Notes under the pieces: generated by a model
What the model was told of the DNA's origin: nothing
Seen by the model: the letters and a program-made list of their open reading frames with translations, nothing else
The model's database searches: none
Part shown: one piece after another, positions 1-64,000 of the stretch
Layout: every line of letters begins with the position of its first letter
How positions within the stretch are numbered: position 1 is the first letter of the stretch
Position numbers and translations under genes: made by a program
NCBI GenBank assembly: GCA_963712745.1
Contig: CAVQJC010000006.1
Location: 256,001 to 320,000 of the forward strand
DNA: 64,000 nt
Source: an uncultured Chloroflexia bacterium
GTDB taxonomy: Bacteria > Chloroflexota > Limnocylindria > Limnocylindrales > CSP1-4
Direction of reading: 5' to 3'

Positions 1-1
1 G

Positions 2-3000
2 TGTGACGATCTCGGCCACCGTCAGATCGGCGGCCTCGATGGCAGCCACGGCATCGGCCTCGGAGAGATCGCGTACGACAGGGACGATGGTGTTGGGTGT
101 CACGCCCAGGCTCACGACGTAGTCGACGGCCGAGCCGACGGCGGCATCGCTGCCGGCGGCGGGGTCCTGGCTGATGACGTCGCCGGCCGCGACGGTGTCG
201 CTGTAGTCGTCGCTGACGGTGCCACGGCTGAGACGAGCATCCGTGAGCTTCTGGTCGGCCTCGTCGGCCGGACCGGTGAGATCGGGGACCGCCACCATCT
301 CGACGCCGCGACTCACGACGTAGCTGACGGTGGAGCCGACATCGACGGTCGAGCCGGCGGCGGGGTCCTGGCTGATGACGTCGCCGGCCGCGACGGTGTC
401 GCTGTAGTCACTGGACGCGCTCTCGGCCACCAGCTCGACGGCCACAAGCGCATCGACTGCACCCGCCTCGGACATGCCGGCGAGGTCAGGCACATCGACC
501 TGCCTGGGGCCACTGCTGATGGTGAGAACGACAGCCGAGCCCTTGTCGATGGTCTCACCGGCGGCGGGCGCGGTCTTCACCGCGGCGCCGGCCGGAACGA
601 CGTCGTTGTTACGCTGCCGGACCTCACCCACGGCGAGGCCGGACTCCTCGATGGCAGCCACGGCGGCGGTCTCGGAGAGATCGCGTACGGCGGGCACCTC
701 GACCTGCTCGAGGCCCAGGCTCACGACGTAGTCGACGGCCGAGCCGACGGCGGCATCGCTGCCGGCGGCGGGGTCCTGGCTGATGACGTCGCCGGCCGCG
801 ACGGTGTCGCTGTAGTCGTCGCTGACGGTGCCACGGCTGAGACGAGCATCCGTGAGCTTCTGGTCGGCCTCGTCGGCCGGACCGGTGAGATCGGGGACCG
901 CCACCATCTCGACGCCGCGACTCACGACGTAGCTGACGGTGGAGCCGACATCGACGGTCGAGCCGGCGGCGGGGTCCTGGCTGATGACGTCGCCGGCCGC
1001 GACGGTGTCGCTGTAGTCACTGGACGCGGCGCCGACGAGGTCAGCGTCGCTGAGCTTCTGGTCGGCCTCGTCGGCCGGACCGGTGAGATCGGGGACCTCG
1101 GTCTGGGGTAGCGGGATCGCGATCGAGAGGCTGACGCTCGAGCCGACCGCGACGGAGGCCCCGGCGGCGGGATCCTGGTCGAGGACGGTATCGGGAGCGA
1201 CGTCGCCGGTCTCGACCGGCACGGTCTGGAGCACGAGGCCCGCCGTATCGACGGCAGCCTCAGCCTCGCCAAGCGGCATGCCCACGAGCTCGGGCACCTC
1301 GACCTGCTCGAGGCCCAGGCTCACGACGTAGTCGACGGCCGAGCCGACGGCGGCATCGCTGCCGGCGACGGGGTCCTGGCTGATGACGTCGCCGGCCGCG
1401 ACGGTGTCGCTGTAGTCGTCGCTGACGGTGCCACGGCTGAGACGAGCATCCGTGAGCTTCTGGTCGGCCTCGTCGGCCGGACCGGTGAGATCGGGGACCG
1501 CCACCATCTCGACGCCGCGACTCACGACGTAGCTGACGGTGGAGCCGACATCGACGGTCGAGCCGGCGGCGGGGTCCTGGCTGATGACGTCGCCGGCCGC
1601 GACGGTGTCGCTGTAGTCACTGGACGCGGCGCCGACGAGGTCAGCGTCGCTGAGCTTCTGGTCGGCCTCGTCGGCCGGACCGGTGAGATCGGGGACCTCG
1701 GTCTGGGGTAGCGGGATCGCGATCGAGAGGCTGACGCTCGAGCCGACCGCGACGGAGGCCCCGGCGGCGGGATCCTGGTCGAGGACGGTATCGGGAGCGA
1801 CGTCGCCGGTCTCGACCGGCACGGTCTGGAGCACGAGGCCCGCCGTATCGACGGCAGCCTCAGCCTCGCCAAGCGGCATGCCCACGAGCTCGGGCACCTC
1901 GACCTGCTCGAGGCCCAGGCTCACGACGTAGTCGACGGCCGAGCCGACGGCGGCATCGCTGCCGGCCGACGGGTCCTGGCTGATGACGTCGCCGGCCGCG
2001 ACGGTGTCGCTGTAGTCGTCGCTGACGGTGCCACGGCTGAGACGAGCATCCGTGAGCTTCTGGTCGGCCTCGTCGGCCGGACCGGTGAGATCGGGGACCG
2101 CCACCATCTCGACGCCGCGACTCACGACGTAGCTGACGGTGGAGCCGACATCGACGGTCGAGCCGGCGGCGGGGTCCTGGCTGATGACGTCGCCGGCCGC
2201 GACGGTGTCGCTGTAGTCACTGGACGCGGCGCCGACGAGGTCAGCGTCGCTGAGCTTCTGGTCGGCCTCGTCGGCCGGACCGGTGAGATCGGGGACCTCG
2301 GTCTGGGGTAGCGGGATCGCGATCGAGAGGCTGACGCTCGAGCCGACCGCGACGGAGGCCCCGGCGGCGGGATCCTGGTCGAGGACGGTATCGGGAGCGA
2401 CGTCGCCGGTCTCGACCGGCACGGTCTGGAGCACGAGGCCCGCCGTATCGACGGCAGCCTCAGCCTCGCCAAGCGGCATGCCCACGAGCTCGGGCACCTC
2501 GACCTGCTCGAGGCCCAGGCTCACGACGTAGTCGACGGCCGAGCCGACGGCGGCATCGCTGCCGGCCGACGGGTCCTGGCTGATGACGTCGCCGGCCGCG
2601 ACGGTGTCGCTGTAGTCGTCGCTGACGGTGCCACGGCTGAGACGAGCATCCGTGAGCTTCTGGTCGGCCTCGTCGGCCGGACCGGTGAGATCGGGGACCG
2701 CCACCATCTCGACGCCGCGACTCACGACGTAGCTGACGGTGGAGCCGACATCGACGGTCGAGCCGGCGGCGGGGTCCTGGCTGATGACGTCGCCGGCCGC
2801 GACGGTGTCGCTGTAGTCACTGGACGCGGCGCCGACGAGGTCAGCGTCGCTGAGCTTCTGGTCGGCCTCGTCGGCCGGACCGGTGAGATCGGGGACCTCG
2901 GTCTGGGGTAGCGGGATCGCGATCGAGAGGCTGACGCTCGAGCCGACCGCGACGGAGGCCCCGGCGGCGGGATCCTGGTCGAGGACGGTATCGGGAGCGA

Positions 3001-6000
3001 CGTCGCCGGTCTCGACCGGCACGGTCTGGAGCACGAGGCCCGCCGTATCGACGGCAGCCTCAGCCTCGCCAAGCGGCATGCCCACGAGCTCGGGCACCTC
3101 GACCTGCTCGAGGCCCAGGCTCACGACGTAGTCGACGGCCGAGCCGACGGCGGCATCGCTGCCGGCCGACGGGTCCTGGCTGATGACGTCGCCGGCCGCG
3201 ACGGTGTCGCTGTAGTCGTCGCTGACGGTGCCACGGCTGAGACGAGCATCCGTGAGCTTCTGGTCGGCCTCGTCGGCCGGACCGGTGAGATCGGGGACCG
3301 CCACCATCTCGACGCCGCGACTCACGACGTAGCTGACGGTGGAGCCGACATCGACGGTCGAGCCGGCGGCGGGGTCCTGGCTGATGACGTCGCCGGCCGC
3401 GACGGTGTCGCTGTAGTCACTGGACGCGGCGCCGACGAGGTCAGCGTCGCTGAGCTTCTGGTCGGCCTCGTCGGCCGGACCGGTGAGATCGGGGACCTCG
3501 GTCTGAACCGGAGGAACGGCGATGGTCAGCTCGATGGTGGAGCCGACATAGATCGGAGTTCCCGCCTCCGGCCGTTGCGCCAGCACGGTACCCGGCTCTG
3601 ACTCGAATTCCTCGACTGGGTCGGTGACCACGATGACACCGACGCGCTCGGCTTCCGTCTGTGCCTCTTCGAGGGACATGCCCACGAAGTCAGGGGCATC
3701 CACGGGGGCGGGCCCGCTGGAGAGGACGTAGTCGACCGCACTGCCGGGGTCGACCTCGGTGTCGGCGGCCGGATCGGAACTCACGACGTTGCCCGCCACG
3801 ATGGTGTCGTGGTGGGCCTCGGTCACGTCACCGGCGATGAGGCCGGCGGCGGTGAGCTCGCTGATGGCGTCGGCCTCGGGCCGGTCGACGATGTCGGGCA
3901 CGGCCACGGGGGCGGGCCCGCTGGAGAGGACGTAGTCGACCGCACTGCCGGGGTCGACCTCGGTGTCGGCGGCCGGATCGGAACTCACGACGTTGCCCGC
4001 CACGATGGTGTCGTGGTGGGCCTCGGTCACGTCACCGGCGATGAGGCCGGCGGCGGTGAGCTCGCTGATGGCGTCGGCCTCGGGCCGGTCGACGATGTCG
4101 GGCACGGCCACGGGGGCGGGCCCGCTGGAGAGGACGTAGTCGACCGCACTGCCGGGGTCGACCTCGGTGTCGGCGGCCGGATCGGAACTCACGACGTTGC
4201 CCGCCACGATGGTGTCGTGGTGGGCCTCGGTCACGTCACCGGCGATGAGGCCGGCGGCGGTGAGCTCGCTGATGGCGTCGGCCTCGGGCCGGTCGACGAT
4301 GTCGGGCACGGCCACGGGGGCGGGCCCGCTGGAGAGGACGTAGTCGACCGCACTGCCGGGGTCGACCTCGGTGTCGGCGGCCGGATCGGAACTCACGACG
4401 TTGCCCGCCACGATGGTGTCGTGGTGGGCCTCGGTCACGTCACCGGCGATGAGGCCGGCGGCGGTGAGCTCGCTGATGGCGTCGGCCTCGGGCCGGTCGA
4501 CGATGTCGGGCACGGCCACGGGGGCGGGCCCGCTGGAGAGGACGTAGTCGACCGCACTGCCGGGGTCGACCTCGGTGTCGGCGGCCGGATCGGAACTCAC
4601 GACGTTGCCCGCCACGATGGTGTCGTGGTGGGCCTCGGTCACGTCACCGGCGATGAGGCCGGCGGCGGTGAGCTCGCTGATGGCGTCGGCCTCGGGCCGG
4701 TCGACGATGTCGGGCACGGCCACGGGGGCGGGCCCGCTGGAGAGGACGTAGTCGACCGCACTGCCGGGGTCGACCTCGGTGTCGGCGGCCGGATCGGAAC
4801 TCACGACGTTGCCCGCCACGATGGTGTCGTGGTGGGCCTCGGTCACGTCACCGGCGATGAGGCCGGCGGCGGTGAGCTCGCTGATGGCGTCGGCCTCGGG
4901 CCGGTCGACGATGTCGGGCACGGCCACGGGGGCGGGCCCGCTGGAGAGGACGTAGTCGACCGCACTGCCGGGGTCGACCTCGGTGTCGGCGGCCGGATCG
5001 GAACTCACGACGTTGCCCGCCACGATGGTGTCGTGGTGGGCCTCGGTCACGTCACCGGCGATGAGGCCGGCGGCGGTGAGCTCGCTGATGGCGTCGGCCT
5101 CGGGCCGGTCGACGATGTCGGGCACGGCCACGGGGGCGGGCCCGCTGGAGAGGACGTAGTCGACCGCACTGCCGGGGTCGACCTCGGTGTCGGCGGCCGG
5201 ATCGGAACTCACGACGTTGCCCGCCACGATGGTGTCGTGGTGGGCCTCGGTCACGTCACCGGCGATGAGGCCGGCGGCGGTGAGCTCGCTGATGGCGTCG
5301 GCCTCGGGCCGGTCGACGATGTCGGGCACGGCCACGGGGGCGGGCCCGCTGGAGAGGACGAGATCGATCCTGCTGCCGGCAGCTAGCTCGGAATCGACCT
5401 CGGGCTCCGTGCGGATGACGTTCCCGGCCTCGATCTCGTCGCTCGTTTCCTCGGTGATGTCGCCGACCGCGAAGCCGGCGTCCTCGATGGCCTCGATAGC
5501 CTCATCTCTCGAGAGGTCCACGACGTCGGGAACCGGGCTGGTAGGCACCGGCCGCGCCACGGCCAACTCGACGGTCGAGCCAGTCTCGACAGCTTCGCCA
5601 GGCGCGGGATCCTGGCTGAGCACCGTGCCGGATTCGACCTCGTCGGTCTGCACCGGGTTGACGCGGACGACGAGTCCGTAGTCGGCAGCTTCGGCTTCGG
5701 CTTCGTCCAGCGACATACCGCGGAAATTGGGCGTATCCACTGTCGGGATGGCTGATGGGCTCTCGCTGGGAATCTCGGTGACGACCGGCGATGGCGACAG
5801 CGACGTATCGACGTCGGTGGGGCTATCGAATGGGCGGAAGAGGATGAGCACGATGGCCAGCGCCACGATGAAGGCGCCCACGAGGATCGCACCGACGAGC
5901 AGGACGGGAGTGCCTTCGTCGGGCGGCTCGCCCCCTTCGCCGGGCGGTGGTGTCGGCGGTGCCTCGGGCGGCTCGAGAGTGACCTCGGGCTTGGCTGCAA

Positions 6001-6379
6001 GCGCAGCCAGGGCAGCCTCGGTGGCCTCGGGATCAGGCGCGACCGGGGTCGTGGTCCAGGCAGCTCCGGCAGCAGCGGCGTCGGCTGCCTCCGCCTCGGT
6101 CTCAACGACCGCCCCATCGGCGGCGTCGGCATCCTCAGCGGCGGTCTGCTCGGCTTCGTCCTCGTCGGAGACTTCGGCGCCTGCGTCGGCCGCACCGTCG
6201 GCCGTGGCTTCGGCGTCGATGGACTGCTCGGCCGCATCCTCGGCGGCGCCGGTGTCCTCGGTGCCCCCGGTGTCGGCGATGTCCTGGCCCGCATCCTCGG
6301 CCTGTTCTGCCGCAGGAGACGTTGATGCATCGTCGGGAGGCTGGGTCGTGTCGCCGGAATCCGGCTTCTGATCAGTCAT
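2..6379 (-). CDS. Giant membrane-anchored PASTA-repeat protein (>2126 aa, 3' end outside window; at least 28 PASTA domains)
   Basis: Hand translation from ATG 6379 (MTDQKPDSGD...) gives an acidic disordered N-terminus, one TM helix (about 5845-5910, VLLVGAILVGAFIVALAIVLILF), then tandem PASTA domains (VPDxxG...V.SQDPAAG.....V..VS.G). The frame matches at base 2 (...AIEAADLTVAEIVT). Missing from the ORF track because the stop is outside the window. Confidence 0.9.
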   Translation of the reverse strand, partial: MTDQKPDSGDTTQPPDDASTSPAAEQAEDAGQDIADTGGTEDTGAAEDAAEQSIDAEATADGAADAGAEVSDEDEAEQTAAEDADAADGAVVETEAEAADAAAAGAAWTTTPVAPDPEATEAALAALAAKPEVTLEPPEAPPTPPPGEGGEPPDEGTPVLLVGAILVGAFIVALAIVLILFRPFDSPTDVDTSLSPSPVVTEIPSESPSAIPTVDTPNFRGMSLDEAEAEAADYGLVVRVNPVQTDEVESGTVLSQDPAPGEAVETGSTVELAVARPVPTSPVPDVVDLSRDEAIEAIEDAGFAVGDITEETSDEIEAGNVIRTEPEVDSELAAGSRIDLVLSSGPAPVAVPDIVDRPEADAISELTAAGLIAGDVTEAHHDTIVAGNVVSSDPAADTEVDPGSAVDYVLSSGPAPVAVPDIVDRPEADAISELTAAGLIAGDVTEAHHDTIVAGNVVSSDPAADTEVDPGSAVDYVLSSGPAPVAVPDIVDRPEADAISELTAAGLIAGDVTEAHHDTIVAGNVVSSDPAADTEVDPGSAVDYVLSSGPAPVAVPDIVDRPEADAISELTAAGLIAGDVTEAHHDTIVAGNVVSSDPAADTEVDPGSAVDYVLSSGPAPVAVPDIVDRPEADAISELTAAGLIAGDVTEAHHDTIVAGNVVSSDPAADTEVDPGSAVDYVLSSGPAPVAVPDIVDRPEADAISELTAAGLIAGDVTEAHHDTIVAGNVVSSDPAADTEVDPGSAVDYVLSSGPAPVAVPDIVDRPEADAISELTAAGLIAGDVTEAHHDTIVAGNVVSSDPAADTEVDPGSAVDYVLSSGPAPVAVPDIVDRPEADAISELTAAGLIAGDVTEAHHDTIVAGNVVSSDPAADTEVDPGSAVDYVLSSGPAPVDAPDFVGMSLEEAQTEAERVGVIVVTDPVEEFESEPGTVLAQRPEAGTPIYVGSTIELTIAVPPVQTEVPDLTGPADEADQKLSDADLVGAASSDYSDTVAAGDVISQDPAAGSTVDVGSTVSYVVSRGVEMVAVPDLTGPADEADQKLTDARLSRGTVSDDYSDTVAAGDVISQDPSAGSDAAVGSAVDYVVSLGLEQVEVPELVGMPLGEAEAAVDTAGLVLQTVPVETGDVAPDTVLDQDPAAGASVAVGSSVSLSIAIPLPQTEVPDLTGPADEADQKLSDADLVGAASSDYSDTVAAGDVISQDPAAGSTVDVGSTVSYVVSRGVEMVAVPDLTGPADEADQKLTDARLSRGTVSDDYSDTVAAGDVISQDPSAGSDAAVGSAVDYVVSLGLEQVEVPELVGMPLGEAEAAVDTAGLVLQTVPVETGDVAPDTVLDQDPAAGASVAVGSSVSLSIAIPLPQTEVPDLTGPADEADQKLSDADLVGAASSDYSDTVAAGDVISQDPAAGSTVDVGSTVSYVVSRGVEMVAVPDLTGPADEADQKLTDARLSRGTVSDDYSDTVAAGDVISQDPSAGSDAAVGSAVDYVVSLGLEQVEVPELVGMPLGEAEAAVDTAGLVLQTVPVETGDVAPDTVLDQDPAAGASVAVGSSVSLSIAIPLPQTEVPDLTGPADEADQKLSDADLVGAASSDYSDTVAAGDVISQDPAAGSTVDVGSTVSYVVSRGVEMVAVPDLTGPADEADQKLTDARLSRGTVSDDYSDTVAAGDVISQDPVAGSDAAVGSAVDYVVSLGLEQVEVPELVGMPLGEAEAAVDTAGLVLQTVPVETGDVAPDTVLDQDPAAGASVAVGSSVSLSIAIPLPQTEVPDLTGPADEADQKLSDADLVGAASSDYSDTVAAGDVISQDPAAGSTVDVGSTVSYVVSRGVEMVAVPDLTGPADEADQKLTDARLSRGTVSDDYSDTVAAGDVISQDPAAGSDAAVGSAVDYVVSLGLEQVEVPAVRDLSETAAVAAIEESGLAVGEVRQRNNDVVPAGAAVKTAPAAGETIDKGSAVVLTISSGPRQVDVPDLAGMSEAGAVDALVAVELVAESASSDYSDTVAAGDVISQDPAAGSTVDVGSTVSYVVSRGVEMVAVPDLTGPADEADQKLTDARLSRGTVSDDYSDTVAAGDVISQDPAAGSDAAVGSAVDYVVSLGVTPNTIVPVVRDLSEADAVAAIEAADLTVAEIVT
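692..3505. repeat. 600-bp tandem repeat, about 4.7 copies (three-PASTA unit of 200 aa)
   Basis: Lines at 721, 1321, 1921, 2521 and 3121 are identical except for one site (QDPAAG / QDPVAG / QDPSAG). A partial related copy lies at about 105-420. Confidence 0.95.
3705..5360. repeat. 204-bp tandem repeat, 8 apparently identical copies (one PASTA domain, 68 aa)
   Basis: agaggacg recurs at 3721, 3925, 4129 ... 5353 (period 204). Unit: VAVPDIVDRPEADAISELTAAGLIAGDVTEAHHDTIVAGNVVSSDPAADTEVDPGSAVDYVLSSGPAP. Confidence 0.95.
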
Positions 6380-6519
6380 GGCAGCCGGACCTTACGGGAC
6401 TGCGGCTCGCGCTGCGAGCACCTCAAGACGGCCAACCAGGCCAATCCCGACACAAGTGTCAGTTTCTTCATCGTCCGCCGCTCCGTGCTTCACTCGCTGG
6501 CGGCTCGCGATGTGAGTCG

Positions 6520-7860
6520 TCAGAGACCCAAGGCGTCCTCAAGGGCAGCCATCGTCCCCTCGCTGTCAGCCACCAGTACGAGTACTGGAGAGGATAGACC
6601 CCCTGCGACATCGGCATTCGCCGCCGAGTGCGCGCCTGGCAGGTCCTTCATGGCGTCGCGAGCGGCCTCGCGGAACTCCCCTTGGTCCTGCTTGGTATCC
6701 CAGTCCGTCTGCCAGACCACGGCCCATGCTCCGTCAGGCCCATCGAGACTCACGAGGCGGTCGCCACCCCATCCCGCCGCGTCCTGTGCACTTGGCAGCT
6801 GAGCGGGCAGCCCCGGGAACAGGGAACGTGCCTTGCGCCCGTCGGCCACCCACACGCCGATCTGCATCTCGCCCAGTGTCTGCTCGTAGCTGGTCGACCA
6901 GTCGGGGCCGAGTGCGGCGGCGACATCGGGCAGGTCGATCTCGACCGGCAACTCGCCTGGATACAGCTCCGGATGGAGGATCTGCTCGGTCGAGACCGGT
7001 TGAGCCTCCCACACGTCATCGACGGCCGCCCAATCGCCTCGGCCACGCATGGCCATGACGAAGGCGTATCCGTCGATGTACGGGAACTCCAGCTGGCGCT
7101 GGATGATGACGGGCATGCGTGCGAGCTTGCGGCTGTCCGTGTCTGTCAGCGCCTGGGCCGAGACCCTCAGAAGATCGACCAGGTTCAGCTCACGCGCGGA
7201 CCAGTCGTACATCAGCGCCGTGGCATCGCCCTCGATGAGTGCCTGCTGGGCGAGTATCGCGTCGGACCGGTCGAGGTCCATGATGCGACTGTCCTCGAGA
7301 TCCCACTCGGCATCCTGCAGTGCGTGGCCGTACTCGTGGGCCACCACGATCGACTCCAGTGCGCCGATCTTGTCGACGGGGCCGATCAGCGAGAAGGTCT
7401 TCTCACGCGGGTCGTAGAAGGCGAGGACCTGACTGTCATACACCTTGAGGATGAGTGTCTTGAGATCCTGGCCCGGATCCAGCAGGCCCAGGCGCGTCCA
7501 GGCCGCGTCTTCAGCGGCAAGGTACTCGTCCGGGTACTCCTCGCTGAATAGGTCCTCAAGCTCAGCCAGGAAGGTCTCGTCGTCGATGACGCGGTAGGAG
7601 ACGCCCTCGGCCGGCGGCAGCCCGCGCACAGGATGCACGCTCTCGATGACCTCCCCGACCTTCTTGACCATCTTCCTGTCGAAGCCCTCGGGCAACGGCG
7701 TGGGCTCGGCGTCAGGGCTGGCTGGCGGCGAGGGCGAAGCATCCTGGCCGGCGACCGGGCCGATGCCGATCGCGGTCGCCAGCAGGGCCGGGAGCAACGC
7801 ATACGAGAGGACGCGGGCCACGCGGAGCCCGGGGAAGGCGTGACGATCGATGGGTGCCAT
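6520..7860 (-). CDS. Secreted/surface protein with HExxH zinc-metallopeptidase motif
   Basis: Signal peptide (LLPALLATAIGIGPVAG), AFYDP, VAHEYGHALQD, ALIEGDA, FPY.DG, STEQILHP and GWGGD motifs. Start chosen at ATG 7860. Confidence 0.75.
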   Translation of the reverse strand: MAPIDRHAFPGLRVARVLSYALLPALLATAIGIGPVAGQDASPSPPASPDAEPTPLPEGFDRKMVKKVGEVIESVHPVRGLPPAEGVSYRVIDDETFLAELEDLFSEEYPDEYLAAEDAAWTRLGLLDPGQDLKTLILKVYDSQVLAFYDPREKTFSLIGPVDKIGALESIVVAHEYGHALQDAEWDLEDSRIMDLDRSDAILAQQALIEGDATALMYDWSARELNLVDLLRVSAQALTDTDSRKLARMPVIIQRQLEFPYIDGYAFVMAMRGRGDWAAVDDVWEAQPVSTEQILHPELYPGELPVEIDLPDVAAALGPDWSTSYEQTLGEMQIGVWVADGRKARSLFPGLPAQLPSAQDAAGWGGDRLVSLDGPDGAWAVVWQTDWDTKQDQGEFREAARDAMKDLPGAHSAANADVAGGLSSPVLVLVADSEGTMAALEDALGL

Positions 7861-7995
7861 AGGGATGCATTCTGCCAGCACATCACCCCAGAGCCCAACC
7901 CGACCATCGGGCGGTTGCGACGAACCCCTACCAGATGTCCGTTTCTTCATCATTCGTGGTCTGGTGCCTTCACGCGCGCTGGGTAATGTTGTCGG

Positions 7996-8090
7996 CACGG
8001 AACCGCGAAGACAATTCTTCACAGTTCCCTCTCCCTCCCTCTTGGAACGAGGGGCGCTGATTGGGCAGGCGCCCCTCGTTCCTTCTTTGT
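7996..8090 (+). ncRNA. Candidate small RNA: hairpin, CU-rich anti-SD-like tract, intrinsic terminator
   Basis: -10-like TAATGT 7984-7989; hairpin GGAAC..GAAGA-CAAT-TCTTC..GTTCC 7999-8028; CTCTCCCTCCCTCTT 8029-8043; perfect 14-bp stem 8044-8057/8069-8082 followed by TTCTTTGT. Confidence 0.45.
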
Positions 8091-8135
8091 GTGCGCCATC
8101 GGTGGCAAGGCGGCACGTATGGCACCATCGGCGCC

Positions 8136-8822
8136 ATGGAGATCACCTGGTACGGCGGCTCATGTGTTCGTCTCAAGGGACGAGAAGGGGTCGTCGCCGC
8201 AGACCCGTTCCGGTCCATCGTGGGGCCCACGGGCCGCGGCCTCACGGCCGACATCGTCTCGTACGGCCACCCCGACGAGGCAGTCGTGTCCGGTCGTGGC
8301 AGCAAGGCCCAGGCAGGCGTCACCTCACGGCAGCTCGGTGTGTCTCTGCCGACGAGCCTCGAGAAGGCCTTCGTCCTCGACTCGCCCGGCGAGTACGAGG
8401 TCCACGATGTGATGACCACCGGGGTGCGTACGTTCCGCGACAACGAGCAGGGGGCCGTCCGCGGTATGGGCACGTCCTATGTCTACGAGCTCGACGGTGT
8501 GTACGCCGCACACCTGGGTGAGGTGGGCCACCTGCTCGATCAGGACACCATCCGTGAGATGGGCCACGTAGATCTGGTCCTCCTTGGCATCGGCCCACAG
8601 CTCTCCGCTGCCCACGCGGCGGAGGTCGTCGGTCAGTTGGATGCCCACCTGGTGGTGCCGTTGCCCCTCACCGAAGCCGCAGCGCGGCCGGAAGGTGACC
8701 TTGAGCGCTTCCTCAAGGAGATGAGCGCGACGGACCTGCAGCCCGTCCCCAGCCTGAAGGTGACGATCTCGTCAGTGCCCAACGAGACCGCGGTAGTCCT
8801 GCTGGAGCAACGCGGACGCTAG
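8136..8822 (+). CDS. MBL-fold protein (Lactamase_B_3-like) with degenerate metal ligands
   Basis: MEITWYGGSC..., DPF, PGEYEV and HLGE motifs. Confidence 0.8.
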   Translation: MEITWYGGSCVRLKGREGVVAADPFRSIVGPTGRGLTADIVSYGHPDEAVVSGRGSKAQAGVTSRQLGVSLPTSLEKAFVLDSPGEYEVHDVMTTGVRTFRDNEQGAVRGMGTSYVYELDGVYAAHLGEVGHLLDQDTIREMGHVDLVLLGIGPQLSAAHAAEVVGQLDAHLVVPLPLTEAAARPEGDLERFLKEMSATDLQPVPSLKVTISSVPNETAVVLLEQRGR

Positions 8823-8826
8823 TCAG

Positions 8827-9816
8827 TCACCCTGTCCGACCGCCGCCGCGCGCCTGGGCCAGGCGGACCTCCAGAGCCATGTCGGGGTCGAAGCGGCGGA
8901 TGCGCAGCCACGCAGCAGCTTCGCGCAGGCGCTGCTCGGCGGTGTGGAATGAAGCTGAGCCGATGTGGTCCGCCACGGCCACGAGGGCTGCGGCCGGCGC
9001 CAGCCCGATGAGCTCGGAATCGAGGATGCTCACCCGCTCTTCCGCGGCCAGTCGCTCGGCCTCTTCCCACACGCGCCACAGGGGGGTGCGTTCATGATCG
9101 AGGATGTTCAGCGATAGCTGGGCGCAACCCTGCGACGCGAGATCGATGCCCAGGGCCTGCACCGCCGGCAGGCCACCGTCTCGGGCGCGGATGCGTGTGG
9201 CGATGCGCCGTGCCAAGGCCACATCGGTGGTCGAGAGCTGGATGTTGAAGGCGATGAGGAACGGGCGGGCGCCGACCACGGTGGCACCTGCGGTCGGATG
9301 CGGGCGCGTCGGTCCGAAGTCAGGCTCGCCTCCTGCTTCGGCCATGGCCGCGCTCAGCCCTTCGAAGCCTGGGCGACGGATATCGGCGAGCACACGCCGG
9401 GCTGGTCTGCGGGCGGCCTGCGCGTAGAGGTACACCGGAAGCTCGAACCGTTCGGCGATGCGCTCAGCGAATGTGCGAGCGCCTTCGACGCACTGCTCCA
9501 TGGTCGTGTCGCCGAGCGGGACGAAGGGGATGACGTCGACGGCGCCCAGGCGAGGGTGCCGGCCCCGCTGTCGACGCATGTCGATGCGTTGGATGGCGGC
9601 CTCGAGGGCGGCCTCCACAGCAGCCATCACCCGCCCGGGGTAGCCAGCCACGGTGTAGACACTACGCCCGTGATCGCGGTCGGCGGTACGGTCCAGCAGC
9701 CAAGCGCCGGCATGGGCCTCGATGGCCGACGCGACAGCGTCGAGGGTGTCCCTGTCGGTGCCCTCGCTGACGTTCGGCACGCACTCGACGAAGCTATCCC
9801 TGGCCAGACCGTCCAT
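8827..9816 (-). CDS. ftcD: Glutamate formimidoyltransferase
   Basis: ECVPNVSEG, DRDHGRSV, HPRLGAVDVIPFVP, PVYLY, PDFGP, GARPFLIAFN motifs. Confidence 0.92.
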   Translation of the reverse strand: MDGLARDSFVECVPNVSEGTDRDTLDAVASAIEAHAGAWLLDRTADRDHGRSVYTVAGYPGRVMAAVEAALEAAIQRIDMRRQRGRHPRLGAVDVIPFVPLGDTTMEQCVEGARTFAERIAERFELPVYLYAQAARRPARRVLADIRRPGFEGLSAAMAEAGGEPDFGPTRPHPTAGATVVGARPFLIAFNIQLSTTDVALARRIATRIRARDGGLPAVQALGIDLASQGCAQLSLNILDHERTPLWRVWEEAERLAAEERVSILDSELIGLAPAAALVAVADHIGSASFHTAEQRLREAAAWLRIRRFDPDMALEVRLAQARGGGRTG

Positions 9817-9900
9817 GGTCGCGATGCTATCTCAGGCTGGCGTGGGCGTCGGGGGTGTCGGGGGCCAGTCGCGAGTGGTCAACGGGCCGGCACGGGTCGG

Positions 9901-10992
9901 TCATGGCCCCGCGGACGTGCTCACCCGGCGACCGAACGCGACCGTCTCGACGGCACGCAGGGTCACAGCTACCCGATCGCCGAGCGAGAGGTGCCGTACA
10001 CGGCTACCGGCCTCGACCCACAGACGTTCACCGTCGGGTGCTCGCAGTTCGAGCAGGATCTCAGATCCGGAGAAGCGGCGGTCGATGACCTCCCAGCTGG
10101 CAGGTGAGGCTGGCCGGTCCTGAGCCTCCTCGATACCGAAGTGCTCGGGCCGCAGCAGGCACAGCGCATGGCCTTCAGGGCGTTCGTCGTCGCGGCCGAT
10201 GAGTGGCACACGGCCAAATCGGGTGCTGGCGATGCCGTCGCGGACCTCGGCAGGCACCAGGTTGGCCACACCCACGAAGGTGGCCACATACGGAGTGGCC
10301 GGTTCCGCGTAGATGAGTTCCGGCGGTGCCACCTGCAGGATCCGGCCGCGCGTCATGACCGCTACCGTGTCGGCCATGGTCAGAGCCTCCGCCTGGTCAT
10401 GGGTGACGAAGATCGCACTCTGTCTGGCCTCTCTCAGGATCTGCCGGACCTCCGCGCGCAACTGTGTGCGCATTGCCTGGTCGAGCGATGAGAATGGTTC
10501 ATCGAGCAGGAGCACATCCGGCCGCGGAGCCAGGGCGCGCGCCAGCGCCACCCGCTGCTGCATGCCACCCGAGAGCTCGTGGGGCATGCGCCCGGCATCG
10601 GCCGACAGGCCCACCAGCTCGAGGAGCTCAGCGGTGCGTGCGGCTCTGTCTGCGTCGCGCCGGATGCCGTAGGCCACGTTGTCGCGGGTCGAGAGGTGCG
10701 GGAAGAGGGCCAGGTCCTGGAAGACCAGGCCGATCTTCCGTCGCTCCGGGGGCACCATCGACGAGGCCGAGGCGACTCGCCTGCCGCTGACCTCGACGGT
10801 GCCCGCATCCGGTCGCTCGAAGCCGGCGATGAGCCGCAGGGCGGTGGTCTTGCCGCAGCCCGAAGGACCGAGCAGGGCCAGCATCGTGCCTGCATCCAGC
10901 TCGAGACTGACGGTATCGAGCGCGACCTTGTCCCCGAAGCGCTTGGTCACATCGGCGAGACGGACGGCGAGTGAAGGATCGGTCCTGTTCAC
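9901..10992 (-). CDS. Fe(III) ABC transporter ATP-binding protein (FbpC/FutC-like)
   Basis: GPSGCGKTT, LSGGMQQRVALARA, LLLDEPF, C-terminal TOBE-like domain. GTG start at 10992 overlaps the permease stop. Confidence 0.9.
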   Translation of the reverse strand: MNRTDPSLAVRLADVTKRFGDKVALDTVSLELDAGTMLALLGPSGCGKTTALRLIAGFERPDAGTVEVSGRRVASASSMVPPERRKIGLVFQDLALFPHLSTRDNVAYGIRRDADRAARTAELLELVGLSADAGRMPHELSGGMQQRVALARALAPRPDVLLLDEPFSSLDQAMRTQLRAEVRQILREARQSAIFVTHDQAEALTMADTVAVMTRGRILQVAPPELIYAEPATPYVATFVGVANLVPAEVRDGIASTRFGRVPLIGRDDERPEGHALCLLRPEHFGIEEAQDRPASPASWEVIDRRFSGSEILLELRAPDGERLWVEAGSRVRHLSLGDRVAVTLRAVETVAFGRRVSTSAGP

Positions 10993-12599
10993 GCTTCGAT
11001 CTCCCCGCGCTGCACGAGCAGACCGACCGACACGAACGAGACGGCCAGAAGCAAGGCCGCCGGCACCGCCGCCTGCGCATAGAAGGCCTCGCGGGCCGCA
11101 TCCCACAGCTCCGTTGCCAGCGTGCTCATCCCGGGCGGCGCGAGCAACAAGGTCAGCGGGAGCTCCTTGAGACCTGACAACAGCACGAGCGTGACGCCGG
11201 CGACCAGGCCGGGCCGCAGGAGCGGCAGCGTGACCGAACGCAGCACACCGAGGGAGCCCTCGCCCAGCGACCGGGCCGCCTCGATGGTCCGCGGCGAGAC
11301 TTGCAGCATCGGGCCACGCAGCGCGCCCACCGATTGCACGAGGTAGCGCAGCGTGACGGCCAGCACCAGCGCGAAGAGCGTCTGGTAGAGCACCGGGGTC
11401 GCGTTCAGGGTGAAGGAGACGATGGCCAGGGCCAGGGTGATGCCGGGTATGGCGTAGACCGCGTACAGCAGGCGCTCGGTGCCACCCGACCAACGGCCGG
11501 GGAAGTGCACGACGAGGCGGGCCAGTGGCAGAGCGAGCAGTACGGCCAGCAGGGCAGCGCTGCCGGCCAGCACGAGCGAGTCCCGAAGCGCGCCCAGCCC
11601 GACCGTGATCCCCGCGCCGCCGGTGATCCCGCCGATGAGCCAGAGCGAGATGGTGACGACAGGGATACCCAGCGCAAGGGCAGCGACCGATGCTGCGAAG
11701 AGGATGGCCGGCCAGCGCCAGGGCCCGAGCTCGATGAGCCCCGGAATCCGCATGCGGCCGTGCGGCGTGGCCAGCGCCGCCCGCCGGCGGACCCGGCCTT
11801 CGGTCCACACCAGCACGAGCGCAAGGCCCAGCAGCAGCAGCGCCAGCACCGCGGCACCAGAGCGATCGAACGAGAACCGGTACTGCGAGTAGATGGCGGT
11901 AGCGAGCGTGTCGTAGCGCAGGATGGACACGGCCCCGAAGTCGGAGATGGCATAGAGACACGCGAGCAATGCGCCTGCCCCGACCGCCGGCAGCAGCACC
12001 GGTACGACCGCCGTGCGGGCCGCCGCCCAGGGCCCGCGGCCGAGCGATCTGGCGGCTTCCTCGGTCGCGGGGTCGAGCCGGACCAGCGCTGCACGCGTGG
12101 CGATGACGACGTAGGGCATGGTGGCCAGGCTCAACACCAGGGCTGCTCCCCCGAAGCCATACACGGCTGGGCTGGCCAGTCCGAGCGGGCCCAGCAGCGC
12201 CGAGACCCAGCCGCGCGGAGCGAACGCCCCCACGAAGGCGAATGCCAGCAGGTACGAGGGCACCGCCAGAGGCGCGATGGCGAGGATCGACCAGGCTCGC
12301 CGTGCGGGGAGGTCCGTGCGCACGGTGAGCCAGGCCAGGGGCACGCCCAGGCCGACCGCACCGACGATGACCGCCAGTCCAAGCGCGAGCGTGGAGATCG
12401 CCAACTCGAGCGTGCGCTGCCGCAGGAGGGGCCCGAGGACATCGGTCCCGCCCTCGAGAGCCCTGGTGACGAGATAGGCCAGCGGCACCAGCGCCAGCGA
12501 CGCCACGGTCACCGCCACCAGCAGCAGGGCCAGCGGCGGGCGACGCGAACCGGAGGTTCGGTGGACGGCCGCCCGGCGGGCGGTAGCGATGATCGTCAC
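10989..12599 (-). CDS. Fe(III) ABC transporter permease (FbpB/FutB-like, duplicated TM domain)
   Basis: Two EAARSLG motifs, SDFGAV, KELPLTL; many TM segments. Confidence 0.9.
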   Translation of the reverse strand: MTIIATARRAAVHRTSGSRRPPLALLLVAVTVASLALVPLAYLVTRALEGGTDVLGPLLRQRTLELAISTLALGLAVIVGAVGLGVPLAWLTVRTDLPARRAWSILAIAPLAVPSYLLAFAFVGAFAPRGWVSALLGPLGLASPAVYGFGGAALVLSLATMPYVVIATRAALVRLDPATEEAARSLGRGPWAAARTAVVPVLLPAVGAGALLACLYAISDFGAVSILRYDTLATAIYSQYRFSFDRSGAAVLALLLLGLALVLVWTEGRVRRRAALATPHGRMRIPGLIELGPWRWPAILFAASVAALALGIPVVTISLWLIGGITGGAGITVGLGALRDSLVLAGSAALLAVLLALPLARLVVHFPGRWSGGTERLLYAVYAIPGITLALAIVSFTLNATPVLYQTLFALVLAVTLRYLVQSVGALRGPMLQVSPRTIEAARSLGEGSLGVLRSVTLPLLRPGLVAGVTLVLLSGLKELPLTLLLAPPGMSTLATELWDAAREAFYAQAAVPAALLLAVSFVSVGLLVQRGEIEA

Positions 12600-12627
12600 A
12601 GCCTGACCGACACTCCTCTCCGAGTCG

Positions 12628-13641
12628 TCAGTCGATGGCGCCTGTGTCCCGCAGCAGCTCGACCGTGCCTCGAAGGTCGGCCAGAGCTGAAAGGTCGACG
12701 TCGGGCGCACCGATGTCCTCGAGGGCCGGCAGCCGTGAGTCGGCAGCGATGCCGGCGCTGAGCGGGTACTCGAACGTGGACTGGCTGAAGTAACGCTGGG
12801 CGTCCTCCCCGAGGAGATACTCGATAAGTGCCTCGGCGGAGGCAGGCTGGTCGGTCGAACCGAGGCGGCCGATACCGGCGACATTGACCAGCGAGCCGAC
12901 GTCACCTTCCTCGAAGAACGCCTGCGCCACCGGGTATTCCTCACCGTGCTCGGCCAGCAGCCTCAGAAGGTAGTAGTGGTTGACGAAGGACGCGTCCACC
13001 TCGCCTGCCGCGACTCCCTCGACCGCGGCGGTATTGGAGGGGTAGGCCACGGGGTCGTTGGCCAGGATGCCCTCGAGCCAGTCACGCGCCGCAGCCTCGC
13101 CCTCGACCACACGCAGCGCCGTAACGAACGACTGGAACGAGCCGTTGGCCGGGGCCCAGCCGAGACGGCCGGACCACGCCGGGTCGGTGAAGTCAAGGAT
13201 CGAAGCCGGCAGTTCGACGTCCTCCGACGTCGTGTAGGCGACCGTTCGTGCGCGCCCGCTGACGCCGACCCACTCTCCGTCGGCGTCGCGGAAGCTGGCA
13301 TCGACCTGCTCGAGCAACTCCTCCGGAAGCGACGAGAAGAGGCCCGCGGCGCCGACCGCGCCGAGAGAGCCCGCGTCCTGGGCGAAGAAGACGTCGGCTG
13401 GAGACCGATCCCCCTCTTCGAGCAGGATGGTCGCCAGCTCGGCGGTGTCGGCATACTTCGTCTCGACCTCGATGCCGGTGGCCGCGGTGAAGGCCGCCAG
13501 CGCCGGGCCGACCAGCGACTCACTGCGGCCGGAGTAGACGGTCAGGGGGCCGTCTGCATCTTCCGCCAGGGCAGGCACCGACGTAGACAGGAGCAGAGCG
13601 GAGGCAAGACCGGCCAGAGCCAATGGGTGGGTTCGGGACAT
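12628..13641 (-). CDS. Fe(III) ABC substrate-binding protein (FbpA/FutA-like)
   Basis: Signal peptide, VYSGR, SPADVFFAQDAG, NHYY, FEYPL. Confidence 0.9.
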   Translation of the reverse strand: MSRTHPLALAGLASALLLSTSVPALAEDADGPLTVYSGRSESLVGPALAAFTAATGIEVETKYADTAELATILLEEGDRSPADVFFAQDAGSLGAVGAAGLFSSLPEELLEQVDASFRDADGEWVGVSGRARTVAYTTSEDVELPASILDFTDPAWSGRLGWAPANGSFQSFVTALRVVEGEAAARDWLEGILANDPVAYPSNTAAVEGVAAGEVDASFVNHYYLLRLLAEHGEEYPVAQAFFEEGDVGSLVNVAGIGRLGSTDQPASAEALIEYLLGEDAQRYFSQSTFEYPLSAGIAADSRLPALEDIGAPDVDLSALADLRGTVELLRDTGAID

Positions 13642-13747
13642 GCAGACTCCGGGGGCTGGGGTTGTATGACTTGTCGAGCGTACGCGACCTTGCCGGCGGT
13701 CGTCAAGGAGCCATGACTGTCAGCATCAGGGGCCCCTGATAGAACCT

Positions 13748-14503
13748 TCAGTCCAGTTCGCGCCGCATCACCGGGAATCGGTCGTCCGGGGCCGCAGTCC
13801 TGAACCCGCAGGCCTCCCAGAACAGGGGATTCGCCGCGGACGCCTCGTCGGTCGCGAGGGTCAGGTCGGGATAGGCCTCGACGGCAGCGAACCCGCGAGC
13901 CTGGAGGTCTGCCACGACGGCTTGGACCAACTCCGAGCCGATACCATGGCCACGAGCCGCCGGCGTCGTGGCCACGCAGGTGATGACGGCTGGCAGTGGC
14001 GAACTCGGCAGGCGGGGATAGAGCTCACGGACGTGCTGAGCGCGTGGGTATGCCGACAGCGGTCCGAATTGCGCGTACGCCGCGGGCTCACCATCGAGTA
14101 GCAGGACCTTGGCGTAGGAGCCGAACACGGCGCGACCACGACGGAGCAGGCGGAGCTTCGGCGACGCCTCGGACGTGATTTCATCCGAGCGCGTCTCGGG
14201 CTGCGGGGCGAAGGGGTTGAAGTCCGCCGGCGGGGCGACGACCGCGGGATCGAAGGGGTTGAAGCCCACGGGGTCTCGGGGTGGAGGCGCGAAGGGGTTG
14301 TCCGAGTGAGGCGCCGGCGCGGGTCGTGGTGCGGGCGCCTTTGCGCGCAACCATGATGGGCGGGCCCCCTTGGATCCGCGGACCTCGTCTTCCCAGTAGT
14401 CGCAGGTGCGGTGGTCGAAGCGTGGGTCTGCGCAGGGAGGCAGGAGCTGGAAGGTCGAGGCGTCGGTGATGTCGATGGTCTCGCGGCCGGCGGTGCTGCT
14501 CAC
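13748..14503 (-). CDS. GNAT-family N-acetyltransferase with a Pro-rich NPF insertion
   Basis: C..CDYWE, AQFGP, ITC, RGHGIG acetyl-CoA motif, VEAYP, GF. Confidence 0.8.
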   Translation of the reverse strand: MSSTAGRETIDITDASTFQLLPPCADPRFDHRTCDYWEDEVRGSKGARPSWLRAKAPAPRPAPAPHSDNPFAPPPRDPVGFNPFDPAVVAPPADFNPFAPQPETRSDEITSEASPKLRLLRRGRAVFGSYAKVLLLDGEPAAYAQFGPLSAYPRAQHVRELYPRLPSSPLPAVITCVATTPAARGHGIGSELVQAVVADLQARGFAAVEAYPDLTLATDEASAANPLFWEACGFRTAAPDDRFPVMRRELD

Positions 14504-14522
14504 GCTCCGCAGTGTAGGACGG

Positions 14523-15233
14523 TCAGACCCCGAAACGAAGGCTGTCCGCGATGGCGTCGAAGACGGCCTCGGCATCGACAGCTACGTCGGCGGAGGCCAC
14601 GAAGTTCACGAGGTAGGCCTGGCGGCCAAAGCGGAAGAGGATCGAGCGGACCCGCAGCTCTCCGAGATCGGCATCGACGATGGTGTAGTCGAAGCGTACC
14701 CCTTTGGCCGTCGGCAGCGCGACATCCTGGGCAGAGAGCGGGCCGGTGCGGCCGGGCAGGGCGCCGATGCGCTCACGGACCCCGGTCTTGAGGACATGAG
14801 CGCGCTGGCCATTGGTTGGCTGCGCCAGCACGATGAGCAGGGGCGCGATCTGGCCGCTGCCGGACGGATCCGCGGCGATGGCGCTGACACGCGTCCCGCT
14901 GCCGTCCAGGACCGCATCGATGCGACCGGCCAACTCAGGCAGCGTGTCGGCCACCGCTTCGATGAGGTCGCTGGTCTGCTCTCCGCCCAGAGCCACGCCC
15001 GACCAACCCGCAGGCAGGACCATCGTGTAGCCATCCGGGTGCGGCCACCACATCGCCACTTCGCTGCTGGCAGCGCCATCGGCGGCAGGGTCGGCCTCCG
15101 GCGCAGACACGACTGTCGCGGCGGGGTCGAGCAGAGCTTGGAACACGGCAGCCGTCGGTGCGCTGCAGCCTACGGCGATGAAGCCCGCTAGCGCGATGAC
15201 AAGGATGCCGACTGGGGTCGTTCGGCTCGTCAT
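14523..15233 (-). CDS. Hypothetical lipoprotein
   Basis: Hydrophobic N-terminus ending in lipobox-like AVGC; LPAGW motif. Confidence 0.6.
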   Translation of the reverse strand: MTSRTTPVGILVIALAGFIAVGCSAPTAAVFQALLDPAATVVSAPEADPAADGAASSEVAMWWPHPDGYTMVLPAGWSGVALGGEQTSDLIEAVADTLPELAGRIDAVLDGSGTRVSAIAADPSGSGQIAPLLIVLAQPTNGQRAHVLKTGVRERIGALPGRTGPLSAQDVALPTAKGVRFDYTIVDADLGELRVRSILFRFGRQAYLVNFVASADVAVDAEAVFDAIADSLRFGV

Positions 15234-15360
15234 TCCGGCCACAGCATGGCGCAGAACCCCGGAATGTGCAGGCGACCGTTCGGCCCCTGCCAGTGGTGCC
15301 GAATGCCTTATGGGTCCCCTGCTGGCCCGCTGCTATAGTCGCCACACAACTCGCATACAC

Positions 15361-15520
<160 letters not shown>

Positions 15521-15641
15521 AGCCGCCGACGGCATGTCGGCGTGCGGTCGCTCGCGGCACGCGACCGGCCCGCCCCGGCGGGAGCGGTGCGTCCGTCTCT
15601 TCTTGTCGATGCCTCGATGGGGTGGCCGGAGGTCACCAGAC

Positions 15642-16418
15642 TTGGACGCCATCGAGCTCCACGCTATCGCTCGCAGTTTCGAGATCGACGGTTCGCGCCT
15701 GCTCGCGCTCGACGGCATCGATCTGCACGTGGCCGAACGCGAGATCGTGGCCATCGTGGGGCCCAACGGCTGCGGCAAGTCCACGCTGCTGCGCGTGGCA
15801 AGCGGTCTGCTGCCTCCCGATCGGGGCAGCGTGCTGGCCTTCGACTCGACGGTGGCTGGGCCCGACCCGCGGGTGGGGCTGGTGTTCCAGGAGCCACGCT
15901 TGCTGCCGTGGCGCGATGTGCTTGCCAACGTCGCCTTCCCGCTGGAACTGGCGGGGATCGGGCGGAGCGAACGAGAGGATCGGGCCAACCAGGCGCTGCG
16001 GCTGACGGGCCTGGAGGCCTTCGCGCGGGCCTATCCCGACCAACTGTCAGGTGGCATGGCGCAGCGAGCGGCCCTCGCGCGCGCCCTGGCACCCGAGCCC
16101 GATGTCCTGCTCCTCGACGAGCCCTTCAGTGCGCTCGACGCCATGACGCGTGAGCGCCTCGATGACGAGTTGCTCTCGCTGTGGGGCCAGACCGGAACCA
16201 CCATCGTGCTCGTCACCCACAGCATCTCAGAGGCCGTCTACCTTTCCGATCGCGTGCTTGTGATGTCCGCCCGACCTGGTCGCATCGTGGCCGAAGTACC
16301 CGTCGAGGCACCGCGTCCCCGCCACCTCCTGGGCGCCGGTGCCTCGATGTTCAGCGCCGCCGCCGACGATGTGCGTGCTCATCTCACCTCCAACGCTCAG
16401 GCTGGGGCCGCGGCATGA
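15642..16418 (+). CDS. NitT/TauT-family ABC ATPase, riboflavin uptake
   Basis: GPNGCGKST, FQEPRLLPW, LSGGMAQR, LLLDEPF. TTG start with GGAGG RBS. Confidence 0.9.
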   Translation: MDAIELHAIARSFEIDGSRLLALDGIDLHVAEREIVAIVGPNGCGKSTLLRVASGLLPPDRGSVLAFDSTVAGPDPRVGLVFQEPRLLPWRDVLANVAFPLELAGIGRSEREDRANQALRLTGLEAFARAYPDQLSGGMAQRAALARALAPEPDVLLLDEPFSALDAMTRERLDDELLSLWGQTGTTIVLVTHSISEAVYLSDRVLVMSARPGRIVAEVPVEAPRPRHLLGAGASMFSAAADDVRAHLTSNAQAGAAA

Positions 16419-17242
16419 CCGCCACTGCCCCGGGCAGGGATACGCCCGCCGAACTTGCAGCGGCCGATCGTCGGGTAAGCCGTGGACACCGAGTCATCCG
16501 CGACGTGGGCCCGGTCGCCGCCGCAGCCCTGGTCTTCCTCGTGGCCTGGCAGTTGGTCGTGATCGTCGGCGACTACCCGTCCTACATCCTGCCGGGACCG
16601 TTGGTCGTGGCCGAGCGCTTCGTCAGCGGCTGGTTGGAAGGCACCATCGGCCCACACTTCTGGACCACACTGGCCGAGGTGATGCTGGGCCTGGCCGTCG
16701 GCGGTATCGCCGGCATCCTCACCGGCATCCTGCTGGCCCGGTCTCGCCTCGCCGCGCGCATGCTCTCGCCCTACATCGTGGCGGCGCAGGCCACGCCCAT
16801 CCTGGCGCTGGCGCCCCTCATCGCCCTCTGGTTCGGCACCGGCCTGGGCAGCCGTGTGCTCATCTGCGGGCTCATCTGCTTCTTCCCGGTCGCGGTCGGC
16901 ACGATGGTGGGCATCCGCTCGGTCGACCCCAAGCTCATCGAACTGGGCCGCAGCCTGCGAGCCACGCGGCGGCAGCGCCTGTCGCGCATCGAAGTGCCTT
17001 CTGCCCTGCCGCAGATCATGGGCAGCCTGCGCATCGGCGTTACGCTCGCGGTAGTAGGGGCCATCGTGGCCGAATGGGCCGGTGGCGACAGCGGCCTGGG
17101 CGTGCTCATCAACCTCGCGCGCGGCAGCATGTTCGATATCCCCCTGATGTTCGCCGCTCTCTTGACCATCGCCATGCTGGGCGTCGCTCTCTACCTCGTC
17201 GTCGTACTCATCGAACGACACCTCGTCCGCAGTCCCGACTGA
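16415..17242 (+). CDS. ribX: ABC permease, RibX-like riboflavin transporter
   Basis: QATPILALAP, VVGAIVAEW motifs; FMN riboswitch context. ATGA overlap with the ATPase. Confidence 0.75.
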   Translation: MTATAPGRDTPAELAAADRRVSRGHRVIRDVGPVAAAALVFLVAWQLVVIVGDYPSYILPGPLVVAERFVSGWLEGTIGPHFWTTLAEVMLGLAVGGIAGILTGILLARSRLAARMLSPYIVAAQATPILALAPLIALWFGTGLGSRVLICGLICFFPVAVGTMVGIRSVDPKLIELGRSLRATRRQRLSRIEVPSALPQIMGSLRIGVTLAVVGAIVAEWAGGDSGLGVLINLARGSMFDIPLMFAALLTIAMLGVALYLVVVLIERHLVRSPD

Positions 17243-17266
17243 CCACGCGAAAGGATCAACTCCAAG

Positions 17267-18307
17267 ATGGACCGCTCGTTTCCGAACCTTCGTCGTGCTG
17301 TCGGCCTCAGCGCCCTCGCGGCCGTCCTCACGCTGTCGCTGGCCGGGGCAGCCGGGGCAGCCGGGGCATCGAGCGAGGACGACACGGTGCGCACAGAGCT
17401 CACGGTGGGCCTCGGCTACATCCCGAGCGTGCAATTCGCACAGTTCTACTTCGCCGACAAGGCCGGCTACTACGACGAGGCCGGCCTCGATGTGAACTTC
17501 GAGAACAAGATCGATCCCGAGCTGATCACGCTGCTGGCGCGCGGGGCCATCGACGTGGGCATGGCCGACGGCACGAGCGTGATCCCGGCGGTCAGCCAGG
17601 GGATCCCTGTCGTGTACGGAGCCACCATCTACGGCCGTGACCCGAACGTGGTCTTCAGCCAGGCGTCCAGCGGAATCGAGAGTGCAGCCGACCTGGCTGG
17701 GGCGACGATCGGCATCCCAGGGCGCTATGGCTCCTCGTGGGTAGCCCTCCAGGCCCTACTGTCGTCCGCCGGCCTGTCGCCGGAAGATGCTGAGATCGTG
17801 ACGTACCCCCACTTCGGCCAGGGCGTGGCGGTGGCGAACGGGCAGGTCGATGCAGCGACTGGTTTTGTCACCAACGAGCCGGTCCAGCTGGCGCTGCAGG
17901 GACTCGACGTGAACGTACTGCACGTGTCCGATGTCGCTCCCCTGCCCGGCCCCGGCCTGGTGACCGGCAAGGTGACACTCGAGTCCAAGGGTGATGCCCT
18001 GCGCGCCTTCACCGCGGCCACGATCCGGGCCATGGAGGAGATCGCGGCCGACCCTCAGCTCGGGCTCGACGCCACGTTCGCGCGGGTGCCTGAGCTGGCG
18101 GGCGACCCCCAGACCCAGCTGGCGATCCTGCAGGCGACCATCGCCTCGTGGGAAGGCGAGCACGCCGCCGAGCACGGGCTTGGCAGCGTCGATCGCAGCG
18201 CCTGGGAGTCGGGCCTCAAGATCATGCGCTCGATCCCCGGCTCGACCGTGGCGGAAGACCTGACGGTGGACGATCTCGTGACCGACGCGCTGCAGCCGGA
18301 ACGATGA
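17267..18307 (+). CDS. ribY: NMT1/THI5-like substrate-binding protein, RibY-like
   Basis: Signal peptide, LGYIPSVQFA, GIPGRYGSSW, NEPVQL; riboswitch context. Confidence 0.75.
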   Translation: MDRSFPNLRRAVGLSALAAVLTLSLAGAAGAAGASSEDDTVRTELTVGLGYIPSVQFAQFYFADKAGYYDEAGLDVNFENKIDPELITLLARGAIDVGMADGTSVIPAVSQGIPVVYGATIYGRDPNVVFSQASSGIESAADLAGATIGIPGRYGSSWVALQALLSSAGLSPEDAEIVTYPHFGQGVAVANGQVDAATGFVTNEPVQLALQGLDVNVLHVSDVAPLPGPGLVTGKVTLESKGDALRAFTAATIRAMEEIAADPQLGLDATFARVPELAGDPQTQLAILQATIASWEGEHAAEHGLGSVDRSAWESGLKIMRSIPGSTVAEDLTVDDLVTDALQPER

Positions 18308-18501
18308 CCGATACTACGGGTATGTCTCACCGCGACGCGACCCACGCCAGCGCCAACGACGAGCCCGATGGCGGCCACGGCCACGCACACGCAGGCGAGC
18401 CGCTCGGTCCGGTCGATGTGACTGCCTGGGGTTATGCCCTGGCCGGCTCGTTGCTGGGTGTTCTGGTGGTGCTGGCCCTTCTCGTCGCCCGCGGTTTCTA
18501 A
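18304..18501 (+). CDS. Small His-rich membrane protein (65 aa)
   Basis: ATGA overlap with the preceding stop; GGHGHAHAGEPLGPVD followed by one C-terminal TM helix. Confidence 0.6.
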   Translation: MTDTTGMSHRDATHASANDEPDGGHGHAHAGEPLGPVDVTAWGYALAGSLLGVLVVLALLVARGF

Positions 18502-18523
18502 CGCACGGAGTCCACGCCCGGGC

Positions 18524-19186
18524 TCAATCGCCCTCTGGTCGACGTAGCGTGCCCTTGGCCACGCGCTCACGAGCCCGGTCGGCCGTGCTCTGGATCTGCT
18601 GGAGCCGCTGGTCGAGCTCCGCGATCACCGCACCTGCGAAGCCATCGTCTCCGATGGAACCGATGTTCGCGCGCACATTGACCGCCGCCGCACGAGCGGC
18701 GCAGTCGAGCAGGAGCGCGGCCACATCCAGGTCGCTGGCGACATGGAGGTTGGTGCGCCCGACCAGCCGGTCTACGAGCTCGACCTGGGCGTGGCAGGCC
18801 TTGACCACACCCAGCGGCACGACCGTGGCCTCGCGAGCGGCATCACGAGTGGCTGCGGCGCGGGCTTCCTCCTGCTCCTCGGTCTCGCGCGGGAGGCCGC
18901 GTGCCGCACGATAGGCCGCATAGGCGGCAGCATCCGCATCGGCCAACTCGAGGCACCGCAGGCGAGCTGCGTCCGAGGCCGCCAACGCTTCGGCGTGCAG
19001 CTCGGCATGATTCGCGTACTTGGGCCGGTCAAGCGACAGCCGCACGACCATGGAGGTGAGACTCGCGGCGAGCGCGGCGGCGACAGCGGCGGCGGCCCCA
19101 CCACCCGGGGTCGGCTGCTCCGAGGCAAGCGCCCGGGCGAAGTCACCGAGGAGCATGTCAGCGACGCGATGCGCTCGTTCATCCAT
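18524..19186 (-). CDS. Formiminotetrahydrofolate cyclodeaminase/cyclohydrolase (FTCD C-terminal family)
   Basis: LASEQPTPGGG, LADADAAAY, ASDL, NVRANI motifs. Confidence 0.88.
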   Translation of the reverse strand: MDERAHRVADMLLGDFARALASEQPTPGGGAAAAVAAALAASLTSMVVRLSLDRPKYANHAELHAEALAASDAARLRCLELADADAAAYAAYRAARGLPRETEEQEEARAAATRDAAREATVVPLGVVKACHAQVELVDRLVGRTNLHVASDLDVAALLLDCAARAAAVNVRANIGSIGDDGFAGAVIAELDQRLQQIQSTADRARERVAKGTLRRPEGD

Positions 19187-19245
19187 CGCGCGCATTCTCG
19201 CATGCGGCTGGGCGGGGTGTCCCGGTCGACGGTGGCAGCGGCCAG

Positions 19246-19518
19246 TCAGGCTGCCTGGGCGATCGCAGAGCCGCGCCCAGGCAGCTCCTCCACGGTCCAG
19301 CGCCGGTCACGAGGGAGATGGATCAGGCGATAACGCCGATGCGCCGTCATCACGACGAAGACGGTGCGCGGTCCCGAATCGAGAGGGTAGGCCGAAGTCT
19401 CATCCCGGACGGACTCCAGCCCGGTCACGGCCAGCCGCTGGCCGTGGGCTCGGATCTCGCGAGGACGACCGGCGCTGTCGACGGTGACGGCAGAGGCGAT
19501 GGCGCGGAGGTTGAACAT
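19246..19518 (-). CDS. Small DUF6504/ImuB-C-like protein, predicted SOS-regulated
   Basis: V.VD..GRP....V.....F.V......YRL......W pattern; AAGGAG RBS; two SOS boxes upstream. Confidence 0.6.
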   Translation of the reverse strand: MFNLRAIASAVTVDSAGRPREIRAHGQRLAVTGLESVRDETSAYPLDSGPRTVFVVMTAHRRYRLIHLPRDRRWTVEELPGRGSAIAQAA

Positions 19519-19576
19519 GGCGATGGCTCCTTGCTGCGTGCGACGCGGCCGAGGGGCACATTCGGACCGGCAATGT

Positions 19577-19626
19577 CGAACATCTGTTCTGTTGCGGCCC
19601 TGGGATGCTAACCGAACATCTGTTCG
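19577..19626. promoter_or_regulatory. Two LexA (SOS) boxes
   Basis: GAACATCTGTTC at 19578-19589 and 19614-19625 match the GAAC-N4-GTTC consensus. Confidence 0.85.
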
Positions 19627-19702
19627 AACGTCAACCCCGCGGCCGTTTCGTGGACGATCGTGGGCGTTGGGCGTGCCACCTCCGATGTCACGACCGGGAC
19701 GG

Positions 19703-20947
19703 TCATTCGCCGGGCCGTTCCTCTCGAGCGCGCCCGATGCTGCTTCCCTCCGGCGCGGTCATGGGGTCGCGCTCGAACGGCTCGGCCACACCGCTGCCCA
19801 GCAGTCGGGCCCGGCGGATGGCCTTGGATCCGTAGCGTCGGCGGATGGCATCTGCCGCTTCGGTGGCCCTTCGCCTGCGCTCGTCCTCGGCCGAGAACAG
19901 CGACATCTGTTCGCCGTCTCCCAGGTGCGATGCGCCCACGCCCAGCAGTCGCACGCGGATGCCTCGAAGCTGCGGTCGCGCCAGGTCGCGGGCGGCCGCG
20001 AAGATGACCTCGGTCTGATCGGTCGGCTCCTGCAGCGTGCGCTGGCGAGAGACCGTTGTGAACGAGGAATCGCGGACCTTGACCGCGATGGTGCGCGCCT
20101 TGACGCCACCAGCGCGCAGGCGGCCGGCTACACCCTCGGACAAGGCCAACAGCGTCCGCTCCAACACCTCCGGGTCGGCCGTGTCGATGTCGAAGGTGTG
20201 TTCGTGGGAGACCGATCGTGCGGGATCGGAGCCCGAGACCGGTGAGGGATCCACACCACGGGCTCGCTGTGCCAGCTGGGGACCCTGCTTGCCGAACCGC
20301 CGTGCGAGGAGATCATCCGGCAGGGCCGCCAGGTCACCGATGGTGCGGACGCCGAAGTCAGAGAGGGCGGCGGCGGTCTTCTCGCCCACACCCCAGAGGC
20401 GCGAGATCGGCAGCGGCGCCAGGAAGTCGGCCTCGCTGCCGGGTGTCACGGCCACCAGGCCATCGGGCTTATCGAGATCGGAGGCGACCTTGGCCACGAG
20501 CTTGGTCGTGGCTACACCGACGGAGACGACCAGGTCCAACTCACCCTTGACGGCGGTCTTGATGGAGCGAGCGATCTCCAGGGGGCTGCCGTGGAGCGCC
20601 TCGGAGCCGGCCACATCGAGGAAGGCCTCATCGATGGAGACCTGCTCCACCGCAGGCGTGAAGCGCCGCAGGATGGTCATGACCTGCCTGCTGACGGCGC
20701 CGTACTTGCGCCCATCGACAGGCACGAAGACAGCGTCTGGGCAGAGGCGAGCGGCGGTACGCAGGGGCAGGGCCGAATGGATGCCGTAGCGGCGTGCCTC
20801 GTAGGAGGCAGCCGAGACGACGCCGCGGTCATCCGGACCGCCGACACCCACGACCACGGGCTTCCCGCGCAGCTCCGGGCGGTCGCGCTGCTCGACGGCG
20901 GCGAAGAATGCGTCGAGATCGACGTGCAGGATCGTGGCGCGGTTCAC
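19703..20947 (-). CDS. dinB: DNA polymerase IV
   Basis: ILHVDLDAFFAAVE, ASYEARRYG, SIDEAFLD, KPDGL; clamp-binding motif QMSLF near the C-terminus. Confidence 0.95.
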   Translation of the reverse strand: MNRATILHVDLDAFFAAVEQRDRPELRGKPVVVGVGGPDDRGVVSAASYEARRYGIHSALPLRTAARLCPDAVFVPVDGRKYGAVSRQVMTILRRFTPAVEQVSIDEAFLDVAGSEALHGSPLEIARSIKTAVKGELDLVVSVGVATTKLVAKVASDLDKPDGLVAVTPGSEADFLAPLPISRLWGVGEKTAAALSDFGVRTIGDLAALPDDLLARRFGKQGPQLAQRARGVDPSPVSGSDPARSVSHEHTFDIDTADPEVLERTLLALSEGVAGRLRAGGVKARTIAVKVRDSSFTTVSRQRTLQEPTDQTEVIFAAARDLARPQLRGIRVRLLGVGASHLGDGEQMSLFSAEDERRRRATEAADAIRRRYGSKAIRRARLLGSGVAEPFERDPMTAPEGSSIGRAREERPGE

Positions 20948-20985
20948 CGCACCATCATGTTCCGGAGGGCAACCCCGGCGGTCGG

Positions 20986-21432
20986 CTAGCCCTTGGGCTC
21001 GACCGCGACCGTGACCTCGGGGGTCAGGCCCGAGTAGACGCGGATGGCGACCTTGTAGGTGCCCAACTGGCGCAGGGGCTCCTCGAGGTCGATGCGATGG
21101 CGGTCGATCTCGATGCCGCGGCGCGCGAGCGCATCGGCGATGTCCTTGGCGGTGATGGAGCCGTAGAGCTTGCCGCCCTCGCCGACCTTGACGCCCATGG
21201 TGAGCGTGGTGCTGCTGATGCGCTGGGCAGCGATCTCGGCCTCCTCGCGCTCCTTCTTGCGCTGTTCCTCGCGGCTGGCGATGTCGTGCTGCCAAGCGCG
21301 GAAGGTACCGCCTGCGGCCGGCACGGCGAGGTTTCGCGGGATGAGGTAATTGCGGGCGTAGCCGTTGGCTACGTCCTTGAGCTCGCCGCTCTTGCCGAGC
21401 GGGTCGACATCCGCTGTGAGGATGACCTTCAC
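20986..21432 (-). CDS. rplI: 50S ribosomal protein L9
   Basis: MKVILT.DV..LGK.G...V..GYARNYLIP, KLYGSIT. Confidence 0.97.
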   Translation of the reverse strand: MKVILTADVDPLGKSGELKDVANGYARNYLIPRNLAVPAAGGTFRAWQHDIASREEQRKKEREEAEIAAQRISSTTLTMGVKVGEGGKLYGSITAKDIADALARRGIEIDRHRIDLEEPLRQLGTYKVAIRVYSGLTPEVTVAVEPKG

Positions 21433-21926
21433 GCTGAGATTGCCTCCTTGTCCTCTTCGTCTGACTCGATGTAGCCGCGGGCCTCCAGCTCTGTCCTCAC
21501 GACATCGGCACTGGCTTCGATGAGGGCCGGCAGTCGTCGGGCGAACGCTCTGATGGGCAGCGGGAGGAAGCGCCGTGCGGCTTCCATGTCGCGCTCCAGC
21601 TCACGGCCGTCGATACCAAGGGTATACATCTTCTCGATCATGAGCTCCCTGGGCACCCCTTCGAGGAAGAGGTCGAGCGCGATGATGGTGACCATGACGT
21701 CGTCGACCCGGCTGACGAAGGGGATGAAATCGGGGATGAAGTCGATGGGCGACAGGACGTACGCCACAGCCATCCCCAGGATCGCCTTCCTCGACCAGGG
21801 CACCCGTCCATCGATCGCCAGCTCGGCGATGAGCCGGCCGTAGACCGGCGCACGTGACGCTAGCGGGATGAAAGGCCAGAAGCTGAGCGCGGTCAGCCCC
21901 AGCCGGAAGGTGCTTCTCAGGGCCAT
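21429..21926 (-). CDS. YkvA/DUF1232 family membrane protein
   Basis: YVLSPIDFIPDFIP...DD motif. Confidence 0.88.
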   Translation of the reverse strand: MALRSTFRLGLTALSFWPFIPLASRAPVYGRLIAELAIDGRVPWSRKAILGMAVAYVLSPIDFIPDFIPFVSRVDDVMVTIIALDLFLEGVPRELMIEKMYTLGIDGRELERDMEAARRFLPLPIRAFARRLPALIEASADVVRTELEARGYIESDEEDKEAISA

Positions 21927-22042
21927 CGGAGCCGCGAGTCTAGCACCCGCAGGCCCGGGAACCTCCACGGCCGACGCGCCAGCTCGCGGCCACCGGCCAA
22001 GGCAGCCGATCGAACGAGACCTCCAGCTCCAGCCCGTCAGTC

Positions 22043-22071
22043 TTGACATTCGAACAAGTGTTCGGTAGTGT
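22043..22071 (+). promoter_or_regulatory. lexA promoter with an SOS box in the spacer
   Basis: TTGACA 22043-22048, 17-bp spacer, TAGTGT 22066-22071; CGAACAAGTGTTCG at 22051-22064. Confidence 0.88.
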
Positions 22072-22088
22072 TCCATCAAGGAGGACCC

Positions 22089-22739
22089 GTGACCAAGCAC
22101 GACGCTCTTCGCAAGCAGCGAATCATCGAGTACATCGCCGCTACCGTCCGGGAGAGCGGCTACCCGCCGTCCGTGCGCGAGATCGCCTCGGCGGTGGGGC
22201 TGGCTTCCACCTCGGCGGTCCACCATCACCTCTCAGCGCTGGAGAAGGAAGGCAAGCTCGAGCGTGACGCGACCCAATCGCGAGCGCTGCGACTGACTCC
22301 CTCGGCACTGCTCACCACGGGCGGTGGTGGTGATGTGCTGGCCCGCGGACCGGAGCCTGGCACCCGGGCCATCCCGGTGATCGGCGAGATCGCCGCCGGT
22401 GGCCCCATCGAGGCCTATCAGGATGGCAGCGAGTCCGTCAGTGTCCCGGACTTCATCAACACCAGTGCCGGCACCTATGTGCTGCGCGTGCGTGGGGACT
22501 CGATGGTCGACGCCCACATCATGGACGGTGACCTGGTGGTCATCCGCGAGCAGCAGAGCGCCCTCGATGGGGACATCGTGGTCGCCCAGGTGGAGGAGAA
22601 CGCGGTCACACTGAAGCGCTTCTTCAAGGAGCGTGACCGAGTGCGTCTGCAGCCGGCCAACGAGGCGTACGAGCCGCAGTTCTACGACGATGTGCGCATC
22701 CAGGGCAAGCTCGTCGGGGTCATCCGCAGGGTCGATTAG
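22089..22739 (+). CDS. lexA: SOS repressor LexA
   Basis: GYPPSVREI HTH, IAAG cleavage site, GDSM serine, TLKRF lysine. Confidence 0.96.
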   Translation: MTKHDALRKQRIIEYIAATVRESGYPPSVREIASAVGLASTSAVHHHLSALEKEGKLERDATQSRALRLTPSALLTTGGGGDVLARGPEPGTRAIPVIGEIAAGGPIEAYQDGSESVSVPDFINTSAGTYVLRVRGDSMVDAHIMDGDLVVIREQQSALDGDIVVAQVEENAVTLKRFFKERDRVRLQPANEAYEPQFYDDVRIQGKLVGVIRRVD

Positions 22740-22754
22740 CAGCGTAAACGGTCC

Positions 22755-22784
22755 TTATCGACGTTTGTCCACGGGTTATCCACA
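22755..22784 (+). promoter_or_regulatory. DnaA-box cluster upstream of dnaB
   Basis: TTATCGACG 22755, TTGTCCACG 22765, perfect TTATCCACA 22776. Confidence 0.65.
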
Positions 22785-22907
22785 AGAATCGTGGAGAGTT
22801 CGGCCCCGGTTCGTGGAGATGCGCCTTGCGGAGCGCCTTCGCGAACCGCGAACATCGGTGCAACAGTCCCACTCGCCCCTGACTTCCTGATGTCCCGGAG
22901 ACTCCCT

Positions 22908-24269
22908 GTGTCCATCGATCGCTTGCCGCCGCAGTCCATCGAAGCCGAGCAATCGGTCCTCGGCGCGCTCATGATCGACAAGGACGCCGTTATCGAAGTG
23001 GCGGAGATCCTCAAGCCTGACGACTTCTACAGAGGCCACCACGGCACCGTCTACGCTGCGGTTCTCGAGCTCTATGAGCGTCGTGAGCCCATCGACATCA
23101 TCACCGTCAGCGAAGTGCTGGAGCGGCAGGGCAAACTCGACGACGTCGGTGGCTCGGCCTACCTGACCAGCCTCATGAATCTCACGCCCACGGCCGTCAA
23201 CGTCACCCACTACGCGCGCATCGTCGAACGCAAGGGCGTGCTCCGGAACCTCATCAGTGCGGCTGGCCGTATCGCCGGCTACGGCTATGAGGAAGAGGGC
23301 GATATCAGTGCGGTCATCGACCGGGCGGAGTCGGAGCTCTTCGCCGTCAGCGAGAAGCGCGTGCAATCGGGATTCTCCTCGCTCGACTCACTCCTCCACG
23401 GAGCCTGGGATCGACTCGACTACCTCCACCAGCACAAGGGCGAGATCAGCGGCATCCGAACCGGCTTCAAGAGACTCGATGCGCTCACGACCGGCCTCCA
23501 GAAGTCCGACCTGGTGCTCGTGGCGGCCCGGCCATCGATCGGCAAGACCAGCCTCGCGCTCAACTTCGCCGAGCACGCCTCGGTCAACGAGGGCAAGGTG
23601 GTGGGCATCTTCAGCCTCGAGATGAGCAAGGAGCAGCTGGTGCTGCGCCTGCTCTCGTCCGTCTCCAACGTCGACTCCAACCTCTTGCGCACGGGCTGGC
23701 TGGAGGAGATCCACTTCGCACGCCTGGCGCCGGCCATGAGCAAGCTCGCGACTGCGCCGATCTTCATCGACGACACACCCAACATCAGCGCCATGGAACT
23801 CCGTACCAAGGCCCGCCGACTTCAGGCCGAGTCCGGGTTGGACCTTATCTTGGTGGACTACCTGCAGCTGATGCAGTCGAGCGTGACCTCGCGGGACGCC
23901 AACCGCGTGCAGGAGGTCAGCGACATCTCGCGAAGCCTCAAGGCGCTGGCGCGCGAGCTGCAGGTGCCCGTGGTGGCGCTCTCGCAGTTGTCTCGGCAGA
24001 CGGAGAACCGCGGTGAGAAGGGGGAACCGCGACTATCTGACCTGCGAGAGTCCGGTGCCCTCGAGCAGGACGCCGACCTGGTCATGTTCCTGTGGCGCGA
24101 GAAGGAACGCAATCCGGACGATGACGATGCGGACGGCGAGGTCATCAACCTGAAGTTGGCCAAGCACCGCAACGGCCCAACCGGGGACATGCAGCTCTAC
24201 TTCAAGAAGCGACAGACCCGTTTCGAGAACGTGGAGGAGGACCACTACGCGGAGAGCGCGTACGCCTAG
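22908..24269 (+). CDS. dnaB: Replicative DNA helicase
   Basis: PPQSIEAEQSVLG, AARPSIGKT, FSLEMS, VDYLQL, LSDLRESGALEQDAD, KHRNGP. No intein. Confidence 0.97.
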   Translation: MSIDRLPPQSIEAEQSVLGALMIDKDAVIEVAEILKPDDFYRGHHGTVYAAVLELYERREPIDIITVSEVLERQGKLDDVGGSAYLTSLMNLTPTAVNVTHYARIVERKGVLRNLISAAGRIAGYGYEEEGDISAVIDRAESELFAVSEKRVQSGFSSLDSLLHGAWDRLDYLHQHKGEISGIRTGFKRLDALTTGLQKSDLVLVAARPSIGKTSLALNFAEHASVNEGKVVGIFSLEMSKEQLVLRLLSSVSNVDSNLLRTGWLEEIHFARLAPAMSKLATAPIFIDDTPNISAMELRTKARRLQAESGLDLILVDYLQLMQSSVTSRDANRVQEVSDISRSLKALARELQVPVVALSQLSRQTENRGEKGEPRLSDLRESGALEQDADLVMFLWREKERNPDDDDADGEVINLKLAKHRNGPTGDMQLYFKKRQTRFENVEEDHYAESAYA

Positions 24270-24316
24270 ACCCGTACACTCATGGTCCGCCGGGACGAGG
24301 CAAGAGGAGGAGAGCG

Positions 24317-24523
24317 ATGGGCGTCATCATCATCCGTGAGATGGTCGGCAGCAGCCCTGAGTCGTGGAGCGTTGCAGCCGCAGAGGCCGTCGCTCGTGCG
24401 TCTTTGACCGTGCGCAATATCCGCCACGTGGAAGTTGTCCGCCATACGGCTCGTGTCGAGGACGGGCGGATCGCCGAGTACGAAGCAGAACTCAAGATCT
24501 TCTTCGAGTACGAGGGTACCTAA
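24317..24523 (+). CDS. Dodecin (flavin-binding)
   Basis: EMVGSSPESW..A...AV.RA..TVRNI...EV....VEDG.I.EY pattern, 68 aa; strong RBS. Confidence 0.88.
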   Translation: MGVIIIREMVGSSPESWSVAAAEAVARASLTVRNIRHVEVVRHTARVEDGRIAEYEAELKIFFEYEGT

Positions 24524-24554
24524 GGCCACTTATCCACAGCGTGGTAAGCGCGAG

Positions 24555-27500
24555 ATGAGCGCGTCTCACGATGATGCGCCTATGCCCGAGTCGGTGAGCT
24601 CCGAGCGCACTTCCGACGTCCAGCCGCAAGCGGCTGGAGCGTCATACATCTCTGTCCAGGCCGGGGACGTTGACCCCCACCCGTCGGGCCTGGCCATCAT
24701 CGCCAGCAAGATCAGTCCAGCCACGCCGGCACGATCCGTGCTCACGCGCCGGCGATTGTCCGAGTGGTTCGGCCAGCAAGTGCGGGCGCGGCTGATCCTG
24801 GTCTCAGCTGAAGCTGGCTACGGCAAGACGACGTTGCTCAGTGAGTTCGCGCTGGAAACGCGCGACAGGTGCGTGTGGTATCGGATCGAAACGTCGGACG
24901 GCGACTGGATCACGTTCCTCAGCTACATGGTCGCGACCTTGCGCGGGATCTCGCCGGACTTCGGCCGCTCGACGGAAGCACTTCTGCGCAACGTGGCGGC
25001 CATGGGCTCATCGAGGGAGATCGTGCTCGGCCAGTTCCTCGCGGACCTGAGTGCGCTCGATATCAGCCGGGTGGCCGTGATCCTCGACGACTACCACCTG
25101 GTGGAGGCCTCGTCCGACGTGCGCATGATCATGGGACGCATGCTCGAACGGGCGCCTGACGGGATGTACTTCATCCTTGCCGGTCGTGGAAGGCCCAACC
25201 TGGGACTCGGCCGGCTCCTGGCGCAGGGGCGCGTATCTGAGCTCACCATCGACGATCTGCGCTTCACGCGCGCAGAGATCGTAGAGCTGTTCTCCACCGT
25301 CTACGGGCAGCCACTCGATGACGAAGCCTGCCAAGTCATCGCCACTCGGACTGAGGGGTGGGCCGCCAGCCTGCAACTGGTCTCGGCCTCCATCGCCGTC
25401 AGCCAGCCTGAAGAGGTATCGGCCTTCATCGATGCCTTGAGCGGTGCTACGGGGCCGATCTACGAGTTCCTCGCTGAGGAGGTGCTCACGCGCTTGTCAA
25501 CACGGACCCAGCTGATCCTCACGCATGCGTCACTCGTCGATCACGTCCGTCCGGAGTTCGTCGTGGCGGCGCTCTCGGTGACATCCTCTGAGCCGGATCG
25601 CGCGGCTGTCGAGCGTGCCCTCGACGAGGTGGAGACGTTGGGACTGCTCGGTCATCGAGGCAATGCCGCGGGAGGGCGCCGACTCCATCCCCTCTTCCAG
25701 GAGTTCCTGCAGGTCCACCTGCAACGTGACTCGTCTCCGGGTCAGGTCAGGGCCATGCACCACGCCATCGCAACGGAAGCCATCCATGTCGATTGGCTCC
25801 TGGCTGCGCGCCACTTCGCTCTGGCCGAAGAACCAGACGTGGCCATGGATGTCCTCGGGTCCGCGGCGAGTGAAGCGCTGGGCACGGGTGCCTGGGGCGC
25901 GGCGGTCGAGATCGTGGAGTTGATGCCGGAAACGTCCCCACCGACAGCCGTCAAGGTGATCCAGGCACGCGCCCTGATTAGCGACGGCTTTCCCGACAAC
26001 GCACTCGAGGTGCTCGAGGGCATCGACAGGAGCGGGCTCTCGTCGGAGGAACGCGGACTCGTCGGGCTCACCGCCGCGGCGATCCACCACATGAACGGAG
26101 ACGCAGGCCTCCTCACCAGCGAGGTCGAGGCTGTCGCCGACGATACCCAGGTTCCGGCGCCGCTCCGGGACGTCGCCGTCTCCTGGCGCAGGCTGCTGCA
26201 CGCGATCTCGGCGGCAGCATCTCCGATGCCGTGCAATCACTCCGTCACCTCGCGGTTGACCAGCGTCGGGACGGACTCCACTACTTCGCGGTGTCACGCT
26301 TCACAACTCCGCGTACGCGGAGCTGGCTCGCGGTAACTACCAACACGCACGAAACCTGGCGTCAGAGGCGGTTGAGCACCTGGAGCGCACTGAGGACGCA
26401 TCGGGCATCATCGCCTCGACGTGCTCCAGTCGCAGCGACCGCCACCGCGGAGCTGGAGATACTCGAGAGAGGGACTTCGACTTGGCCATCTCGACTGCGA
26501 TGCGGCCGGACGCTACGGCGGACGCAATCGCGGACGCGGCATACATGCATGCTGTGTGCGGACGTCGGATCGAAGGCGAGATCGCTCCTCGCCAGGCTTG
26601 AGCGAGGTGACGCTCGCTGGTCCCGCGAACTGGCGACAGAGCGCCAGCGTCTCTACGCGACCATCGCGCTGCCCTGGCGAGGCGAAGGCAGGCTCAGGAC
26701 GCCGACAGGGCACGTCGACGCTCGATAGCCTGGAGTCGCAGATTATCGACGCACAATCCCGGAGGCAGTTCTCGCTGCCACTCTCGCGGTAATGAGGCGC
26801 GCTCCCGAGGCGCAGGACGCCACTTGCACAGGCGGCCCGTGGAGGCTTGCGGCAGGACAGAACGCCTGGCGATGGCTGGCACGCGCACGAATACTCGAGG
26901 CCGCAGCTCAGCGCGACGGCAGCGGGCCCTCGCACTCTGGATTCGGAGAGTGAAGAGGGTCGGCGCTCGCTATTCTGGAGCTGGCGGACGTGATTGCAGC
27001 CGGCGATAGGCACCCTGGTGCTCTCTTCCCGACGCGCTCGAGCGCTCCATCCTTCGCGAGCCATCTCGGTGGGTACCAGCGCTTCGTCGCCAGAGTCCAG
27101 ATATGGAACAGGACGAGGACGCGAGTGCTGCGGCGTCGCTCTCGCCCGCTTCGGCTCGCCGACGACGCCCAAGTTCTTCGTGACTTTGAACGCTCGGCCG
27201 ATGGCAAGTCACGGCGTCGGGATGGCGACACAGCTGATCCGCCGGGTTAGTCCGACTGTCCGTGTCCACGACCTCGGTCTCACAAGTTACGAAATCGGCG
27301 ACCGTATCGTGACTCTTACAGACACTCGGCGAAAGTCGGCCGCTCTATTGCTCTACTTGGTGACACGGCCAGGTTTGGCGGCAACACGCGAGCAGGTGAT
27401 GGACAGCCTGTGGCCAGACCAGAACCCGAAGTCAGCCACGAACAGCCTCCACCAGACCGTCTTCTTCCTTCGCCGAGATCTCGAGCCTTGGTATGAGGAC

Positions 27501-27997
27501 GGCTCCACTGCCGACTATGTTCACATGGAGACCGATTTGGTGTTCCTCGACAAGGACTTGTTCCAGGTCGACAGCGTGGCGTTCTCGCGACAGGCGTCAG
27601 ACATCTTGTCGACCGGCACCGCAATGGCGCGCGAGGCCGGAGATGCTCGCGCTCTACCAGGGCAGCTTCGCGCCCGAGTTCGAGTACGAGGAGTGGGCCG
27701 AGGAGTGGAGGACGACGCTCCACGGTACGTTTCTTCACCTAGCCCACGCGACCTCGATTGCGCTGGTGGACGTCAGGCGCTACACCGAGATGCATCGACG
27801 TACTGTCGCCGATTGCAGCGCTCGATCCCACTGCGTTCGAACTCCGGGCACGACTGGTTGCGTGTCTCGCCAGAGTCGGCGCGGTTGACGCAGCACAGGC
27901 GCACTATCGAAGCATGGCATCGGCTCACGAACGGGACTTGGGTCTGCCCGCTCGTTCATACGAGGAAATCGTCAAGGGACTATCGGACTCACGCTGA
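24555..27997 (+). CDS. MalT-like STAND ATPase + TPR + wHTH/BTAD transcriptional activator (multiple frameshifts)
   Basis: AEAGYGKTTLL, ILDDYH, TEGWAASLQL, FLAEEVL, HPLFQEFL; C-terminal LLYL...REQVMDSLWPD, LYQGSF...EEWAEEWR. The reading frame jumps repeatedly between about 26210 and 27800. Confidence 0.8.
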
Positions 27998-28207
27998 CTA
28001 GTCGTACGTACTAGTACTTATAGGGCCCCGAGCCACCCCGTACCTAACCTTGCCCATGCAACAGTCCCCCGAGGCTGAAGCAACGACCACGGAGCGGGAC
28101 TAGGTCCGCATCGAAGGGCTCGAGAGAGGGGACCTTCGAAGTCAAGCCCGAGAAGCGCTCCCCATCAAGCCGGACGCGGTTTCCGCGCCAGGCACGAGGG
28201 GAAACCG

Positions 28208-28339
28208 ATGAATCCCAACGGCAACAGTCAAGCCCTGGTAGTCGATATGCCTCGCAATCTCTTGTCGAGGCTCACGCTGCTTTCGACTCTTCTCGCGACA
28301 CTCGTGGTCGCGGGCAGCGCGGGCATCAGACCCATCTGA
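28208..28339 (+). CDS. Small signal-peptide-like precursor (43 aa, or 30 aa from ATG 28247): MNPNGNSQALVVDMPRNLLSRLTLLSTLLATLVVAGSAGIRPI
   Basis: Hand translation; RBS GAGGGG at 28196-28201; basic n-region, hydrophobic h-region, short VAGSAGIRPI tail. Below the ORF-track length cutoff. Confidence 0.65.
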   Translation: MNPNGNSQALVVDMPRNLLSRLTLLSTLLATLVVAGSAGIRPI

Positions 28340-28438
28340 AGGGACTAGCGCACTCCCAGTACCAAGGTTGGATGGGGAGTTGACAGCTATCAATCGAGAT
28401 ACTGAGCGGCCTCCTTGCTTCCACGGTCAGGAGTCGCG

Positions 28439-29823
28439 TTGCACTTGTCAAGACACCTTCGGATTCTTCTGGTAGTCGTTCCTCTGGCGGCTGTCACGCT
28501 GCTCGCGTGCGAGTTGGTCGTATGGCCCATCGATGAGTTTGATGGGCCTCTTGTGGTTGGTCGCCTCGCCTTCTGGGTCGCGGTCACTCTCCTAGCGTCT
28601 GCCTCACCTGTGCACGTGCCGCGCGGCTCGATGGTGAGCGTCGCCGCTGCCCCAATCATCGCGGCGGGCATGCTGGGCGGTCCTACAGCAGCCGCCGTGG
28701 TGGGCGTCTTTGGCACTCTCGAGGTTCGAGAGCTCCGGGGCCAAGTCCCTTGGTATGGGGTGGTGTACAACCACTCGATCGCCGTGGTCGCCGCCGTGGC
28801 ATCCGGGCGGTGTACGAAACCAGTCGTGCGGCGGGGGAGCATCGCCAGCACGAGCGGGCTGGTGGGGCGGCGTGGCGGGCGTGCATCGTCTTCGTGCTCG
28901 TCAATCACCGTCGCTATCCTCGCTTGCGGTCGCTCTCCGAGAGATGCGACCATATCGCGGCCGTGCTGACGGTCCGATTTCCGGTCGTTCGGTCTGGGCC
29001 TCGTGCGGCCTAACCCCCATCGCCTGGCTGATGGCGCTGGCGTACCTCTTCGTCGGCCCCCTTGTCGTGTTCGCGGTCGCGCATGCCGCTGTACACGACT
29101 CGTGCCGCCTTCAAGGCCGTGGTCGATGTCCGTGACATGTTCACGCAGACCGTGAAGGCGCTCGCGTCCGCTATCGACGCGCGGGATCCGAGCACCAAGA
29201 AGCACTCGGAGCACGTCTCCGGCATCGCCGTCGAGATCGGCCGGGCCATGCATCTCAGCGAGCCCGAACTCGAACAGCTCGAGTGGGCCGGTCTGTTGCA
29301 CGATATCGGGAAGATTGGCATCCGTGACTCGGTCCTGCTCAAGCCCGAGAAGCTCACCCGCGAAGAGCGGATCCTTATGAACGAACACCCGGTCAAGGGT
29401 GAAGAGATCCTCAGGGATGTCGATCAGCTGGCGGCGGAACGCCCGCTCATCCGGCACCACCACGAGTGGTACAACGGCTCGGGCTACCCGGACCGCCTCA
29501 TCGGCGAGGAGATCCCACTGCTGGCACGGGTGCTCCACGTTGCCGACGCGTTCGAGGCCATGACGGCGTCGCGCCCGTACCGCCCGGTCCCGCTGACCAC
29601 CGAGGAAGCGCTCGAGGAACTCCAGCGCTACTCGGGCATCCAGTTCGATCCTGTCGTGGTCGATGCCTTCTCGCGCACGAAGACCGCGACGCAGGCCTCA
29701 CAGGATGATGACGAGCCGGGCGAGCCTGAACAGCAGCCGATAACGGTGCCCACGCTGGGCCAGGTCGCCGCTGCCAGGACCAAGGGCACACTGCCCGCGA
29801 GCTCAGCCCCCGCCGAGCCCTAG
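28439..29823 (+). CDS. Integral-membrane sensor + HD-GYP c-di-GMP phosphodiesterase (frameshifted at about 28800-29080)
   Basis: AGGAG RBS and TTG start; multi-TM N-terminus; ARDPST..HS..V, LLHDIGKIG, HHHEWYNGSGYPD, VADAFEAMT, RPYR. Confidence 0.85.
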
Positions 29824-29912
29824 TCGGAGAGTCCCGAGCATATGGCGGGCTCAGCCCCGCAGACTTCCGAGCGCGAGCGACCCTGCCTGATCGCGTCCGG
29901 ACCTGAAGTCTG

Positions 29913-31904
29913 ATGCTGCTGATCGCGATCGCCCTGGGTGTCGTCGCCGGTCTCATGGCAGGTGGCCGGATCTCGAATCTCCTGTCGGCGCAGCTTCGCT
30001 ATGGCTGGCTTATCGTGGCTGGCCTGCTTCTGCGCGTGATCACGCAGTGGCTCATCGACCAGGGCGTCGACGTGGTCGATCAGTTGCGTCTGCCCCTGTT
30101 CACGCTCTCGTTCGGCTTGCTGGTGGTCGCCCTTTGGCTGAACCGCTCGCAGCCCGGACTGCTGCTCGCGATGGTGGGAGTGGCCGCCAACGGGATCGCC
30201 ATCCTCCTCAACGCCGGCTACATGCCCGTGTATCTGCCGGCGGTGGAGATGGCCGGTCTTACCTTGGCCGACCTGTCGCCCACCTTCAACGTGCTGCTAC
30301 CCGAGGAACTGGGACTCGATTTCCTGCTCGCTGGTGGGCCATTGGGCGACGTCCTGCCCATCGCTATCCCGCTGATCGCAAACGTCATCAGCATCGGCGA
30401 TGTCCTCCTCGCCGCTGGAGTGGGCTGGTATCTGTTCTCGGCCATCGCCCGCGGCTCGGCCGACCCCGAGTCGGGCGTGGTCTCGATGTGGAACGCCAAG
30501 CCTGCCGCTGTGGACCACCCAGTCTTCACGGCGGATCAGGCCGGCCTGGACCGCCCAGTCATCGGTGGCTCGGCCATGGGACCAGGCCTGGGCACGCCAT
30601 CGGCTTCCGAAGCGGTGGATGCAGTCACCGCGGAACCGCGGACGGTCGCCCCCGGCCTCGGCCAGCGGGTCCGGGAACACCCCTACATTCGACTAGCCCG
30701 CGATGCGCGCTTCTCAGCTTTCTGGCTGGCGGGCACGATCAGCCTGTTCGGCGACCGACTCCACCAGATCGCCCTCGGCGTGATGGTTCTCGGCGTCACG
30801 GGCTCGGCCATGCAGACCGGTTTCGTGTTCCTGGCGGCGACCCTGCCCAACCTCTTCCTCGGGCCGATCGCAGGGACGTTCGTGGACCGCTGGGATCAGA
30901 AGCACGTGCTGATCGTCAGCGACCTCATGCGCGCAGGACTCGTGCTGACGCTGCCCTTCGTGGCCGATATCAACATCTGGCTCGTCTACCCGGTCGTCTT
31001 CGTGGTCACGACCATCAGCCTGTTCTTCCGCCCGGCCAAGGCGGCCATCATCCCCCGCATCGTGCGGCGGGAGGACTTGACCCCGGCCAACGGCGCCATC
31101 TGGACGGGTGAGACGATGGCCGACATCGCGGGCTATCCACTGGCCGGCGTGTTCGTGGCATTTCTTGGCACCAATCTGGCCCTGGCCTTCTGGGTCAATT
31201 CGTTGACGTACGTCGTCAGCGCGGTCCTGCTCGCGGGGCTCGTGATCCCGCCGGCGGTCAGGGAGGTGGGCCCCCGTGTCAGCAGCGCGATGGATGCCTT
31301 CGTCGAGGAGTTGCGCGAGGGCTGGGAGTTCCTGCGCCACGACGCAGCCCTGTTCCAGAACACGCTCGTGAGCGTCGTCGCGCAGCTGACGGTCGGAGCC
31401 ACCCTGGCCCTGATGGTGGTCTACGCCCAGCGCTCGCTCGAGGGCGAGACGATCCCGTATCCCGAGAGCTACGCCGTCATCGAAGCGGCGATCGGCCTTG
31501 GCAACCTCGTCGGCGGGTTCGTCGTCGGTGCCATCGGGGCACGACTGCGCAAGGGCTGGTTGGTCATCACCGGCTTCGCGGTGATGGGAGTGGCCACGAT
31601 CATCCTGGGGCTGACTTCCAACGAGCTCGTGGCTGTCGGTGCGGCGGTGGTCGTGGGCGTGTTCAACCTGGTCTATGTCATCCCCAGCCAGACGCTCTTC
31701 GCCGAGCGTACGCCCGAGGGCATGATGGGACGCGTCGTTGCCATCCGCTCCAGCATCGTCATGGGTGCACTCACCGGGGCCATGGCTATCAGCTCCGGAC
31801 TCGCCGACCATGTCGATGCGGGCATGATCATCGCGGCCACAGGTGTCCTCACGGTCATCGCCGCGGTCGTCGCCACCTGGCTGCCGGCTGTACGTGACGC
31901 GTAG
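29913..31904 (+). CDS. DUF5317-like domain fused to an MFS (DHA3/MFS_3-type) exporter
   Basis: N-terminal about 180 aa with AN....LNAGYMPV, LGDVLP, SIGDVLL; linker; then a 12-TM MFS (ISLFGDRLH, GTFVDRWD, SDLMR, GMMGRV). One continuous 663-aa ORF. Confidence 0.85.
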   Translation: MLLIAIALGVVAGLMAGGRISNLLSAQLRYGWLIVAGLLLRVITQWLIDQGVDVVDQLRLPLFTLSFGLLVVALWLNRSQPGLLLAMVGVAANGIAILLNAGYMPVYLPAVEMAGLTLADLSPTFNVLLPEELGLDFLLAGGPLGDVLPIAIPLIANVISIGDVLLAAGVGWYLFSAIARGSADPESGVVSMWNAKPAAVDHPVFTADQAGLDRPVIGGSAMGPGLGTPSASEAVDAVTAEPRTVAPGLGQRVREHPYIRLARDARFSAFWLAGTISLFGDRLHQIALGVMVLGVTGSAMQTGFVFLAATLPNLFLGPIAGTFVDRWDQKHVLIVSDLMRAGLVLTLPFVADINIWLVYPVVFVVTTISLFFRPAKAAIIPRIVRREDLTPANGAIWTGETMADIAGYPLAGVFVAFLGTNLALAFWVNSLTYVVSAVLLAGLVIPPAVREVGPRVSSAMDAFVEELREGWEFLRHDAALFQNTLVSVVAQLTVGATLALMVVYAQRSLEGETIPYPESYAVIEAAIGLGNLVGGFVVGAIGARLRKGWLVITGFAVMGVATIILGLTSNELVAVGAAVVVGVFNLVYVIPSQTLFAERTPEGMMGRVVAIRSSIVMGALTGAMAISSGLADHVDAGMIIAATGVLTVIAAVVATWLPAVRDA

Positions 31905-31978
31905 CTTCGGCACGGCGCGCTCGTCAACGCGATAATCATTCGAACGCTATCGCGCACGACCAGGGAGAGCCCCGCTAC

Positions 31979-32721
31979 ATGACCGACCAACAGAAGCCTG
32001 AAGACGCCGTACCCGAGGAGGAGCCCGCGGCGGAGGAGCCCGCGGCGGAGGAGCCGGAACGAGCGACCGAGCCGGTCAAGGGTTCGTCGACCAAGGCCGC
32101 GGCTAGTGGCGGTGGCGGTGGCGGTGGCGGTGGCGTCGAAGAGCTTCCGTACATCGACGACCCGGTAAGCAAGTGGTGGATCGCGGTCATCATCGCGGTC
32201 TTCGCATTGATCTTCGCGTGGGCGGTGCTTCTTGGCCGCGGCGGTCTGCTGGGCGATATCCTCGACAGCGCCGAGCCAACCGCTTCCCCGGAGTCGACGC
32301 TCGCGGTTAGCCCATCAGCCGAACCCACGGACGAGGCCAGCACCGAACCCGTCTCGGGGACCATCGAGCCGACCGCCGAGCCCACGCCCGAGCCGACCGC
32401 CGAGCCCACGCCCGAGCCGACCGCCGAGCCCACGCCCGAGCCGACCGCCGAGCCCACGCCCGAGCCGACCGCCGAGCCCACGCCCGAGCCGACCGCCGAG
32501 CCCACGCCCGAGCCGACCGCCGACCCACGCCCGAGCCGACCGCCGAGCCCACGCCCGAGCCGACCGCCGAACCATCCATCGGACCCTGCCCCACGCTGGA
32601 CCCCGAGGCCAGCCTTTCGCCCGACGAGTCGATCAGGCCCTCCCCCGTGCCCTGCTACACGCCAGAGCCGAGCACGTTGCCGGAGCCGAGCGGTCTACCC
32701 TCTAGCGACGTCCTGGACTGA
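31979..32721 (+). CDS. Single-TM membrane protein with PT/PE repeat stalk (1-nt frameshift at about 32523)
   Basis: LPYIDDPVSKWW plus TM helix, then AEPTPEPT repeats. One copy lacks a G (cgacccacg versus cgagcccacg). The corrected frame ends ...LPSSDVLD* at 32721. Confidence 0.75.
32366..32570. repeat. 24-bp tandem repeat GAGCCGACCGCCGAGCCCACGCCC, about 8.5 copies
   Basis: Directly visible; encodes EPTAEPTP. Confidence 0.95.
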
Positions 32722-32791
32722 CCACGATGGGGTAGAAGGCGCGAGGTATCGGCCGCCCCCGCCCGACCGGTATGCGCCTGCGCGCGCGGCA

Positions 32792-33427
32792 ATGGTTCGT
32801 GACCAACTCGAGGCACGCGGTATCCATGACCGAGCAGCCCTATCGGCGATGGCGACGGTGCCCAGGGAGGCCTTCGTCCCACGCGGCCGCGAAGGGGACG
32901 CGTATTCGGACGGCCCGCTCTCCATCGGACACGGGCAGACGATCTCGCAGCCGTACATGGTGGCGCGCATGACGGCTGCGCTGGACCTGGCCACCCTGGG
33001 CTGGCCATGGGCCGGGCTAGCCCCATCCTTCCTCGATGTCGGCACCGGCTCCGGGTACCAGGCAGCGGTGCTGGCGCAGTGCGGGGCCCGGGTCACGTCG
33101 ATCGAGCGGGAGCCCGATTTGGCGGAGACCGCTCAGCAGCGGCTGCTCGACCTCGGCTACCAGGTCGAGGTGCTGGTTGGCGACGGCAGCGCCGGCTACC
33201 CTCCGCACGCGCCGTATGCGGGAATCATCGTGGCGGCCGGTGCCCCGATGGTGCCTCGGCCGCTCGAATCCCAGTTGACTGATGGTGGGCGGCTCGTGAT
33301 CCCGGTCGGTGGGATCCGCTCGCAGCAGCTCACCATCGTGAAGCGCACCGGCAAGGACTTCGAGACGCGAACGGCCGACGCGTGCGTGTTCGTTCCTCTG
33401 GTGGGCACGCACGGTCATCCCAGCTGA
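32792..33427 (+). CDS. pcm: Protein-L-isoaspartate O-methyltransferase
   Basis: VPREAFVP, GQTISQPYMVA, LDVGTGSGYQAA, GDGS.G, QL..GGRLVIPVG, FVPLVG. Start approximate. Confidence 0.92.
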   Translation: MVRDQLEARGIHDRAALSAMATVPREAFVPRGREGDAYSDGPLSIGHGQTISQPYMVARMTAALDLATLGWPWAGLAPSFLDVGTGSGYQAAVLAQCGARVTSIEREPDLAETAQQRLLDLGYQVEVLVGDGSAGYPPHAPYAGIIVAAGAPMVPRPLESQLTDGGRLVIPVGGIRSQQLTIVKRTGKDFETRTADACVFVPLVGTHGHPS

Positions 33428-33461
33428 TCGTGCCTTGGACCCGATGCTATCCTCGCCCGCG

Positions 33462-34535
33462 ATGACACATGTCTTCGTAGCCCCTCATCCGGACGACGTC
33501 GCCCTCTCCTGCGGCGGCCTCGTCGCCAGCCTCCGCGAGCTCGGGCAGTCGGTCACAATCCTGACCGTCTACTCGGGCGTGTTCACCGGCGATGCCGAGA
33601 TGGCTGACTACCAGCGCGAGGCGCTGGGTTTCGGCACCAAGGCACTCCATCCCGCGACGCAGGCCTTCAACCGCTCGAACATCGCGGCAGAGTATCCGGT
33701 CACCACGGCCACCGGTGCAGGCGCCCCGTGGCAGGCTGACCCTCACCGCCTCGACGCCACCCAGGAGCGAGCCAACACCCAGGCCCGCCAGTTTTGGCAG
33801 CGCGCCGCGTGGTCGCGCAGTGCGAACATCACCAACGATGCCAGCGAGGACCGGCCGCTTCGGGACGATGTGGCATCACAGGGAACGCTGGCACGCTATG
33901 ACCTGGACGCAGCCGACGCTGCCACCATGCGCAAGGTCGAAGATGAACGCTGGGCCTATTTCATCGAGGCGGCGCTGGTCGACCTTGATCTGCCCGACGC
34001 AGTCCACCGCGGCTACGAGGGTGATGAGGCCCTGCTCGGGTACCCCTTCGAGGACGACGAGCCGCCCACCGACATCCTGCGCCGCGAGATCCTGCGGCTC
34101 GAGCCCCAGCACGTGTACTTCCCCCTGGGAGTCGGCGGTCACGTCGATCACCGGTTGTGCCGCGACGCAGGCCTCGCCCTACTGACCGACGAGGTGTCAT
34201 GGGTGATGCCTGCGCCACGGATGGCTGGCAAGCTTTCGTTCTACGAGGACTTCCCCTACGCGTGGTGGAGCGGCTTCTCAGGGCCGGCCGACCTGGCCGG
34301 CCAGGACATCGACGTCCCGTCAGGGCTCGCGCTTGAGGCACGCTACGCGGATATCAGCGATCAGCTGGAGCGCAAGACGGCTGGCCTCAAGACCTACGCC
34401 AGCCAGGTGCAACGTCTCTTCGACAGCGAGCAAGGCATGCTCGACGCCGTCACCGGCTATGGCGCGCGCGTGGCTGAGGCCGGCGGAGTGGGTACGGGCG
34501 CGGCGGAACGGTACTGGAGCGTCGTCCGCTCATAG
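33462..34535 (+). CDS. PIG-L/LmbE family deacetylase
   Basis: APHPDDVALSCGG, PLGVGGHVDH, YEDFPY, YASQV, ERYW. Confidence 0.88.
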   Translation: MTHVFVAPHPDDVALSCGGLVASLRELGQSVTILTVYSGVFTGDAEMADYQREALGFGTKALHPATQAFNRSNIAAEYPVTTATGAGAPWQADPHRLDATQERANTQARQFWQRAAWSRSANITNDASEDRPLRDDVASQGTLARYDLDAADAATMRKVEDERWAYFIEAALVDLDLPDAVHRGYEGDEALLGYPFEDDEPPTDILRREILRLEPQHVYFPLGVGGHVDHRLCRDAGLALLTDEVSWVMPAPRMAGKLSFYEDFPYAWWSGFSGPADLAGQDIDVPSGLALEARYADISDQLERKTAGLKTYASQVQRLFDSEQGMLDAVTGYGARVAEAGGVGTGAAERYWSVVRS

Positions 34536-34657
34536 ACGGCCGGCTCCATCCGGACCGCCCTGCTCTCCACCAGTACCTTCGACCGACGGTCGCGGCTCAC
34601 GCCCGCGAGTAGCCTCGAGATCACGATGACCGAGCGATCAGCGCGGTATGGCTGCCC

Positions 34658-35509
34658 ATGACCGCGACCCTCGAACGAACGAGCCCTATCGAGCCGGCGC
34701 TCACGGCCGACCGCAGACGTCCGCTACGCGTGGCCACGGTCGCGCTGGCCCTCGCCGGCTGGGCCGTCGGCATCCTGACGTTCGCCGTACTCCTCGCGAC
34801 AAACGGCGGGCTCACGGTCGGAACGGACCTCGAAGCCTACCTTCGAGCCGGGGATGACTTGGTGGCCGGCAACCCGGTCTACATCGGCCAGATCGGCGAG
34901 CTCGATGTCTTCAGCTACGCGCCTCCATGGGCCGTGCTCTTCGGGGCTCTTTCGTGGGTGCCCGACTTGGTCATGCAGATCGGCATCATGGTCCTGGGAG
35001 TGCTCTGCATCCGCTACGTGGCGGGTTCGTGGCTGTGGTCGGGACTGGTCTTCTTCTACCCGGTCAGCGTGATGGTGCTGATGGCAGGCAATATCGAATG
35101 GCTCATCGCCGCCTCGGCGGTGCTGGCCGCAAGGGGACGCGCCGAGCCGTTGGTGTTCATGGCCCTCGCCAAAGTCGCCCCGATCCTGGGCGTCCGACCC
35201 GGTCAGTGGCGGCAGGTCGTGGTCGCGCTCGCCCTCGCGTTCCTGGTGACGCTGCCGTGGCTGTACCTGTGGCCGGAGTGGATCGAGCATCTGCTGCGCC
35301 AGCCGACCACCATCGACATCCACATCGGGCCGCCCTGGTACGCGCGCCTGCCATTCGCACTGGCGCTGCTGCTGTTGCGCCGGCCGTGGGCATCAGCCCT
35401 GGCCGTGGTGGTGGCCATGCCTTCGCTCTGGCTGGGGACGCTGGTCATCCTGGCCGCGCCCGTGCGGCTATGGATCGACGGTCGCCGGCCTCAGGAACCT
35501 GCCGGCTAG
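34658..35509 (+). CDS. GT87-like (GT-C) membrane glycosyltransferase
   Basis: DLEAYL, FSYAPP, GNI, LAKVAP motifs; polytopic. Confidence 0.7.
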   Translation: MTATLERTSPIEPALTADRRRPLRVATVALALAGWAVGILTFAVLLATNGGLTVGTDLEAYLRAGDDLVAGNPVYIGQIGELDVFSYAPPWAVLFGALSWVPDLVMQIGIMVLGVLCIRYVAGSWLWSGLVFFYPVSVMVLMAGNIEWLIAASAVLAARGRAEPLVFMALAKVAPILGVRPGQWRQVVVALALAFLVTLPWLYLWPEWIEHLLRQPTTIDIHIGPPWYARLPFALALLLLRRPWASALAVVVAMPSLWLGTLVILAAPVRLWIDGRRPQEPAG

Positions 35510-35615
35510 GCGTCACGCGCCAGCAGCGACCACGAGTCGTTCTTGGGGAAACTCCCCGGTCCTGGGGCCGCCCCGGCGACGTTCGAAGCGCGACCGCGGA
35601 CCGGGGACTACCCCA

Positions 35616-36446
35616 TCAGACGGTGTCGCTGGTCCTGGGAGCGGGAGCCGCAGCGCGGGTACGCCGGTGGATGATGGGGATGCGGAGGAGATCCCAGAGC
35701 ACGCTCAGGCCGAGCCGGAAGCGCACCTGCATGCGCGAGCCGTGGATGTCGTGCCACATCACCGGCACGATGGCATAGCGGTACGCCAGTCGCCGGGTCA
35801 GGTAGATGACTTCGGCGTCGAAGACGATGCCGTCGGTCTTGAGACGTCCGAAGATGTCGTGGCCGGCTGCGCGACGGAAGCCCTTGAAGCCGCACTGCGT
35901 GTCCGGCACGTCGCCGGTGACCCAAGCGCCCGCGATCAGCCGGTAGATGCGGCCCAGCACCCGCCGAAAGGTGGGCTGGCTGGCACGTCGATCGGAGCCG
36001 TCGGGATGGATACGGCTGCCCAGCGCAACGTCGTGGCTGGCGAGCGCCTCGATCAGCAACGGGATCTGGTCGGGCGGCGTGGCCATGTCAGCGTCGGTGA
36101 AGACGATGAGGTCACCCTCGGCAGCCAGGATGCCGGCGGAAACGGCAGCACCCTTACCGGCGTGGGGTCGGCGCAGGACGCGCAGGCGCGCCGGCGTTCC
36201 TTCTGGCCCGCGCAGGGCTTCGGGTCGGGCCAAGACGAGCGCGGCGGTGTCGTCATCGGAACCGTCGTCGACCACGAGCACGTCCCAGGCGCCGAGCCCG
36301 GCCGACGAGCGGCCGTGGCTGCGAGCGGGTCCACCACGGTGCAACCAGCCGAAGAGCTCGTCGAGCGCTGGCCCGATGCGCTCCGACTCGTTGTAGGCCG
36401 GCAGCACGATGGTGAGATTGGGGCGCGCCCGATGGTTGGATATCAC
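35616..36446 (-). CDS. GT2 polyprenyl/dolichyl-phosphate sugar synthase
   Basis: LPAYNE, VDDGSDD, GKGAAV, FTDADMATP, DTQCGFK, FDAEV. Confidence 0.9.
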   Translation of the reverse strand: MISNHRARPNLTIVLPAYNESERIGPALDELFGWLHRGGPARSHGRSSAGLGAWDVLVVDDGSDDDTAALVLARPEALRGPEGTPARLRVLRRPHAGKGAAVSAGILAAEGDLIVFTDADMATPPDQIPLLIEALASHDVALGSRIHPDGSDRRASQPTFRRVLGRIYRLIAGAWVTGDVPDTQCGFKGFRRAAGHDIFGRLKTDGIVFDAEVIYLTRRLAYRYAIVPVMWHDIHGSRMQVRFRLGLSVLWDLLRIPIIHRRTRAAAPAPRTSDTV

Positions 36447-36600
36447 TCCGGAAGGCTAGCGGTCATGTCCAGTCGGCCGGATGGTTCCTTGGTCCCATCG
36501 CGAGTCCACCACATCGCACCCCTCCGACCACGAGAACCCCCGGGGGTGGCCCATTCGTACCCCGGGGGCAGCGGCGAGACCGTTGCTAGTGTGGGATGCA

Positions 36601-38238
36601 ATGGCCATCCCCATCCTGCTCTTCGTGGTCGCGCTGGCCGTGCGCGTAGTCACGGCGATGCTGTTCGCCGAACCGGCCTACCCCGACGCGCTCTACTACG
36701 TGAACTTGGGGCGTGAGCTGGCCGCCGGTGGCGGCTTCAGCGTGGACTACATCTGGAACTTCGTGGAGGTCGGCGGGGTGCTGCCCGAGCAAGGCAGCTT
36801 GCCCATCCCTTCGAATGCGCATTGGATGCCCCTCGCGGCGGTGGTGCAGGTGCCCTTCATCTGGATCTTGGGCCCGACCGCGGTCGCGTCGGCGCTTCCG
36901 TTCTGGCTGGCCGCGGCAGCGACGTCTCCCCTGGCCTATCTCATCGGCCGCGACGCCGGGATGCCCGGCTGGCAGGCAGCGGCCGCCGGCTTGCTGGTGG
37001 CCGTACCGGCGGGCGTGTCGGCGTACCTCGGTCAGCCCGACAACTTCGCCCTGTTCATGTTCCTGGGCGCGCTCGCGCTGTGGCTCTGCGCAAGGGGCCT
37101 GCGGGGCCACAGGTGGTCCTTCGCAGCCGGCGGCCTTGTCGTCGGCCTGGCCTACCTCTCGCGCAACGACGGTGTGCTGCTGGGCGTGCCGTTCGCTCTG
37201 GCCTTCGTCCACGATCTGTTGCGCCGCCCAAGAGCCTCTCGCATCGGCTGGCCCGCAGCGTTGCTGTGTGCCGGTGGCTTCGTCCTGGTCGCCGCGCCCT
37301 GGTTGTTCCGTCAGCTGGACGTCTTCGGCTCACTCTCGCCCTCGTCGGTCGGCGGCCGCATCCTCTTCATCACCGAGTACCGCGAGCTCTACAGCGTGAG
37401 CACCGAGACCACCCTTGAGTCGTTCCTGTCGCAGGGTATCGGCCCCATCATCGAGAGCCGACTGCGGGGCCTGTGGGATGCCCTGCTGATCTTCGTGGCC
37501 GGGCCCATGCTGGCGCTGCTCGTACCATTCACGCTCGTCGGGGCATGGGTCAGTCGACGCAGCCGCGACTTCCTGCCGTGGTTCATCTATACCCTGACGC
37601 TGTTCGTCTTCACCGCGCTGGTCTCGGCCGTGCATGTCCCCTACGGCACGTTCATCCACTCGGCCGTGGCCCTGGTGCCCCACGCGTACCTGCTGGTGAT
37701 GCTCGGCGTAGCAGCCGCCGTGGGCTGGGTGGCAGCACGCCGCACGTCATGGGACGCCCCGCGCGCCAGCCGCAACTTCAGCCTGATGCTGGTCGGTGTC
37801 ATCGCCGCGGTGTCGGTGGTCGCGACGCTCTCCACCACGAGTGCGTGGCGACGTGAGCGCGACAGCCGGGTGGAAATCCTGGCCGCCCTCGCGGCCGACG
37901 CGCAGCCTGGCGACGTCGTCATGAGCCCTGACGCCGGCGCGTACCGGTACCACGGCGGCTGGGCCGGCGTGGTCACGCCCGACGATCCCCTGGCTGTGGT
38001 CGAAGAGGCATTGCGGCGATACGACGTGCGTTGGCTGGCACTGGAGAGCGCGCATATCACCGCCGGCCTTCGCCCCGTGCTTGCCGGCGAGCTCAGGCCG
38101 GACTGGCTCTCCGAACCGCTCGTCGTGCTGCCGCCCCTGCCGGCCAAGGAGGAAGACGGGCAAGCTGCTGAGCGGCTGCCGCGGGCGGCGCTGTACGCCG
38201 TCTGCCTTGGTCCTGCCGACGCGCGGTGCGACAAATGA
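36601..38238 (+). CDS. GT-C (PMT_2/ArnT-like) glycosyltransferase
   Basis: YPDALYY, HWMPL, LAYLSRNDG, PWLFRQ; about 11-13 TM segments. Confidence 0.75.
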   Translation: MAIPILLFVVALAVRVVTAMLFAEPAYPDALYYVNLGRELAAGGGFSVDYIWNFVEVGGVLPEQGSLPIPSNAHWMPLAAVVQVPFIWILGPTAVASALPFWLAAAATSPLAYLIGRDAGMPGWQAAAAGLLVAVPAGVSAYLGQPDNFALFMFLGALALWLCARGLRGHRWSFAAGGLVVGLAYLSRNDGVLLGVPFALAFVHDLLRRPRASRIGWPAALLCAGGFVLVAAPWLFRQLDVFGSLSPSSVGGRILFITEYRELYSVSTETTLESFLSQGIGPIIESRLRGLWDALLIFVAGPMLALLVPFTLVGAWVSRRSRDFLPWFIYTLTLFVFTALVSAVHVPYGTFIHSAVALVPHAYLLVMLGVAAAVGWVAARRTSWDAPRASRNFSLMLVGVIAAVSVVATLSTTSAWRRERDSRVEILAALAADAQPGDVVMSPDAGAYRYHGGWAGVVTPDDPLAVVEEALRRYDVRWLALESAHITAGLRPVLAGELRPDWLSEPLVVLPPLPAKEEDGQAAERLPRAALYAVCLGPADARCDK

Positions 38239-39887
38239 GCGTGTACATCCCCTTGGGCCTGTATCTGCTGGCGCTGGCCGTCCGCCTGCTGGCGGCAGCA
38301 GAGATCCCTTTCCCTACGACCGAGCCCAGCGCCTACTACGTCGGCGTGGCACAGAACCTAGTGGCCGGGAACGGACTCGTCAGCGACGCGGTCTGGAGCT
38401 ACGCCACGCCGCCGTTGGAGGCACCCAAGCCGGCCTTCGAGCTGTGGCTGCCGATGAGCACCTTCGTGTCGGCGGCGGCCATGTCGGTGCTGGGTTCCAC
38501 GTTCTGGGCAGCCCAGGTGGGTTCGTCACTGCTGGGGGCAGCCGTGGCGCCGCTGGCCTGGGCCATCGGCCGCGAAGCCGCGAATGCCCACGGGCTCGAC
38601 ATGAGACGCGGAAGAGCCGTGGCGATCACCTCGGGTCTGCTCGCCGCCGTGCTCAGCCCGCTCGTCCTCGGTTCCGCCGTACCCGATTCCTACACACCCT
38701 TCACCGTCTTCCTGTTGGCTGGGGCGCTGCTCGTACCGAGGGTCATCGGCTTCCGCGACGGACACGACGAGGCCAGGGGTCCAGACATCCTCGCCGGCCT
38801 TGGGCTCGGTGTGGCCCTGGGACTGGCCTACCTCTCGCGCCAGGAGGTCATCTGGCTAGGTCTGACCTTCGTCCTCATGCTGGCCTGGACCGCGCGCACG
38901 AGGCCGGCCGGCAGGCGCCTCCGGGAGTCCGTCAGGCGCCTGTGGCCGGTCGTGGCCGGTGGCCTGGTGATAGTGGTCCCGTGGCTGCTGCGCAACGCAC
39001 TCGAGCTGGGTGGCCCGTTTCCTGGACAGGCAGTGGAGAACATGTTCCTCCTCGAGAACGAGGACATCTTCGCCTGGCGCGACCGCCCCGATGTGGCCAC
39101 GTACCTGGGTCAGGGCCTGGGCACGGTGCTGTGGAACCCGCTGGTCGCAGCCTGGGACAGCCTCCTCAACGTAGTGATCTTGCCGGCCTTCCCAGTCGGC
39201 ATCGCCGGCCTGATCGCCCTGGTCGGCATGCGGCGCTCCCCAGCGCTGCGTCGCCCGACCGCGCTCGTGGCTGTGCTTGTCAGCGCGCTACTCACGTTCG
39301 CGACCACGATGCTGTTGTTCCCCGTAGCCACCCTGTGGGGCACGTTCATGCATGCCTCGGGGCCGCTGCTGGTGGGCCTTGGTGTGGTGGCTGCGCTTGG
39401 CGGCGACGCCCTGCTGGCTCGCGTCTCGACACGCCGGGGCTGGGAGCGACCCAACATCATCCTCGCGCCCATCGCCCTGGTGGCCACGGCGGCAGTGATG
39501 ACCGCCTTCAGCGTGGCAGTCCTCTCCGAGCAGTCGCGTTCGACCCAGGCGCGATACGCGGCGCTGGCGACCCAGCTCCGCGAGGTCGCCGTGGCGGACG
39601 GGGAGGCCGTTCCCCCCACGCTGATCAGCGACCATCCCATGTGGCTCGCCGCTGCGCTCGGAGGCCAGGCGGTCGTCCTGCCCGACGAGGATCTCGATGC
39701 CATCCTCGAGCTGGCGGATGTCTTCGAGGCGCCCTGGGTCGTCGTCATCGACGAGCGCGGGCCCTACCCCGAGGCCCTGCTCAGGGAGGACGCACGGGGC
39801 TGCCTGACGACCGATCCAGTGCCCCTGGAGGCGGCAGACGAGGGCTCATGGCTGTTCCGGCTGGCCGATGCGTGCACGTCATCGTGA
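38235..39887 (+). CDS. GT-C glycosyltransferase, paralog of the upstream gene
   Basis: SAYY, LWLPM, LAYLSRQE, PWLLRN; ATGA overlap with the upstream gene. Confidence 0.75.
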   Translation: MSVYIPLGLYLLALAVRLLAAAEIPFPTTEPSAYYVGVAQNLVAGNGLVSDAVWSYATPPLEAPKPAFELWLPMSTFVSAAAMSVLGSTFWAAQVGSSLLGAAVAPLAWAIGREAANAHGLDMRRGRAVAITSGLLAAVLSPLVLGSAVPDSYTPFTVFLLAGALLVPRVIGFRDGHDEARGPDILAGLGLGVALGLAYLSRQEVIWLGLTFVLMLAWTARTRPAGRRLRESVRRLWPVVAGGLVIVVPWLLRNALELGGPFPGQAVENMFLLENEDIFAWRDRPDVATYLGQGLGTVLWNPLVAAWDSLLNVVILPAFPVGIAGLIALVGMRRSPALRRPTALVAVLVSALLTFATTMLLFPVATLWGTFMHASGPLLVGLGVVAALGGDALLARVSTRRGWERPNIILAPIALVATAAVMTAFSVAVLSEQSRSTQARYAALATQLREVAVADGEAVPPTLISDHPMWLAAALGGQAVVLPDEDLDAILELADVFEAPWVVVIDERGPYPEALLREDARGCLTTDPVPLEAADEGSWLFRLADACTSS

Positions 39888-40092
39888 GTACTGGCGCAGG
39901 GACGGCCCCTCTCAACCCCTATACTCCGAGCCACATGGACCGCGGGACGCCGCGTGCGCGGCGGCAAGGAACCGGGAGACAAGAGGCATGCACAGGGGCC
40001 ACAGCCCCCGGCATGCGACTCGAAGTTGTCGGCCAAGCAATCCGGGGCACGATGCTGCGGCTCGAGCCTCACCCCAGGGAGAGGAGTGTGGA

Positions 40093-40839
40093 ATGACTCC
40101 GGGCGAGTACCAGGGACCTGATCGACGCCGAGGCGGCCCCGACCGGCGAGAGCCTAATGCGCGGGTCAAGATCCTGCTCGTCGATGACCACGCCCTGTTC
40201 CGGGTGGGCATGCGGCAGACCCTTGACGCTGAGGACGACTTCGATGTCGTGGCCGAAGCTGACGACTCCCGCAGTGCCATCGATGCGGCGGCGGCGAGCA
40301 CGCCGGATATCGTGCTGCTCGACCTGTCGCTGCCGGCCCCCGGTGGGATCGAGACGACGCAGCGAGTGAAGCGCGAGGTGCCCAGCGCCGGCATCATCGC
40401 ACTGGCCGCGACCGAGGACGAGGACCAGCTCTTCGAGGCCATCAAGGCCGGCGCGGCTGCGTTCCTGCTCAAGGACATCGGACCAGAGGACCTTGTCACC
40501 ATCATCCGCCGGGTCAACAACGGCGAGTACCTCATCAACGACAAGGTCTTCGCGCGCCCGTCAGTCGCGAATCGTGTGCTCAAGGAATTCCGTGAGCTGG
40601 CCGTCTATGGGCAAGAAGCTGCCCCCATCTTCGCGCCCCTTTCCCCGCGTGAGGTCGAGATCCTCGACAACATCGCCAAGGGCATGACCAACAAGCAGGT
40701 GGCCTATGCCCTGTCGATCAGCGAGCAGACCGTCAAGAACCACATGAGCTCGATCCTCCGCAAGCTCTCGGTCAACGACCGCACGCAGGCCGTCGTCTAC
40801 GCCATGAAGCAGGGCTGGATCAGGATCCCCGAGGATTGA
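40093..40839 (+). CDS. NarL/DegU-family response regulator
   Basis: LLVDDH, LLDL, LLKD, LuxR HTH LSPREVEIL...NKQVA..ISEQTVKNH. Confidence 0.93.
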   Translation: MTPGEYQGPDRRRGGPDRREPNARVKILLVDDHALFRVGMRQTLDAEDDFDVVAEADDSRSAIDAAAASTPDIVLLDLSLPAPGGIETTQRVKREVPSAGIIALAATEDEDQLFEAIKAGAAAFLLKDIGPEDLVTIIRRVNNGEYLINDKVFARPSVANRVLKEFRELAVYGQEAAPIFAPLSPREVEILDNIAKGMTNKQVAYALSISEQTVKNHMSSILRKLSVNDRTQAVVYAMKQGWIRIPED

Positions 40840-42197
40840 GCAGCCCGGACCCTTCGCGCACACCCGGGCCTCCACCGGCCGTCGCGGGTCAACCGACCGC
40901 GCCGACTCCCGCGCCGCCTGAACCAGGCATGCCTCCCCCAGCCCCGGGCGCTTCGGCCCCGGGTCAGGCCGCCACAGCGGCCGGGCGGCCACCAGAGGGC
41001 CTCCCGGCGAGTCCACCACCAGGCACGCGACCAGGTCCGGCCACCATCATCAGCCTCCGTTCCGAGCTCGAAGACGACATCAGTCGCATCGAGGGGGAGA
41101 ACAGCGAGATCGACCTGCTCATGGAGCAGGTGCTCGTGGAGATCGAGCGGCACGAGGCTCGCCGGGCCAAGATGGAGACACGCCTGGCCGCGCTCGAGAC
41201 CGCCGCCACGCCCGACCCGGATGAGCTCAGAGAGGTCCGCGACGGACTCCTGGCACTGACCCGGAGAGAGCTGCTGTTCGACGCACAGCGGCAGGTGCTG
41301 GAGGGCAAGCAACGCGTGCTCGCCCGGTTCCTCCAACGGCTCGTCGAAATCGACAACAGCCTCTCGTCCATGGGTGGCGGCCCGTCTCGGCCCGCGCCCG
41401 TGGCCTCGCCCGGCCTGCGCCCGCTGGCAGCGGCAGCTGGCGGTAGTGGTGCGCCAGGGCTCAACCAGCCAGCCATGACCATGCGAAGCCAGGAGGACCT
41501 ACGCCGCGAGATCGTGCGCCAGCTCCACGACGGTCCGGCCCAGTCGCTGGCCAATATCGGCCTGCAGGCAGAGATCGTCGAGCGCCTGATGCAGAGGCAG
41601 GATCCGCGCGCGACCGACGAGATCGAGGTCCTCCGCCAGCTCGTGCAACAGTCGCTCGACACGACCAAGGAGTTCATCTTCGAGATCCGGCCGATGGTGC
41701 TCGACGACCTTGGCCTGGGGCCCACCATCCGGCGCATCGCCGCTGACCGGGCGCGACGTACCGGCATCAACGTGGAGTACGACTCCCACGGCCCCGAGGA
41801 GCGGCTCGACTCGGACATCGAGAGCGCCATCTATCGCAGTGTCGTGGAAGCCATCGCCGGCTACCTCGCGCTGCGCCCGCCGTCGGTGCTGGTGCGCCTG
41901 GACTGGGGCGAGCGCGAGCTGGTGGCCAGCGTCGAGGGCACCTGGCCTCGCTTCAACCCGGAGGGGCAGGCTGAGGCGAGCGAAGCTGCCACGGCCCGCT
42001 CGATGGAGACGCCGCCGGCGCTACTGGCGATGATGGAGGAGAGGCGGTCCGCCGACCTTGAAGCCGACGTCGCCGCGCGCTCACTCGCGCCCGAGAAGGT
42101 CAAGGAGATCGGCGAACGCGCTCGGGCTCTGGGTCTCACCCTGTCGATCCGCGACGATGGCCAGATCATGGAGCTGGTAGCCCCCATCAAGCGCTAG
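40836..42197 (+). CDS. Cytoplasmic DegS-like HisKA_3 protein with a degenerate ATPase domain
   Basis: Coiled-coil N-terminus, QLHDGPAQSLAN H-box, RPMVLDDLGL; N/D/G boxes absent. Confidence 0.8.
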   Translation: MSSPDPSRTPGPPPAVAGQPTAPTPAPPEPGMPPPAPGASAPGQAATAAGRPPEGLPASPPPGTRPGPATIISLRSELEDDISRIEGENSEIDLLMEQVLVEIERHEARRAKMETRLAALETAATPDPDELREVRDGLLALTRRELLFDAQRQVLEGKQRVLARFLQRLVEIDNSLSSMGGGPSRPAPVASPGLRPLAAAAGGSGAPGLNQPAMTMRSQEDLRREIVRQLHDGPAQSLANIGLQAEIVERLMQRQDPRATDEIEVLRQLVQQSLDTTKEFIFEIRPMVLDDLGLGPTIRRIAADRARRTGINVEYDSHGPEERLDSDIESAIYRSVVEAIAGYLALRPPSVLVRLDWGERELVASVEGTWPRFNPEGQAEASEAATARSMETPPALLAMMEERRSADLEADVAARSLAPEKVKEIGERARALGLTLSIRDDGQIMELVAPIKR

Positions 42198-42218
42198 ATC
42201 GCCGGGCGAGGGTCCGCT

Positions 42219-43148
42219 TCAGGCGATCGCGCGGAAGTGCTGCCAGAGGGAGAGGTCGAGGTCGGGGACCAGCTTACGCAGGCGCCGGACCTCGGGTGTG
42301 TAGTAGCGGACCAGCAGGTCGATGTGCTCGTCGGACACGGCGACCTTCTCCAGCTTGGCCTTGTTGCGCGGGCGGGCCAGCTCGTCTGGTGGCAGCTCGA
42401 ACGGCGACAGGCCCAGGAATTCGAACGTCCGCGCCAGCTGCCCGGCGGCGTCGGCCGCACAAGACTCGTACTGCAACACCAGCAGCCGCTCGGGCGGGTA
42501 CTGCTCCAGCAGCCACTCGATCTGGGTGGCGTAGAGCCCGCGTTCGATGGCGTCGGTCACGACTCGCACGCGGTCACCGAACACGCGCACGGCGCCGGTC
42601 ACGTCCTCGCCGTCGAGGAGGCCGCCCCGGTCCTGGTGGCTCATGCCCGAGATGTACCTCTCGATGGGGTCTCGTAGCAGGACGATGCCCTTGGCGTCGG
42701 GCGCGGCCAGCTTGACCATCGGCGGCACCCAGGCACAGTTCATGTACTCGGGTGTCTTCTCGCCGACGATCTTGCCCGCCGGACGCGGGAAGTAGCTGTG
42801 ATACTGGAGGATCTGCTCGTCGGTCGGCCACTCGGACCAGAGACGGTCGAAGAAGTGGAGCTCCGGGCGCTGGTTCTCAGGCTGAACCACCCCGGGATGC
42901 TGCTCGATGAGTCGGAACCACCAGGTGGTGCCCGACTTCTGCGCGCCGAAGATGACGAAGTCCGGTGCGCCGGTGGTCCAGCCCTCGGGGCAATCCGGAT
43001 GCGGCGCCAGGGTCTCGAAGACCTTGCGGCGGGCACGTACGCTGGCCGGGTCCATGGCCTTGTCGCCGCGGCGCGGCGCGGGCTTGGCAGCCGCAGGCTG
43101 GTAGAGACCGAGTCTGCGGCGCAGTCGGCGCAGTCGGATCTGGCGCAT
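42219..43148 (-). CDS. PAPS-dependent sulfotransferase
   Basis: PDFVIFGAQKSGTT (5'-PSB), ELHFFD, GEKTPEY, LRDPIERYIS (3'-PB). Confidence 0.88.
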   Translation of the reverse strand: MRQIRLRRLRRRLGLYQPAAAKPAPRRGDKAMDPASVRARRKVFETLAPHPDCPEGWTTGAPDFVIFGAQKSGTTWWFRLIEQHPGVVQPENQRPELHFFDRLWSEWPTDEQILQYHSYFPRPAGKIVGEKTPEYMNCAWVPPMVKLAAPDAKGIVLLRDPIERYISGMSHQDRGGLLDGEDVTGAVRVFGDRVRVVTDAIERGLYATQIEWLLEQYPPERLLVLQYESCAADAAGQLARTFEFLGLSPFELPPDELARPRNKAKLEKVAVSDEHIDLLVRYYTPEVRRLRKLVPDLDLSLWQHFRAIA

Positions 43149-43540
43149 ACGCGAACCTCGGGGATGAAGCGGGAAGGTGACCGGCCGAATCATAGCCGCC
43201 GGGACCCGAGGGTGCCGTTCGCGACGAGGTCCGACAACCGTTCCGCGGCCGGGCCCTGCCTCCGGCTTGCGAACCGCTCGCAGGTACACAGGACTCCTAC
43301 CACGGCTCCTATGCCGTATAGCCCGATAGTCATATCGCCGGAGCGGCCGGGCCTGCCTAGGATTCCGGTGACACTTGTCACACCAGTTGGAGTCCTGCTC
43401 TTGTTGTCAACCCCCGGCGAGCACGTGCTCGGACCGCTTCGAGCGAATGCACACCGTCCGCCCGGTCGAATCGCGGCTCCCGGTCTACCCTTGGGCACCC
43501 ACTTCGGCCGCCTGCCGACCATGGCCACGAGGAACCGAGC

Positions 43541-44770
43541 GTGAGCGAACAGATCCGAGTCGTCATCGTCGATGACATCGCCGAGACCCGAGAACACCTG
43601 ACCAAGCTGCTCTCGTTCGAGTCAGATATCCAGGTCGTGGGTGCGGCTTCGTCTGGCGAGGAAGCGGTCGACATCACCGGAAAGCTCCAGCCCGACATCG
43701 TCCTCATGGACATCAACATGCCGGGTATGGACGGCATCGCCACCACGGAGCGGATCTCGGCCACCTTCCCCGCGACGTCCATCATCATGATGAGCGTCCA
43801 GGGCGAGGCCGACTACCTGCGTCGATCGATGCTGGCCGGTGCCCGCGAGTTCCTGGTGAAGCCCTTCAGCTCCGACGAGCTCACTGCCTCCATCCGGCAG
43901 GTGCACGTGCGTGAGAAGCAGAAGCGCGGGCGCATGGTCGTGCCGGCCCAGGCTGTGCCAGGCGGGGACTCGGACAAGAAGGACGGCAAGATCGTCACTC
44001 TCTTCGCTCCCAAGGGCGGAGTCGGTCGCACCACGCTTGCGGTCAACCTGGCGGTGGCGATGGCCGGTGAGCAGCGCCAGGCAGTAACGTTGGTGGACGG
44101 TTCGTTCCAGTTCGGCGATGTCGGCGTGCTGTTGAACCTGAACCCCAAGAACAAGTCCATCATCGATGTCGTGGCCGACCCGGGCACCACCGACGAGGAC
44201 CTCGTCGACACCACGCTCATCAACCACAGCACAGGCATCAAGGTGCTCCTGGCGCCGCCCAGCCCCGAGATGGCCGAGCTCATCACCGTCGACCAGATCC
44301 GGCGCATGATGGGCCGTCTGCGCCAGACCAACGACTTCACCGTGGTCGATCTGTGGCCACACTTCAACGACGTTTCGCTGGCCCTGCTCGACATGTCGGA
44401 CGTGATCCTCACGATCCTGACCCTCGAGATCACCAACATCAAGAACATCCGCCTGTTCCTCGAGGTGGCCGACCAACTCGGCTACGGCGACCGGCTCAAG
44501 CTCGTACTCAACCGAGCGGACTCGGCCTTCGGCATCCGCGTGGCCGACGTCGAGAACTCGGTCGGCCGCAAGATCGACCACCAGGTCGTTTCCGACGGAC
44601 GGACCGTCGTATACGCGCTCAACCGTGGCGTCCCGTTCGTGTGGAGCAATAGCCAGGCTCCCGTGAGCGAAGACATCCTCAAGATCTCACGTGCCCTGGT
44701 CTCGGAAGAAGGCTCCTCCGAGGGTGACGCAGAGAAGGAGCCGGCACGCAAACTCTTCGGACGGCGGTGA
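43541..44770 (+). CDS. cpaE: Tad pilus CpaE/TadZ-like protein (receiver + MinD-like ATPase)
   Basis: REC domain (VDD, LMDINMP, KPF), KGGVGRTT, LVLNR. Confidence 0.85.
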   Translation: MSEQIRVVIVDDIAETREHLTKLLSFESDIQVVGAASSGEEAVDITGKLQPDIVLMDINMPGMDGIATTERISATFPATSIIMMSVQGEADYLRRSMLAGAREFLVKPFSSDELTASIRQVHVREKQKRGRMVVPAQAVPGGDSDKKDGKIVTLFAPKGGVGRTTLAVNLAVAMAGEQRQAVTLVDGSFQFGDVGVLLNLNPKNKSIIDVVADPGTTDEDLVDTTLINHSTGIKVLLAPPSPEMAELITVDQIRRMMGRLRQTNDFTVVDLWPHFNDVSLALLDMSDVILTILTLEITNIKNIRLFLEVADQLGYGDRLKLVLNRADSAFGIRVADVENSVGRKIDHQVVSDGRTVVYALNRGVPFVWSNSQAPVSEDILKISRALVSEEGSSEGDAEKEPARKLFGRR

Positions 44771-44804
44771 AGTCGTCATGGATCCTCGCTAGGGAGATGT
44801 CGAG

Positions 44805-46232
44805 ATGTCACTGCTGAAGCGAATTGAGAGCGCCAAGCCTGCGGGTGGTGGCGCGCCAGTCGGACCCCTGCCGCCTCCGCCGCCCGGAGGTGCCCAGCCG
44901 CCGCCTGCCATGCCTCCGGGCGCTGTTGCTCCGCCGCCGATGCCGCAGCGCGTCATCAGCCAGGTGCCGGTGCGCGAGTCCTTCCGCGACACCAAGTACC
45001 GCATCCAGCAGCGGGTCATCTCCGACCTGGACCCCAAGCTCGACCTCACCAACCAGGTCGAGGTCCGGCGCCAGATCGAAGAGATCTTCAGCATCGCAGT
45101 CGACGAAGAGGGCCTGGCCCTCACGCGCGCCGAACGCGTGCGCATGCTGGAGCAGATCACCGACGAGATCGTGGGCCTCGGCCCGCTCGAGCCGCTGCTG
45201 CGTGACGAGTCCATCACCGAGATCATGGTCAACGGCCCGCGCCAGGTCTACATCGAGCGCGGCGGCAAACTGGAACTGACCAACATCTCGTTCCAGAACG
45301 ACGACCACGTGATGCGCATCATCGATCGCATCATCAGCCCCATCGGCCGCCGAGTCGACGAGTCAAGCCCGATGGTTGACGCCCGTCTCACCGACGGCTC
45401 CCGCGTCAACGCCATCATCCCGCCCCTCTCGCTGGTCGGCCCCGTCATCACCGTCCGCAAGTTCGCGGCCTCGCCCTTCACCGTCGACGACCTCATCCGC
45501 TTCGGCACGGCCACTCCCGAGATGTTCGACTTCCTCAAGGCCTGCGTCGAGGCGCGCCTCAATGTCTTCGTCTCGGGCGGTACAGGCTCCGGCAAGACCA
45601 CGACCCTCAACGTGCTCTCCTCGTTCATCCCCAACGACGAGCGCATCGTGACCATCGAGGACGCGGCCGAGCTGCAGCTCCGCCAGGAGCACGTCATCAC
45701 GCTCGAATCTCGGCCGCCCAATATCGAGGGCAAGGGCGCCATCCCCATTCGCGAACTCGTGCGCAACTCGCTGCGCATGCGGCCTGACCGCATCGTCGTG
45801 GGTGAGGTCCGGTCGGCCGAGGCCCTCGACATGCTCCAGGCCATGAATACGGGCCACGACGGTTCGATGTCCACCGGCCACTCCAACAGCCCGCGCGACA
45901 TGCTCGCGCGCGTGGAGACGATGGTGCTGATGGCCGGTGTCGACCTGCCGTTGCGGGCCATCCGCGAGCAGATCGCCTCCGCCGTCGACCTCATCGTCCA
46001 CCAGTCCCGCATGAAGGACGGCTCGCGCCGCGTGACCAGCATCACCGAGGTGCAGGGCATGGAGGGCGACGTCATCGTGATGCAGGAAGTCTTCACCTTC
46101 GAGCAGACTGGTGTCGTAGATGGCCAGATCCAGGGTCTGCTGCGGCCCACCGGCATCCGGCCCAAGTTCACCGAGAAGTTCGAGGTCATGGGCATCAACC
46201 TGCCGCCGGCCCTCTTCGGTTACCGGTCCTAG
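44805..46232 (+). CDS. cpaF: Tad pilus assembly ATPase CpaF/TadA
   Basis: GLGPLEPLL, GGTGSGKTT, TIEDAAEL, LRMRPDRIVVGEVR, AMNTGHDG. Confidence 0.95.
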   Translation: MSLLKRIESAKPAGGGAPVGPLPPPPPGGAQPPPAMPPGAVAPPPMPQRVISQVPVRESFRDTKYRIQQRVISDLDPKLDLTNQVEVRRQIEEIFSIAVDEEGLALTRAERVRMLEQITDEIVGLGPLEPLLRDESITEIMVNGPRQVYIERGGKLELTNISFQNDDHVMRIIDRIISPIGRRVDESSPMVDARLTDGSRVNAIIPPLSLVGPVITVRKFAASPFTVDDLIRFGTATPEMFDFLKACVEARLNVFVSGGTGSGKTTTLNVLSSFIPNDERIVTIEDAAELQLRQEHVITLESRPPNIEGKGAIPIRELVRNSLRMRPDRIVVGEVRSAEALDMLQAMNTGHDGSMSTGHSNSPRDMLARVETMVLMAGVDLPLRAIREQIASAVDLIVHQSRMKDGSRRVTSITEVQGMEGDVIVMQEVFTFEQTGVVDGQIQGLLRPTGIRPKFTEKFEVMGINLPPALFGYRS

Positions 46233-46242
46233 GAGCTAAGCC

Positions 46243-47262
46243 ATGGATCCTGCCGTCCTCGTCGCCATCATGGCCGCCGCCGCGGTCCTGCTGCTGTTCT
46301 TCGGCGTCTTCGGCGGCCGCCGCGTCTCGCCCACCGAACGCATCGAGCAGGTCGCCATCGCGGCGACCGAGGCCCGCAAGCGTGACGAAAGCGCAGCGGA
46401 CAAGAAGTCCCTACGCTCACGGCTCTTCGGTGGCCGAGCAGCGGCAGGCGTCGACCGCGCGGTGTCACAGCGAGACTGGGGCTCGACCATGGCCCGCGAT
46501 CTGGCGCGTGCCGACCTGCAGCTACGCCCCTCGGAGTACCTGGCCATCCGCATCGCGGCGGTGATCGGAGCCCCGGTGGTGTTGTTCCTGCTCGGAAAGA
46601 CGATCATGCCCGGGCTCGACAATCCCATCGCGCTGCTAGTGGCCACGGTCATGGGCTGGTGGGTCCCGCGCTTCTACGTGGGACGCCGCAAGGCCAAGCG
46701 CCTGCAGGCGTTCAACGACCACCTAGCTGACACCATCACGCTGGTCGCCAATGCCCTGCGCGCCGGCGCTTCCTTCCTGCAAGCCATCGAGCTGGTCGTC
46801 CGGGAGACCCAGCCGCCTATCTCCACCGAGTTCAACCGCGTCATCCGCGAGGTGAACCTGGGCCTGCCCTTCGAACAGGCACTGGCCAACATGGTGCGGC
46901 GCGTCCGCTCCGATGACCTCGAGCTGATGACTACGGCCATCTCCATCCAGCACCAGGTCGGCGGCAACCTCGCGGAGATCCTGGACTCCATCGCCTTCAC
47001 CATCCGCGAGCGCATCCGCATCCAGGGCGAGATCCGGACCCTTACCGCACAGCAGAGGCTCTCCGGCTACGTGGTGGCGGGCCTGCCCATCTTCCTGGTC
47101 CTCCTGCTCTCGGTCATCGCACCGACGTTCATGGAGCCGATGTTCCTGGCCCCGCCGGACGTGCTCGGCATCCCGCTGGGCGTGATCATCCTCGCTATCG
47201 GCGGGGTCATGATGCTCATCGGCTTCCTGGCCATCCGCCGCATCGTCGACATCGAGGTCTAG
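46243..47262 (+). CDS. tadB: Tad inner-membrane protein TadB
   Basis: ALRAG.S, VGGNLAEILD, TLTAQQRLSG. Confidence 0.9.
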   Translation: MDPAVLVAIMAAAAVLLLFFGVFGGRRVSPTERIEQVAIAATEARKRDESAADKKSLRSRLFGGRAAAGVDRAVSQRDWGSTMARDLARADLQLRPSEYLAIRIAAVIGAPVVLFLLGKTIMPGLDNPIALLVATVMGWWVPRFYVGRRKAKRLQAFNDHLADTITLVANALRAGASFLQAIELVVRETQPPISTEFNRVIREVNLGLPFEQALANMVRRVRSDDLELMTTAISIQHQVGGNLAEILDSIAFTIRERIRIQGEIRTLTAQQRLSGYVVAGLPIFLVLLLSVIAPTFMEPMFLAPPDVLGIPLGVIILAIGGVMMLIGFLAIRRIVDIEV

Positions 47263-47266
47263 CGCA

Positions 47267-48199
47267 ATGGGAATCCCCTTCCTCATGGCGCTGCTGGCTG
47301 CCGGCGGCGTCCTGCTCATCGTCTGGGCCCTGCTCGGGGCTCGCACCTCCGACCCGGTCCAGGCTCGTCTGAGCCAGCTGGGTACCCTCGAAGGTGTCAC
47401 CAGCCTCGAGGAGATCGAGCTCCAGCAGCCGGTCATGGACCGCACCCTGCGTCCGCTCATGCGGCGGCTCGCTGGTATCGGTACCCGGCTGACCTCCCGC
47501 GAGCGCGTGGGTCGCACCGAGGGCCGCCTCGCAGAAGCCGGCTATCCCTACGGGCTGCGTACGATCGACTTCATGGGCCTCAAGGTCGTGGCTGCGCTCG
47601 TCGTCAGCGGCCTGGCCTTCCTGCTCTTCGGCGCGGCGCTGGGGTCGGGCGCGACCACGAGCCTGATCGTGGCCGGCGTGGCCCTGGTCATCGGTTTCTT
47701 CGTGCCCGATTACTGGCTGATCAGCCGCATCAGGGCCCGTCAGAAGGCGATCCTGCTAGCCATCCCCGACGTGCTCGACCTGCTCACCATCTCGGTCAAG
47801 GCCGGTCTCGGCTTCGATGCCGCGCTGGGCAAGGTCATCGAAAAGACGGAGGGACCGCTGACGGACGAGTTCCGTCGCGCTCTTGCGGAGGTCCGCATCG
47901 GCAAGCCCCGGCGCGATGCCCTCAAGGAGTTGGTGGCCCGTACCAACGTGCCGGCACTGACCAACTTCATCGGGGCCATCATCCAGGCCGAGCAGCTCGG
48001 TGTAGCCATCGCCAACGTCCTCGAAGTGCAGGCGGAGCAGCTCCGCATCGAGCGCCGCCAGCGCGCCGAGGAGATGGCCGCCAAGGCGCCCATCAAGATG
48101 CTCTTCCCGCTCGTTGGCTGCATCTTCCCCTCGATGTTCATCGTCATCCTGGGGCCGGCAATGATCCTCATCGTCAAGAACCTGGGCAACGTCAACTAG
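47267..48199 (+). CDS. tadC: Tad inner-membrane protein TadC
   Basis: PDVLDLL..SV.AGLGFD, RAEEMAAKAPIKMLFPL. Confidence 0.9.
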   Translation: MGIPFLMALLAAGGVLLIVWALLGARTSDPVQARLSQLGTLEGVTSLEEIELQQPVMDRTLRPLMRRLAGIGTRLTSRERVGRTEGRLAEAGYPYGLRTIDFMGLKVVAALVVSGLAFLLFGAALGSGATTSLIVAGVALVIGFFVPDYWLISRIRARQKAILLAIPDVLDLLTISVKAGLGFDAALGKVIEKTEGPLTDEFRRALAEVRIGKPRRDALKELVARTNVPALTNFIGAIIQAEQLGVAIANVLEVQAEQLRIERRQRAEEMAAKAPIKMLFPLVGCIFPSMFIVILGPAMILIVKNLGNVN

Positions 48200-48235
48200 G
48201 TCGGCGGGCCCTCGCCTGAAGATGGATCGAGAACC

Positions 48236-48658
48236 ATGAGTGGAGACCGATTGCGCCTGCGCCGGGTCGGTGACGACACTGTCGTGTGTCACCGGGTCGT
48301 GCTCGGCAAGTCCTTCGCTCAGCGCTTCATGGGCCTCATGGGGCGTGCGTCGATAGCCGACGGAGAAGGCCTCTATCTGCCCACCTCGAGCATCCACATG
48401 ATGTTCATGCGCTTCCCCATCGACGCGCTCTTCGTCTCGAAGGCCGCGGACGGCGAGCATCGAGCGGTGGTCGGCGTCCGACCCGATCTACCGCCCTGGC
48501 GCGGCATCGTGCTGCCCGTGCGCGGTGCGGAAGGCGTCGTCGAGATGCCCGCGGGCACCCTCGCTCGTGCGGGCGTGAAGGTCGGCGACCAAGTCGTCAT
48601 CGAGCCCACGCCCAGCGTCGGACAAGACACCGATAAGGCCGGGGAGAGCGAGGTCTAA
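48236..48658 (+). CDS. DUF192 family protein
   Basis: RFMGLMGR, IHMMFMRFPIDALF, VVEMPAG. Confidence 0.85.
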   Translation: MSGDRLRLRRVGDDTVVCHRVVLGKSFAQRFMGLMGRASIADGEGLYLPTSSIHMMFMRFPIDALFVSKAADGEHRAVVGVRPDLPPWRGIVLPVRGAEGVVEMPAGTLARAGVKVGDQVVIEPTPSVGQDTDKAGESEV

Positions 48659-48681
48659 GGGTTCGGCGCCAGGCTTGGCGC

Positions 48682-49335
48682 GTGCGTTTCCTGATGGACC
48701 TGTTGCTCCCGCCTACCTGCCCCGGATGTGGGCGCGAGGGCAAGGTGCTCTGTGACGATTGCTGCGCGCCCTTGCGGCGCCGGCTGGCCGAACCGCCAGG
48801 TTCTCCCCTGGGCCTGCCGGCGGTGATGCCGCCCGGTCTGCTGCAGCTGGAGTGGTGCGCCATGTACAGCGGACCCGTGCGCGCCGCCCTCCATGCGCTC
48901 AAGTACCGCGGGGAGCGCCGGCTGGCCCAGCCGCTCGGGGCCGTGCTGGCCGAGCGCTGGAGGCGGGCGGGGCGGGGTGGGGATTTGCTGACGTGGGTGC
49001 CCGTCCACCCGTCCAGGCGCCGCGAGCGAGGCTTCGACCAGGCGGAGGAGCTGGCACGGGTCGTAGCCAGAGAGCTGAGCCTACCTGTGGAGCGCTGCCT
49101 CGAGCGTCGGCTCCGTACCAGCGCCCTCCACGGACTGAGCCGGGACGAACGCGCCGGCAGCACGGCTGGTGCGTTCGTCGCCGTGCCCGCCTCGAGGCCA
49201 TGGCTGCAGGGATGCTGGGTCGTCATCGTCGACGACATCCTGACCACCGGTGCGACGCTCGCAGGCTGCGCCGCGGCCCTGGCTGAGGGCGGTGCAGCGG
49301 CCGTCTCAGCCATGACCGTAGCGCGCGACCGCTGA
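48682..49335 (+). CDS. comF: ComF family competence protein (Zn ribbon + PRTase)
   Basis: CPGC...LCDDC, ERGFDQA, IVDDILTTGAT. Confidence 0.9.
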   Translation: MRFLMDLLLPPTCPGCGREGKVLCDDCCAPLRRRLAEPPGSPLGLPAVMPPGLLQLEWCAMYSGPVRAALHALKYRGERRLAQPLGAVLAERWRRAGRGGDLLTWVPVHPSRRRERGFDQAEELARVVARELSLPVERCLERRLRTSALHGLSRDERAGSTAGAFVAVPASRPWLQGCWVVIVDDILTTGATLAGCAAALAEGGAAAVSAMTVARDR

Positions 49336-49514
49336 CCAGCCGTGCCGACGGCCGACCGGCCGCGGCAGCAGCGGTTAGCCGGCCGTGGCGGCACCGGCTA
49401 GCCGGACGTGGCGGCGGCGTGGATACCTCGTGCGGCCGAGGTGACGACACCGTACGGCCGAGGCGGGCGGCGGCGGCGCGGCCTATCATCGGACCAAAAG
49501 CGGAGGTGTAGCTG

Positions 49515-50099
49515 GTGCGAACCACGATCAGAGGCAAGAACCTGACCGTCTCGGACAAGGACCGTGCCTACATCGAGCGCAAGTTGCAGCGCCTGGAGCG
49601 GATGCTCGATGATCGCAGCGAAGCCGAGGTCGAGCTTCGGATCGAGGGCAACCGCAAGGTCGCCGACAGTCACGTCGTCGACGTCGCGGTCCTGGCCGCG
49701 GGACAGCATCTGCGCGGCATGGCGGCCGCCTCGACGTTCATGGTCGCGGCCGATGAGGTCATCGACAAGATCGAACGTCGAGTGGTGGAGGCCCGCCAGC
49801 GCCCACGCGACCGCCGTCGCGCAGAGCACGCACGATACGCGGAGTCGGCACTGTCCACGGAGCCACTGGACATGGATGCCTCCGAGGATGACGAGGACGC
49901 GCGCATCGTCAAGATCAAGCGCTTTGCTATCGAGCCCATGTTCGAGGAGGACGCGATCACGCGCATGGAGGAACTGGGGCACACGTTCTTCATCTTCGTC
50001 AACGCGGAGAACGAGCGTGTCGCGGTCCTCTACCGACGCAAGGACGGTCGCTACGGTCTCATCGAGCCTGCCATCGGCGGCGGCTACAGCGACGACTAG
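49515..50099 (+). CDS. hpf: Ribosome hibernation factor, long HPF
   Basis: IRGKNL, RIVKIKRF...PM..EDAI..MEELGH.FFIF, LYRRKDGRYGLIEP. Confidence 0.92.
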   Translation: MRTTIRGKNLTVSDKDRAYIERKLQRLERMLDDRSEAEVELRIEGNRKVADSHVVDVAVLAAGQHLRGMAAASTFMVAADEVIDKIERRVVEARQRPRDRRRAEHARYAESALSTEPLDMDASEDDEDARIVKIKRFAIEPMFEEDAITRMEELGHTFFIFVNAENERVAVLYRRKDGRYGLIEPAIGGGYSDD

Positions 50100-50273
50100 T
50101 ACGGAGTGCACCCGATCGCAGCGTGATGGAGGACCGTTCCCCCACTGCCACCCGGTACCAATGGACCATATTCCCCGGGGCGTCCCCGCAACGAAGATGT
50201 AGCGGCCGCCGGACGGTGGCTGCACCGAAGCGGAAAGCCCGGTGTCCGAAATGGAAGACGCTGTCGGGGTGTT

Positions 50274-50717
50274 ATGAGCGTCCAGAACCCACGGGCCTTC
50301 AACGAGTGGCTCCGAGCACAGCTCAAGGCCAAGAAGATGTCGCAGCGCCAGCTGGCGCAGCAGTCAGGCGTGGACCACTCCACGATCTCGCGCCTGCTCC
50401 GGGGTGACCGCACGCCGTCCCTGGGAACGGCCACGAAGCTGGCCAAGGGCCTTCGAGAACTTCGCGACGATACCGATTCGCCACAGTACTTCGGCCTCAC
50501 CTCTTCCTCGAGCACGCATCCGACCGCGCGCGTGGAGTACGCGCTCCGCTCGGATGACCTCATGAGCGAGCCCCAGGTCCGACAGGTCATGGAGTACTAC
50601 CTGGCCTTGCGCATGCGCCGGCTCTCGGTCCGCCAGACGGGTCGCTACGCACCGGTCCGCCCGGTCGCAGCGGTACGCTCGGTGCCGCCGTCCAGCCCGC
50701 CCAACAAGAAGCACTGA
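50274..50717 (+). CDS. XRE-family HTH transcriptional regulator
   Basis: MSQRQLAQQSGVDHSTISRL..GDRTPS. Confidence 0.88.
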   Translation: MSVQNPRAFNEWLRAQLKAKKMSQRQLAQQSGVDHSTISRLLRGDRTPSLGTATKLAKGLRELRDDTDSPQYFGLTSSSSTHPTARVEYALRSDDLMSEPQVRQVMEYYLALRMRRLSVRQTGRYAPVRPVAAVRSVPPSSPPNKKH

Positions 50718-50796
50718 CCGGCGGCGGGTCGGCCGCCTCCACGTCGCGTATCCTCGACCACGGCCCTGCCCGCGCCTGCCCGGCGCTGTGCCCCAG

Positions 50797-52005
50797 CTAG
50801 GCCGTGGTCGCTTCCTGCTCGACCGACCCGTCGTCCTCGGCAGCGCCCGCGCCCGGCGCATCCGCGTCGTCATTCGAGGCCGTCGGACGGCCACCCTTGG
50901 TCTTGGGCGAGAGCAGGTAGGCGATGAACCCCAGGATGATGACCGAGAGCACGCTGATGGCCCGGTCCACCAGCGCGATGGCGGCAGCCTCGTTGGGGTC
51001 GGCCTGATAGACCACCGTGAGCAGGCCCACGATACCGGCCTCCACGATGCCCAGGCCGGCCGGCGTGAAGGGTACGGCGGTAAGGAGCGAGGCCACCAGA
51101 GCCACGAAGAACGCGCCGCTGATGCCCAGCGAAATCTCGAAGTCGAGGGCATAGGTCACGAACAGCAGCCGCAGGGCCTCGGTAGTCCAGATGAGCAGCG
51201 TGAGCATCGCGACCATGGGCAGGGTCCGACGGTCGGTCGAGAAGACGCCTTCCTCGAAGCGTTCGTACAGCCCCTTGGCCCGCTCGGGTAGCGGAAGTCG
51301 TTCGACCAGCCGCCGTCCGAAGTTGCGCAGGCTGAAGAGGCCGATGGCGATGATGACCACCACCACGATGCCCAACAGCATGATCAGGCGCACGGTCTCG
51401 TCCAGGCCGGTGCGGAAGGACCAGAAGGCTGCCCCCAGGCCGAGGATGACGATGGCGAAGATGTCGAACATGCGCTCGATGAAGATCGTCCCGAAGGTCG
51501 CTGACAGCGAGACCGGGTAGTTGACCTTCAGCAGCCACGCTCGGTAGACCTCGCCGAGCTTGGCCGGCACGACGCTGTTGACGAGCCAGCTGACGAAGAT
51601 GATCTCCGTGGAGTCACGCACACCCACCCTGGCCCCGATGCCGCGCAGCAGCAGCGACCAGCGGTAGCCGCGCAGCGGGAAGCCGAGGTAGTAGATGACG
51701 AAGGCGGCCAGCAGCCACCAGGGATCAGCGCCGAGGACGTGGCCCACGAGCGTGTCGAGCTCGAACCCCGGCAGAGCGACGGCGAAGAGGATGAGGACGA
51801 TGATCGGGACGATGATCGAGGCCTGGGTCCGGCGGTTGCGCAGGCGATCGGTCAGCGGGACCGCGCCCTCGGAGAGGTCGTCCTGCAGGAGCGGATCTTC
51901 CTTCACCGCATCGCCGACGTCGGGGACCTCGTCGAGAGCGAGCACGAAGGGCTCGGTCCGCTCGCGGATCTCGCGGCCCCCGTCGCCGCCGCTCGGCTCA
52001 CTCAC
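50797..52005 (-). CDS. Flippase-like membrane protein (LPG_synthase_TM/YbhN family)
   Basis: RW..LL, NSVVPAKLGEVYR, ERMFD, PFTPAGLGIVEA, DR motifs. Confidence 0.85.
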   Translation of the reverse strand: MSEPSGGDGGREIRERTEPFVLALDEVPDVGDAVKEDPLLQDDLSEGAVPLTDRLRNRRTQASIIVPIIVLILFAVALPGFELDTLVGHVLGADPWWLLAAFVIYYLGFPLRGYRWSLLLRGIGARVGVRDSTEIIFVSWLVNSVVPAKLGEVYRAWLLKVNYPVSLSATFGTIFIERMFDIFAIVILGLGAAFWSFRTGLDETVRLIMLLGIVVVVIIAIGLFSLRNFGRRLVERLPLPERAKGLYERFEEGVFSTDRRTLPMVAMLTLLIWTTEALRLLFVTYALDFEISLGISGAFFVALVASLLTAVPFTPAGLGIVEAGIVGLLTVVYQADPNEAAAIALVDRAISVLSVIILGFIAYLLSPKTKGGRPTASNDDADAPGAGAAEDDGSVEQEATTA

Positions 52006-52757
52006 GGCGCCCTCTCGGTGCTTCCGCCCGTCGCGCCGGGCCGGATACGCCCGTTGCCCTTGGCGCGGTTGACGAGCTTGGCCAGCGGCGTCCACAGACG
52101 CACGTAGTACGAGGCGCGGCCGGTCATCAGCTCGGCGTCGGGCAGCAGGGCACGCAGTTCCTCGGCAGTGCTGAACGGTCCCGGCAGCACCGTCGTGGCG
52201 ATACCCAGCTCGGTGAGGCTGTGGGCATCCGAGGAGGCCACGCCGGGCAGCCCCCGGCGTTCGGCGAACGCTCCCGCGAGCGGGTTGGCATCCCGGTAGG
52301 CACGGGCGTTGTGCGTCTCCACGTAGTCAACGATACCGGCCAACTCCTCGAGCTTCTGGTCGACCTCACCGGCCTGACTGCCGCCGGAGCTGCGGAAGCT
52401 GTCGAACGGGTGGGGCAGGCCCACCAGGCCGCCCTGCTCGCGGATGGCTGCCGCGGTCTCGACCGCGGAGAGCCCCGGGGGCACGAGGTCGCGCAGGAAC
52501 AGACCAAGCATGTCGCCGTCGGCAGAGCGGATCTCCTCACCCACGATGACCTGCAGGCCAGGCGGCGCAGACTCCGCGGCTTTTCGTGCGCCGTCGATAC
52601 GCTCGTGATCGGTGATGGCCAGGTGGGTCAAGCCCAGGCTCACGGCCTTGGCCATCATCTTGCGCGGGTCGGCGAGCGAGTCGAAGGAGGCGGAGCTGTG
52701 GGTGTGCAGGTCGACGAACGAGCGGCGCCCGGCGGAGGAGCCCGCTGCGTCGGACAT
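52002..52757 (-). CDS. PHP-domain phosphoesterase
   Basis: DLHTHS, AITDH, GEE, PHPFD, SDAH. Confidence 0.9.
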   Translation of the reverse strand: MSDAAGSSAGRRSFVDLHTHSSASFDSLADPRKMMAKAVSLGLTHLAITDHERIDGARKAAESAPPGLQVIVGEEIRSADGDMLGLFLRDLVPPGLSAVETAAAIREQGGLVGLPHPFDSFRSSGGSQAGEVDQKLEELAGIVDYVETHNARAYRDANPLAGAFAERRGLPGVASSDAHSLTELGIATTVLPGPFSTAEELRALLPDAELMTGRASYYVRLWTPLAKLVNRAKGNGRIRPGATGGSTERAP

Positions 52758-52759
52758 GC

Positions 52760-53749
52760 CTAGACCTTCTGGACCAGCGACGACTTGAAGAAGTCGAAAT
52801 GCTCCATGGCCAGGCCGGTGCCCAGGGCCACGCAGTTGAGCGGGTTCTCGGCCACGTGACAGGGCACGCCCGTGACCTGCGTCAGGAGGCGGTCCATATT
52901 GCGCAACAGGGCCCCGCCGCCAGTCATGACCATGCCCTTGTCGATGATGTCGCTGGCCAGCTCGGGCGGGGTCTGCTCGAGTACCGCCCGCACGGCCGTG
53001 ACGACCTGCTGCAGCGGTTTCTCCATGGCCTCCATGACCTCCGAGCTCGTCAGCGGGATAGTCCGGGGCAAGCCGGCGACGAGGTCGCGTCCTCGCACAT
53101 CGAGGGTGAGCTCGCGCTCGAGCGGCAGGGCCGTGCCGATGGCGATCTTGACCTCCTCGGCGGTGCGCTCACCGATCATGAGGTTGTACTTGCGGCGGAT
53201 ATAGCCGGCGATGGCCTCGTCGAAGCGGTTGCCGCCAACGCGTAGGGAGCGGCTGACCACGATCCCACCGAGGGCCACCACCGCGATCTCGCTGGTGCCG
53301 CCGCCGATATCGATGACCATGTTCCCCGAGGCGCCCGAGATGGGCACGTTGGCGCCGATGGCGGCTGCCAGCGGCTCCTCGATGAGGTAGGCCTCCCGAG
53401 CTCCTGCCTTGAGCGCGGCATCGCGCACCGCGCGCTTTTCCACGCTGGTTACCCCGGAGGGCACGCAGACCATGACATCCGGTTTGGTGAAGGTGCGCCC
53501 GGCCTTGCGGATGAAGTAGCGCAGCATCGCCTCGGTGATGACGTAGTCGGCGATCACACCGTCTTTCATGGGCCTGATGGCCGAGATGTTGTCTGGAGTG
53601 CGGCCGATCATCTCGCGCGCCTCTTCGCCCACGGCCACGATGTGGTTGCTCTCGCTGATGGCTACCACCGAGGGCTCGCGGATGACGATGCCCTTGCCCT
53701 TGACGTACACGAGCACGTTGGCCGTGCCCAGGTCGATCCCGATCTTCAT
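52760..53749 (-). CDS. mreB: Rod shape-determining protein MreB/Mbl
   Basis: [28 protein letters not shown]. Confidence 0.96.
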
Positions 53750-53758
53750 GTGGGCCGG

Positions 53759-55081
53759 CTAGCGAGCCGGATCCTGCTCGATGCGGGCGCCGAGGTCGAG
53801 CAGCTTGCCTTCGATGCCTTCGTAGCCGCGGCGCACGTGATGGACGCCGTGGATCGTGGAATGGCCCTGCGCCGCGAGGGCGCCGAGGATGAGCGAGGCC
53901 CCGGCCCGCAGGTCGCCGACCTCGACCTCCGCGCCCTGCAACTGGGAGGGGCCGCTGATGACCGCATGATGAGCATCCTGGATCTCTGCATTCGCACCCA
54001 TGAGGCCAAGATCGGTGAGCCACTCCAAGCGGTCCTCGTAGATGGTCTCATGGACCGTGCTCCGGCCGCGTGCCTGTGTCAGCAGCACCCCGGTGGGTGG
54101 CTGCAGGTCCGTGGCCAGACCGGGGTAGGCCCCGGTCTCGATGTCGGTGGCGCTGTAGCCTCCCAACCCGGCTCCGCGCACGGTGATGCGATCACCCTCG
54201 CCGCGGACTTCGACGCCGACCTGCTCGAGCACGTCGAGGAAGGCGCCGAGGTGGGCGCCCGGCGCGCCGCTGAGGGTGACTTCACCACCGGTGATGGCCG
54301 CAGCCACCGCGAACGTGCCGGCCTCGATGCGGTCGGCGATGACATGGTGGGTAGCTCCGCGCAGGCGGCGGCGACCCTCGACCTCGATGACGTCGGGGGC
54401 GGTGCGCTCGACCTCCGCACCCATCGACTGCAGCAGCCGGATGAGGTCGTCGATCTCAGGCTCGCGAGCGGCCGGTCGGATGGTCGTGTGGCCGTCCGCG
54501 AGTGTGGCCGCGAGTAGGGCGTTCTCGGTGCCCATGACCGTGACATGCGGGAAGCCCACCTCGCCACCGCGCAGGCGGCCGGGAGCCTGGGCGAAGTAGT
54601 AGCCGTTGCGGTAATCGATGGTGGCACCCAGCGCCTCCATCGCCTCCACATGCAGATCCACCGGACGCCGGCCGATGCGGTCGCCGCCAGGGTTGCTGAT
54701 GATGACCTTGCCGAGACGGGCCAACAGCGGACCAAGCAGGATGAAGCTGGCGCGCATGCGTGCGGCTGCCTCGAGCGGCACGAAGTTCCAGTCGATGTCG
54801 CCGGCGCTGACCTCGTAGGTGTTGGGCTCGGGGTGCTCGACCACCACGCCGAGGTCGCTCAGCACCTCCGCCATCAGGGAGACGTCGGCGATCTCAGGCA
54901 CATTCGTGAAACGGCAGCGCTCACCCGTAAGCGTGGCCGCGGCCAGCAGCTTGAGTGCCGCGTTCTTGGAGCCGCTGATGGGCACCTCGCCGCGCAGGGC
55001 CAGACCACCCTCGATACGAATCGTCTCATCGGGGACGACCGGGGCCTGGTACTCCCAGTGGAAGGGCCGAGTGGCTGCCAT
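53759..55081 (-). CDS. murA: UDP-N-acetylglucosamine 1-carboxyvinyltransferase
   Basis: SGSKNA, MRAS, PGGDRIGRRP, AAREPEI, DRIEAGT, DLRAGA, RGYE. Confidence 0.96.
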   Translation of the reverse strand: MAATRPFHWEYQAPVVPDETIRIEGGLALRGEVPISGSKNAALKLLAAATLTGERCRFTNVPEIADVSLMAEVLSDLGVVVEHPEPNTYEVSAGDIDWNFVPLEAAARMRASFILLGPLLARLGKVIISNPGGDRIGRRPVDLHVEAMEALGATIDYRNGYYFAQAPGRLRGGEVGFPHVTVMGTENALLAATLADGHTTIRPAAREPEIDDLIRLLQSMGAEVERTAPDVIEVEGRRRLRGATHHVIADRIEAGTFAVAAAITGGEVTLSGAPGAHLGAFLDVLEQVGVEVRGEGDRITVRGAGLGGYSATDIETGAYPGLATDLQPPTGVLLTQARGRSTVHETIYEDRLEWLTDLGLMGANAEIQDAHHAVISGPSQLQGAEVEVGDLRAGASLILGALAAQGHSTIHGVHHVRRGYEGIEGKLLDLGARIEQDPAR

Positions 55082-55106
55082 CAGGACCTAGTCTCGGCTA
55101 TCTGGC

Positions 55107-55535
55107 CTAACGGCGCTGCCGGGGCCCCTCGCGGTGCCGGCGCTCGGCGACGCGGATACGCAGCAGCGCCCGCTCCATGGCAGCCCGGGCACGCGCCAGG
55201 TCGTCCGGTTCGTCGAACCCGGCAGCGATGGCCCGCTCGGCCTCGTTGCGCGCCTCCTCGGCGGCTTCGAGGTCGATCTCCGCAGCGAGGTCGGCCAGCT
55301 CGGCCATGACCACGACCTTGTCGGGTCGCACCTGCACGAACCCGCCGGCGATGGCGAAGTACTCCACCTCGCCGCCCTTCTGGATGCGCAGCTCGCCCAC
55401 GCCGAGCATCGAGAGCAGCGGCGCGTGGTGGGGTAGCACACCGAACTCGCCCTCCGTGCCGGGGCAGTAGACCGCATCGACCATGTCCGAGTAGGTCTCG
55501 CGCTCGGGAGTCACGATCTCCAGCTGGAGCGGCAT
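55107..55535 (-). CDS. atpC: ATP synthase epsilon subunit
   Basis: LEIVTPE, GEFGVLPHHAP, GGFVQV. Confidence 0.96.
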   Translation of the reverse strand: MPLQLEIVTPERETYSDMVDAVYCPGTEGEFGVLPHHAPLLSMLGVGELRIQKGGEVEYFAIAGGFVQVRPDKVVVMAELADLAAEIDLEAAEEARNEAERAIAAGFDEPDDLARARAAMERALLRIRVAERRHREGPRQRR

Positions 55536-55576
55536 GGCCTAGCCCTCCTCCCCTGCTCGCGGACGGGTTGCCATCG

Positions 55577-57884
<2,308 letters not shown>

Positions 57885-57932
57885 GAGCTGGTGGCTTCCT
57901 CCTGTTGGGGGACGGCGTCGGCCGTCGCTCGG

Positions 57933-59465
<1,533 letters not shown>

Positions 59466-59485
59466 GCGTGTTCCTTCTGGCGGCG

Positions 59486-60031
59486 TCAGCTAGCGATGGT
59501 CGAGAGGTGGGAGCGGAGTCGTTCGAGGCGGCCGCGAGCGGAGCCGTCGATGAGCTGGTCGCCCACGCGTACGGCGAGCCCACCGAGCAGGGCCGGGTCG
59601 ACTTCCTGGTGGAGCTCGATGCGTTTGCCGGTGAGGGTCTCGAGGCGGCCCTGGAGAGCCTCCATCTCGGCAGCATCGAGCGTGCTGGCGGAGGTCGCGG
59701 TGGCCTCCACGATGCCCTCGCGCAGCCGGTAGAGGCGCATGAACTCCCGGATGACCGTGGGCAGCTGCTCGAAGCGGCCCCGGCGGACGAGGAGCGCGAG
59801 CAGATTGCCCTGGCGGCCACTCACGTCGTCGCCGAGGATGCGCTTGAGGACATCTACGCGCGAGGCTGCGGGCACAGCCGGATTCGAAAGCAGGCGCACG
59901 ACCTGGCTGTCGGTCAGGCGCTCATCGGCCACGACGAACGCCGCCAGCCAGGCCTCCATCGAGTCGTCGCGTTCAGCGATCTCGAAGGCGGCCGCCGCGT
60001 AGCGGCGAGCCGTGCTACGGGCTAGCGCCAT
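59486..60031 (-). CDS. atpH: ATP synthase delta subunit
   Basis: [24 protein letters not shown]. Confidence 0.96.
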
Positions 60032-60056
60032 GCACCACCCGCGTCGATGTGTGGCA

Positions 60057-60647
60057 TCAGTTGCGAGCGTCTCCGGCTGGAGCCTCAGCCGAGACCTGGG
60101 TCAGGAACTCGTCCACGAGCCGCTTTTCGCGGTCGTCGCTCATGGTCTCACCCACGACCTTGCCGGCAGCGGCCAGAGCCAATTCTGCGACCTGGCCACG
60201 AACGTCGGCGAGGGCGCGCTTGCGCTCGGCGTCGATCTCGGCGACAGCGCGCTCGCGCAGGCGGTCGATCTCCGCCTGTGTCTCGGCGACGCCCTTCTCA
60301 CGCTCATCGTCCGCGACCTTCTGGGCACGCTGGACGATCTCGCTGGCCTCCTTGCGGGCCTCGTTGAGTAGCGCCTGCCGCTGGTCGGCTGCGGCCTCAC
60401 GGTCGCGCCGGGCTGCGTCGGCATCCTTGAGCCCCTGCTCGATGCGCTCGCGCCGCTCGGCCAGCCGCTCGCCGAGCGGCTCGATGACGATCTTCCAGGC
60501 AAGCAGGAAGAAGACGGCGAAGTTGGCGCCGGCCACGATGACCCAGAACAGGTTGACGGTGAGCCCGCCCCCTTCCTCACCACCCGATTCGGCGGCGAGC
60601 ACGGGTAGTGCCTCGGTCAGGCCCTGTGCGACGGCCAGGAGTTCCAC
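60057..60647 (-). CDS. atpF: ATP synthase F0 subunit b
   Basis: N-terminal TM (ANFAVF), ERRERI, long charged helix; operon position. Confidence 0.93.
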   Translation of the reverse strand: MELLAVAQGLTEALPVLAAESGGEEGGGLTVNLFWVIVAGANFAVFFLLAWKIVIEPLGERLAERRERIEQGLKDADAARRDREAAADQRQALLNEARKEASEIVQRAQKVADDEREKGVAETQAEIDRLRERAVAEIDAERKRALADVRGQVAELALAAAGKVVGETMSDDREKRLVDEFLTQVSAEAPAGDARN

Positions 60648-60668
60648 AGCTACGACGTACCCGACTGT

Positions 60669-61067
60669 CTAGGCGACGAAGACGAGGGCCAGGGCCACGA
60701 CCAGCGCGATGATGCCGAGACCCTCAGCGAACGCAGCCATGAGGACCGCGACGCTGCGGATCTGGCCAGCGGCGTCGGGGTTGCGGCCGATGGCGCTGGC
60801 AGACATGCCGGCGAGGATGCCGATGGCGAGACCGGGTCCGACGATGCTGATGGCGGCGAGGCCAGCGCCGATAGGTGCGAGGTCGACCGGCTGACTCGCG
60901 GCGGCCGCAGCCTCGGTGGCTTCGGCGGCAAGTGTCGGCGAGACCAACATCAGCAGGGCGATGCCGGTGATAGCGGCCGCGACGATGAGGTAGATGGGCA
61001 GCCTACGCCATCGCCGGCCCTCCGCCGCCGACGCGACTGCCTGGGACATTGCCTGTGCTGCTTGCAT
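60669..61067 (-). CDS. atpE: ATP synthase F0 subunit c with an N-terminal signal-peptide-like extension
   Basis: IGAGLA..GPGLAIG, RNP loop, FAEGL carboxylate; operon position. Confidence 0.9.
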   Translation of the reverse strand: MQAAQAMSQAVASAAEGRRWRRLPIYLIVAAAITGIALLMLVSPTLAAEATEAAAAASQPVDLAPIGAGLAAISIVGPGLAIGILAGMSASAIGRNPDAAGQIRSVAVLMAAFAEGLGIIALVVALALVFVA

Positions 61068-61165
61068 TCCGGGCTTCCTCCTGGTTTGGTGACGCTCGCT
61101 GTGCCGGGCGCCTCGCCCGGTGGTTGGTGTGGTACTGAGGTGGGCTGCTATGCCCGTCTTGGTCT

Positions 61166-62254
61166 CTAGGCGCTGGCGGTGGCCCCCTGTTCCCCGTCCT
61201 TGTAGGCGAACGAATCGGCGGCAAGCGCCTCCCCTTCCTCATGCTCCTCTTCGTGATGGCTCTCGATGGCCGCCAGGATGAAGATCAGGGTCAGGGTGGA
61301 GAAGATGAGTGCCTGGACGAAGGTCAGGATGATCTCCAGTCCGTAGAGCGCGACCGGGATGAGGAGGGCGCCAGCGAGCGCGGTGACGATGGCCAGGGCC
61401 ACCTCACCGCCGTAGATGTTGCCGAAGAGTCGCATCGACAGCGTTATCGGCTTGACGAACTCGAGGATGAGCTCGATCAGGCCCACGAACATGCCGATGA
61501 GCCCCGCGCCGATGCCGCCCTTGAACTCGTAGACAGGGAAGAACCTAGAGAGATAGCCGCCGACGCCAAGTACGCGGAAGCCCTGGAACTGGAAGTAAAG
61601 CCAGGCGAACAGGGCCAGTCCGAGCGTGACGTTGAGGTCGCTGGTAGGGGCGCGCGTGGCCGGCAGGATGCCGATGCCCGGAATCAGGCCGCTCCAGTTG
61701 AAGGCGAGGATGAGCACGAAGAAGGCGGCGAAGATGGGGACGTAGCGCCCGGCCTTGCTGCCACCCATGCCGAAGGACCAGCCGCTCAGCGACTCGTGCG
61801 CCCATTCGGCGAAGTTCTGGAAGAAGCCGGGCACGTCTCCGCGACCGCGAGTAGCCAGTATGAGCACGCCGAGCACGATGGCGGTGATGACGAACATCGT
61901 CACCAGCGTGTCGGTGAGGCTGATCTCGAAGGTCACCAGGCCAGTGTCGCCGTGGCCACCGCCGGCCACCCAGACTTCGTGAGGGCGCGGCAGGTGGAGC
62001 GTGCCGTTGACCAGGCAATTGATGGTGTCGGTCAAGTCACCGGTTTCGAGGCAAGCCTGATCCGGGTTGTCGTAGTCGAAGGGAGCGGTCGGTCCCCACA
62101 GCAGTGCTCCGAGATTGATGACGATGAGGAACACGATCGAGCCGATCAGGAATCTCGTCGAGACGCGGCTCTTCTTGTCCGCGCTGAACTCGATCTGGTC
62201 GTTCGGTTCGTCCGACAGGTTCTGGGCGTCTGCCGGGGCCGGATCGTTGGACAC
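61166..62254 (-). CDS. atpB: ATP synthase F0 subunit a, N-terminally extended
   Basis: NWSGLIPG, PTSDLN, LSMRLFGN, VQALIF. Confidence 0.95.
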   Translation of the reverse strand: MSNDPAPADAQNLSDEPNDQIEFSADKKSRVSTRFLIGSIVFLIVINLGALLWGPTAPFDYDNPDQACLETGDLTDTINCLVNGTLHLPRPHEVWVAGGGHGDTGLVTFEISLTDTLVTMFVITAIVLGVLILATRGRGDVPGFFQNFAEWAHESLSGWSFGMGGSKAGRYVPIFAAFFVLILAFNWSGLIPGIGILPATRAPTSDLNVTLGLALFAWLYFQFQGFRVLGVGGYLSRFFPVYEFKGGIGAGLIGMFVGLIELILEFVKPITLSMRLFGNIYGGEVALAIVTALAGALLIPVALYGLEIILTFVQALIFSTLTLIFILAAIESHHEEEHEEGEALAADSFAYKDGEQGATASA

Positions 62255-62289
62255 GCTAGCTCCGTTGGGACGGAGCGCCGATGCGTCCG

Positions 62290-62508
62290 TCAGTCATCTA
62301 TCTGCGCGAGGAACCGGCCCAGGATGCGCCAGTCCGCCACAGCCCCCACCAGGATCCCGAGTAGGAACCCGCTGATCACGAGCAGAGGATTGGTGCCCAG
62401 CTGCTGGTCGAGCCAGTGGCCGAGCAGGAGCCCCCCGAACGTCGTCACGAATAGGACGAGCCCGATCTCGCTGAACAGGGCGAAGTATGCGAATGATTTC
62501 CCGTCCAT
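62290..62508 (-). CDS. atpZ: AtpZ/AtpI-family small membrane protein
   Basis: G.WLD..LGTNP motif, two TM helices, first gene of the atp operon. Confidence 0.8.
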   Translation of the reverse strand: MDGKSFAYFALFSEIGLVLFVTTFGGLLLGHWLDQQLGTNPLLVISGFLLGILVGAVADWRILGRFLAQIDD

Positions 62509-62573
62509 GTGGGCGCCCCTCGCGGGCGGCTAGGAGTATAGCAGCACGCTCGTGCTGCACCTTTCGGCGCCGC

Positions 62574-63755
62574 TCACCCTGCGGCACCTTCGTCGTCGGC
62601 GGTGGGGGGCAGACCGTCCGGCTCATCGTAGGTCGTGGCCTCCAGTGCCCCGTCGGGACCCACTCGGAAGGTCACCAGCAGGAGCACGATGCCGGAGGCG
62701 ATGACGATGAGCATGAAGGCATAGATCGGGCCCGACCCACCCGACAGGACGAGGCTGAGCACGGCCAGCACGATGGTGAGGGCATAGATGAGGAGCACGG
62801 CCCCCTTGTGCGACAGGCCCAGGTCGAGCAACCGGTGGTGGAAGTGCCCGCGGTCGGGCGTGAAAGGTGAGTGTCCGCTGAGGATGCGCCGGGTGATGAT
62901 CCAGAAAGTGTCGATGATGGGCACGCCCAGGATGAGCAAGGCCACGGCGATCTTGGCCGATCCGAGGATGGCCAGTACCGCCAGCAGGTAGCCCACGACC
63001 ATCACGCCGGTGGTGCCGATGAAGACCCGGGCGGGGTTGAAGTTCCAGGGTAGGTAGCCCAGCAGCGCGCCCGCGAGCACGGCGCAGACGAGCGCGACCA
63101 TGGGCTGATAGGCGGACTGGTAGCCCAGCGAGACGTAGCCCAGCGTCACCGCCGCGACGATGGCCACCCCGGTCGAGAGGCCGTCGAGGCCGTCGATGAA
63201 GTTGATGCTGTTGATCATGCCCACGATCCAGAGTGCTGTGACCAGCCCGGCCCCGATGCCGGCGAAGGTGAGCGTGTCCTCGCCGAAGATGCCGCCGAGG
63301 AAATCGAGCGGGTTGTTGATCTCCAGGATGGTCAGGCCCAGGGCGATGGCGAAGAGGGCCAGCAGCAGCTGGAAGAAGAACTGCCAGCGAGCTCGAATCT
63401 GCCACTTGTCGTCGATGAAGCCAAAGGCGGCTGCCAGCACCGCGCCACCGAAGACCGCCAGCAGTGCACCATCGTCGAGCAGGTAGCGGTCGAGCAACCA
63501 CTGCGGGCCGGAAACGAATAGCCCCAGCTGCCACTGCAGCGCCAGCGCCACGAGCCCGACCAAGACGAAGGCAGCGGCGACTGCCAGGCCGCCCGCTCGG
63601 GGAATCGGCCGTTCGTGGATGCGACGGCCCGAGTCAGGCTCGTCGATGGCCCCGGCGCGCGTGGCCAGGCGCATCGCCAGCGGTGTCAGCAGGTAGGCGA
63701 CGACGGCAGCAGCGGCCCCTACGAGGAGGATCGGCAGCAGCGCCTCGAAGTTCAC
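62574..63755 (-). CDS. MraY/WecA/TagO family (GT4) undecaprenyl-phosphate GlcNAc-1-P transferase
   Basis: [43 protein letters not shown] (WecA/TagO-type loop). Confidence 0.92.
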
Positions 63756-64000
63756 GCCACAGAAAGCCCCGCTACGGGGAATCGCGCGCAGATCTCGCGT
63801 ACCTCGGCACGCACCGCTTCAAGGGCACGGGCGTCGTCACGCCCGCGCAGGGTGCGCACGATAAGCTCACCGACCGTGCGCATCTCGGCCGGGCCGAACC
63901 CGCGGGTGGTCGTGGCGGGCGTACCCACGCGGATGCCCGAGGCCTTGTTGGGCGGCAGCGGGTCGAAGGGAATGGCGTTCTTGTTGACGGTGATGCCGAC
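63752..64000 (-). CDS. glyA: Serine hydroxymethyltransferase, 3' end only
   Basis: [13 protein letters not shown]...[15 protein letters not shown]...CARFP; stop at 63752. Confidence 0.93.

Follow-up and report, generated by a model that had tools for sequence, protein, structure and literature searches.

A small membrane peptide beside an HD-GYP enzyme and DUF5317: a candidate c-di-GMP feedback module in Limnocylindria

Small membrane proteins that act as feedback regulators of sensor enzymes are known from the pairs MgrB-PhoQ, SafA-PhoQ and MzrA-EnvZ, while others, such as KdpF and AcrZ, are stabilising subunits of their pumps. Cargo tied to c-di-GMP turnover is a known theme of c-di-GMP riboswitch regulons. 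Among peptide signalling systems, agr consists of the AgrD precursor, the AgrB peptidase, the receptor kinase AgrC and AgrA, and the Phr, SHP/Rgg and PrgQ pheromones of Bacillota derive from signal peptides and are active through their C-terminal few residues. The layout of a Sec signal peptide is basic, hydrophobic, then small. Finally, TnaC, SecM and MifM are regulatory nascent peptides. Here we compare these systems with a cassette from an uncultured Limnocylindria bacterium, found in a stretch of 64,000 nucleotides that was analysed as a whole (the window). On its + strand run a STAND regulator, a small hydrophobic ORF, a multi-TM HD-GYP gene and a DUF5317-MFS gene, so that the four co-oriented genes of the original prediction are all present by Pfam and ORF reading. 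The parts of the locus are the following.

24555..28001, + strand: STAND ATPase-TPR-wHTH (Trans_reg_C)-BTAD regulator, frame-broken in the assembly (Pfam, tblastn, GC3 frame plot)
28003..28048, + strand: conserved palindromic element and CCCCGTACCTAAC box (alignment of subclade loci by eye)
28091..28162, + strand: structured leader RNA of the window's subclade (RNAalifold, 11 sequences)
28208..28241, + strand: uORF1, 8-10 codons (ORF comparison among loci)
28247..28339, + strand: sORF2, 30-aa single-pass membrane peptide, MPRNLLSRLTLLSTLLATLVVAGSAGIRPI (conservation, pN/pS)
28353..28434, + strand: spacer ahead of the HD-GYP gene (alignments)
28445..29823, + strand: sensor of about 6 TM ('HD_TM') and HD-GYP c-di-GMP phosphodiesterase domain, frame-broken in the assembly (HD_5, tblastn)
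29913..31904, + strand: DUF5317 (aa 27-174) and MFS_1/MFS_3 (DHA3-like), 663 aa, intact (Pfam)

Of 20 wider loci, which come from two families of the class, 16 retain the complete cassette; this and the other conservation counts include related genomes and are not independent counts. Tad and glycan genes, once proposed as outputs, are indeed present in the window, starting 4.5 kb (PMT_2) to 11.6 kb (Tad) past the cassette end, and no link between them and the cassette was found.

The architecture proposed for the regulator, a STAND-TPR-BTAD activator, was borne out by Pfam even though the window's copy is frame-broken: a STAND ATPase (AAA_22, E 1.5e-06) is followed by TPR and a C-terminal wHTH/BTAD region, with Trans_reg_C at E 7.5e-07 in the window and BTAD at E 4.7e-08 in the intact orthologue of locus L027. 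Its start is uncertain (TTG 24435 or ATG 24555) and its reading frame falls into at least 5 pieces; an intact 1135-aa orthologue aligns by tblastn in 5 pieces and 3 frames (24651-27976), with which the GC3 frame plot agrees. The next large gene was expected to fuse a multi-TM sensor to an intact HD-GYP domain. The fusion is there and the HD and GYP motifs are readable in translation (HD_5 E 1.9e-40), but the gene itself is broken, lying in 3 frames by tblastn. In other phyla, HD-GYP proteins that adjoin DUF5317 have N-ends homologous to this TM domain (hmmsearch E 1e-28 to 1e-41). The regulator has 1135/1142 aa and the HD-GYP protein 467/470 aa in intact orthologues, and both genes are unbroken in L019, L020, L021, L022 and L027; at least 5 other subclade genomes carry breaks in them, at positions that vary from genome to genome. 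Short-read contigs from public runs show 0 gaps in the clean-frame parts of the window and 4-13 one- or two-base gaps exactly at the frame breaks (26336-26565, 26907-27177, 28729-28899 and 29081). Because the gaps cluster there, assembly indels are the likelier cause, and the breaks in both genes are probably of this kind.

The small ORF had been put at 30-43 aa with a good RBS. Its 30-codon form is real, but the 43-aa form (28208-28339) is an artefact in which one extra base, a 1-nt indel, puts the ATG of uORF1 in frame with sORF2; in the other orthologues read the two ORFs are separate. The SD belongs to uORF1, not to the 30-codon ORF: sORF2 starts 5 nt past the uORF1 stop in the window and has no obvious SD. 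The conservation of uORF1 is restricted to its length and its tail, K-[G/P]-[W/F]-stop, and it has no TM segment. A script detected it in 31 of the 38 loci listed, missing the window and 6 others, and in 4 of the missed loci the tail is visible by eye. The distance between its stop and the start of sORF2 runs from -1 to 25 nt, being exactly 5 nt throughout the window's subclade. For its part, sORF2 opens with a basic N-end, continues with about 20 hydrophobic residues and closes with a small-residue motif and a short tail, the last two being the most conserved part of the peptide. The tails of uORF1 and sORF2 are alike, with nearly identical DNA in some loci, and they change together between clades.

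Wherever an orthologous locus holds the HD-GYP gene, sORF2 is retained (14 of 14, with a broken frame in four, L014-L017), and so it is in another 29 loci of the class (broken frame in L219), giving 43 loci with five broken frames. The peptide has 28-32 aa in most loci and 36 in L192. Its tail codons vary synonymously (K AAG/AAA; R five codons; G GGC/GGT/GGG; P four codons), and over 7 sequences pN/pS is 0.41 in frame as opposed to 1.15 and 2.63 out of frame. By these signatures sORF2 is a real gene under coding selection, and the conservation in homologous loci that had been proposed as a check was found. It is single copy in the genome and matches no family in Pfam or NCBIfam, and none of 27 peptides has Cys or an AgrD layout.

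Between the regulator and the small ORFs lie several conserved elements. Nested palindromes (28003-28025) directly follow the regulator stop, and the conserved CCCCGTACCTAAC box (28036-28048) stands downstream of them; by eye, the palindrome box is nearly invariant in about 10 of 12 subclade loci and the CCCCGTACCTAAC box in about 8. The 28003-28048 element has no match to the sigma-70 consensus and may be a promoter or a binding site of the regulator. In the leader (28091-28162), a hairpin (28111-28139) whose purine-rich loop is invariant sits within a long-range GGAG/CUCC pairing, and 12 of the 21 pairs in the RNAalifold fold of 11 sequences have a compensatory change. This leader matches no Rfam family at E<=10, and our own c-di-GMP-II model, R1, matches neither the window nor 11 subclade loci. 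It occupies the position at which sister lineages have a c-di-GMP-II aptamer: RF01786 lies between regulator and uORF1 in 18 of 19 sister-lineage loci scanned (13 at the gathering score; best 68.6 bits, E 3e-13), and R1 matches 18 of 20 wider loci together with L021 and L022 (20 in all). From these comparisons, the window's subclade has lost the aptamer, which another conserved RNA structure replaced. Downstream of sORF2, the spacer (28353-28434) contains a conserved hairpin (28353-28379), a -10-like GATACT (28398-28403) and an SD, AGGAG (28429-28433). Other clades have a TGnTAGACT-like box at the place of GATACT.

A second class of aptamer is found in loci with DUF5317 paralogues, 20 of 22 of which have a c-di-GMP-I or c-di-GMP-I-GGC aptamer at the gathering score. 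One or two TM peptides of about 30 aa stand behind it, beginning about 20-40 nt after the aptamer in 19 of 20 loci; the aptamer lies after DUF5317 and gates only the peptides. The genes further downstream vary (aconitase, TPP enzyme, response regulator), and therefore it is the peptides that are regulated as cargo. Searches of 12 loci from other phyla and of the window gave no c-di-GMP riboswitch, so that the riboswitch link is a feature of the class rather than of the window's own locus.

The predicted DUF5317-MFS fusion was confirmed by Pfam as an intact 663-aa gene (DUF5317 E 4e-24) and is the same in 120 of 120 relatives among the matches listed, full-length fused orthologues having 54-82% identity. 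Among the 150 nearest representative DUF5317 proteins, 25 are fused to MFS and one to HD_5. Because the MFS fusion is seen only in Limnocylindria-type records among the loci fetched, and in none of the 68 loci of set 2 that lie outside Chloroflexota and bear HD-GYP, export by MFS cannot be a general step. A GGDEF/HD-GYP gene adjoins DUF5317 in 69 of 80 loci of other phyla (DUF5317 before GGDEF-HD-GYP in 54, HD-GYP before DUF5317 in 12) and in 52 of 80 Limnocylindria loci, the other 28 giving none with the queries used. Both DUF5317 copies of the genome adjoin one of its only 11 c-di-GMP-enzyme genes (8 GGDEF, 3 HD_5). The STAND regulator is absent from the module in other phyla and in two loci of the class.

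In Bacillota, Atribacterota and others, the 6TM-HD-GYP gene is immediately preceded by a similar single-pass peptide of about 25-35 aa. When 25,425 open frames from 80 loci were scanned with a pattern, 50 matched: 49 of these lie immediately 5' of the HD-GYP gene and share its strand, and the remaining one has this position too, at a contig end. The Limnocylindria profile found 8 more distant peptides (E 0.006-0.05), all just upstream of a 6TM-HD-GYP gene. Some records annotate such peptides as 29-30-aa proteins. Homology between the Bacillota and Limnocylindria peptides was not demonstrable (hhalign probability 0.8%), and their likeness rests on place, size and layout. The co-occurrence of DUF5317 with small hydrophobic peptides and HD-GYP/GGDEF genes, also named beforehand as a check, was thus found even across phyla, and the comparisons point to the trio of a 30-residue membrane peptide, a membrane HD-GYP enzyme and DUF5317 as a widespread, undescribed module. 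The module's enzyme is HD-GYP, sometimes GGDEF-HD-GYP.

The peptides stand directly behind two classes of c-di-GMP riboswitch, which indicates control by the cell's own c-di-GMP; this placement suggests feedback within the cell more than signalling between cells. We regard it as an evenly balanced proposition, argued by analogy with MgrB, that a c-di-GMP-controlled membrane peptide and DUF5317 act together on c-di-GMP enzymes. Like MgrB, SafA and MzrA, the peptide has fewer than 50 aa and one TM helix, its gene lies beside membrane sensor enzymes, and its synthesis would follow the signal of its own pathway, which here is c-di-GMP acting on the riboswitch of the relatives. It differs in having no sequence relation to them, in control by an RNA aptamer rather than a response regulator, in a putative target that is a c-di-GMP enzyme, not a kinase, and in a third conserved partner, DUF5317. 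As in c-di-GMP riboswitch regulons (RF01786; RF01051 and its variant RF03167), the 5' leaders of the relatives hold aptamers at or above the curated score and the cargo is tied to c-di-GMP turnover. In contrast to those regulons, the first cargo is a 30-aa peptide with a 10-codon uORF, paralogous modules place one kind of cargo under two aptamer classes, and the window's leader falls in no Rfam family.

It is unlikely that the peptide is instead a secreted signal. In this amended agr-like scheme a signal-peptide-like precursor would be cut after the small-residue motif (AGGA / TSG / GAG), releasing an aromatic-basic tail of 3-6 residues that the 6TM sensor of the HD-GYP/GGDEF enzyme senses from outside; DUF5317 would cut or present it and, in Limnocylindria, the MFS would export it. 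The three-part co-occurrence across phyla fits this, as do the invariant polar residues of DUF5317 within a membrane protein (N, N.G.MP, D, S.GD), the conservation of motif and tail, the Sec-like layout, and a uORF1 that retains the tail only, as though this were the active part. However, DUF5317 is unlike prepilin-type aspartyl (A24) peptidases (hhalign probability 0.1%) and, by sequence, any solved structure, the limited spread of the MFS fusion gives an exporter no support, and riboswitch gating couples production to the cell's own c-di-GMP. Aromatic and basic tails are alike in distant phyla, which a membrane-interface anchor fits at least equally. As in agr, a small membrane-associated, precursor-like peptide adjoins multi-TM proteins and a regulator, but the peptides have no Cys or thiolactone region (0/27), the fusion protein is DUF5317 and MFS only with no AgrB family (Pfam), an HD-GYP enzyme, instead of a kinase, is the 'receptor', a STAND/BTAD protein stands in place of a LytTR regulator, and the cassette showed no partner of AgrB, AgrC or Opp type. 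Phr, SHP/Rgg and PrgQ share the short precursor with basic N-end and hydrophobic core and the TPR-bearing cytoplasmic regulator next door, here the STAND-TPR protein. Yet the cassette showed no genes for Opp, Eep or PptAB, that regulator is not a constant part of the module, and no finding indicates export or re-import of the peptide. Of the agr-like cassette first proposed, small-ORF conservation and three-part co-occurrence are supported, while the peptidase, the exporter and an AgrD-type peptide found no support.

Distinctly unlikely, too, is a plain structural subunit that stabilises DUF5317 (or DUF5317-MFS) in the manner of KdpF or AcrZ and has no regulatory role. The peptide is a same-strand neighbour of its putative partner genes, follows DUF5317 in paralogous loci even beside a GAF-GGDEF enzyme without the 6TM sensor, and has a small-residue motif that would suit tight helix packing. 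A subunit should, however, be produced together with its partner, and the aptamer of the paralogous loci gates the peptides alone; moreover, L023 and L028 have DUF5317-MFS without the peptide, and the queries used found none with the genome's second DUF5317.

That uORF1 and sORF2 are cis-acting leader peptides only, serving translation coupling or ribosome pausing at K/R-G/P-aromatic-stop in a riboswitch expression platform with no function as free peptides, is highly improbable. As with TnaC, SecM and MifM, short ORFs with a conserved C-terminal motif at the stop precede a regulated gene, and uORF1, with its narrow conservation, short distance to sORF2 and shared tail, fits best; conserved hairpins follow sORF2. 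But sORF2 conserves a TM-like build, a basic N-end and its length, none of which a pausing peptide needs, and it is probably so short that its TM part would still be inside the ribosome when the tail reaches the peptidyl-transferase centre. The genes behind the paralogous-locus peptides are mutually unrelated, similar Bacillota peptides occur with no riboswitch found, and like peptides are annotated as proteins. The cis-acting reading may hold for uORF1 alone. Scarcely credible is a chance ORF in a cassette dead in its source organism: frame breaks recur in the subclade while DUF5317-MFS stays open, but the peptide is conserved with a coding signature, intact copies exist, near-identical short-read contigs differ by clustered 1-2-nt gaps at the breaks, and different genomes do not have break points in common.

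In the preferred feedback reading, a rise in c-di-GMP would permit peptide synthesis through the riboswitch, the ON/OFF direction being a guess, possibly with read-through into the HD-GYP and DUF5317-MFS genes. The peptide would insert into the membrane with its N-end inside, join DUF5317 and the TM sensor of the enzyme, and alter enzyme activity. Most simply it would turn the phosphodiesterase up, a sign that is again a guess, so that c-di-GMP is pulled back; DUF5317 would be a membrane partner or sensor of c-di-GMP enzymes, not a peptidase. Reading the peptide as a membrane subunit leaves unexplained why the TM-less uORF1 shares its K-[G/P]-[W/F]-stop tail and why, from clade to clade, one tail changes with the other. 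With moderate confidence, the cassette can be seen as the version that Limnocylindria have of an old membrane module with three parts: a peptide of about 25-35 aa, a c-di-GMP enzyme of about 6 TM and DUF5317. There is perhaps an even chance that what Limnocylindria gained on this module was the MFS fusion on DUF5317, the upstream STAND/BTAD regulator and the c-di-GMP riboswitch that gates the small ORFs.

The cassette occupies 24555-31904 on the plus strand, downstream of lexA and dnaB, in a genome (G000) of 4.2 Mb in 20 contigs that is 84.6% complete by marker genes and has about 65% G+C. Four co-oriented genes had been claimed here, and they are real, with Pfam domains found in order on this strand: a STAND NTPase-TPR-wHTH/BTAD regulator, a 440-nt spacer holding a small open reading frame (ORF), a multi-TM-HD-GYP protein and a DUF5317+MFS fusion, followed by a PCMT methyltransferase. 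The HD-GYP protein scores 138.8 bits on the HD_5 profile (PF13487; cut-off 27.2, E 1.9e-40), and the strings HDIGK and HHEWYNGSGYP in its translation supply the HD and GYP motifs. DUF5317 (PF17248) covers aa 27-174 (85.8 bits, cut-off 25) and has the residues conserved in its family (N, N.G.MP, D and S.GD), while the transporter part lies above the curated cut-off for the MFS families (PF07690 / PF05977; MFS_1 102.9 bits, MFS_3 84.4 bits); the fusion gene is intact and encodes 663 aa. The predicted MalT/BTAD-type activator holds up in its domains but not in its reading frame: AAA_22 and Trans_reg_C pass in the window, and an intact orthologue from another genome (L027) carries all domains (BTAD 33.9 bits, AAA_22 32.3, TPR_19 30.7, and Trans_reg_C at 24.3, just below its cut-off), but the window's gene is frame-broken. 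The NTPase comes first in this regulator, the reverse of the domain order of AfsR. The features of the window are as follows.

15362-15517, plus strand: FMN riboswitch aptamer (74 bits, gathering score 66.2), just before plus-strand ORFs at 15396-18307
28003-28025: palindromic box, nearly invariant, directly past the stop of the regulator
28091-28162: conserved RNA structure of the leader
28208-28241, plus strand: uORF1, a short upstream ORF
28247-28339, plus strand: sORF2, a 30-codon membrane-peptide gene
31979-33427, plus strand: PCMT (isoaspartyl methyltransferase) ORF with an N-terminal extension of about 270 aa holding a Gly run, a TM-like stretch and PT/PE repeats
36481-38238 and 39868-42197: PMT_2 glycosyltransferase, and LuxR-type response regulator with HisKA_3 kinase
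43541-48199: Tad-like pilus set (REC+AAA_31 CpaE-like protein, T2SSE ATPase, two T2SSF proteins)

Tad pilus and glycan genes had been suggested as outputs of the cassette; Tad-like genes and PMT_2 are indeed present, as is the LuxR-type two-component pair, but nothing ties any of them to it. The full order of regulator, small ORFs, 6TM-HD-GYP and DUF5317-MFS recurs in 16 of 20 longer regions of wider relatives, the other four being without a detectable regulator (two) or divergent or cut (two). The sensor domain of the HD-GYP protein, with about six TM helices (HD_TM), was detected in 54 of 401 sampled Chloroflexota genomes: 22/23 in the window's family, 13/16 and 2/2 in two other families of the class, and 0/4 in a small-genome sister family. 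Two deeper species of the genus (L023 in genome G018, L028 in G019) lack the regulator, peptide and HD-GYP gene, and their DUF5317-MFS gene comes after a membrane-protein-like ORF of 766-778 aa. Each also has a lone c-di-GMP-II aptamer away from DUF5317-MFS, on another contig in G018 and 250 kb off on the same contig in G019.

By GC3 frame plot and tblastn with intact orthologues, the window's regulator lies in five pieces over three frames and its HD-GYP gene in three frames. Among 16 orthologous regions fetched from the same genus, intact genes are found in L027 and L019 (1135/1142 aa for the regulator, 467/470 aa for HD-GYP), and at least five other genomes are broken too, at different places. 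When window 24400-31950 was compared with contigs of four public sequencing runs, the clean-frame parts had 0 gaps; gaps, with few substitutions each, were found at 26336-26565 (5), 26907-27177 (13), 27028-27177 (7) and 28729-28899 (4), and one base is missing at 29081, precisely where the frame changes. Because the gaps sit at the breaks and the clean-frame parts have none, the breaks are likely to be assembly indels, a reading not proven for the window's own population. They cluster at 26200-27220 and 28700-29100, in the two fastest-evolving genes, with dnaB, lexA and DUF5317-MFS open; the same pattern, with other break points, occurs in at least five other long-contig genomes of the subclade. 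Such clustering may reflect consensus errors where strains differ. In RNA run X20, a relative's 504-nt contig touches 28228-28254 and 28521-28548, a match that says nothing of transcription, as the library may contain DNA.

A DNA alignment of 13 orthologous spacers, read frame by frame, resolves two coding units between the regulator and the HD-GYP gene. The first, uORF1, has 10 codons in the window's genus (M-x-P-N-x-x-[VI]-K-P-W-stop) and its own SD. The second, sORF2, has 30 codons and starts 5 nt past the stop of uORF1, and its sequence in the window is MPRNLLSRLTLLSTLLATLVVAGSAGIRPI. The 43-aa ORF of the original prediction is the product of one extra base, at about 28220-28229, that places the uORF1 ATG (28208) in frame with sORF2. 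Conservation of the small ORF was borne out: sORF2 is present in 14/14 loci with an HD-GYP gene, although the frame is broken in four of those genomes. Seven intact sequences together vary at 20 first, 10 second and 24 third codon positions, and pN/pS is 0.41 in frame vs 1.15 and 2.63 in the other frames of the same DNA. Searched against the whole genome, the sORF2 profile finds a single place (E 4e-07; next best 0.33). A search of 27 peptides gave no Pfam or NCBIfam family for the peptide, only scattered single matches at E>=0.003. All 29 loci taken from other genomes carry an sORF2 of 28-36 aa just upstream of the HD_TM gene (frame-broken in L219), with the consensus M-[KR]-x-[RK], a hydrophobic stretch and A-G-G-A-S-[LF]-[KR]-G-[FW]-stop in wider relatives, and most of them have a uORF1 of 8-10 codons ending K-[G/P/S]-[W/F]-stop. 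The codons of the sORF2 tail differ synonymously among loci.

The two tails tend to change together: KPW goes with RPI/RPF, KGW/KGF with KGW/KGF/RGF, and KIF with RVL, the exceptions being L021, L212, L217, L220 and L221. A common [K/R]-[G/P]-[W/F/I]-stop tail is read at 28230-28241 (uORF1) and 28325-28339 (sORF2) and at the same places in L192-L221, and the last 12 bases of the two ORFs are nearly identical in several loci. A role for sORF2 as a force-sensing arrest peptide of the SecM/MifM type was rejected, as at 30 residues its TM part could not exit the ribosome tunnel.

The company kept by DUF5317 was followed beyond the cassette. G000 has two DUF5317 genes, the second (C20:63599-64243, minus strand) ending 6 nt before a GAF-GAF-GGDEF cyclase gene. 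Since the genome holds only 8 GGDEF and 3 HD_5 genes in total, it is very unlikely that both would adjoin a c-di-GMP enzyme gene by chance (about 1e-4 by rough estimate). A first protein search returned close DUF5317-MFS relatives only and was uninformative on other fusions; searching the full library yielded 1683 relatives at E<=0.001, and in the 150 best representatives DUF5317 is present in 148, with a fusion to MFS_3 in 25 and to HD_5 in one. Two neighbourhood scans of species genomes, one mostly non-Chloroflexota and one Limnocylindria, covered 80 loci each. The expected co-occurrence was found in both: an HD-GYP and/or GGDEF gene adjoins DUF5317 on the same strand in 69/80 of the mostly non-Chloroflexota loci (6 of the remaining 11 stop at a contig end), and a GGDEF/HD-GYP neighbour is present in 52/80 of the Limnocylindria loci. 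DUF5317 precedes GGDEF-HD-GYP in 54 loci (Bacillaceae, Paenibacillus and relatives) and follows HD-GYP in 12 (Atribacterota, an Ignavibacteriales MAG, a Pseudomonadota MAG, Thermaerobacter and others). These counts include related, non-independent genomes, although the arrangement still turns up across several phyla, with either gene order. At their N-ends the partner enzymes are predicted to have 5-7 TM helices, a domain that shares homology with the window's HD_TM in five distant loci (profile E 1e-28 to 1e-41) and does so only weakly in the Bacillaceae GGDEF-HD-GYP proteins.

Peptides accompany these distant modules as well. The sORF2 profile has weak matches in eight non-Chloroflexota loci (E 0.006-0.05 among 25,425 open frames), all of them peptides ending 30-110 nt before a 6TM-HD-GYP gene, MSRIYRVVLALLALVLAGGANFQWR and MKINKAKLISLLISVMALLLAGGAKFRWR for example. 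A strict pattern (hydrophobic run, small-residue motif, short tail and basic N-end) was run over all 25,425 frames of the 80 loci, and small hydrophobic ORFs appeared where the original prediction would have them: 49 of 50 matches lie directly upstream of an HD-GYP gene on the same strand, the 50th has the same place at a contig end, and none lies elsewhere. Two loci found by the profile alone and L137, a MAG labelled Chloroflexia with a cassette laid out as in Limnocylindria, bring the peptide to 53/80 loci. In Bacillaceae and Paenibacillus, an ORF of 29-35 aa ending ...ALTSG-[FWY]-[KR]-x-x stands between DUF5317 and the 6TM-GGDEF-HD-GYP gene. Carriers of the peptide include Parageobacillus thermoglucosidasius, Geobacillus thermodenitrificans and a Paenibacillus (loci L141, L119 and L124). 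Judged by sequence, the Bacillota peptides resemble those of Limnocylindria in place, size and build, not in demonstrable homology, and hhalign finds no relation between the two profiles (probability 0.8%). By exact look-up, public records call some of these ORFs as 29-30-aa 'hypothetical protein' or 'putative membrane protein'. A c-di-GMP riboswitch was not found in 12 loci of other phyla, where raiA RNA alone turned up nearby. In three Atribacterota-type loci this RNA, at 173-175 bits, precedes the peptide/HD-GYP/DUF5317 module by about 1.5-1.9 kb.

L160, 902-1118: raiA RNA
L162, 2741-2957: raiA RNA
L170, 2820-3036: raiA RNA

Between the regulator and uORF1, 18/19 loci of relatives carry a c-di-GMP-II aptamer (RF01786; Rfam, E<=1), and 13 of the 19 reach its gathering score of 53.5 bits, the best at 68.6 bits (E 3e-13); one example is L209, 1040-1123. 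The block was first apparent as a nucleotide stretch of the spacer kept across different translation frames, and Rfam assigns it to c-di-GMP-II. A covariance model built from the relatives' aptamers (R1) detects it in 18/20 longer loci as well as in two deeper species of the window's genus (L021 and L022); the window and the 11 further loci of the same subclade give no match. Rfam likewise gives no match at E<=10 in 27800-28600, and at gathering score the sole match in the whole window is the FMN riboswitch, with no c-di-GMP riboswitch. The subclade has a replacement structure at 28091-28162, with GGAG/CUCC pairing around a hairpin with an invariant purine-rich loop; 12 of its 21 predicted pairs show compensatory change among 11 sequences. 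The hairpin was considered as a diverged c-di-GMP aptamer and rejected, as it matches neither Rfam (E<=10) nor R1. Single-sequence folding of the window's leader was uninformative (z = -1.29). A promoter scan found no sigma-70 match, and the lone terminator-like site is located within the HD-GYP gene. The STAND/BTAD protein probably activates a promoter region just after its own stop, at the palindromic box (28003-28025).

Elsewhere in G000, contigs beyond the window hold 37 matches to the c-di-GMP-II model (e.g. C5:76792-112590, C7:68230-75337 and C17:159898-173667; loci L249, L250). Rfam names the nine matches in two checked stretches c-di-GMP-II-GAG (RF03169) and c-di-GMP-II-GCG (RF03170), eight of them at or above the gathering score. 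Most end 10-18 nt before the start of methyltransferase-like proteins or of proteins whose N-ends resemble signal peptides. Copy number is 4-29 in sister species (none in G024) and 0-2 in deeper species.

A second aptamer class is found at paralogous DUF5317 loci of Limnocylindria, where one or two tandem TM peptides of about 30 aa come after DUF5317. Type A ends ...LALT-x-GAG-[MIL]-RW-[YD] and type B ...SSALVLEAG-[HQR]-RW-[NKR]. Pattern matches adjoin DUF5317 35 times, in 30/57 full-length loci; of 26 further matches at least 22 fall in incomplete loci, where position was not classed. A c-di-GMP-I or c-di-GMP-I-GGC aptamer is present at gathering score (Rfam) in 20/22 such loci, in 19 of those 20 between DUF5317 and the peptides, and it ends about 20-40 nt before the start of the first peptide; an example of the c-di-GMP-I-GGC class is L097, 6788-6879. 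In L066, L074, L075, L077, L095, L097 and others (around 6750-7100), two different peptide genes of about 30 aa stand in tandem behind one c-di-GMP-I-type aptamer, and in the second type a Glu is conserved close to where the TM helix ends (...LEAG-x-RW). Because the genes after the peptides differ between loci (aconitase, TPP enzyme, response regulator), the peptides appear to be the aptamer's cargo and not leaders of one fixed downstream gene. Two unrelated classes of c-di-GMP aptamer are predicted in this way to gate one kind of micro-peptide beside DUF5317.

The observations are the parts in their order, the selection on the peptide, its linkage with DUF5317 and c-di-GMP enzymes, and the aptamers of the relatives. 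A mechanism that could join them, and to which we give about an even chance, is feedback on c-di-GMP turnover by a riboswitch-gated membrane peptide. The peptide would be a single-pass membrane protein produced once c-di-GMP binds the leader RNA; it would associate with DUF5317 and with the enzyme's sensor, and turnover of c-di-GMP would shift, closing a feedback loop. The logic is that of MgrB and PhoQ, where a small membrane protein feeds back on a sensor enzyme. By sequence the cassette peptide has the build of such regulators, fewer than 50 aa with one predicted TM segment; control by the pathway's own signal, c-di-GMP, is indicated by aptamers in relatives only, not in the window. Complex prediction for the peptide (27 rows) and the HD-GYP TM domain (alignment of 24 rows) gave a score of 0.00 in both runs, which speaks neither for nor against binding.

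The best surviving alternative is a secreted peptide signal, an amended form of the original prediction, which we regard as doubtful. It is the sole reading that gives the conserved tails, that of uORF1 included, an obvious job. The prediction had set out an agr-like layout in which DUF5317 cleaves the precursor, the MFS exports it and the HD-GYP membrane protein receives it, and the parts do not bear this out. A precursor of the AgrD type has a Cys/Ser ring residue and a charged C-terminal tail, whereas none of 27 aligned peptides has a Cys and their tails are of 3-6 residues. The agr system further pairs an AgrB-type membrane peptidase with a histidine-kinase receptor, and neither an AgrB nor a HATPase family is found among the cassette proteins (Pfam). 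DUF5317 as a peptidase fared no better: hhalign of 46 DUF5317 sequences vs six A24 prepilin peptidases of the same genus gives a probability of 0.1%, and the DUF5317 profile has no likeness among PDB sequences (best E 0.38). That the peptide is purely a structural subunit is improbable. A purely cis-acting leader is highly improbable. A dead or chance locus is unlikely, selection on the peptide being among the observations.

Beyond feedback within the cassette lies a wider and improbable proposal, a phylum-spanning peptide relay of c-di-GMP signalling. A precursor of about 30 aa would be gated by riboswitch or promoter; DUF5317 would be a new intramembrane processing or presenting protein using its invariant Asp/Ser/Asn; and HD-GYP/GGDEF enzymes, whether of that cell or of neighbouring ones, would sense the short [K/R]-x-[W/F] tail through their 6TM sensor. 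The subclade's RNA would then be a new ligand-sensing leader. If true, the relay couples the internal c-di-GMP state to a peptide signal.

The domains and riboswitch classes are already known. A literature search found no paper on DUF5317 / PF17248, and judging by titles and abstracts none of the literature on c-di-GMP-II riboswitches with HD-GYP, on HD-GYP with a small membrane protein or on c-di-GMP-I-GGC treats the module. The passage of an Anoxybacillus genome paper that counts GGDEF/HD-GYP proteins makes no mention of the peptide or DUF5317 (PMC2614493). The trio and the peptide family are thus undescribed in the literature searched, so far as these titles, abstracts and that passage go.

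Together the data suggest a c-di-GMP turnover module that combines riboswitch feedback with a small membrane accessory. For DUF5317, a widespread membrane protein of unassigned function, the constant company of HD-GYP/GGDEF enzymes is a first functional handle. The peptide of about 30 aa is uncalled or recorded as 'hypothetical protein' and is therefore absent from current maps of c-di-GMP networks; its occurrence in cultivable Geobacillus, Parageobacillus, Anoxybacillus and Paenibacillus makes it directly testable there. Because two aptamer classes are predicted to gate the same kind of micro-peptide, small membrane peptides are suggested to be regularly among the outputs of c-di-GMP sensing. 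The window's subclade, which has lost the aptamer and carries a new conserved RNA in its place, is a natural experiment that could show how leaders get replaced.

Follow-up and report, generated by a model that had tools for sequence, protein, structure and literature searches.

The 64,000-nucleotide stretch of DNA analyzed here, referred to as the window, belongs to an uncultured Chloroflexia bacterium and includes two adjacent, conserved and unannotated tiny genes that in this assembly are fused by one base. The features of the locus are the following.

26729-27997, + strand: regulator gene (Trans_reg_C + BTAD), defined by Pfam matches on the pieces found in the window and by the intact ortholog of locus L019
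28004-28025, no strand assigned: near-invariant 22-nt block just past the regulator stop codon, kept in 22 of 22 aligned genus loci
28091-28161, + strand: structured 5′ leader element, in which an outer helix (28091-28096 with 28156-28161) encloses a hairpin (28110-28142)
28196-28201, + strand: Shine-Dalgarno-like GAGGGG, read directly, 6 nt 5′ of the first ATG
28208-28241, + strand: leader mini-ORF, 10 codons in the relatives, M-x-P-N-x-x-[V/I]-K-P-W-stop
28247-28339, + strand: 30-residue small ORF (MPRNLLSRLTLLSTLLATLVVAGSAGIRPI), a predicted single-pass membrane peptide and the real gene inside the finding
28353-28379, + strand: near-invariant hairpin motif with CUCCC/GGGAG arms, located 3′ of the small ORF and 5′ of the HD-GYP gene
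28428-28433, + strand: HD-GYP ribosome-binding site CAGGAG, predicted on weak evidence to be mostly base-paired
28445-29823, + strand: membrane HD-GYP phosphodiesterase gene (Pfam HD_5/HD), coding for a six-helix N-domain plus the HD-GYP domain
29913-31904, + strand: DUF5317-MFS transporter gene, intact, with Pfam and NCBIfam matches, the usual downstream neighbor

The initial annotation had reported this region as a single 43-codon ORF, 28208-28339, which translates to MNPNGNSQALVVDMPRNLLSRLTLLSTLLATLVVAGSAGIRPI. The elements that it named are all present in the sequence: GAGGGG, ATG codons at 28208 and 28247, a stop codon at 28337-28339, and the translation as given. A purine block of the GAAGGGG type occupies the site equivalent to GAGGGG in the genus alignment. 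The two ATG codons share one frame in this assembly only and start separate ORFs in the 22 other genus loci, and the window carries one extra base at 28226/7 that joins the leader mini-ORF to the 30-residue ORF. The 43-amino-acid ORF is therefore a fusion peculiar to this assembly: its portion between 28247 and 28339 stands as conserved and coding, while the full frame does not extend beyond this assembly. DNA reads of four runs gave short contigs of relatives, not of the window's own strain, and in one such contig, which has 13 differences over 139 nt, the base at 28227 is missing. A search for homologous proteins with the 43-mer returned the 43-mer itself and one 69-residue over-extended call and nothing else, a search for longer homologous proteins returned one 79-residue over-extended call, and Pfam and NCBIfam assigned no family to the 30- or the 43-residue peptide. 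The case shows that a single indel in a long-read-style assembly can yield a misleading longer ORF.

Stops or frameshifts in orthologous loci had been named as grounds for dismissing the reported ORF. The 43-codon frame did not withstand this comparison, being absent from the 22 other loci, while 18 of the 23 genus loci retain an intact 30-codon ORF. The five frameshifted copies are all found in assemblies whose flanking genes also switch frame, and in the loci without such flank frame switches both tiny ORFs are intact (8/8). The dN/dS ratio of the 30-residue ORF is 0.30 vs 1.27 and 2.99 in the shifted frames, and its variable columns per codon position number 21/12/27. The residues R8, L9, G23, A25, I27, and P29 are invariant though their codons vary, P29 making use of all four, and divergent members retain the peptide with different nucleotides. 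As judged from these substitution patterns, the 30-residue ORF is coding and under purifying selection at the protein level. A structured RNA at 28247-28339, considered on account of the conserved blocks, variable 'loops' and non-triplet indels of a first 8-locus alignment, was rejected because of the divergent orthologs and the dN/dS value. The Protein Atlas includes unnamed clusters of 29-30 residues at 0.90-0.91, which are a lead only. Genes of such size escape annotation, and the 30-residue peptide adds an unnamed family to the catalogue of small membrane proteins.

The alignment of the peptide family comprises 54 members, all with a total length of 27-32 residues. Their uncharged core has a median of 19 residues (range 16-25), the length of a membrane span, and is preceded by an N-side charge of +2/+3 in 50/54 and followed by a C-side charge of +1 in 48/54. 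For the 30-residue peptide, AlphaFold2 gives a helix at residues 3-26 with a pLDDT of 81.5. Having no more than about 50 residues and one predicted transmembrane helix, the peptide has the format of a small single-pass protein, predicted to consist of one membrane helix with the N-terminus inside and a short outer tail. The view that the region hides a conserved small ORF with a membrane-targeted look was thus borne out by its Arg-rich N-end and predicted hydrophobic helix. The rest of the reported ORF had been regarded as only a membrane-targeting leader; its first 13 residues belong to another gene, and what remains does look membrane-targeted. The most conserved parts among the 54 members are the [A/G]G[G/S]A[G/S] motif and the hydrophobic-R/K-P/G-hydrophobic-stop that follows, the C-terminal tail being conserved as [A/G]-G-[G/S]-A-[G/S]-hydrophobic-R-[P/G]-hydrophobic. 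Of the purifying selection expected on the hydrophobic region and the A-G motif, with a variable tail, the selection on the motif was found, while the tail is conserved and the hydrophobic region keeps its character only. The periodicity of conservation has a weak peak at 100-103 degrees, and conservation on one face of the helix is also weak: for residues 8-21, 472 of 10,000 shuffles reach it, and for residues 8-27, 1,509 of 10,000.

The initial annotation had interpreted the ORF as a lipoprotein-type signal peptide with Ser in place of the lipobox Cys, from which signal peptidase II would release a heptapeptide pheromone. Of the 54 members, 41 hold Gly in the column in question, 11 hold Ser, and 2 hold Ala; Cys occurs at no position of any member (0/54), and the lipobox [LVI][ASTVI][GAS]C occurs in 0/54. 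This lack of Cys and lipobox excludes signal peptidase II cleavage as a feature of the family. The pheromone model is not supported, the tail being conserved and not variable. Enterococcal pheromones are cut from lipoprotein signal peptides, which are substrates of signal peptidase II. The family has in common with these a charged n-region (+2/+3, as above), a hydrophobic stretch after it and the [hydrophobic]-[A/G]-G sequence, and is unlike them in the +1 position, which is mostly Gly, and in the uncharged stretch, which has the length of a membrane span. Only 6 residues follow the supposed site, so that there is no mature domain.

In the window the leader mini-ORF is frame-broken by the extra base and reads through into the 30-residue ORF. 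It is intact in 20/23 genus loci; elsewhere, the copy of L014 lacks the ATG and that of L024 has a 1-nt deletion. Class-wide, Pro3 is found in 27/34 with three synonymous codons, Lys8 in 34/34, and Trp10 in 33/34, and these conservation patterns indicate selection on the peptide sequence of the leader, at Pro3, Asn4, Lys8, a small residue, Trp10, and the stop. The stop codon is TAG in 34, TAA in 19, and TGA in 2 cases. The distance between the leader stop and the second ATG is exactly 5 nt in 23/23 genus loci; class-wide it is 5 nt in 28/71 loci, not more than 10 nt in 47/71, and 12-53 nt in 24/71. No GGAG-like site was found in the window within 15 nt 5′ of 28247. The layout is thus that of a coupled uORF, consisting of a leader with its own ribosome-binding site, a close stop and a next start without such a site. 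Since the 30-residue ORF begins 5 nt past the leader stop and lacks its own ribosome-binding site, ribosomes terminating on the leader probably restart on it by translational coupling. The K-small-W-stop ending of the leader fits no stalling motif known to us, and this strict ending is a candidate new translational control motif.

Several conserved nucleic acid elements surround the ORFs. The 22-nt block past the regulator gene holds a perfect 10-bp palindrome (28008-28017) and no match to the sigma-70 consensus, and is a candidate operator or promoter element as judged from its conservation; a scan of 27900-28520 for sigma-70 promoters and terminators gave 0 and 0. In the structured leader element, whose hairpin 28110-28142 has an invariant purine-rich apical loop, 88% of the cells are paired and 12 of 16 pairs show compensatory changes. 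No measure was reached by any of 500 shuffles (0/500), and slid controls were 33-62% paired. The covariance model of this element matches 16/80 related loci, all of the genus type. The only Rfam match in 27500-29000, to a miRNA, is below threshold and lies elsewhere, on the minus strand, leaving the leader element without a family, and a tRNA/tmRNA scan found none. The hairpin motif that follows the small ORF is conserved in 21/21 aligned sequences, and RNAalifold pairs it with 0 compensatory pairs. For the ribosome-binding site of the HD-GYP gene the median probability of being unpaired is 0.04 vs 0.27 in shuffled sequences, and lies below the shuffled median in 17/23 loci. A four-element switch, in which a ribosome at the small-ORF stop frees the HD-GYP ribosome-binding site, was also modeled by constrained folding; it held in 9/23 loci only and was for this reason rejected as a general mechanism.

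The arrangement of the locus is shared by related uncultured Chloroflexota. The small ORF lies directly 5′ of the membrane HD-GYP gene in 69 of 80 related loci, and 61/80 carry both the small ORF and a mini-ORF ending in K/R-x-W-stop. Control windows with the small-ORF design numbered 0/80, 0/216, and 0/216 (0/512 in all). Nearly every informative genome of the genus has the small ORF ahead of the HD-GYP gene, and other genera show the identical gene order. A regulator homolog is found upstream in 68/75 and a DUF5317-MFS homolog downstream in 56/72 of the related loci with enough flank. A family-level profile search gave 27 of 301 at the threshold used, an upper count since four of the matches are false positives inside large ORFs (L053, L054, L058, and L059). 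The comparison of loci indicates that the small-ORF locus is inherited vertically in fixed synteny across the class. In two genus genomes, L153 and L168, the HD-GYP gene and the leader ORF are present and the hydrophobic second ORF was not seen, which implies that the enzyme can do without the small peptide.

In the window the regulator gene is broken over three frames, with 4 frame switches in tblastn, and the HD-GYP gene is also broken over three frames, with 2 frame switches. The rpoC and gyrA genes are intact while three elements of this locus, namely regulator, leader ORF and HD-GYP gene, are frame-broken, so the state of the reading frames suggests that the locus may be decaying in this strain. 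Besides the extra base at 28226/7, roughly 20 lineage-specific indels fall between 26719 and 29082, for which a poor local consensus may be the cause as well as decay. The members of the host group are uncultured bacteria of soil and sediment. We know of no genetics and no cultured isolate in the class of Chloroflexota concerned. A term search of PMC13212565 gave 0 occurrences of c-di-GMP, HD-GYP, small protein, sORF, and phosphodiesterase.

We favor, with moderate confidence, the explanation that the locus encodes a small membrane protein which annotation has missed, whose translation is coupled to that of a peptide-specific leader and whose probable partner is the HD-GYP protein. According to this explanation the leader (28208-28241), which has its own ribosome-binding site, would be translated first, and the 30-residue peptide made after restart would insert as a single-pass helix with the N-terminus inside. 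There it would be a small membrane subunit or modulator of the six-helix sensor domain of the HD-GYP protein, the most likely role since the pair is almost always directly upstream of a member of the HD-GYP family and downstream of a BTAD-type regulator. We infer this function from position alone, and current understanding is not overturned by it. A fused form of the peptide and the HD-GYP protein was not found in a search that is weak for so short a peptide, and complex prediction with the HD-GYP membrane domain and the small peptide, run without controls, gave a score of 0.00 in both runs, which speaks neither for nor against an interaction. The possibility that the peptide is a split-off helix of the HD-GYP domain was rejected because the modeled domain already matches the six helices of the closest structures. 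By title or start of the abstract, the literature showed nothing relevant on HD-GYP proteins with a small membrane protein, and a search joining HD-GYP, ECF, and S-component likewise returned nothing. A peptide and a leader preceding an HD-GYP enzyme provide a concrete, testable handle on the control of this enzyme.

An unlikely alternative is that both tiny ORFs are regulatory leaders acting only in cis, the nascent chains slowing or stalling the ribosome near the stop codons and thus controlling translation of the HD-GYP gene, with a small molecule perhaps as the trigger and the peptides themselves having no job. Such leaders would account for the strongest conservation lying at the C-terminal ends of both ORFs, for the likeness of these ends (hydrophobic-K/R-small-W or hydrophobic-stop), and for the invariant Lys and Trp and the preference among stop codons in the leader, and they would fit the structured leader RNA upstream and an HD-GYP ribosome-binding site predicted to be more paired than its shuffles in most of the genus loci; short stalling leaders are, moreover, known. 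An arrest peptide would not need the constant length, the 19-residue uncharged core or the positive-inside charges, however, and the small-ORF stop lies about 90 nt from the HD-GYP ribosome-binding site, which the footprint of a ribosome at that stop frees in only 9 of 23 loci. In addition, a 30-residue chain at termination is still inside the ribosome tunnel, as known from sensors of the SecM/MifM type, and therefore cannot sense membrane insertion.

A second alternative, which we regard as rather improbable, considers the 30-mer as a precursor from which a protease acting near the small-residue motif frees the C-terminal 5-7 residues as a signal, with either the neighboring regulator or the S-component-like outer pocket of the HD-GYP protein as its sensor. 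The layout of the peptide is n/h/c-like, and small residues occupy positions −3 and −1 (G23: G 47, A 7; A25: A 51, G 3), a motif match only, and a type I signal peptidase cleaving after G-x-A, as an example of such a protease, would leave a mature part of 5 residues. The tail is predicted from the charge pattern to face outward, the regulator gene adjoins, and the model of the HD-GYP N-domain (pLDDT 84) resembles the ligand-binding S-components of ECF transporters, with weak E-values (0.09 and above). Against this, the lack of Cys and lipobox already removes signal peptidase II as the protease of the family, and the tail is constant across the class, unlike typical pheromones, which vary between species. 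The neighbor is a Trans_reg_C/BTAD protein and not an RRNPP-type receptor with HTH-TPR organization, and the conserved neighborhood shows neither an exporter nor a processing protease.

A bolder reading, to which we give still less credence, is that of a class-wide cyclic-di-GMP input module, in which the structured leader RNA and mini-ORF would gate the synthesis of a peptide whose tail is the ligand of the HD-GYP sensor; the conserved tail (G-hydrophobic-R-P-hydrophobic), predicted to face outward, tethered or cut free, would bind the domain that resembles the S-components of ECF vitamin transporters. If true, a self-made peptide signal would feed a second-messenger enzyme in uncultured Chloroflexota. 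Hardly credible, and largely refuted by the sequence comparisons, is the view that there is no gene at all, the ORF being a chance one over a conserved RNA or protein-binding region in GC-rich DNA or else a type I toxin: nucleotide blocks are very conserved in the genus, two stretches look hairpin-like by eye, frameshifts affect five of the 23 copies, the frame has a GC3 of only about 0.70-0.72, and the peptide is small and hydrophobic as toxins are, but the dN/dS of 0.30 is seen in this frame only, the peptide is kept where the nucleotides, those of the supposed stems included, differ, the motif ORF is missing from all control windows, there is no Rfam family match, and vertical inheritance in fixed class-wide synteny is unlike that of mobile toxin-antitoxin loci.

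The favored explanation, a small membrane protein with a coupled leader, and its alternatives can be compared with known systems. Firmicutes peptides of the Phr, SHP, and PapR type derive from the last few C-terminal residues of small precursors. These share with the present locus a tiny precursor with a charged N-end, a hydrophobic middle, an informative C-terminus and an adjacent regulator, and differ from it in that here the phylum is another, the neighbor is of the BTAD/OmpR type, the tail does not diversify and neither an exporter nor a protease is linked. Examples of short stalling leaders are TnaC and the erm/cat leaders. By title or start of the abstract, PMC5574718 and PMC9426467 concern the iraD leader and a copper-responsive uORF, respectively, uORFs of the kind through which coupling or stalling governs the gene that follows. 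As in these four cases, the leader found here is a very short ORF, has a good ribosome-binding site, lies 0-10 nt from the next start in most loci, and has last residues that are conserved sequence-specifically; unlike them, it would drive another tiny ORF and is a candidate leader known from its sequence.

CbiN and NikN are small auxiliary subunits of the S-component-like CbiM and NikM of ECF-type metal transporters. The resemblance is that a small membrane protein occurs together with an S-component-like six-helix domain, and CbiMQO is found at rank 22 among the structural matches of the HD-GYP N-domain, the best of which are ECF S-components. CbiN is larger and has two helices vs one here, and no transporter ATPase or T-component was found in the conserved neighborhood. 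KdpF, AcrZ, MgtR, MgrB, and CydX are small membrane proteins with a single span, and their genes adjoin those of their membrane-protein partners. The peptide described here shows no sequence similarity to them by Pfam or NCBIfam, its candidate partner, by position, would be an HD-GYP phosphodiesterase, and two of its traits are unusual for such proteins: the outer tail is conserved, and a leader ORF with a specific peptide sequence is dedicated to it. It is nevertheless like them in its size of about 30 residues, its one hydrophobic helix with a positive N-side and its small-residue motif suited to helix packing, and, as in those systems, its gene lies directly beside that of a multi-pass membrane protein in the same orientation.

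The ORF identified in the window occupies the region between the genes for a regulator and an HD-GYP membrane protein (G+C content is 68% for the window and 68.5% for the genome), with the following arrangement:

26729..27997: regulator with Trans_reg_C and BTAD domains, upstream of the ORF, spread over three frames in the window
28208..28339, plus strand: the ORF in question, 43 codons, with the translation MNPNGNSQALVVDMPRNLLSRLTLLSTLLATLVVAGSAGIRPI
28208..28241, plus strand: mini-ORF, 10 codons in relatives
28247..28339, plus strand: 30-codon ORF, predicted membrane peptide
28445..29823: membrane protein with HD-GYP domain, downstream of the ORF, also over three frames in the window
29913..31904: DUF5317-MFS transporter, further downstream, beyond the HD-GYP gene

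Directly 5' of the BTAD regulator there is an apparently truncated ORF for a MalT-like STAND NTPase (window 24435-26336; AAA_16/AAA_22; NCBIfam MalT, 2.5e-51). Direct reading of the sequence bore out the letters of the initial annotation, including GAGGGG at 28196-28201 and a further in-frame ATG at 28247. The single 43-codon frame that it described is present in the window but is peculiar to this assembly. In 22 further congeneric genomes, whose intergenic regions are 70-78% identical, two separate ORFs are found. The first ATG in those loci opens a 10-codon mini-ORF, M-x-P-N-x-x-[V/I]-K-P-W-stop, and the second, exactly 5 nt past its stop, opens the 30-codon ORF, MPRxxLSRLTLLSTLxxTLxxAGSAGIxPI-stop. 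A single extra base at window 28226/7, also absent from the short-read contig of a relative, brings both into one frame.

The mini-ORF is whole in 20 of 23 genus loci, the exceptions being the window, locus L014, which is without the ATG, and locus L024, which has a 1-nt deletion, and the 30-codon ORF is whole in 18 of the 23 (frameshifted in L010, L014, L016, L022 and L028). At least one tiny ORF is defective in 7 loci, all of them within the 15 whose flanking genes also switch frame, and both ORFs are whole in 8/8 loci free of such switches; frameshifted copies track assembly quality. When the window is compared with four intact relatives, the stretch 26719-29082 shows about 20 non-triplet indels that are lineage-specific. 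In contrast, rpoC is whole, with an open frame of 1535 residues, as are gyrA (862 residues, on the same contig), the HD domain and the MFS gene. Of the other genomes that have frameshifted copies, three (G005, G013 and G001) have a whole rpoC and two (G021 and G022) a split one. Either the consensus of 26719-29082 is locally poor or the regulator/small-ORF/HD-GYP locus is decaying in this strain; in both cases the two ORFs were ancestrally separate.

Searching other genera of the family with a profile built from the genus peptides gave the same module, in which the mini-ORF ends [I/V/Y]-K-[S/A/P]-W-stop and is followed by a 28-34-residue hydrophobic ORF ending GG(A/G)G-V-R-P-F/L. Gene order is unchanged there, with the HD-GYP homolog 47-61% identical (13/13 loci) and the regulator 36-44% identical where whole, being missing or fragmentary in 5 of the 13. 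A class-wide set of 80 loci was assembled using the HD-GYP N-terminal membrane domain as query and one genome per species; 74 are labeled as Chloroflexota-type (17 of them Candidatus Limnocylindria or Limnocylindrales) and 6 otherwise. Under explicit rules, a small ORF with the tail motif lies within 600 nt upstream of the HD-GYP homolog in 69/80 loci, and in 61/80 it is also preceded by a mini-ORF ending K/R-x-W-stop. The rules were composed after examples had been seen, a concern that is answered by the controls, since identical rules gave no match in 80 reverse strands or in two sets of 216 other windows from those loci (0/80, 0/216 and 0/216). Where there was enough flank, the regulator was found upstream in 68/75 loci and the MFS gene downstream in 56/72. 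In a phylum-wide draw of 401 genomes, matches were obtained in three families of one class (9/23, 13/16 and 2/2), with one borderline match outside them and none in a reduced-genome family of the same order (0/4). The HD-GYP domain is present in 42/49 genomes of the genus. Among 17 upstream stretches missed by the DNA search, 12 were positive by profile and 3 more by eye; one other locus (L159) stops at a contig edge, and two (L153 and L168) keep the mini-ORF with no hydrophobic second ORF visible. In this last pair the sequence MKPDS[S/T]IKPW-stop is followed by a short non-hydrophobic ORF ending AGWS-stop. The small membrane peptide may have been lost or replaced in their lineage.

The family alignment comprises 54 members of 27-32 residues with the consensus M-R-x-x-x-x-R, some 13-16 hydrophobic residues, and A-G-G-A-G-[V/I/L]-[R/K]-[P/G]-hydrophobic; past Met1, the columns of lowest entropy are A25, R8, G23, A22, G26 and S/G24. 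The uncharged core spans 16-25 residues (median 19); the N-side bears a net charge of +2 or +3 in 50/54 members, the C-side +1 in 48/54. AlphaFold2 run on this alignment gave one helix (residues 3-26, pLDDT 81.5), and conservation along the helix peaks weakly at 100-103 degrees per residue, a value reached by 472 of 10,000 shuffles for residues 8-21 and 1,509 of 10,000 for residues 8-27. In our reading the product would cross the membrane once, with its N-terminus placed inside by the positive-inside rule, a packing motif of small residues close to the outer face, and a tail of 4 residues outside.

A good ribosome-binding site precedes the mini-ORF and none precedes the second ORF. The spacer between them is 5 nt in 23/23 genus loci and at most 10 nt in 47/71 loci class-wide, and we infer that the two are coupled by termination-reinitiation. 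A looser rule found the mini-ORF in 71/80 loci, with 10 codons in 34, 9 in 10, 8 in 5 and 6 in 11. Within the 10-codon set (n=34), Lys8 is present in 34, Trp10 in 33, Pro3 in 27 (with three synonymous codons) and Asn4 in 25, and a small residue always separates Lys from Trp (P 16, G 8, A 8, S 2). This strict K-small-W-stop ending suggests that the nascent peptide itself may matter. Mini-ORF stops are mostly TAG or TAA, in 53/55 of one set from the 80 HD-GYP-linked loci (TAG 34, TAA 19, TGA 2) and in 29/34 of the 10-codon set; by contrast, those of the 30-codon ORF in the genus are TGA 12, TAG 5 and TAA 1. The endings of the two tiny ORFs in the 80 loci resemble each other, being hydrophobic-K-small-W-stop and hydrophobic-R/K-small-hydrophobic-stop; in one clade (15 loci) both end G-W or K/R-G-hydrophobic, and Pro occupies that position in both ORFs of the window's genus. 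This hints at a constraint shared by both C-termini, the clades compared not being independent.

On balance, we consider it probable that the 30-codon ORF is translated, by way of a coupled leader ORF, into a small membrane protein that acts with the HD-GYP enzyme: the mini-ORF would be translated first, reinitiation after its termination would yield the membrane protein, and this would act together with the enzyme. That both tiny ORFs are purely cis-acting leader peptides is rather unlikely. The likeness of their C-terminal ends would fit this idea, as would the HD-GYP ribosome-binding site, which is predicted to be paired (median P(unpaired) 0.04 vs 0.27 in shuffles, 17/23 loci), but a ribosome parked at the stop of the small ORF frees that site in only 9/23 loci, and the membrane-protein features are left unexplained.

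A processed signal peptide is a still less probable alternative. The initial annotation had proposed a resemblance to a lipoprotein signal peptide with Ser in place of Cys, where cleavage at VAG|S would release a heptapeptide as a plausible pheromone, and had expected the tail to vary. The lipobox Cys is the defining feature of lipoprotein signal peptides, and among the 54 members none includes any Cys or matches the lipobox, the column in question is mostly occupied by Gly (41, against 11 Ser and 2 Ala), and conservation of the tail, instead of being low, is among the highest. There is therefore no support for cleavage by signal peptidase II, and a species-specific pheromone is disfavored because the tail is constant class-wide. 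A signal peptidase I cut after G-x-A would fit the motif formally.

In the 18 intact copies, the first, second and third codon positions account for 21, 12 and 27 variable columns and for 34, 15 and 59 extra alleles, respectively. Residues R8, L9, G23, A25, I27 and P29 are invariant while codons vary (AGG/CGA/CGG for R8, ATC/ATT/ATA for I27, all four Pro codons for P29), and pooled Nei-Gojobori dN/dS is 0.30 in frame vs 1.27 and 2.99 when the same alignment is shifted to either of the other frames. In divergent members the nucleotides differ and the peptide design persists. On these grounds the 30-codon ORF is a gene, and the notion that it is not one, or is a type I toxin, is very improbable. 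Hairpin-like repeats first taken for RNA stems are gone in the divergent members.

Other conserved elements flank the module. The 5' leader includes a structured RNA element (window 28091-28161) in which a 6-bp outer helix surrounds an imperfect 10-bp hairpin whose apical loop is purine-rich and invariant; compensatory changes occur in 12/16 pairs, 0/500 shuffles reach any measure, and there is no Rfam match. A covariance model of the element matched 16/80 related loci, every one of the same genus type as the window. A 22-nt block (28004-28025), near-invariant in the 22 genus loci, begins 7 nt past the regulator stop codon and includes a perfect 10-bp palindrome (28008-28017) and a repeated GTAC; it shows no match to the sigma-70 consensus and may serve either as a promoter element or as an operator of the neighboring regulator. 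Past the small ORF and ahead of the HD-GYP gene, 28353-28404 has two near-invariant motifs, GATACTG and a short hairpin whose 16-nt loop is fully conserved; both are kept even in divergent genus members, with no compensatory changes seen.

The six-helix N-terminal membrane domain of the putative partner (window 28445-29090; L019:823-1467:- in the intact ortholog locus) matched no Pfam family. Its model is confident (pLDDT 84), and the top 12 structural matches are the substrate-binding S-components of ECF vitamin transporters (RibU, ThiT, BioY, FolT), whose TM-scores by target length are 0.54-0.65 and whose E-values are weak (0.09-0.7); the domain may have a vitamin-binding-type fold co-opted for sensing. 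None of 26 representative proteins matching the peptide is a fused peptide-enzyme form: 17 have 29-32 residues, and the others, of 52-104 residues, match at the extreme C-terminus.

No family for the finding exists in Pfam, NCBIfam or Rfam; in large protein collections the peptide matches unnamed clusters and over-extended calls only, and the literature searched here yielded nothing on it. It can be filed as a new, unnamed family among the small membrane proteins encoded beside likely partners. Its dedicated leader ORF is unusual.
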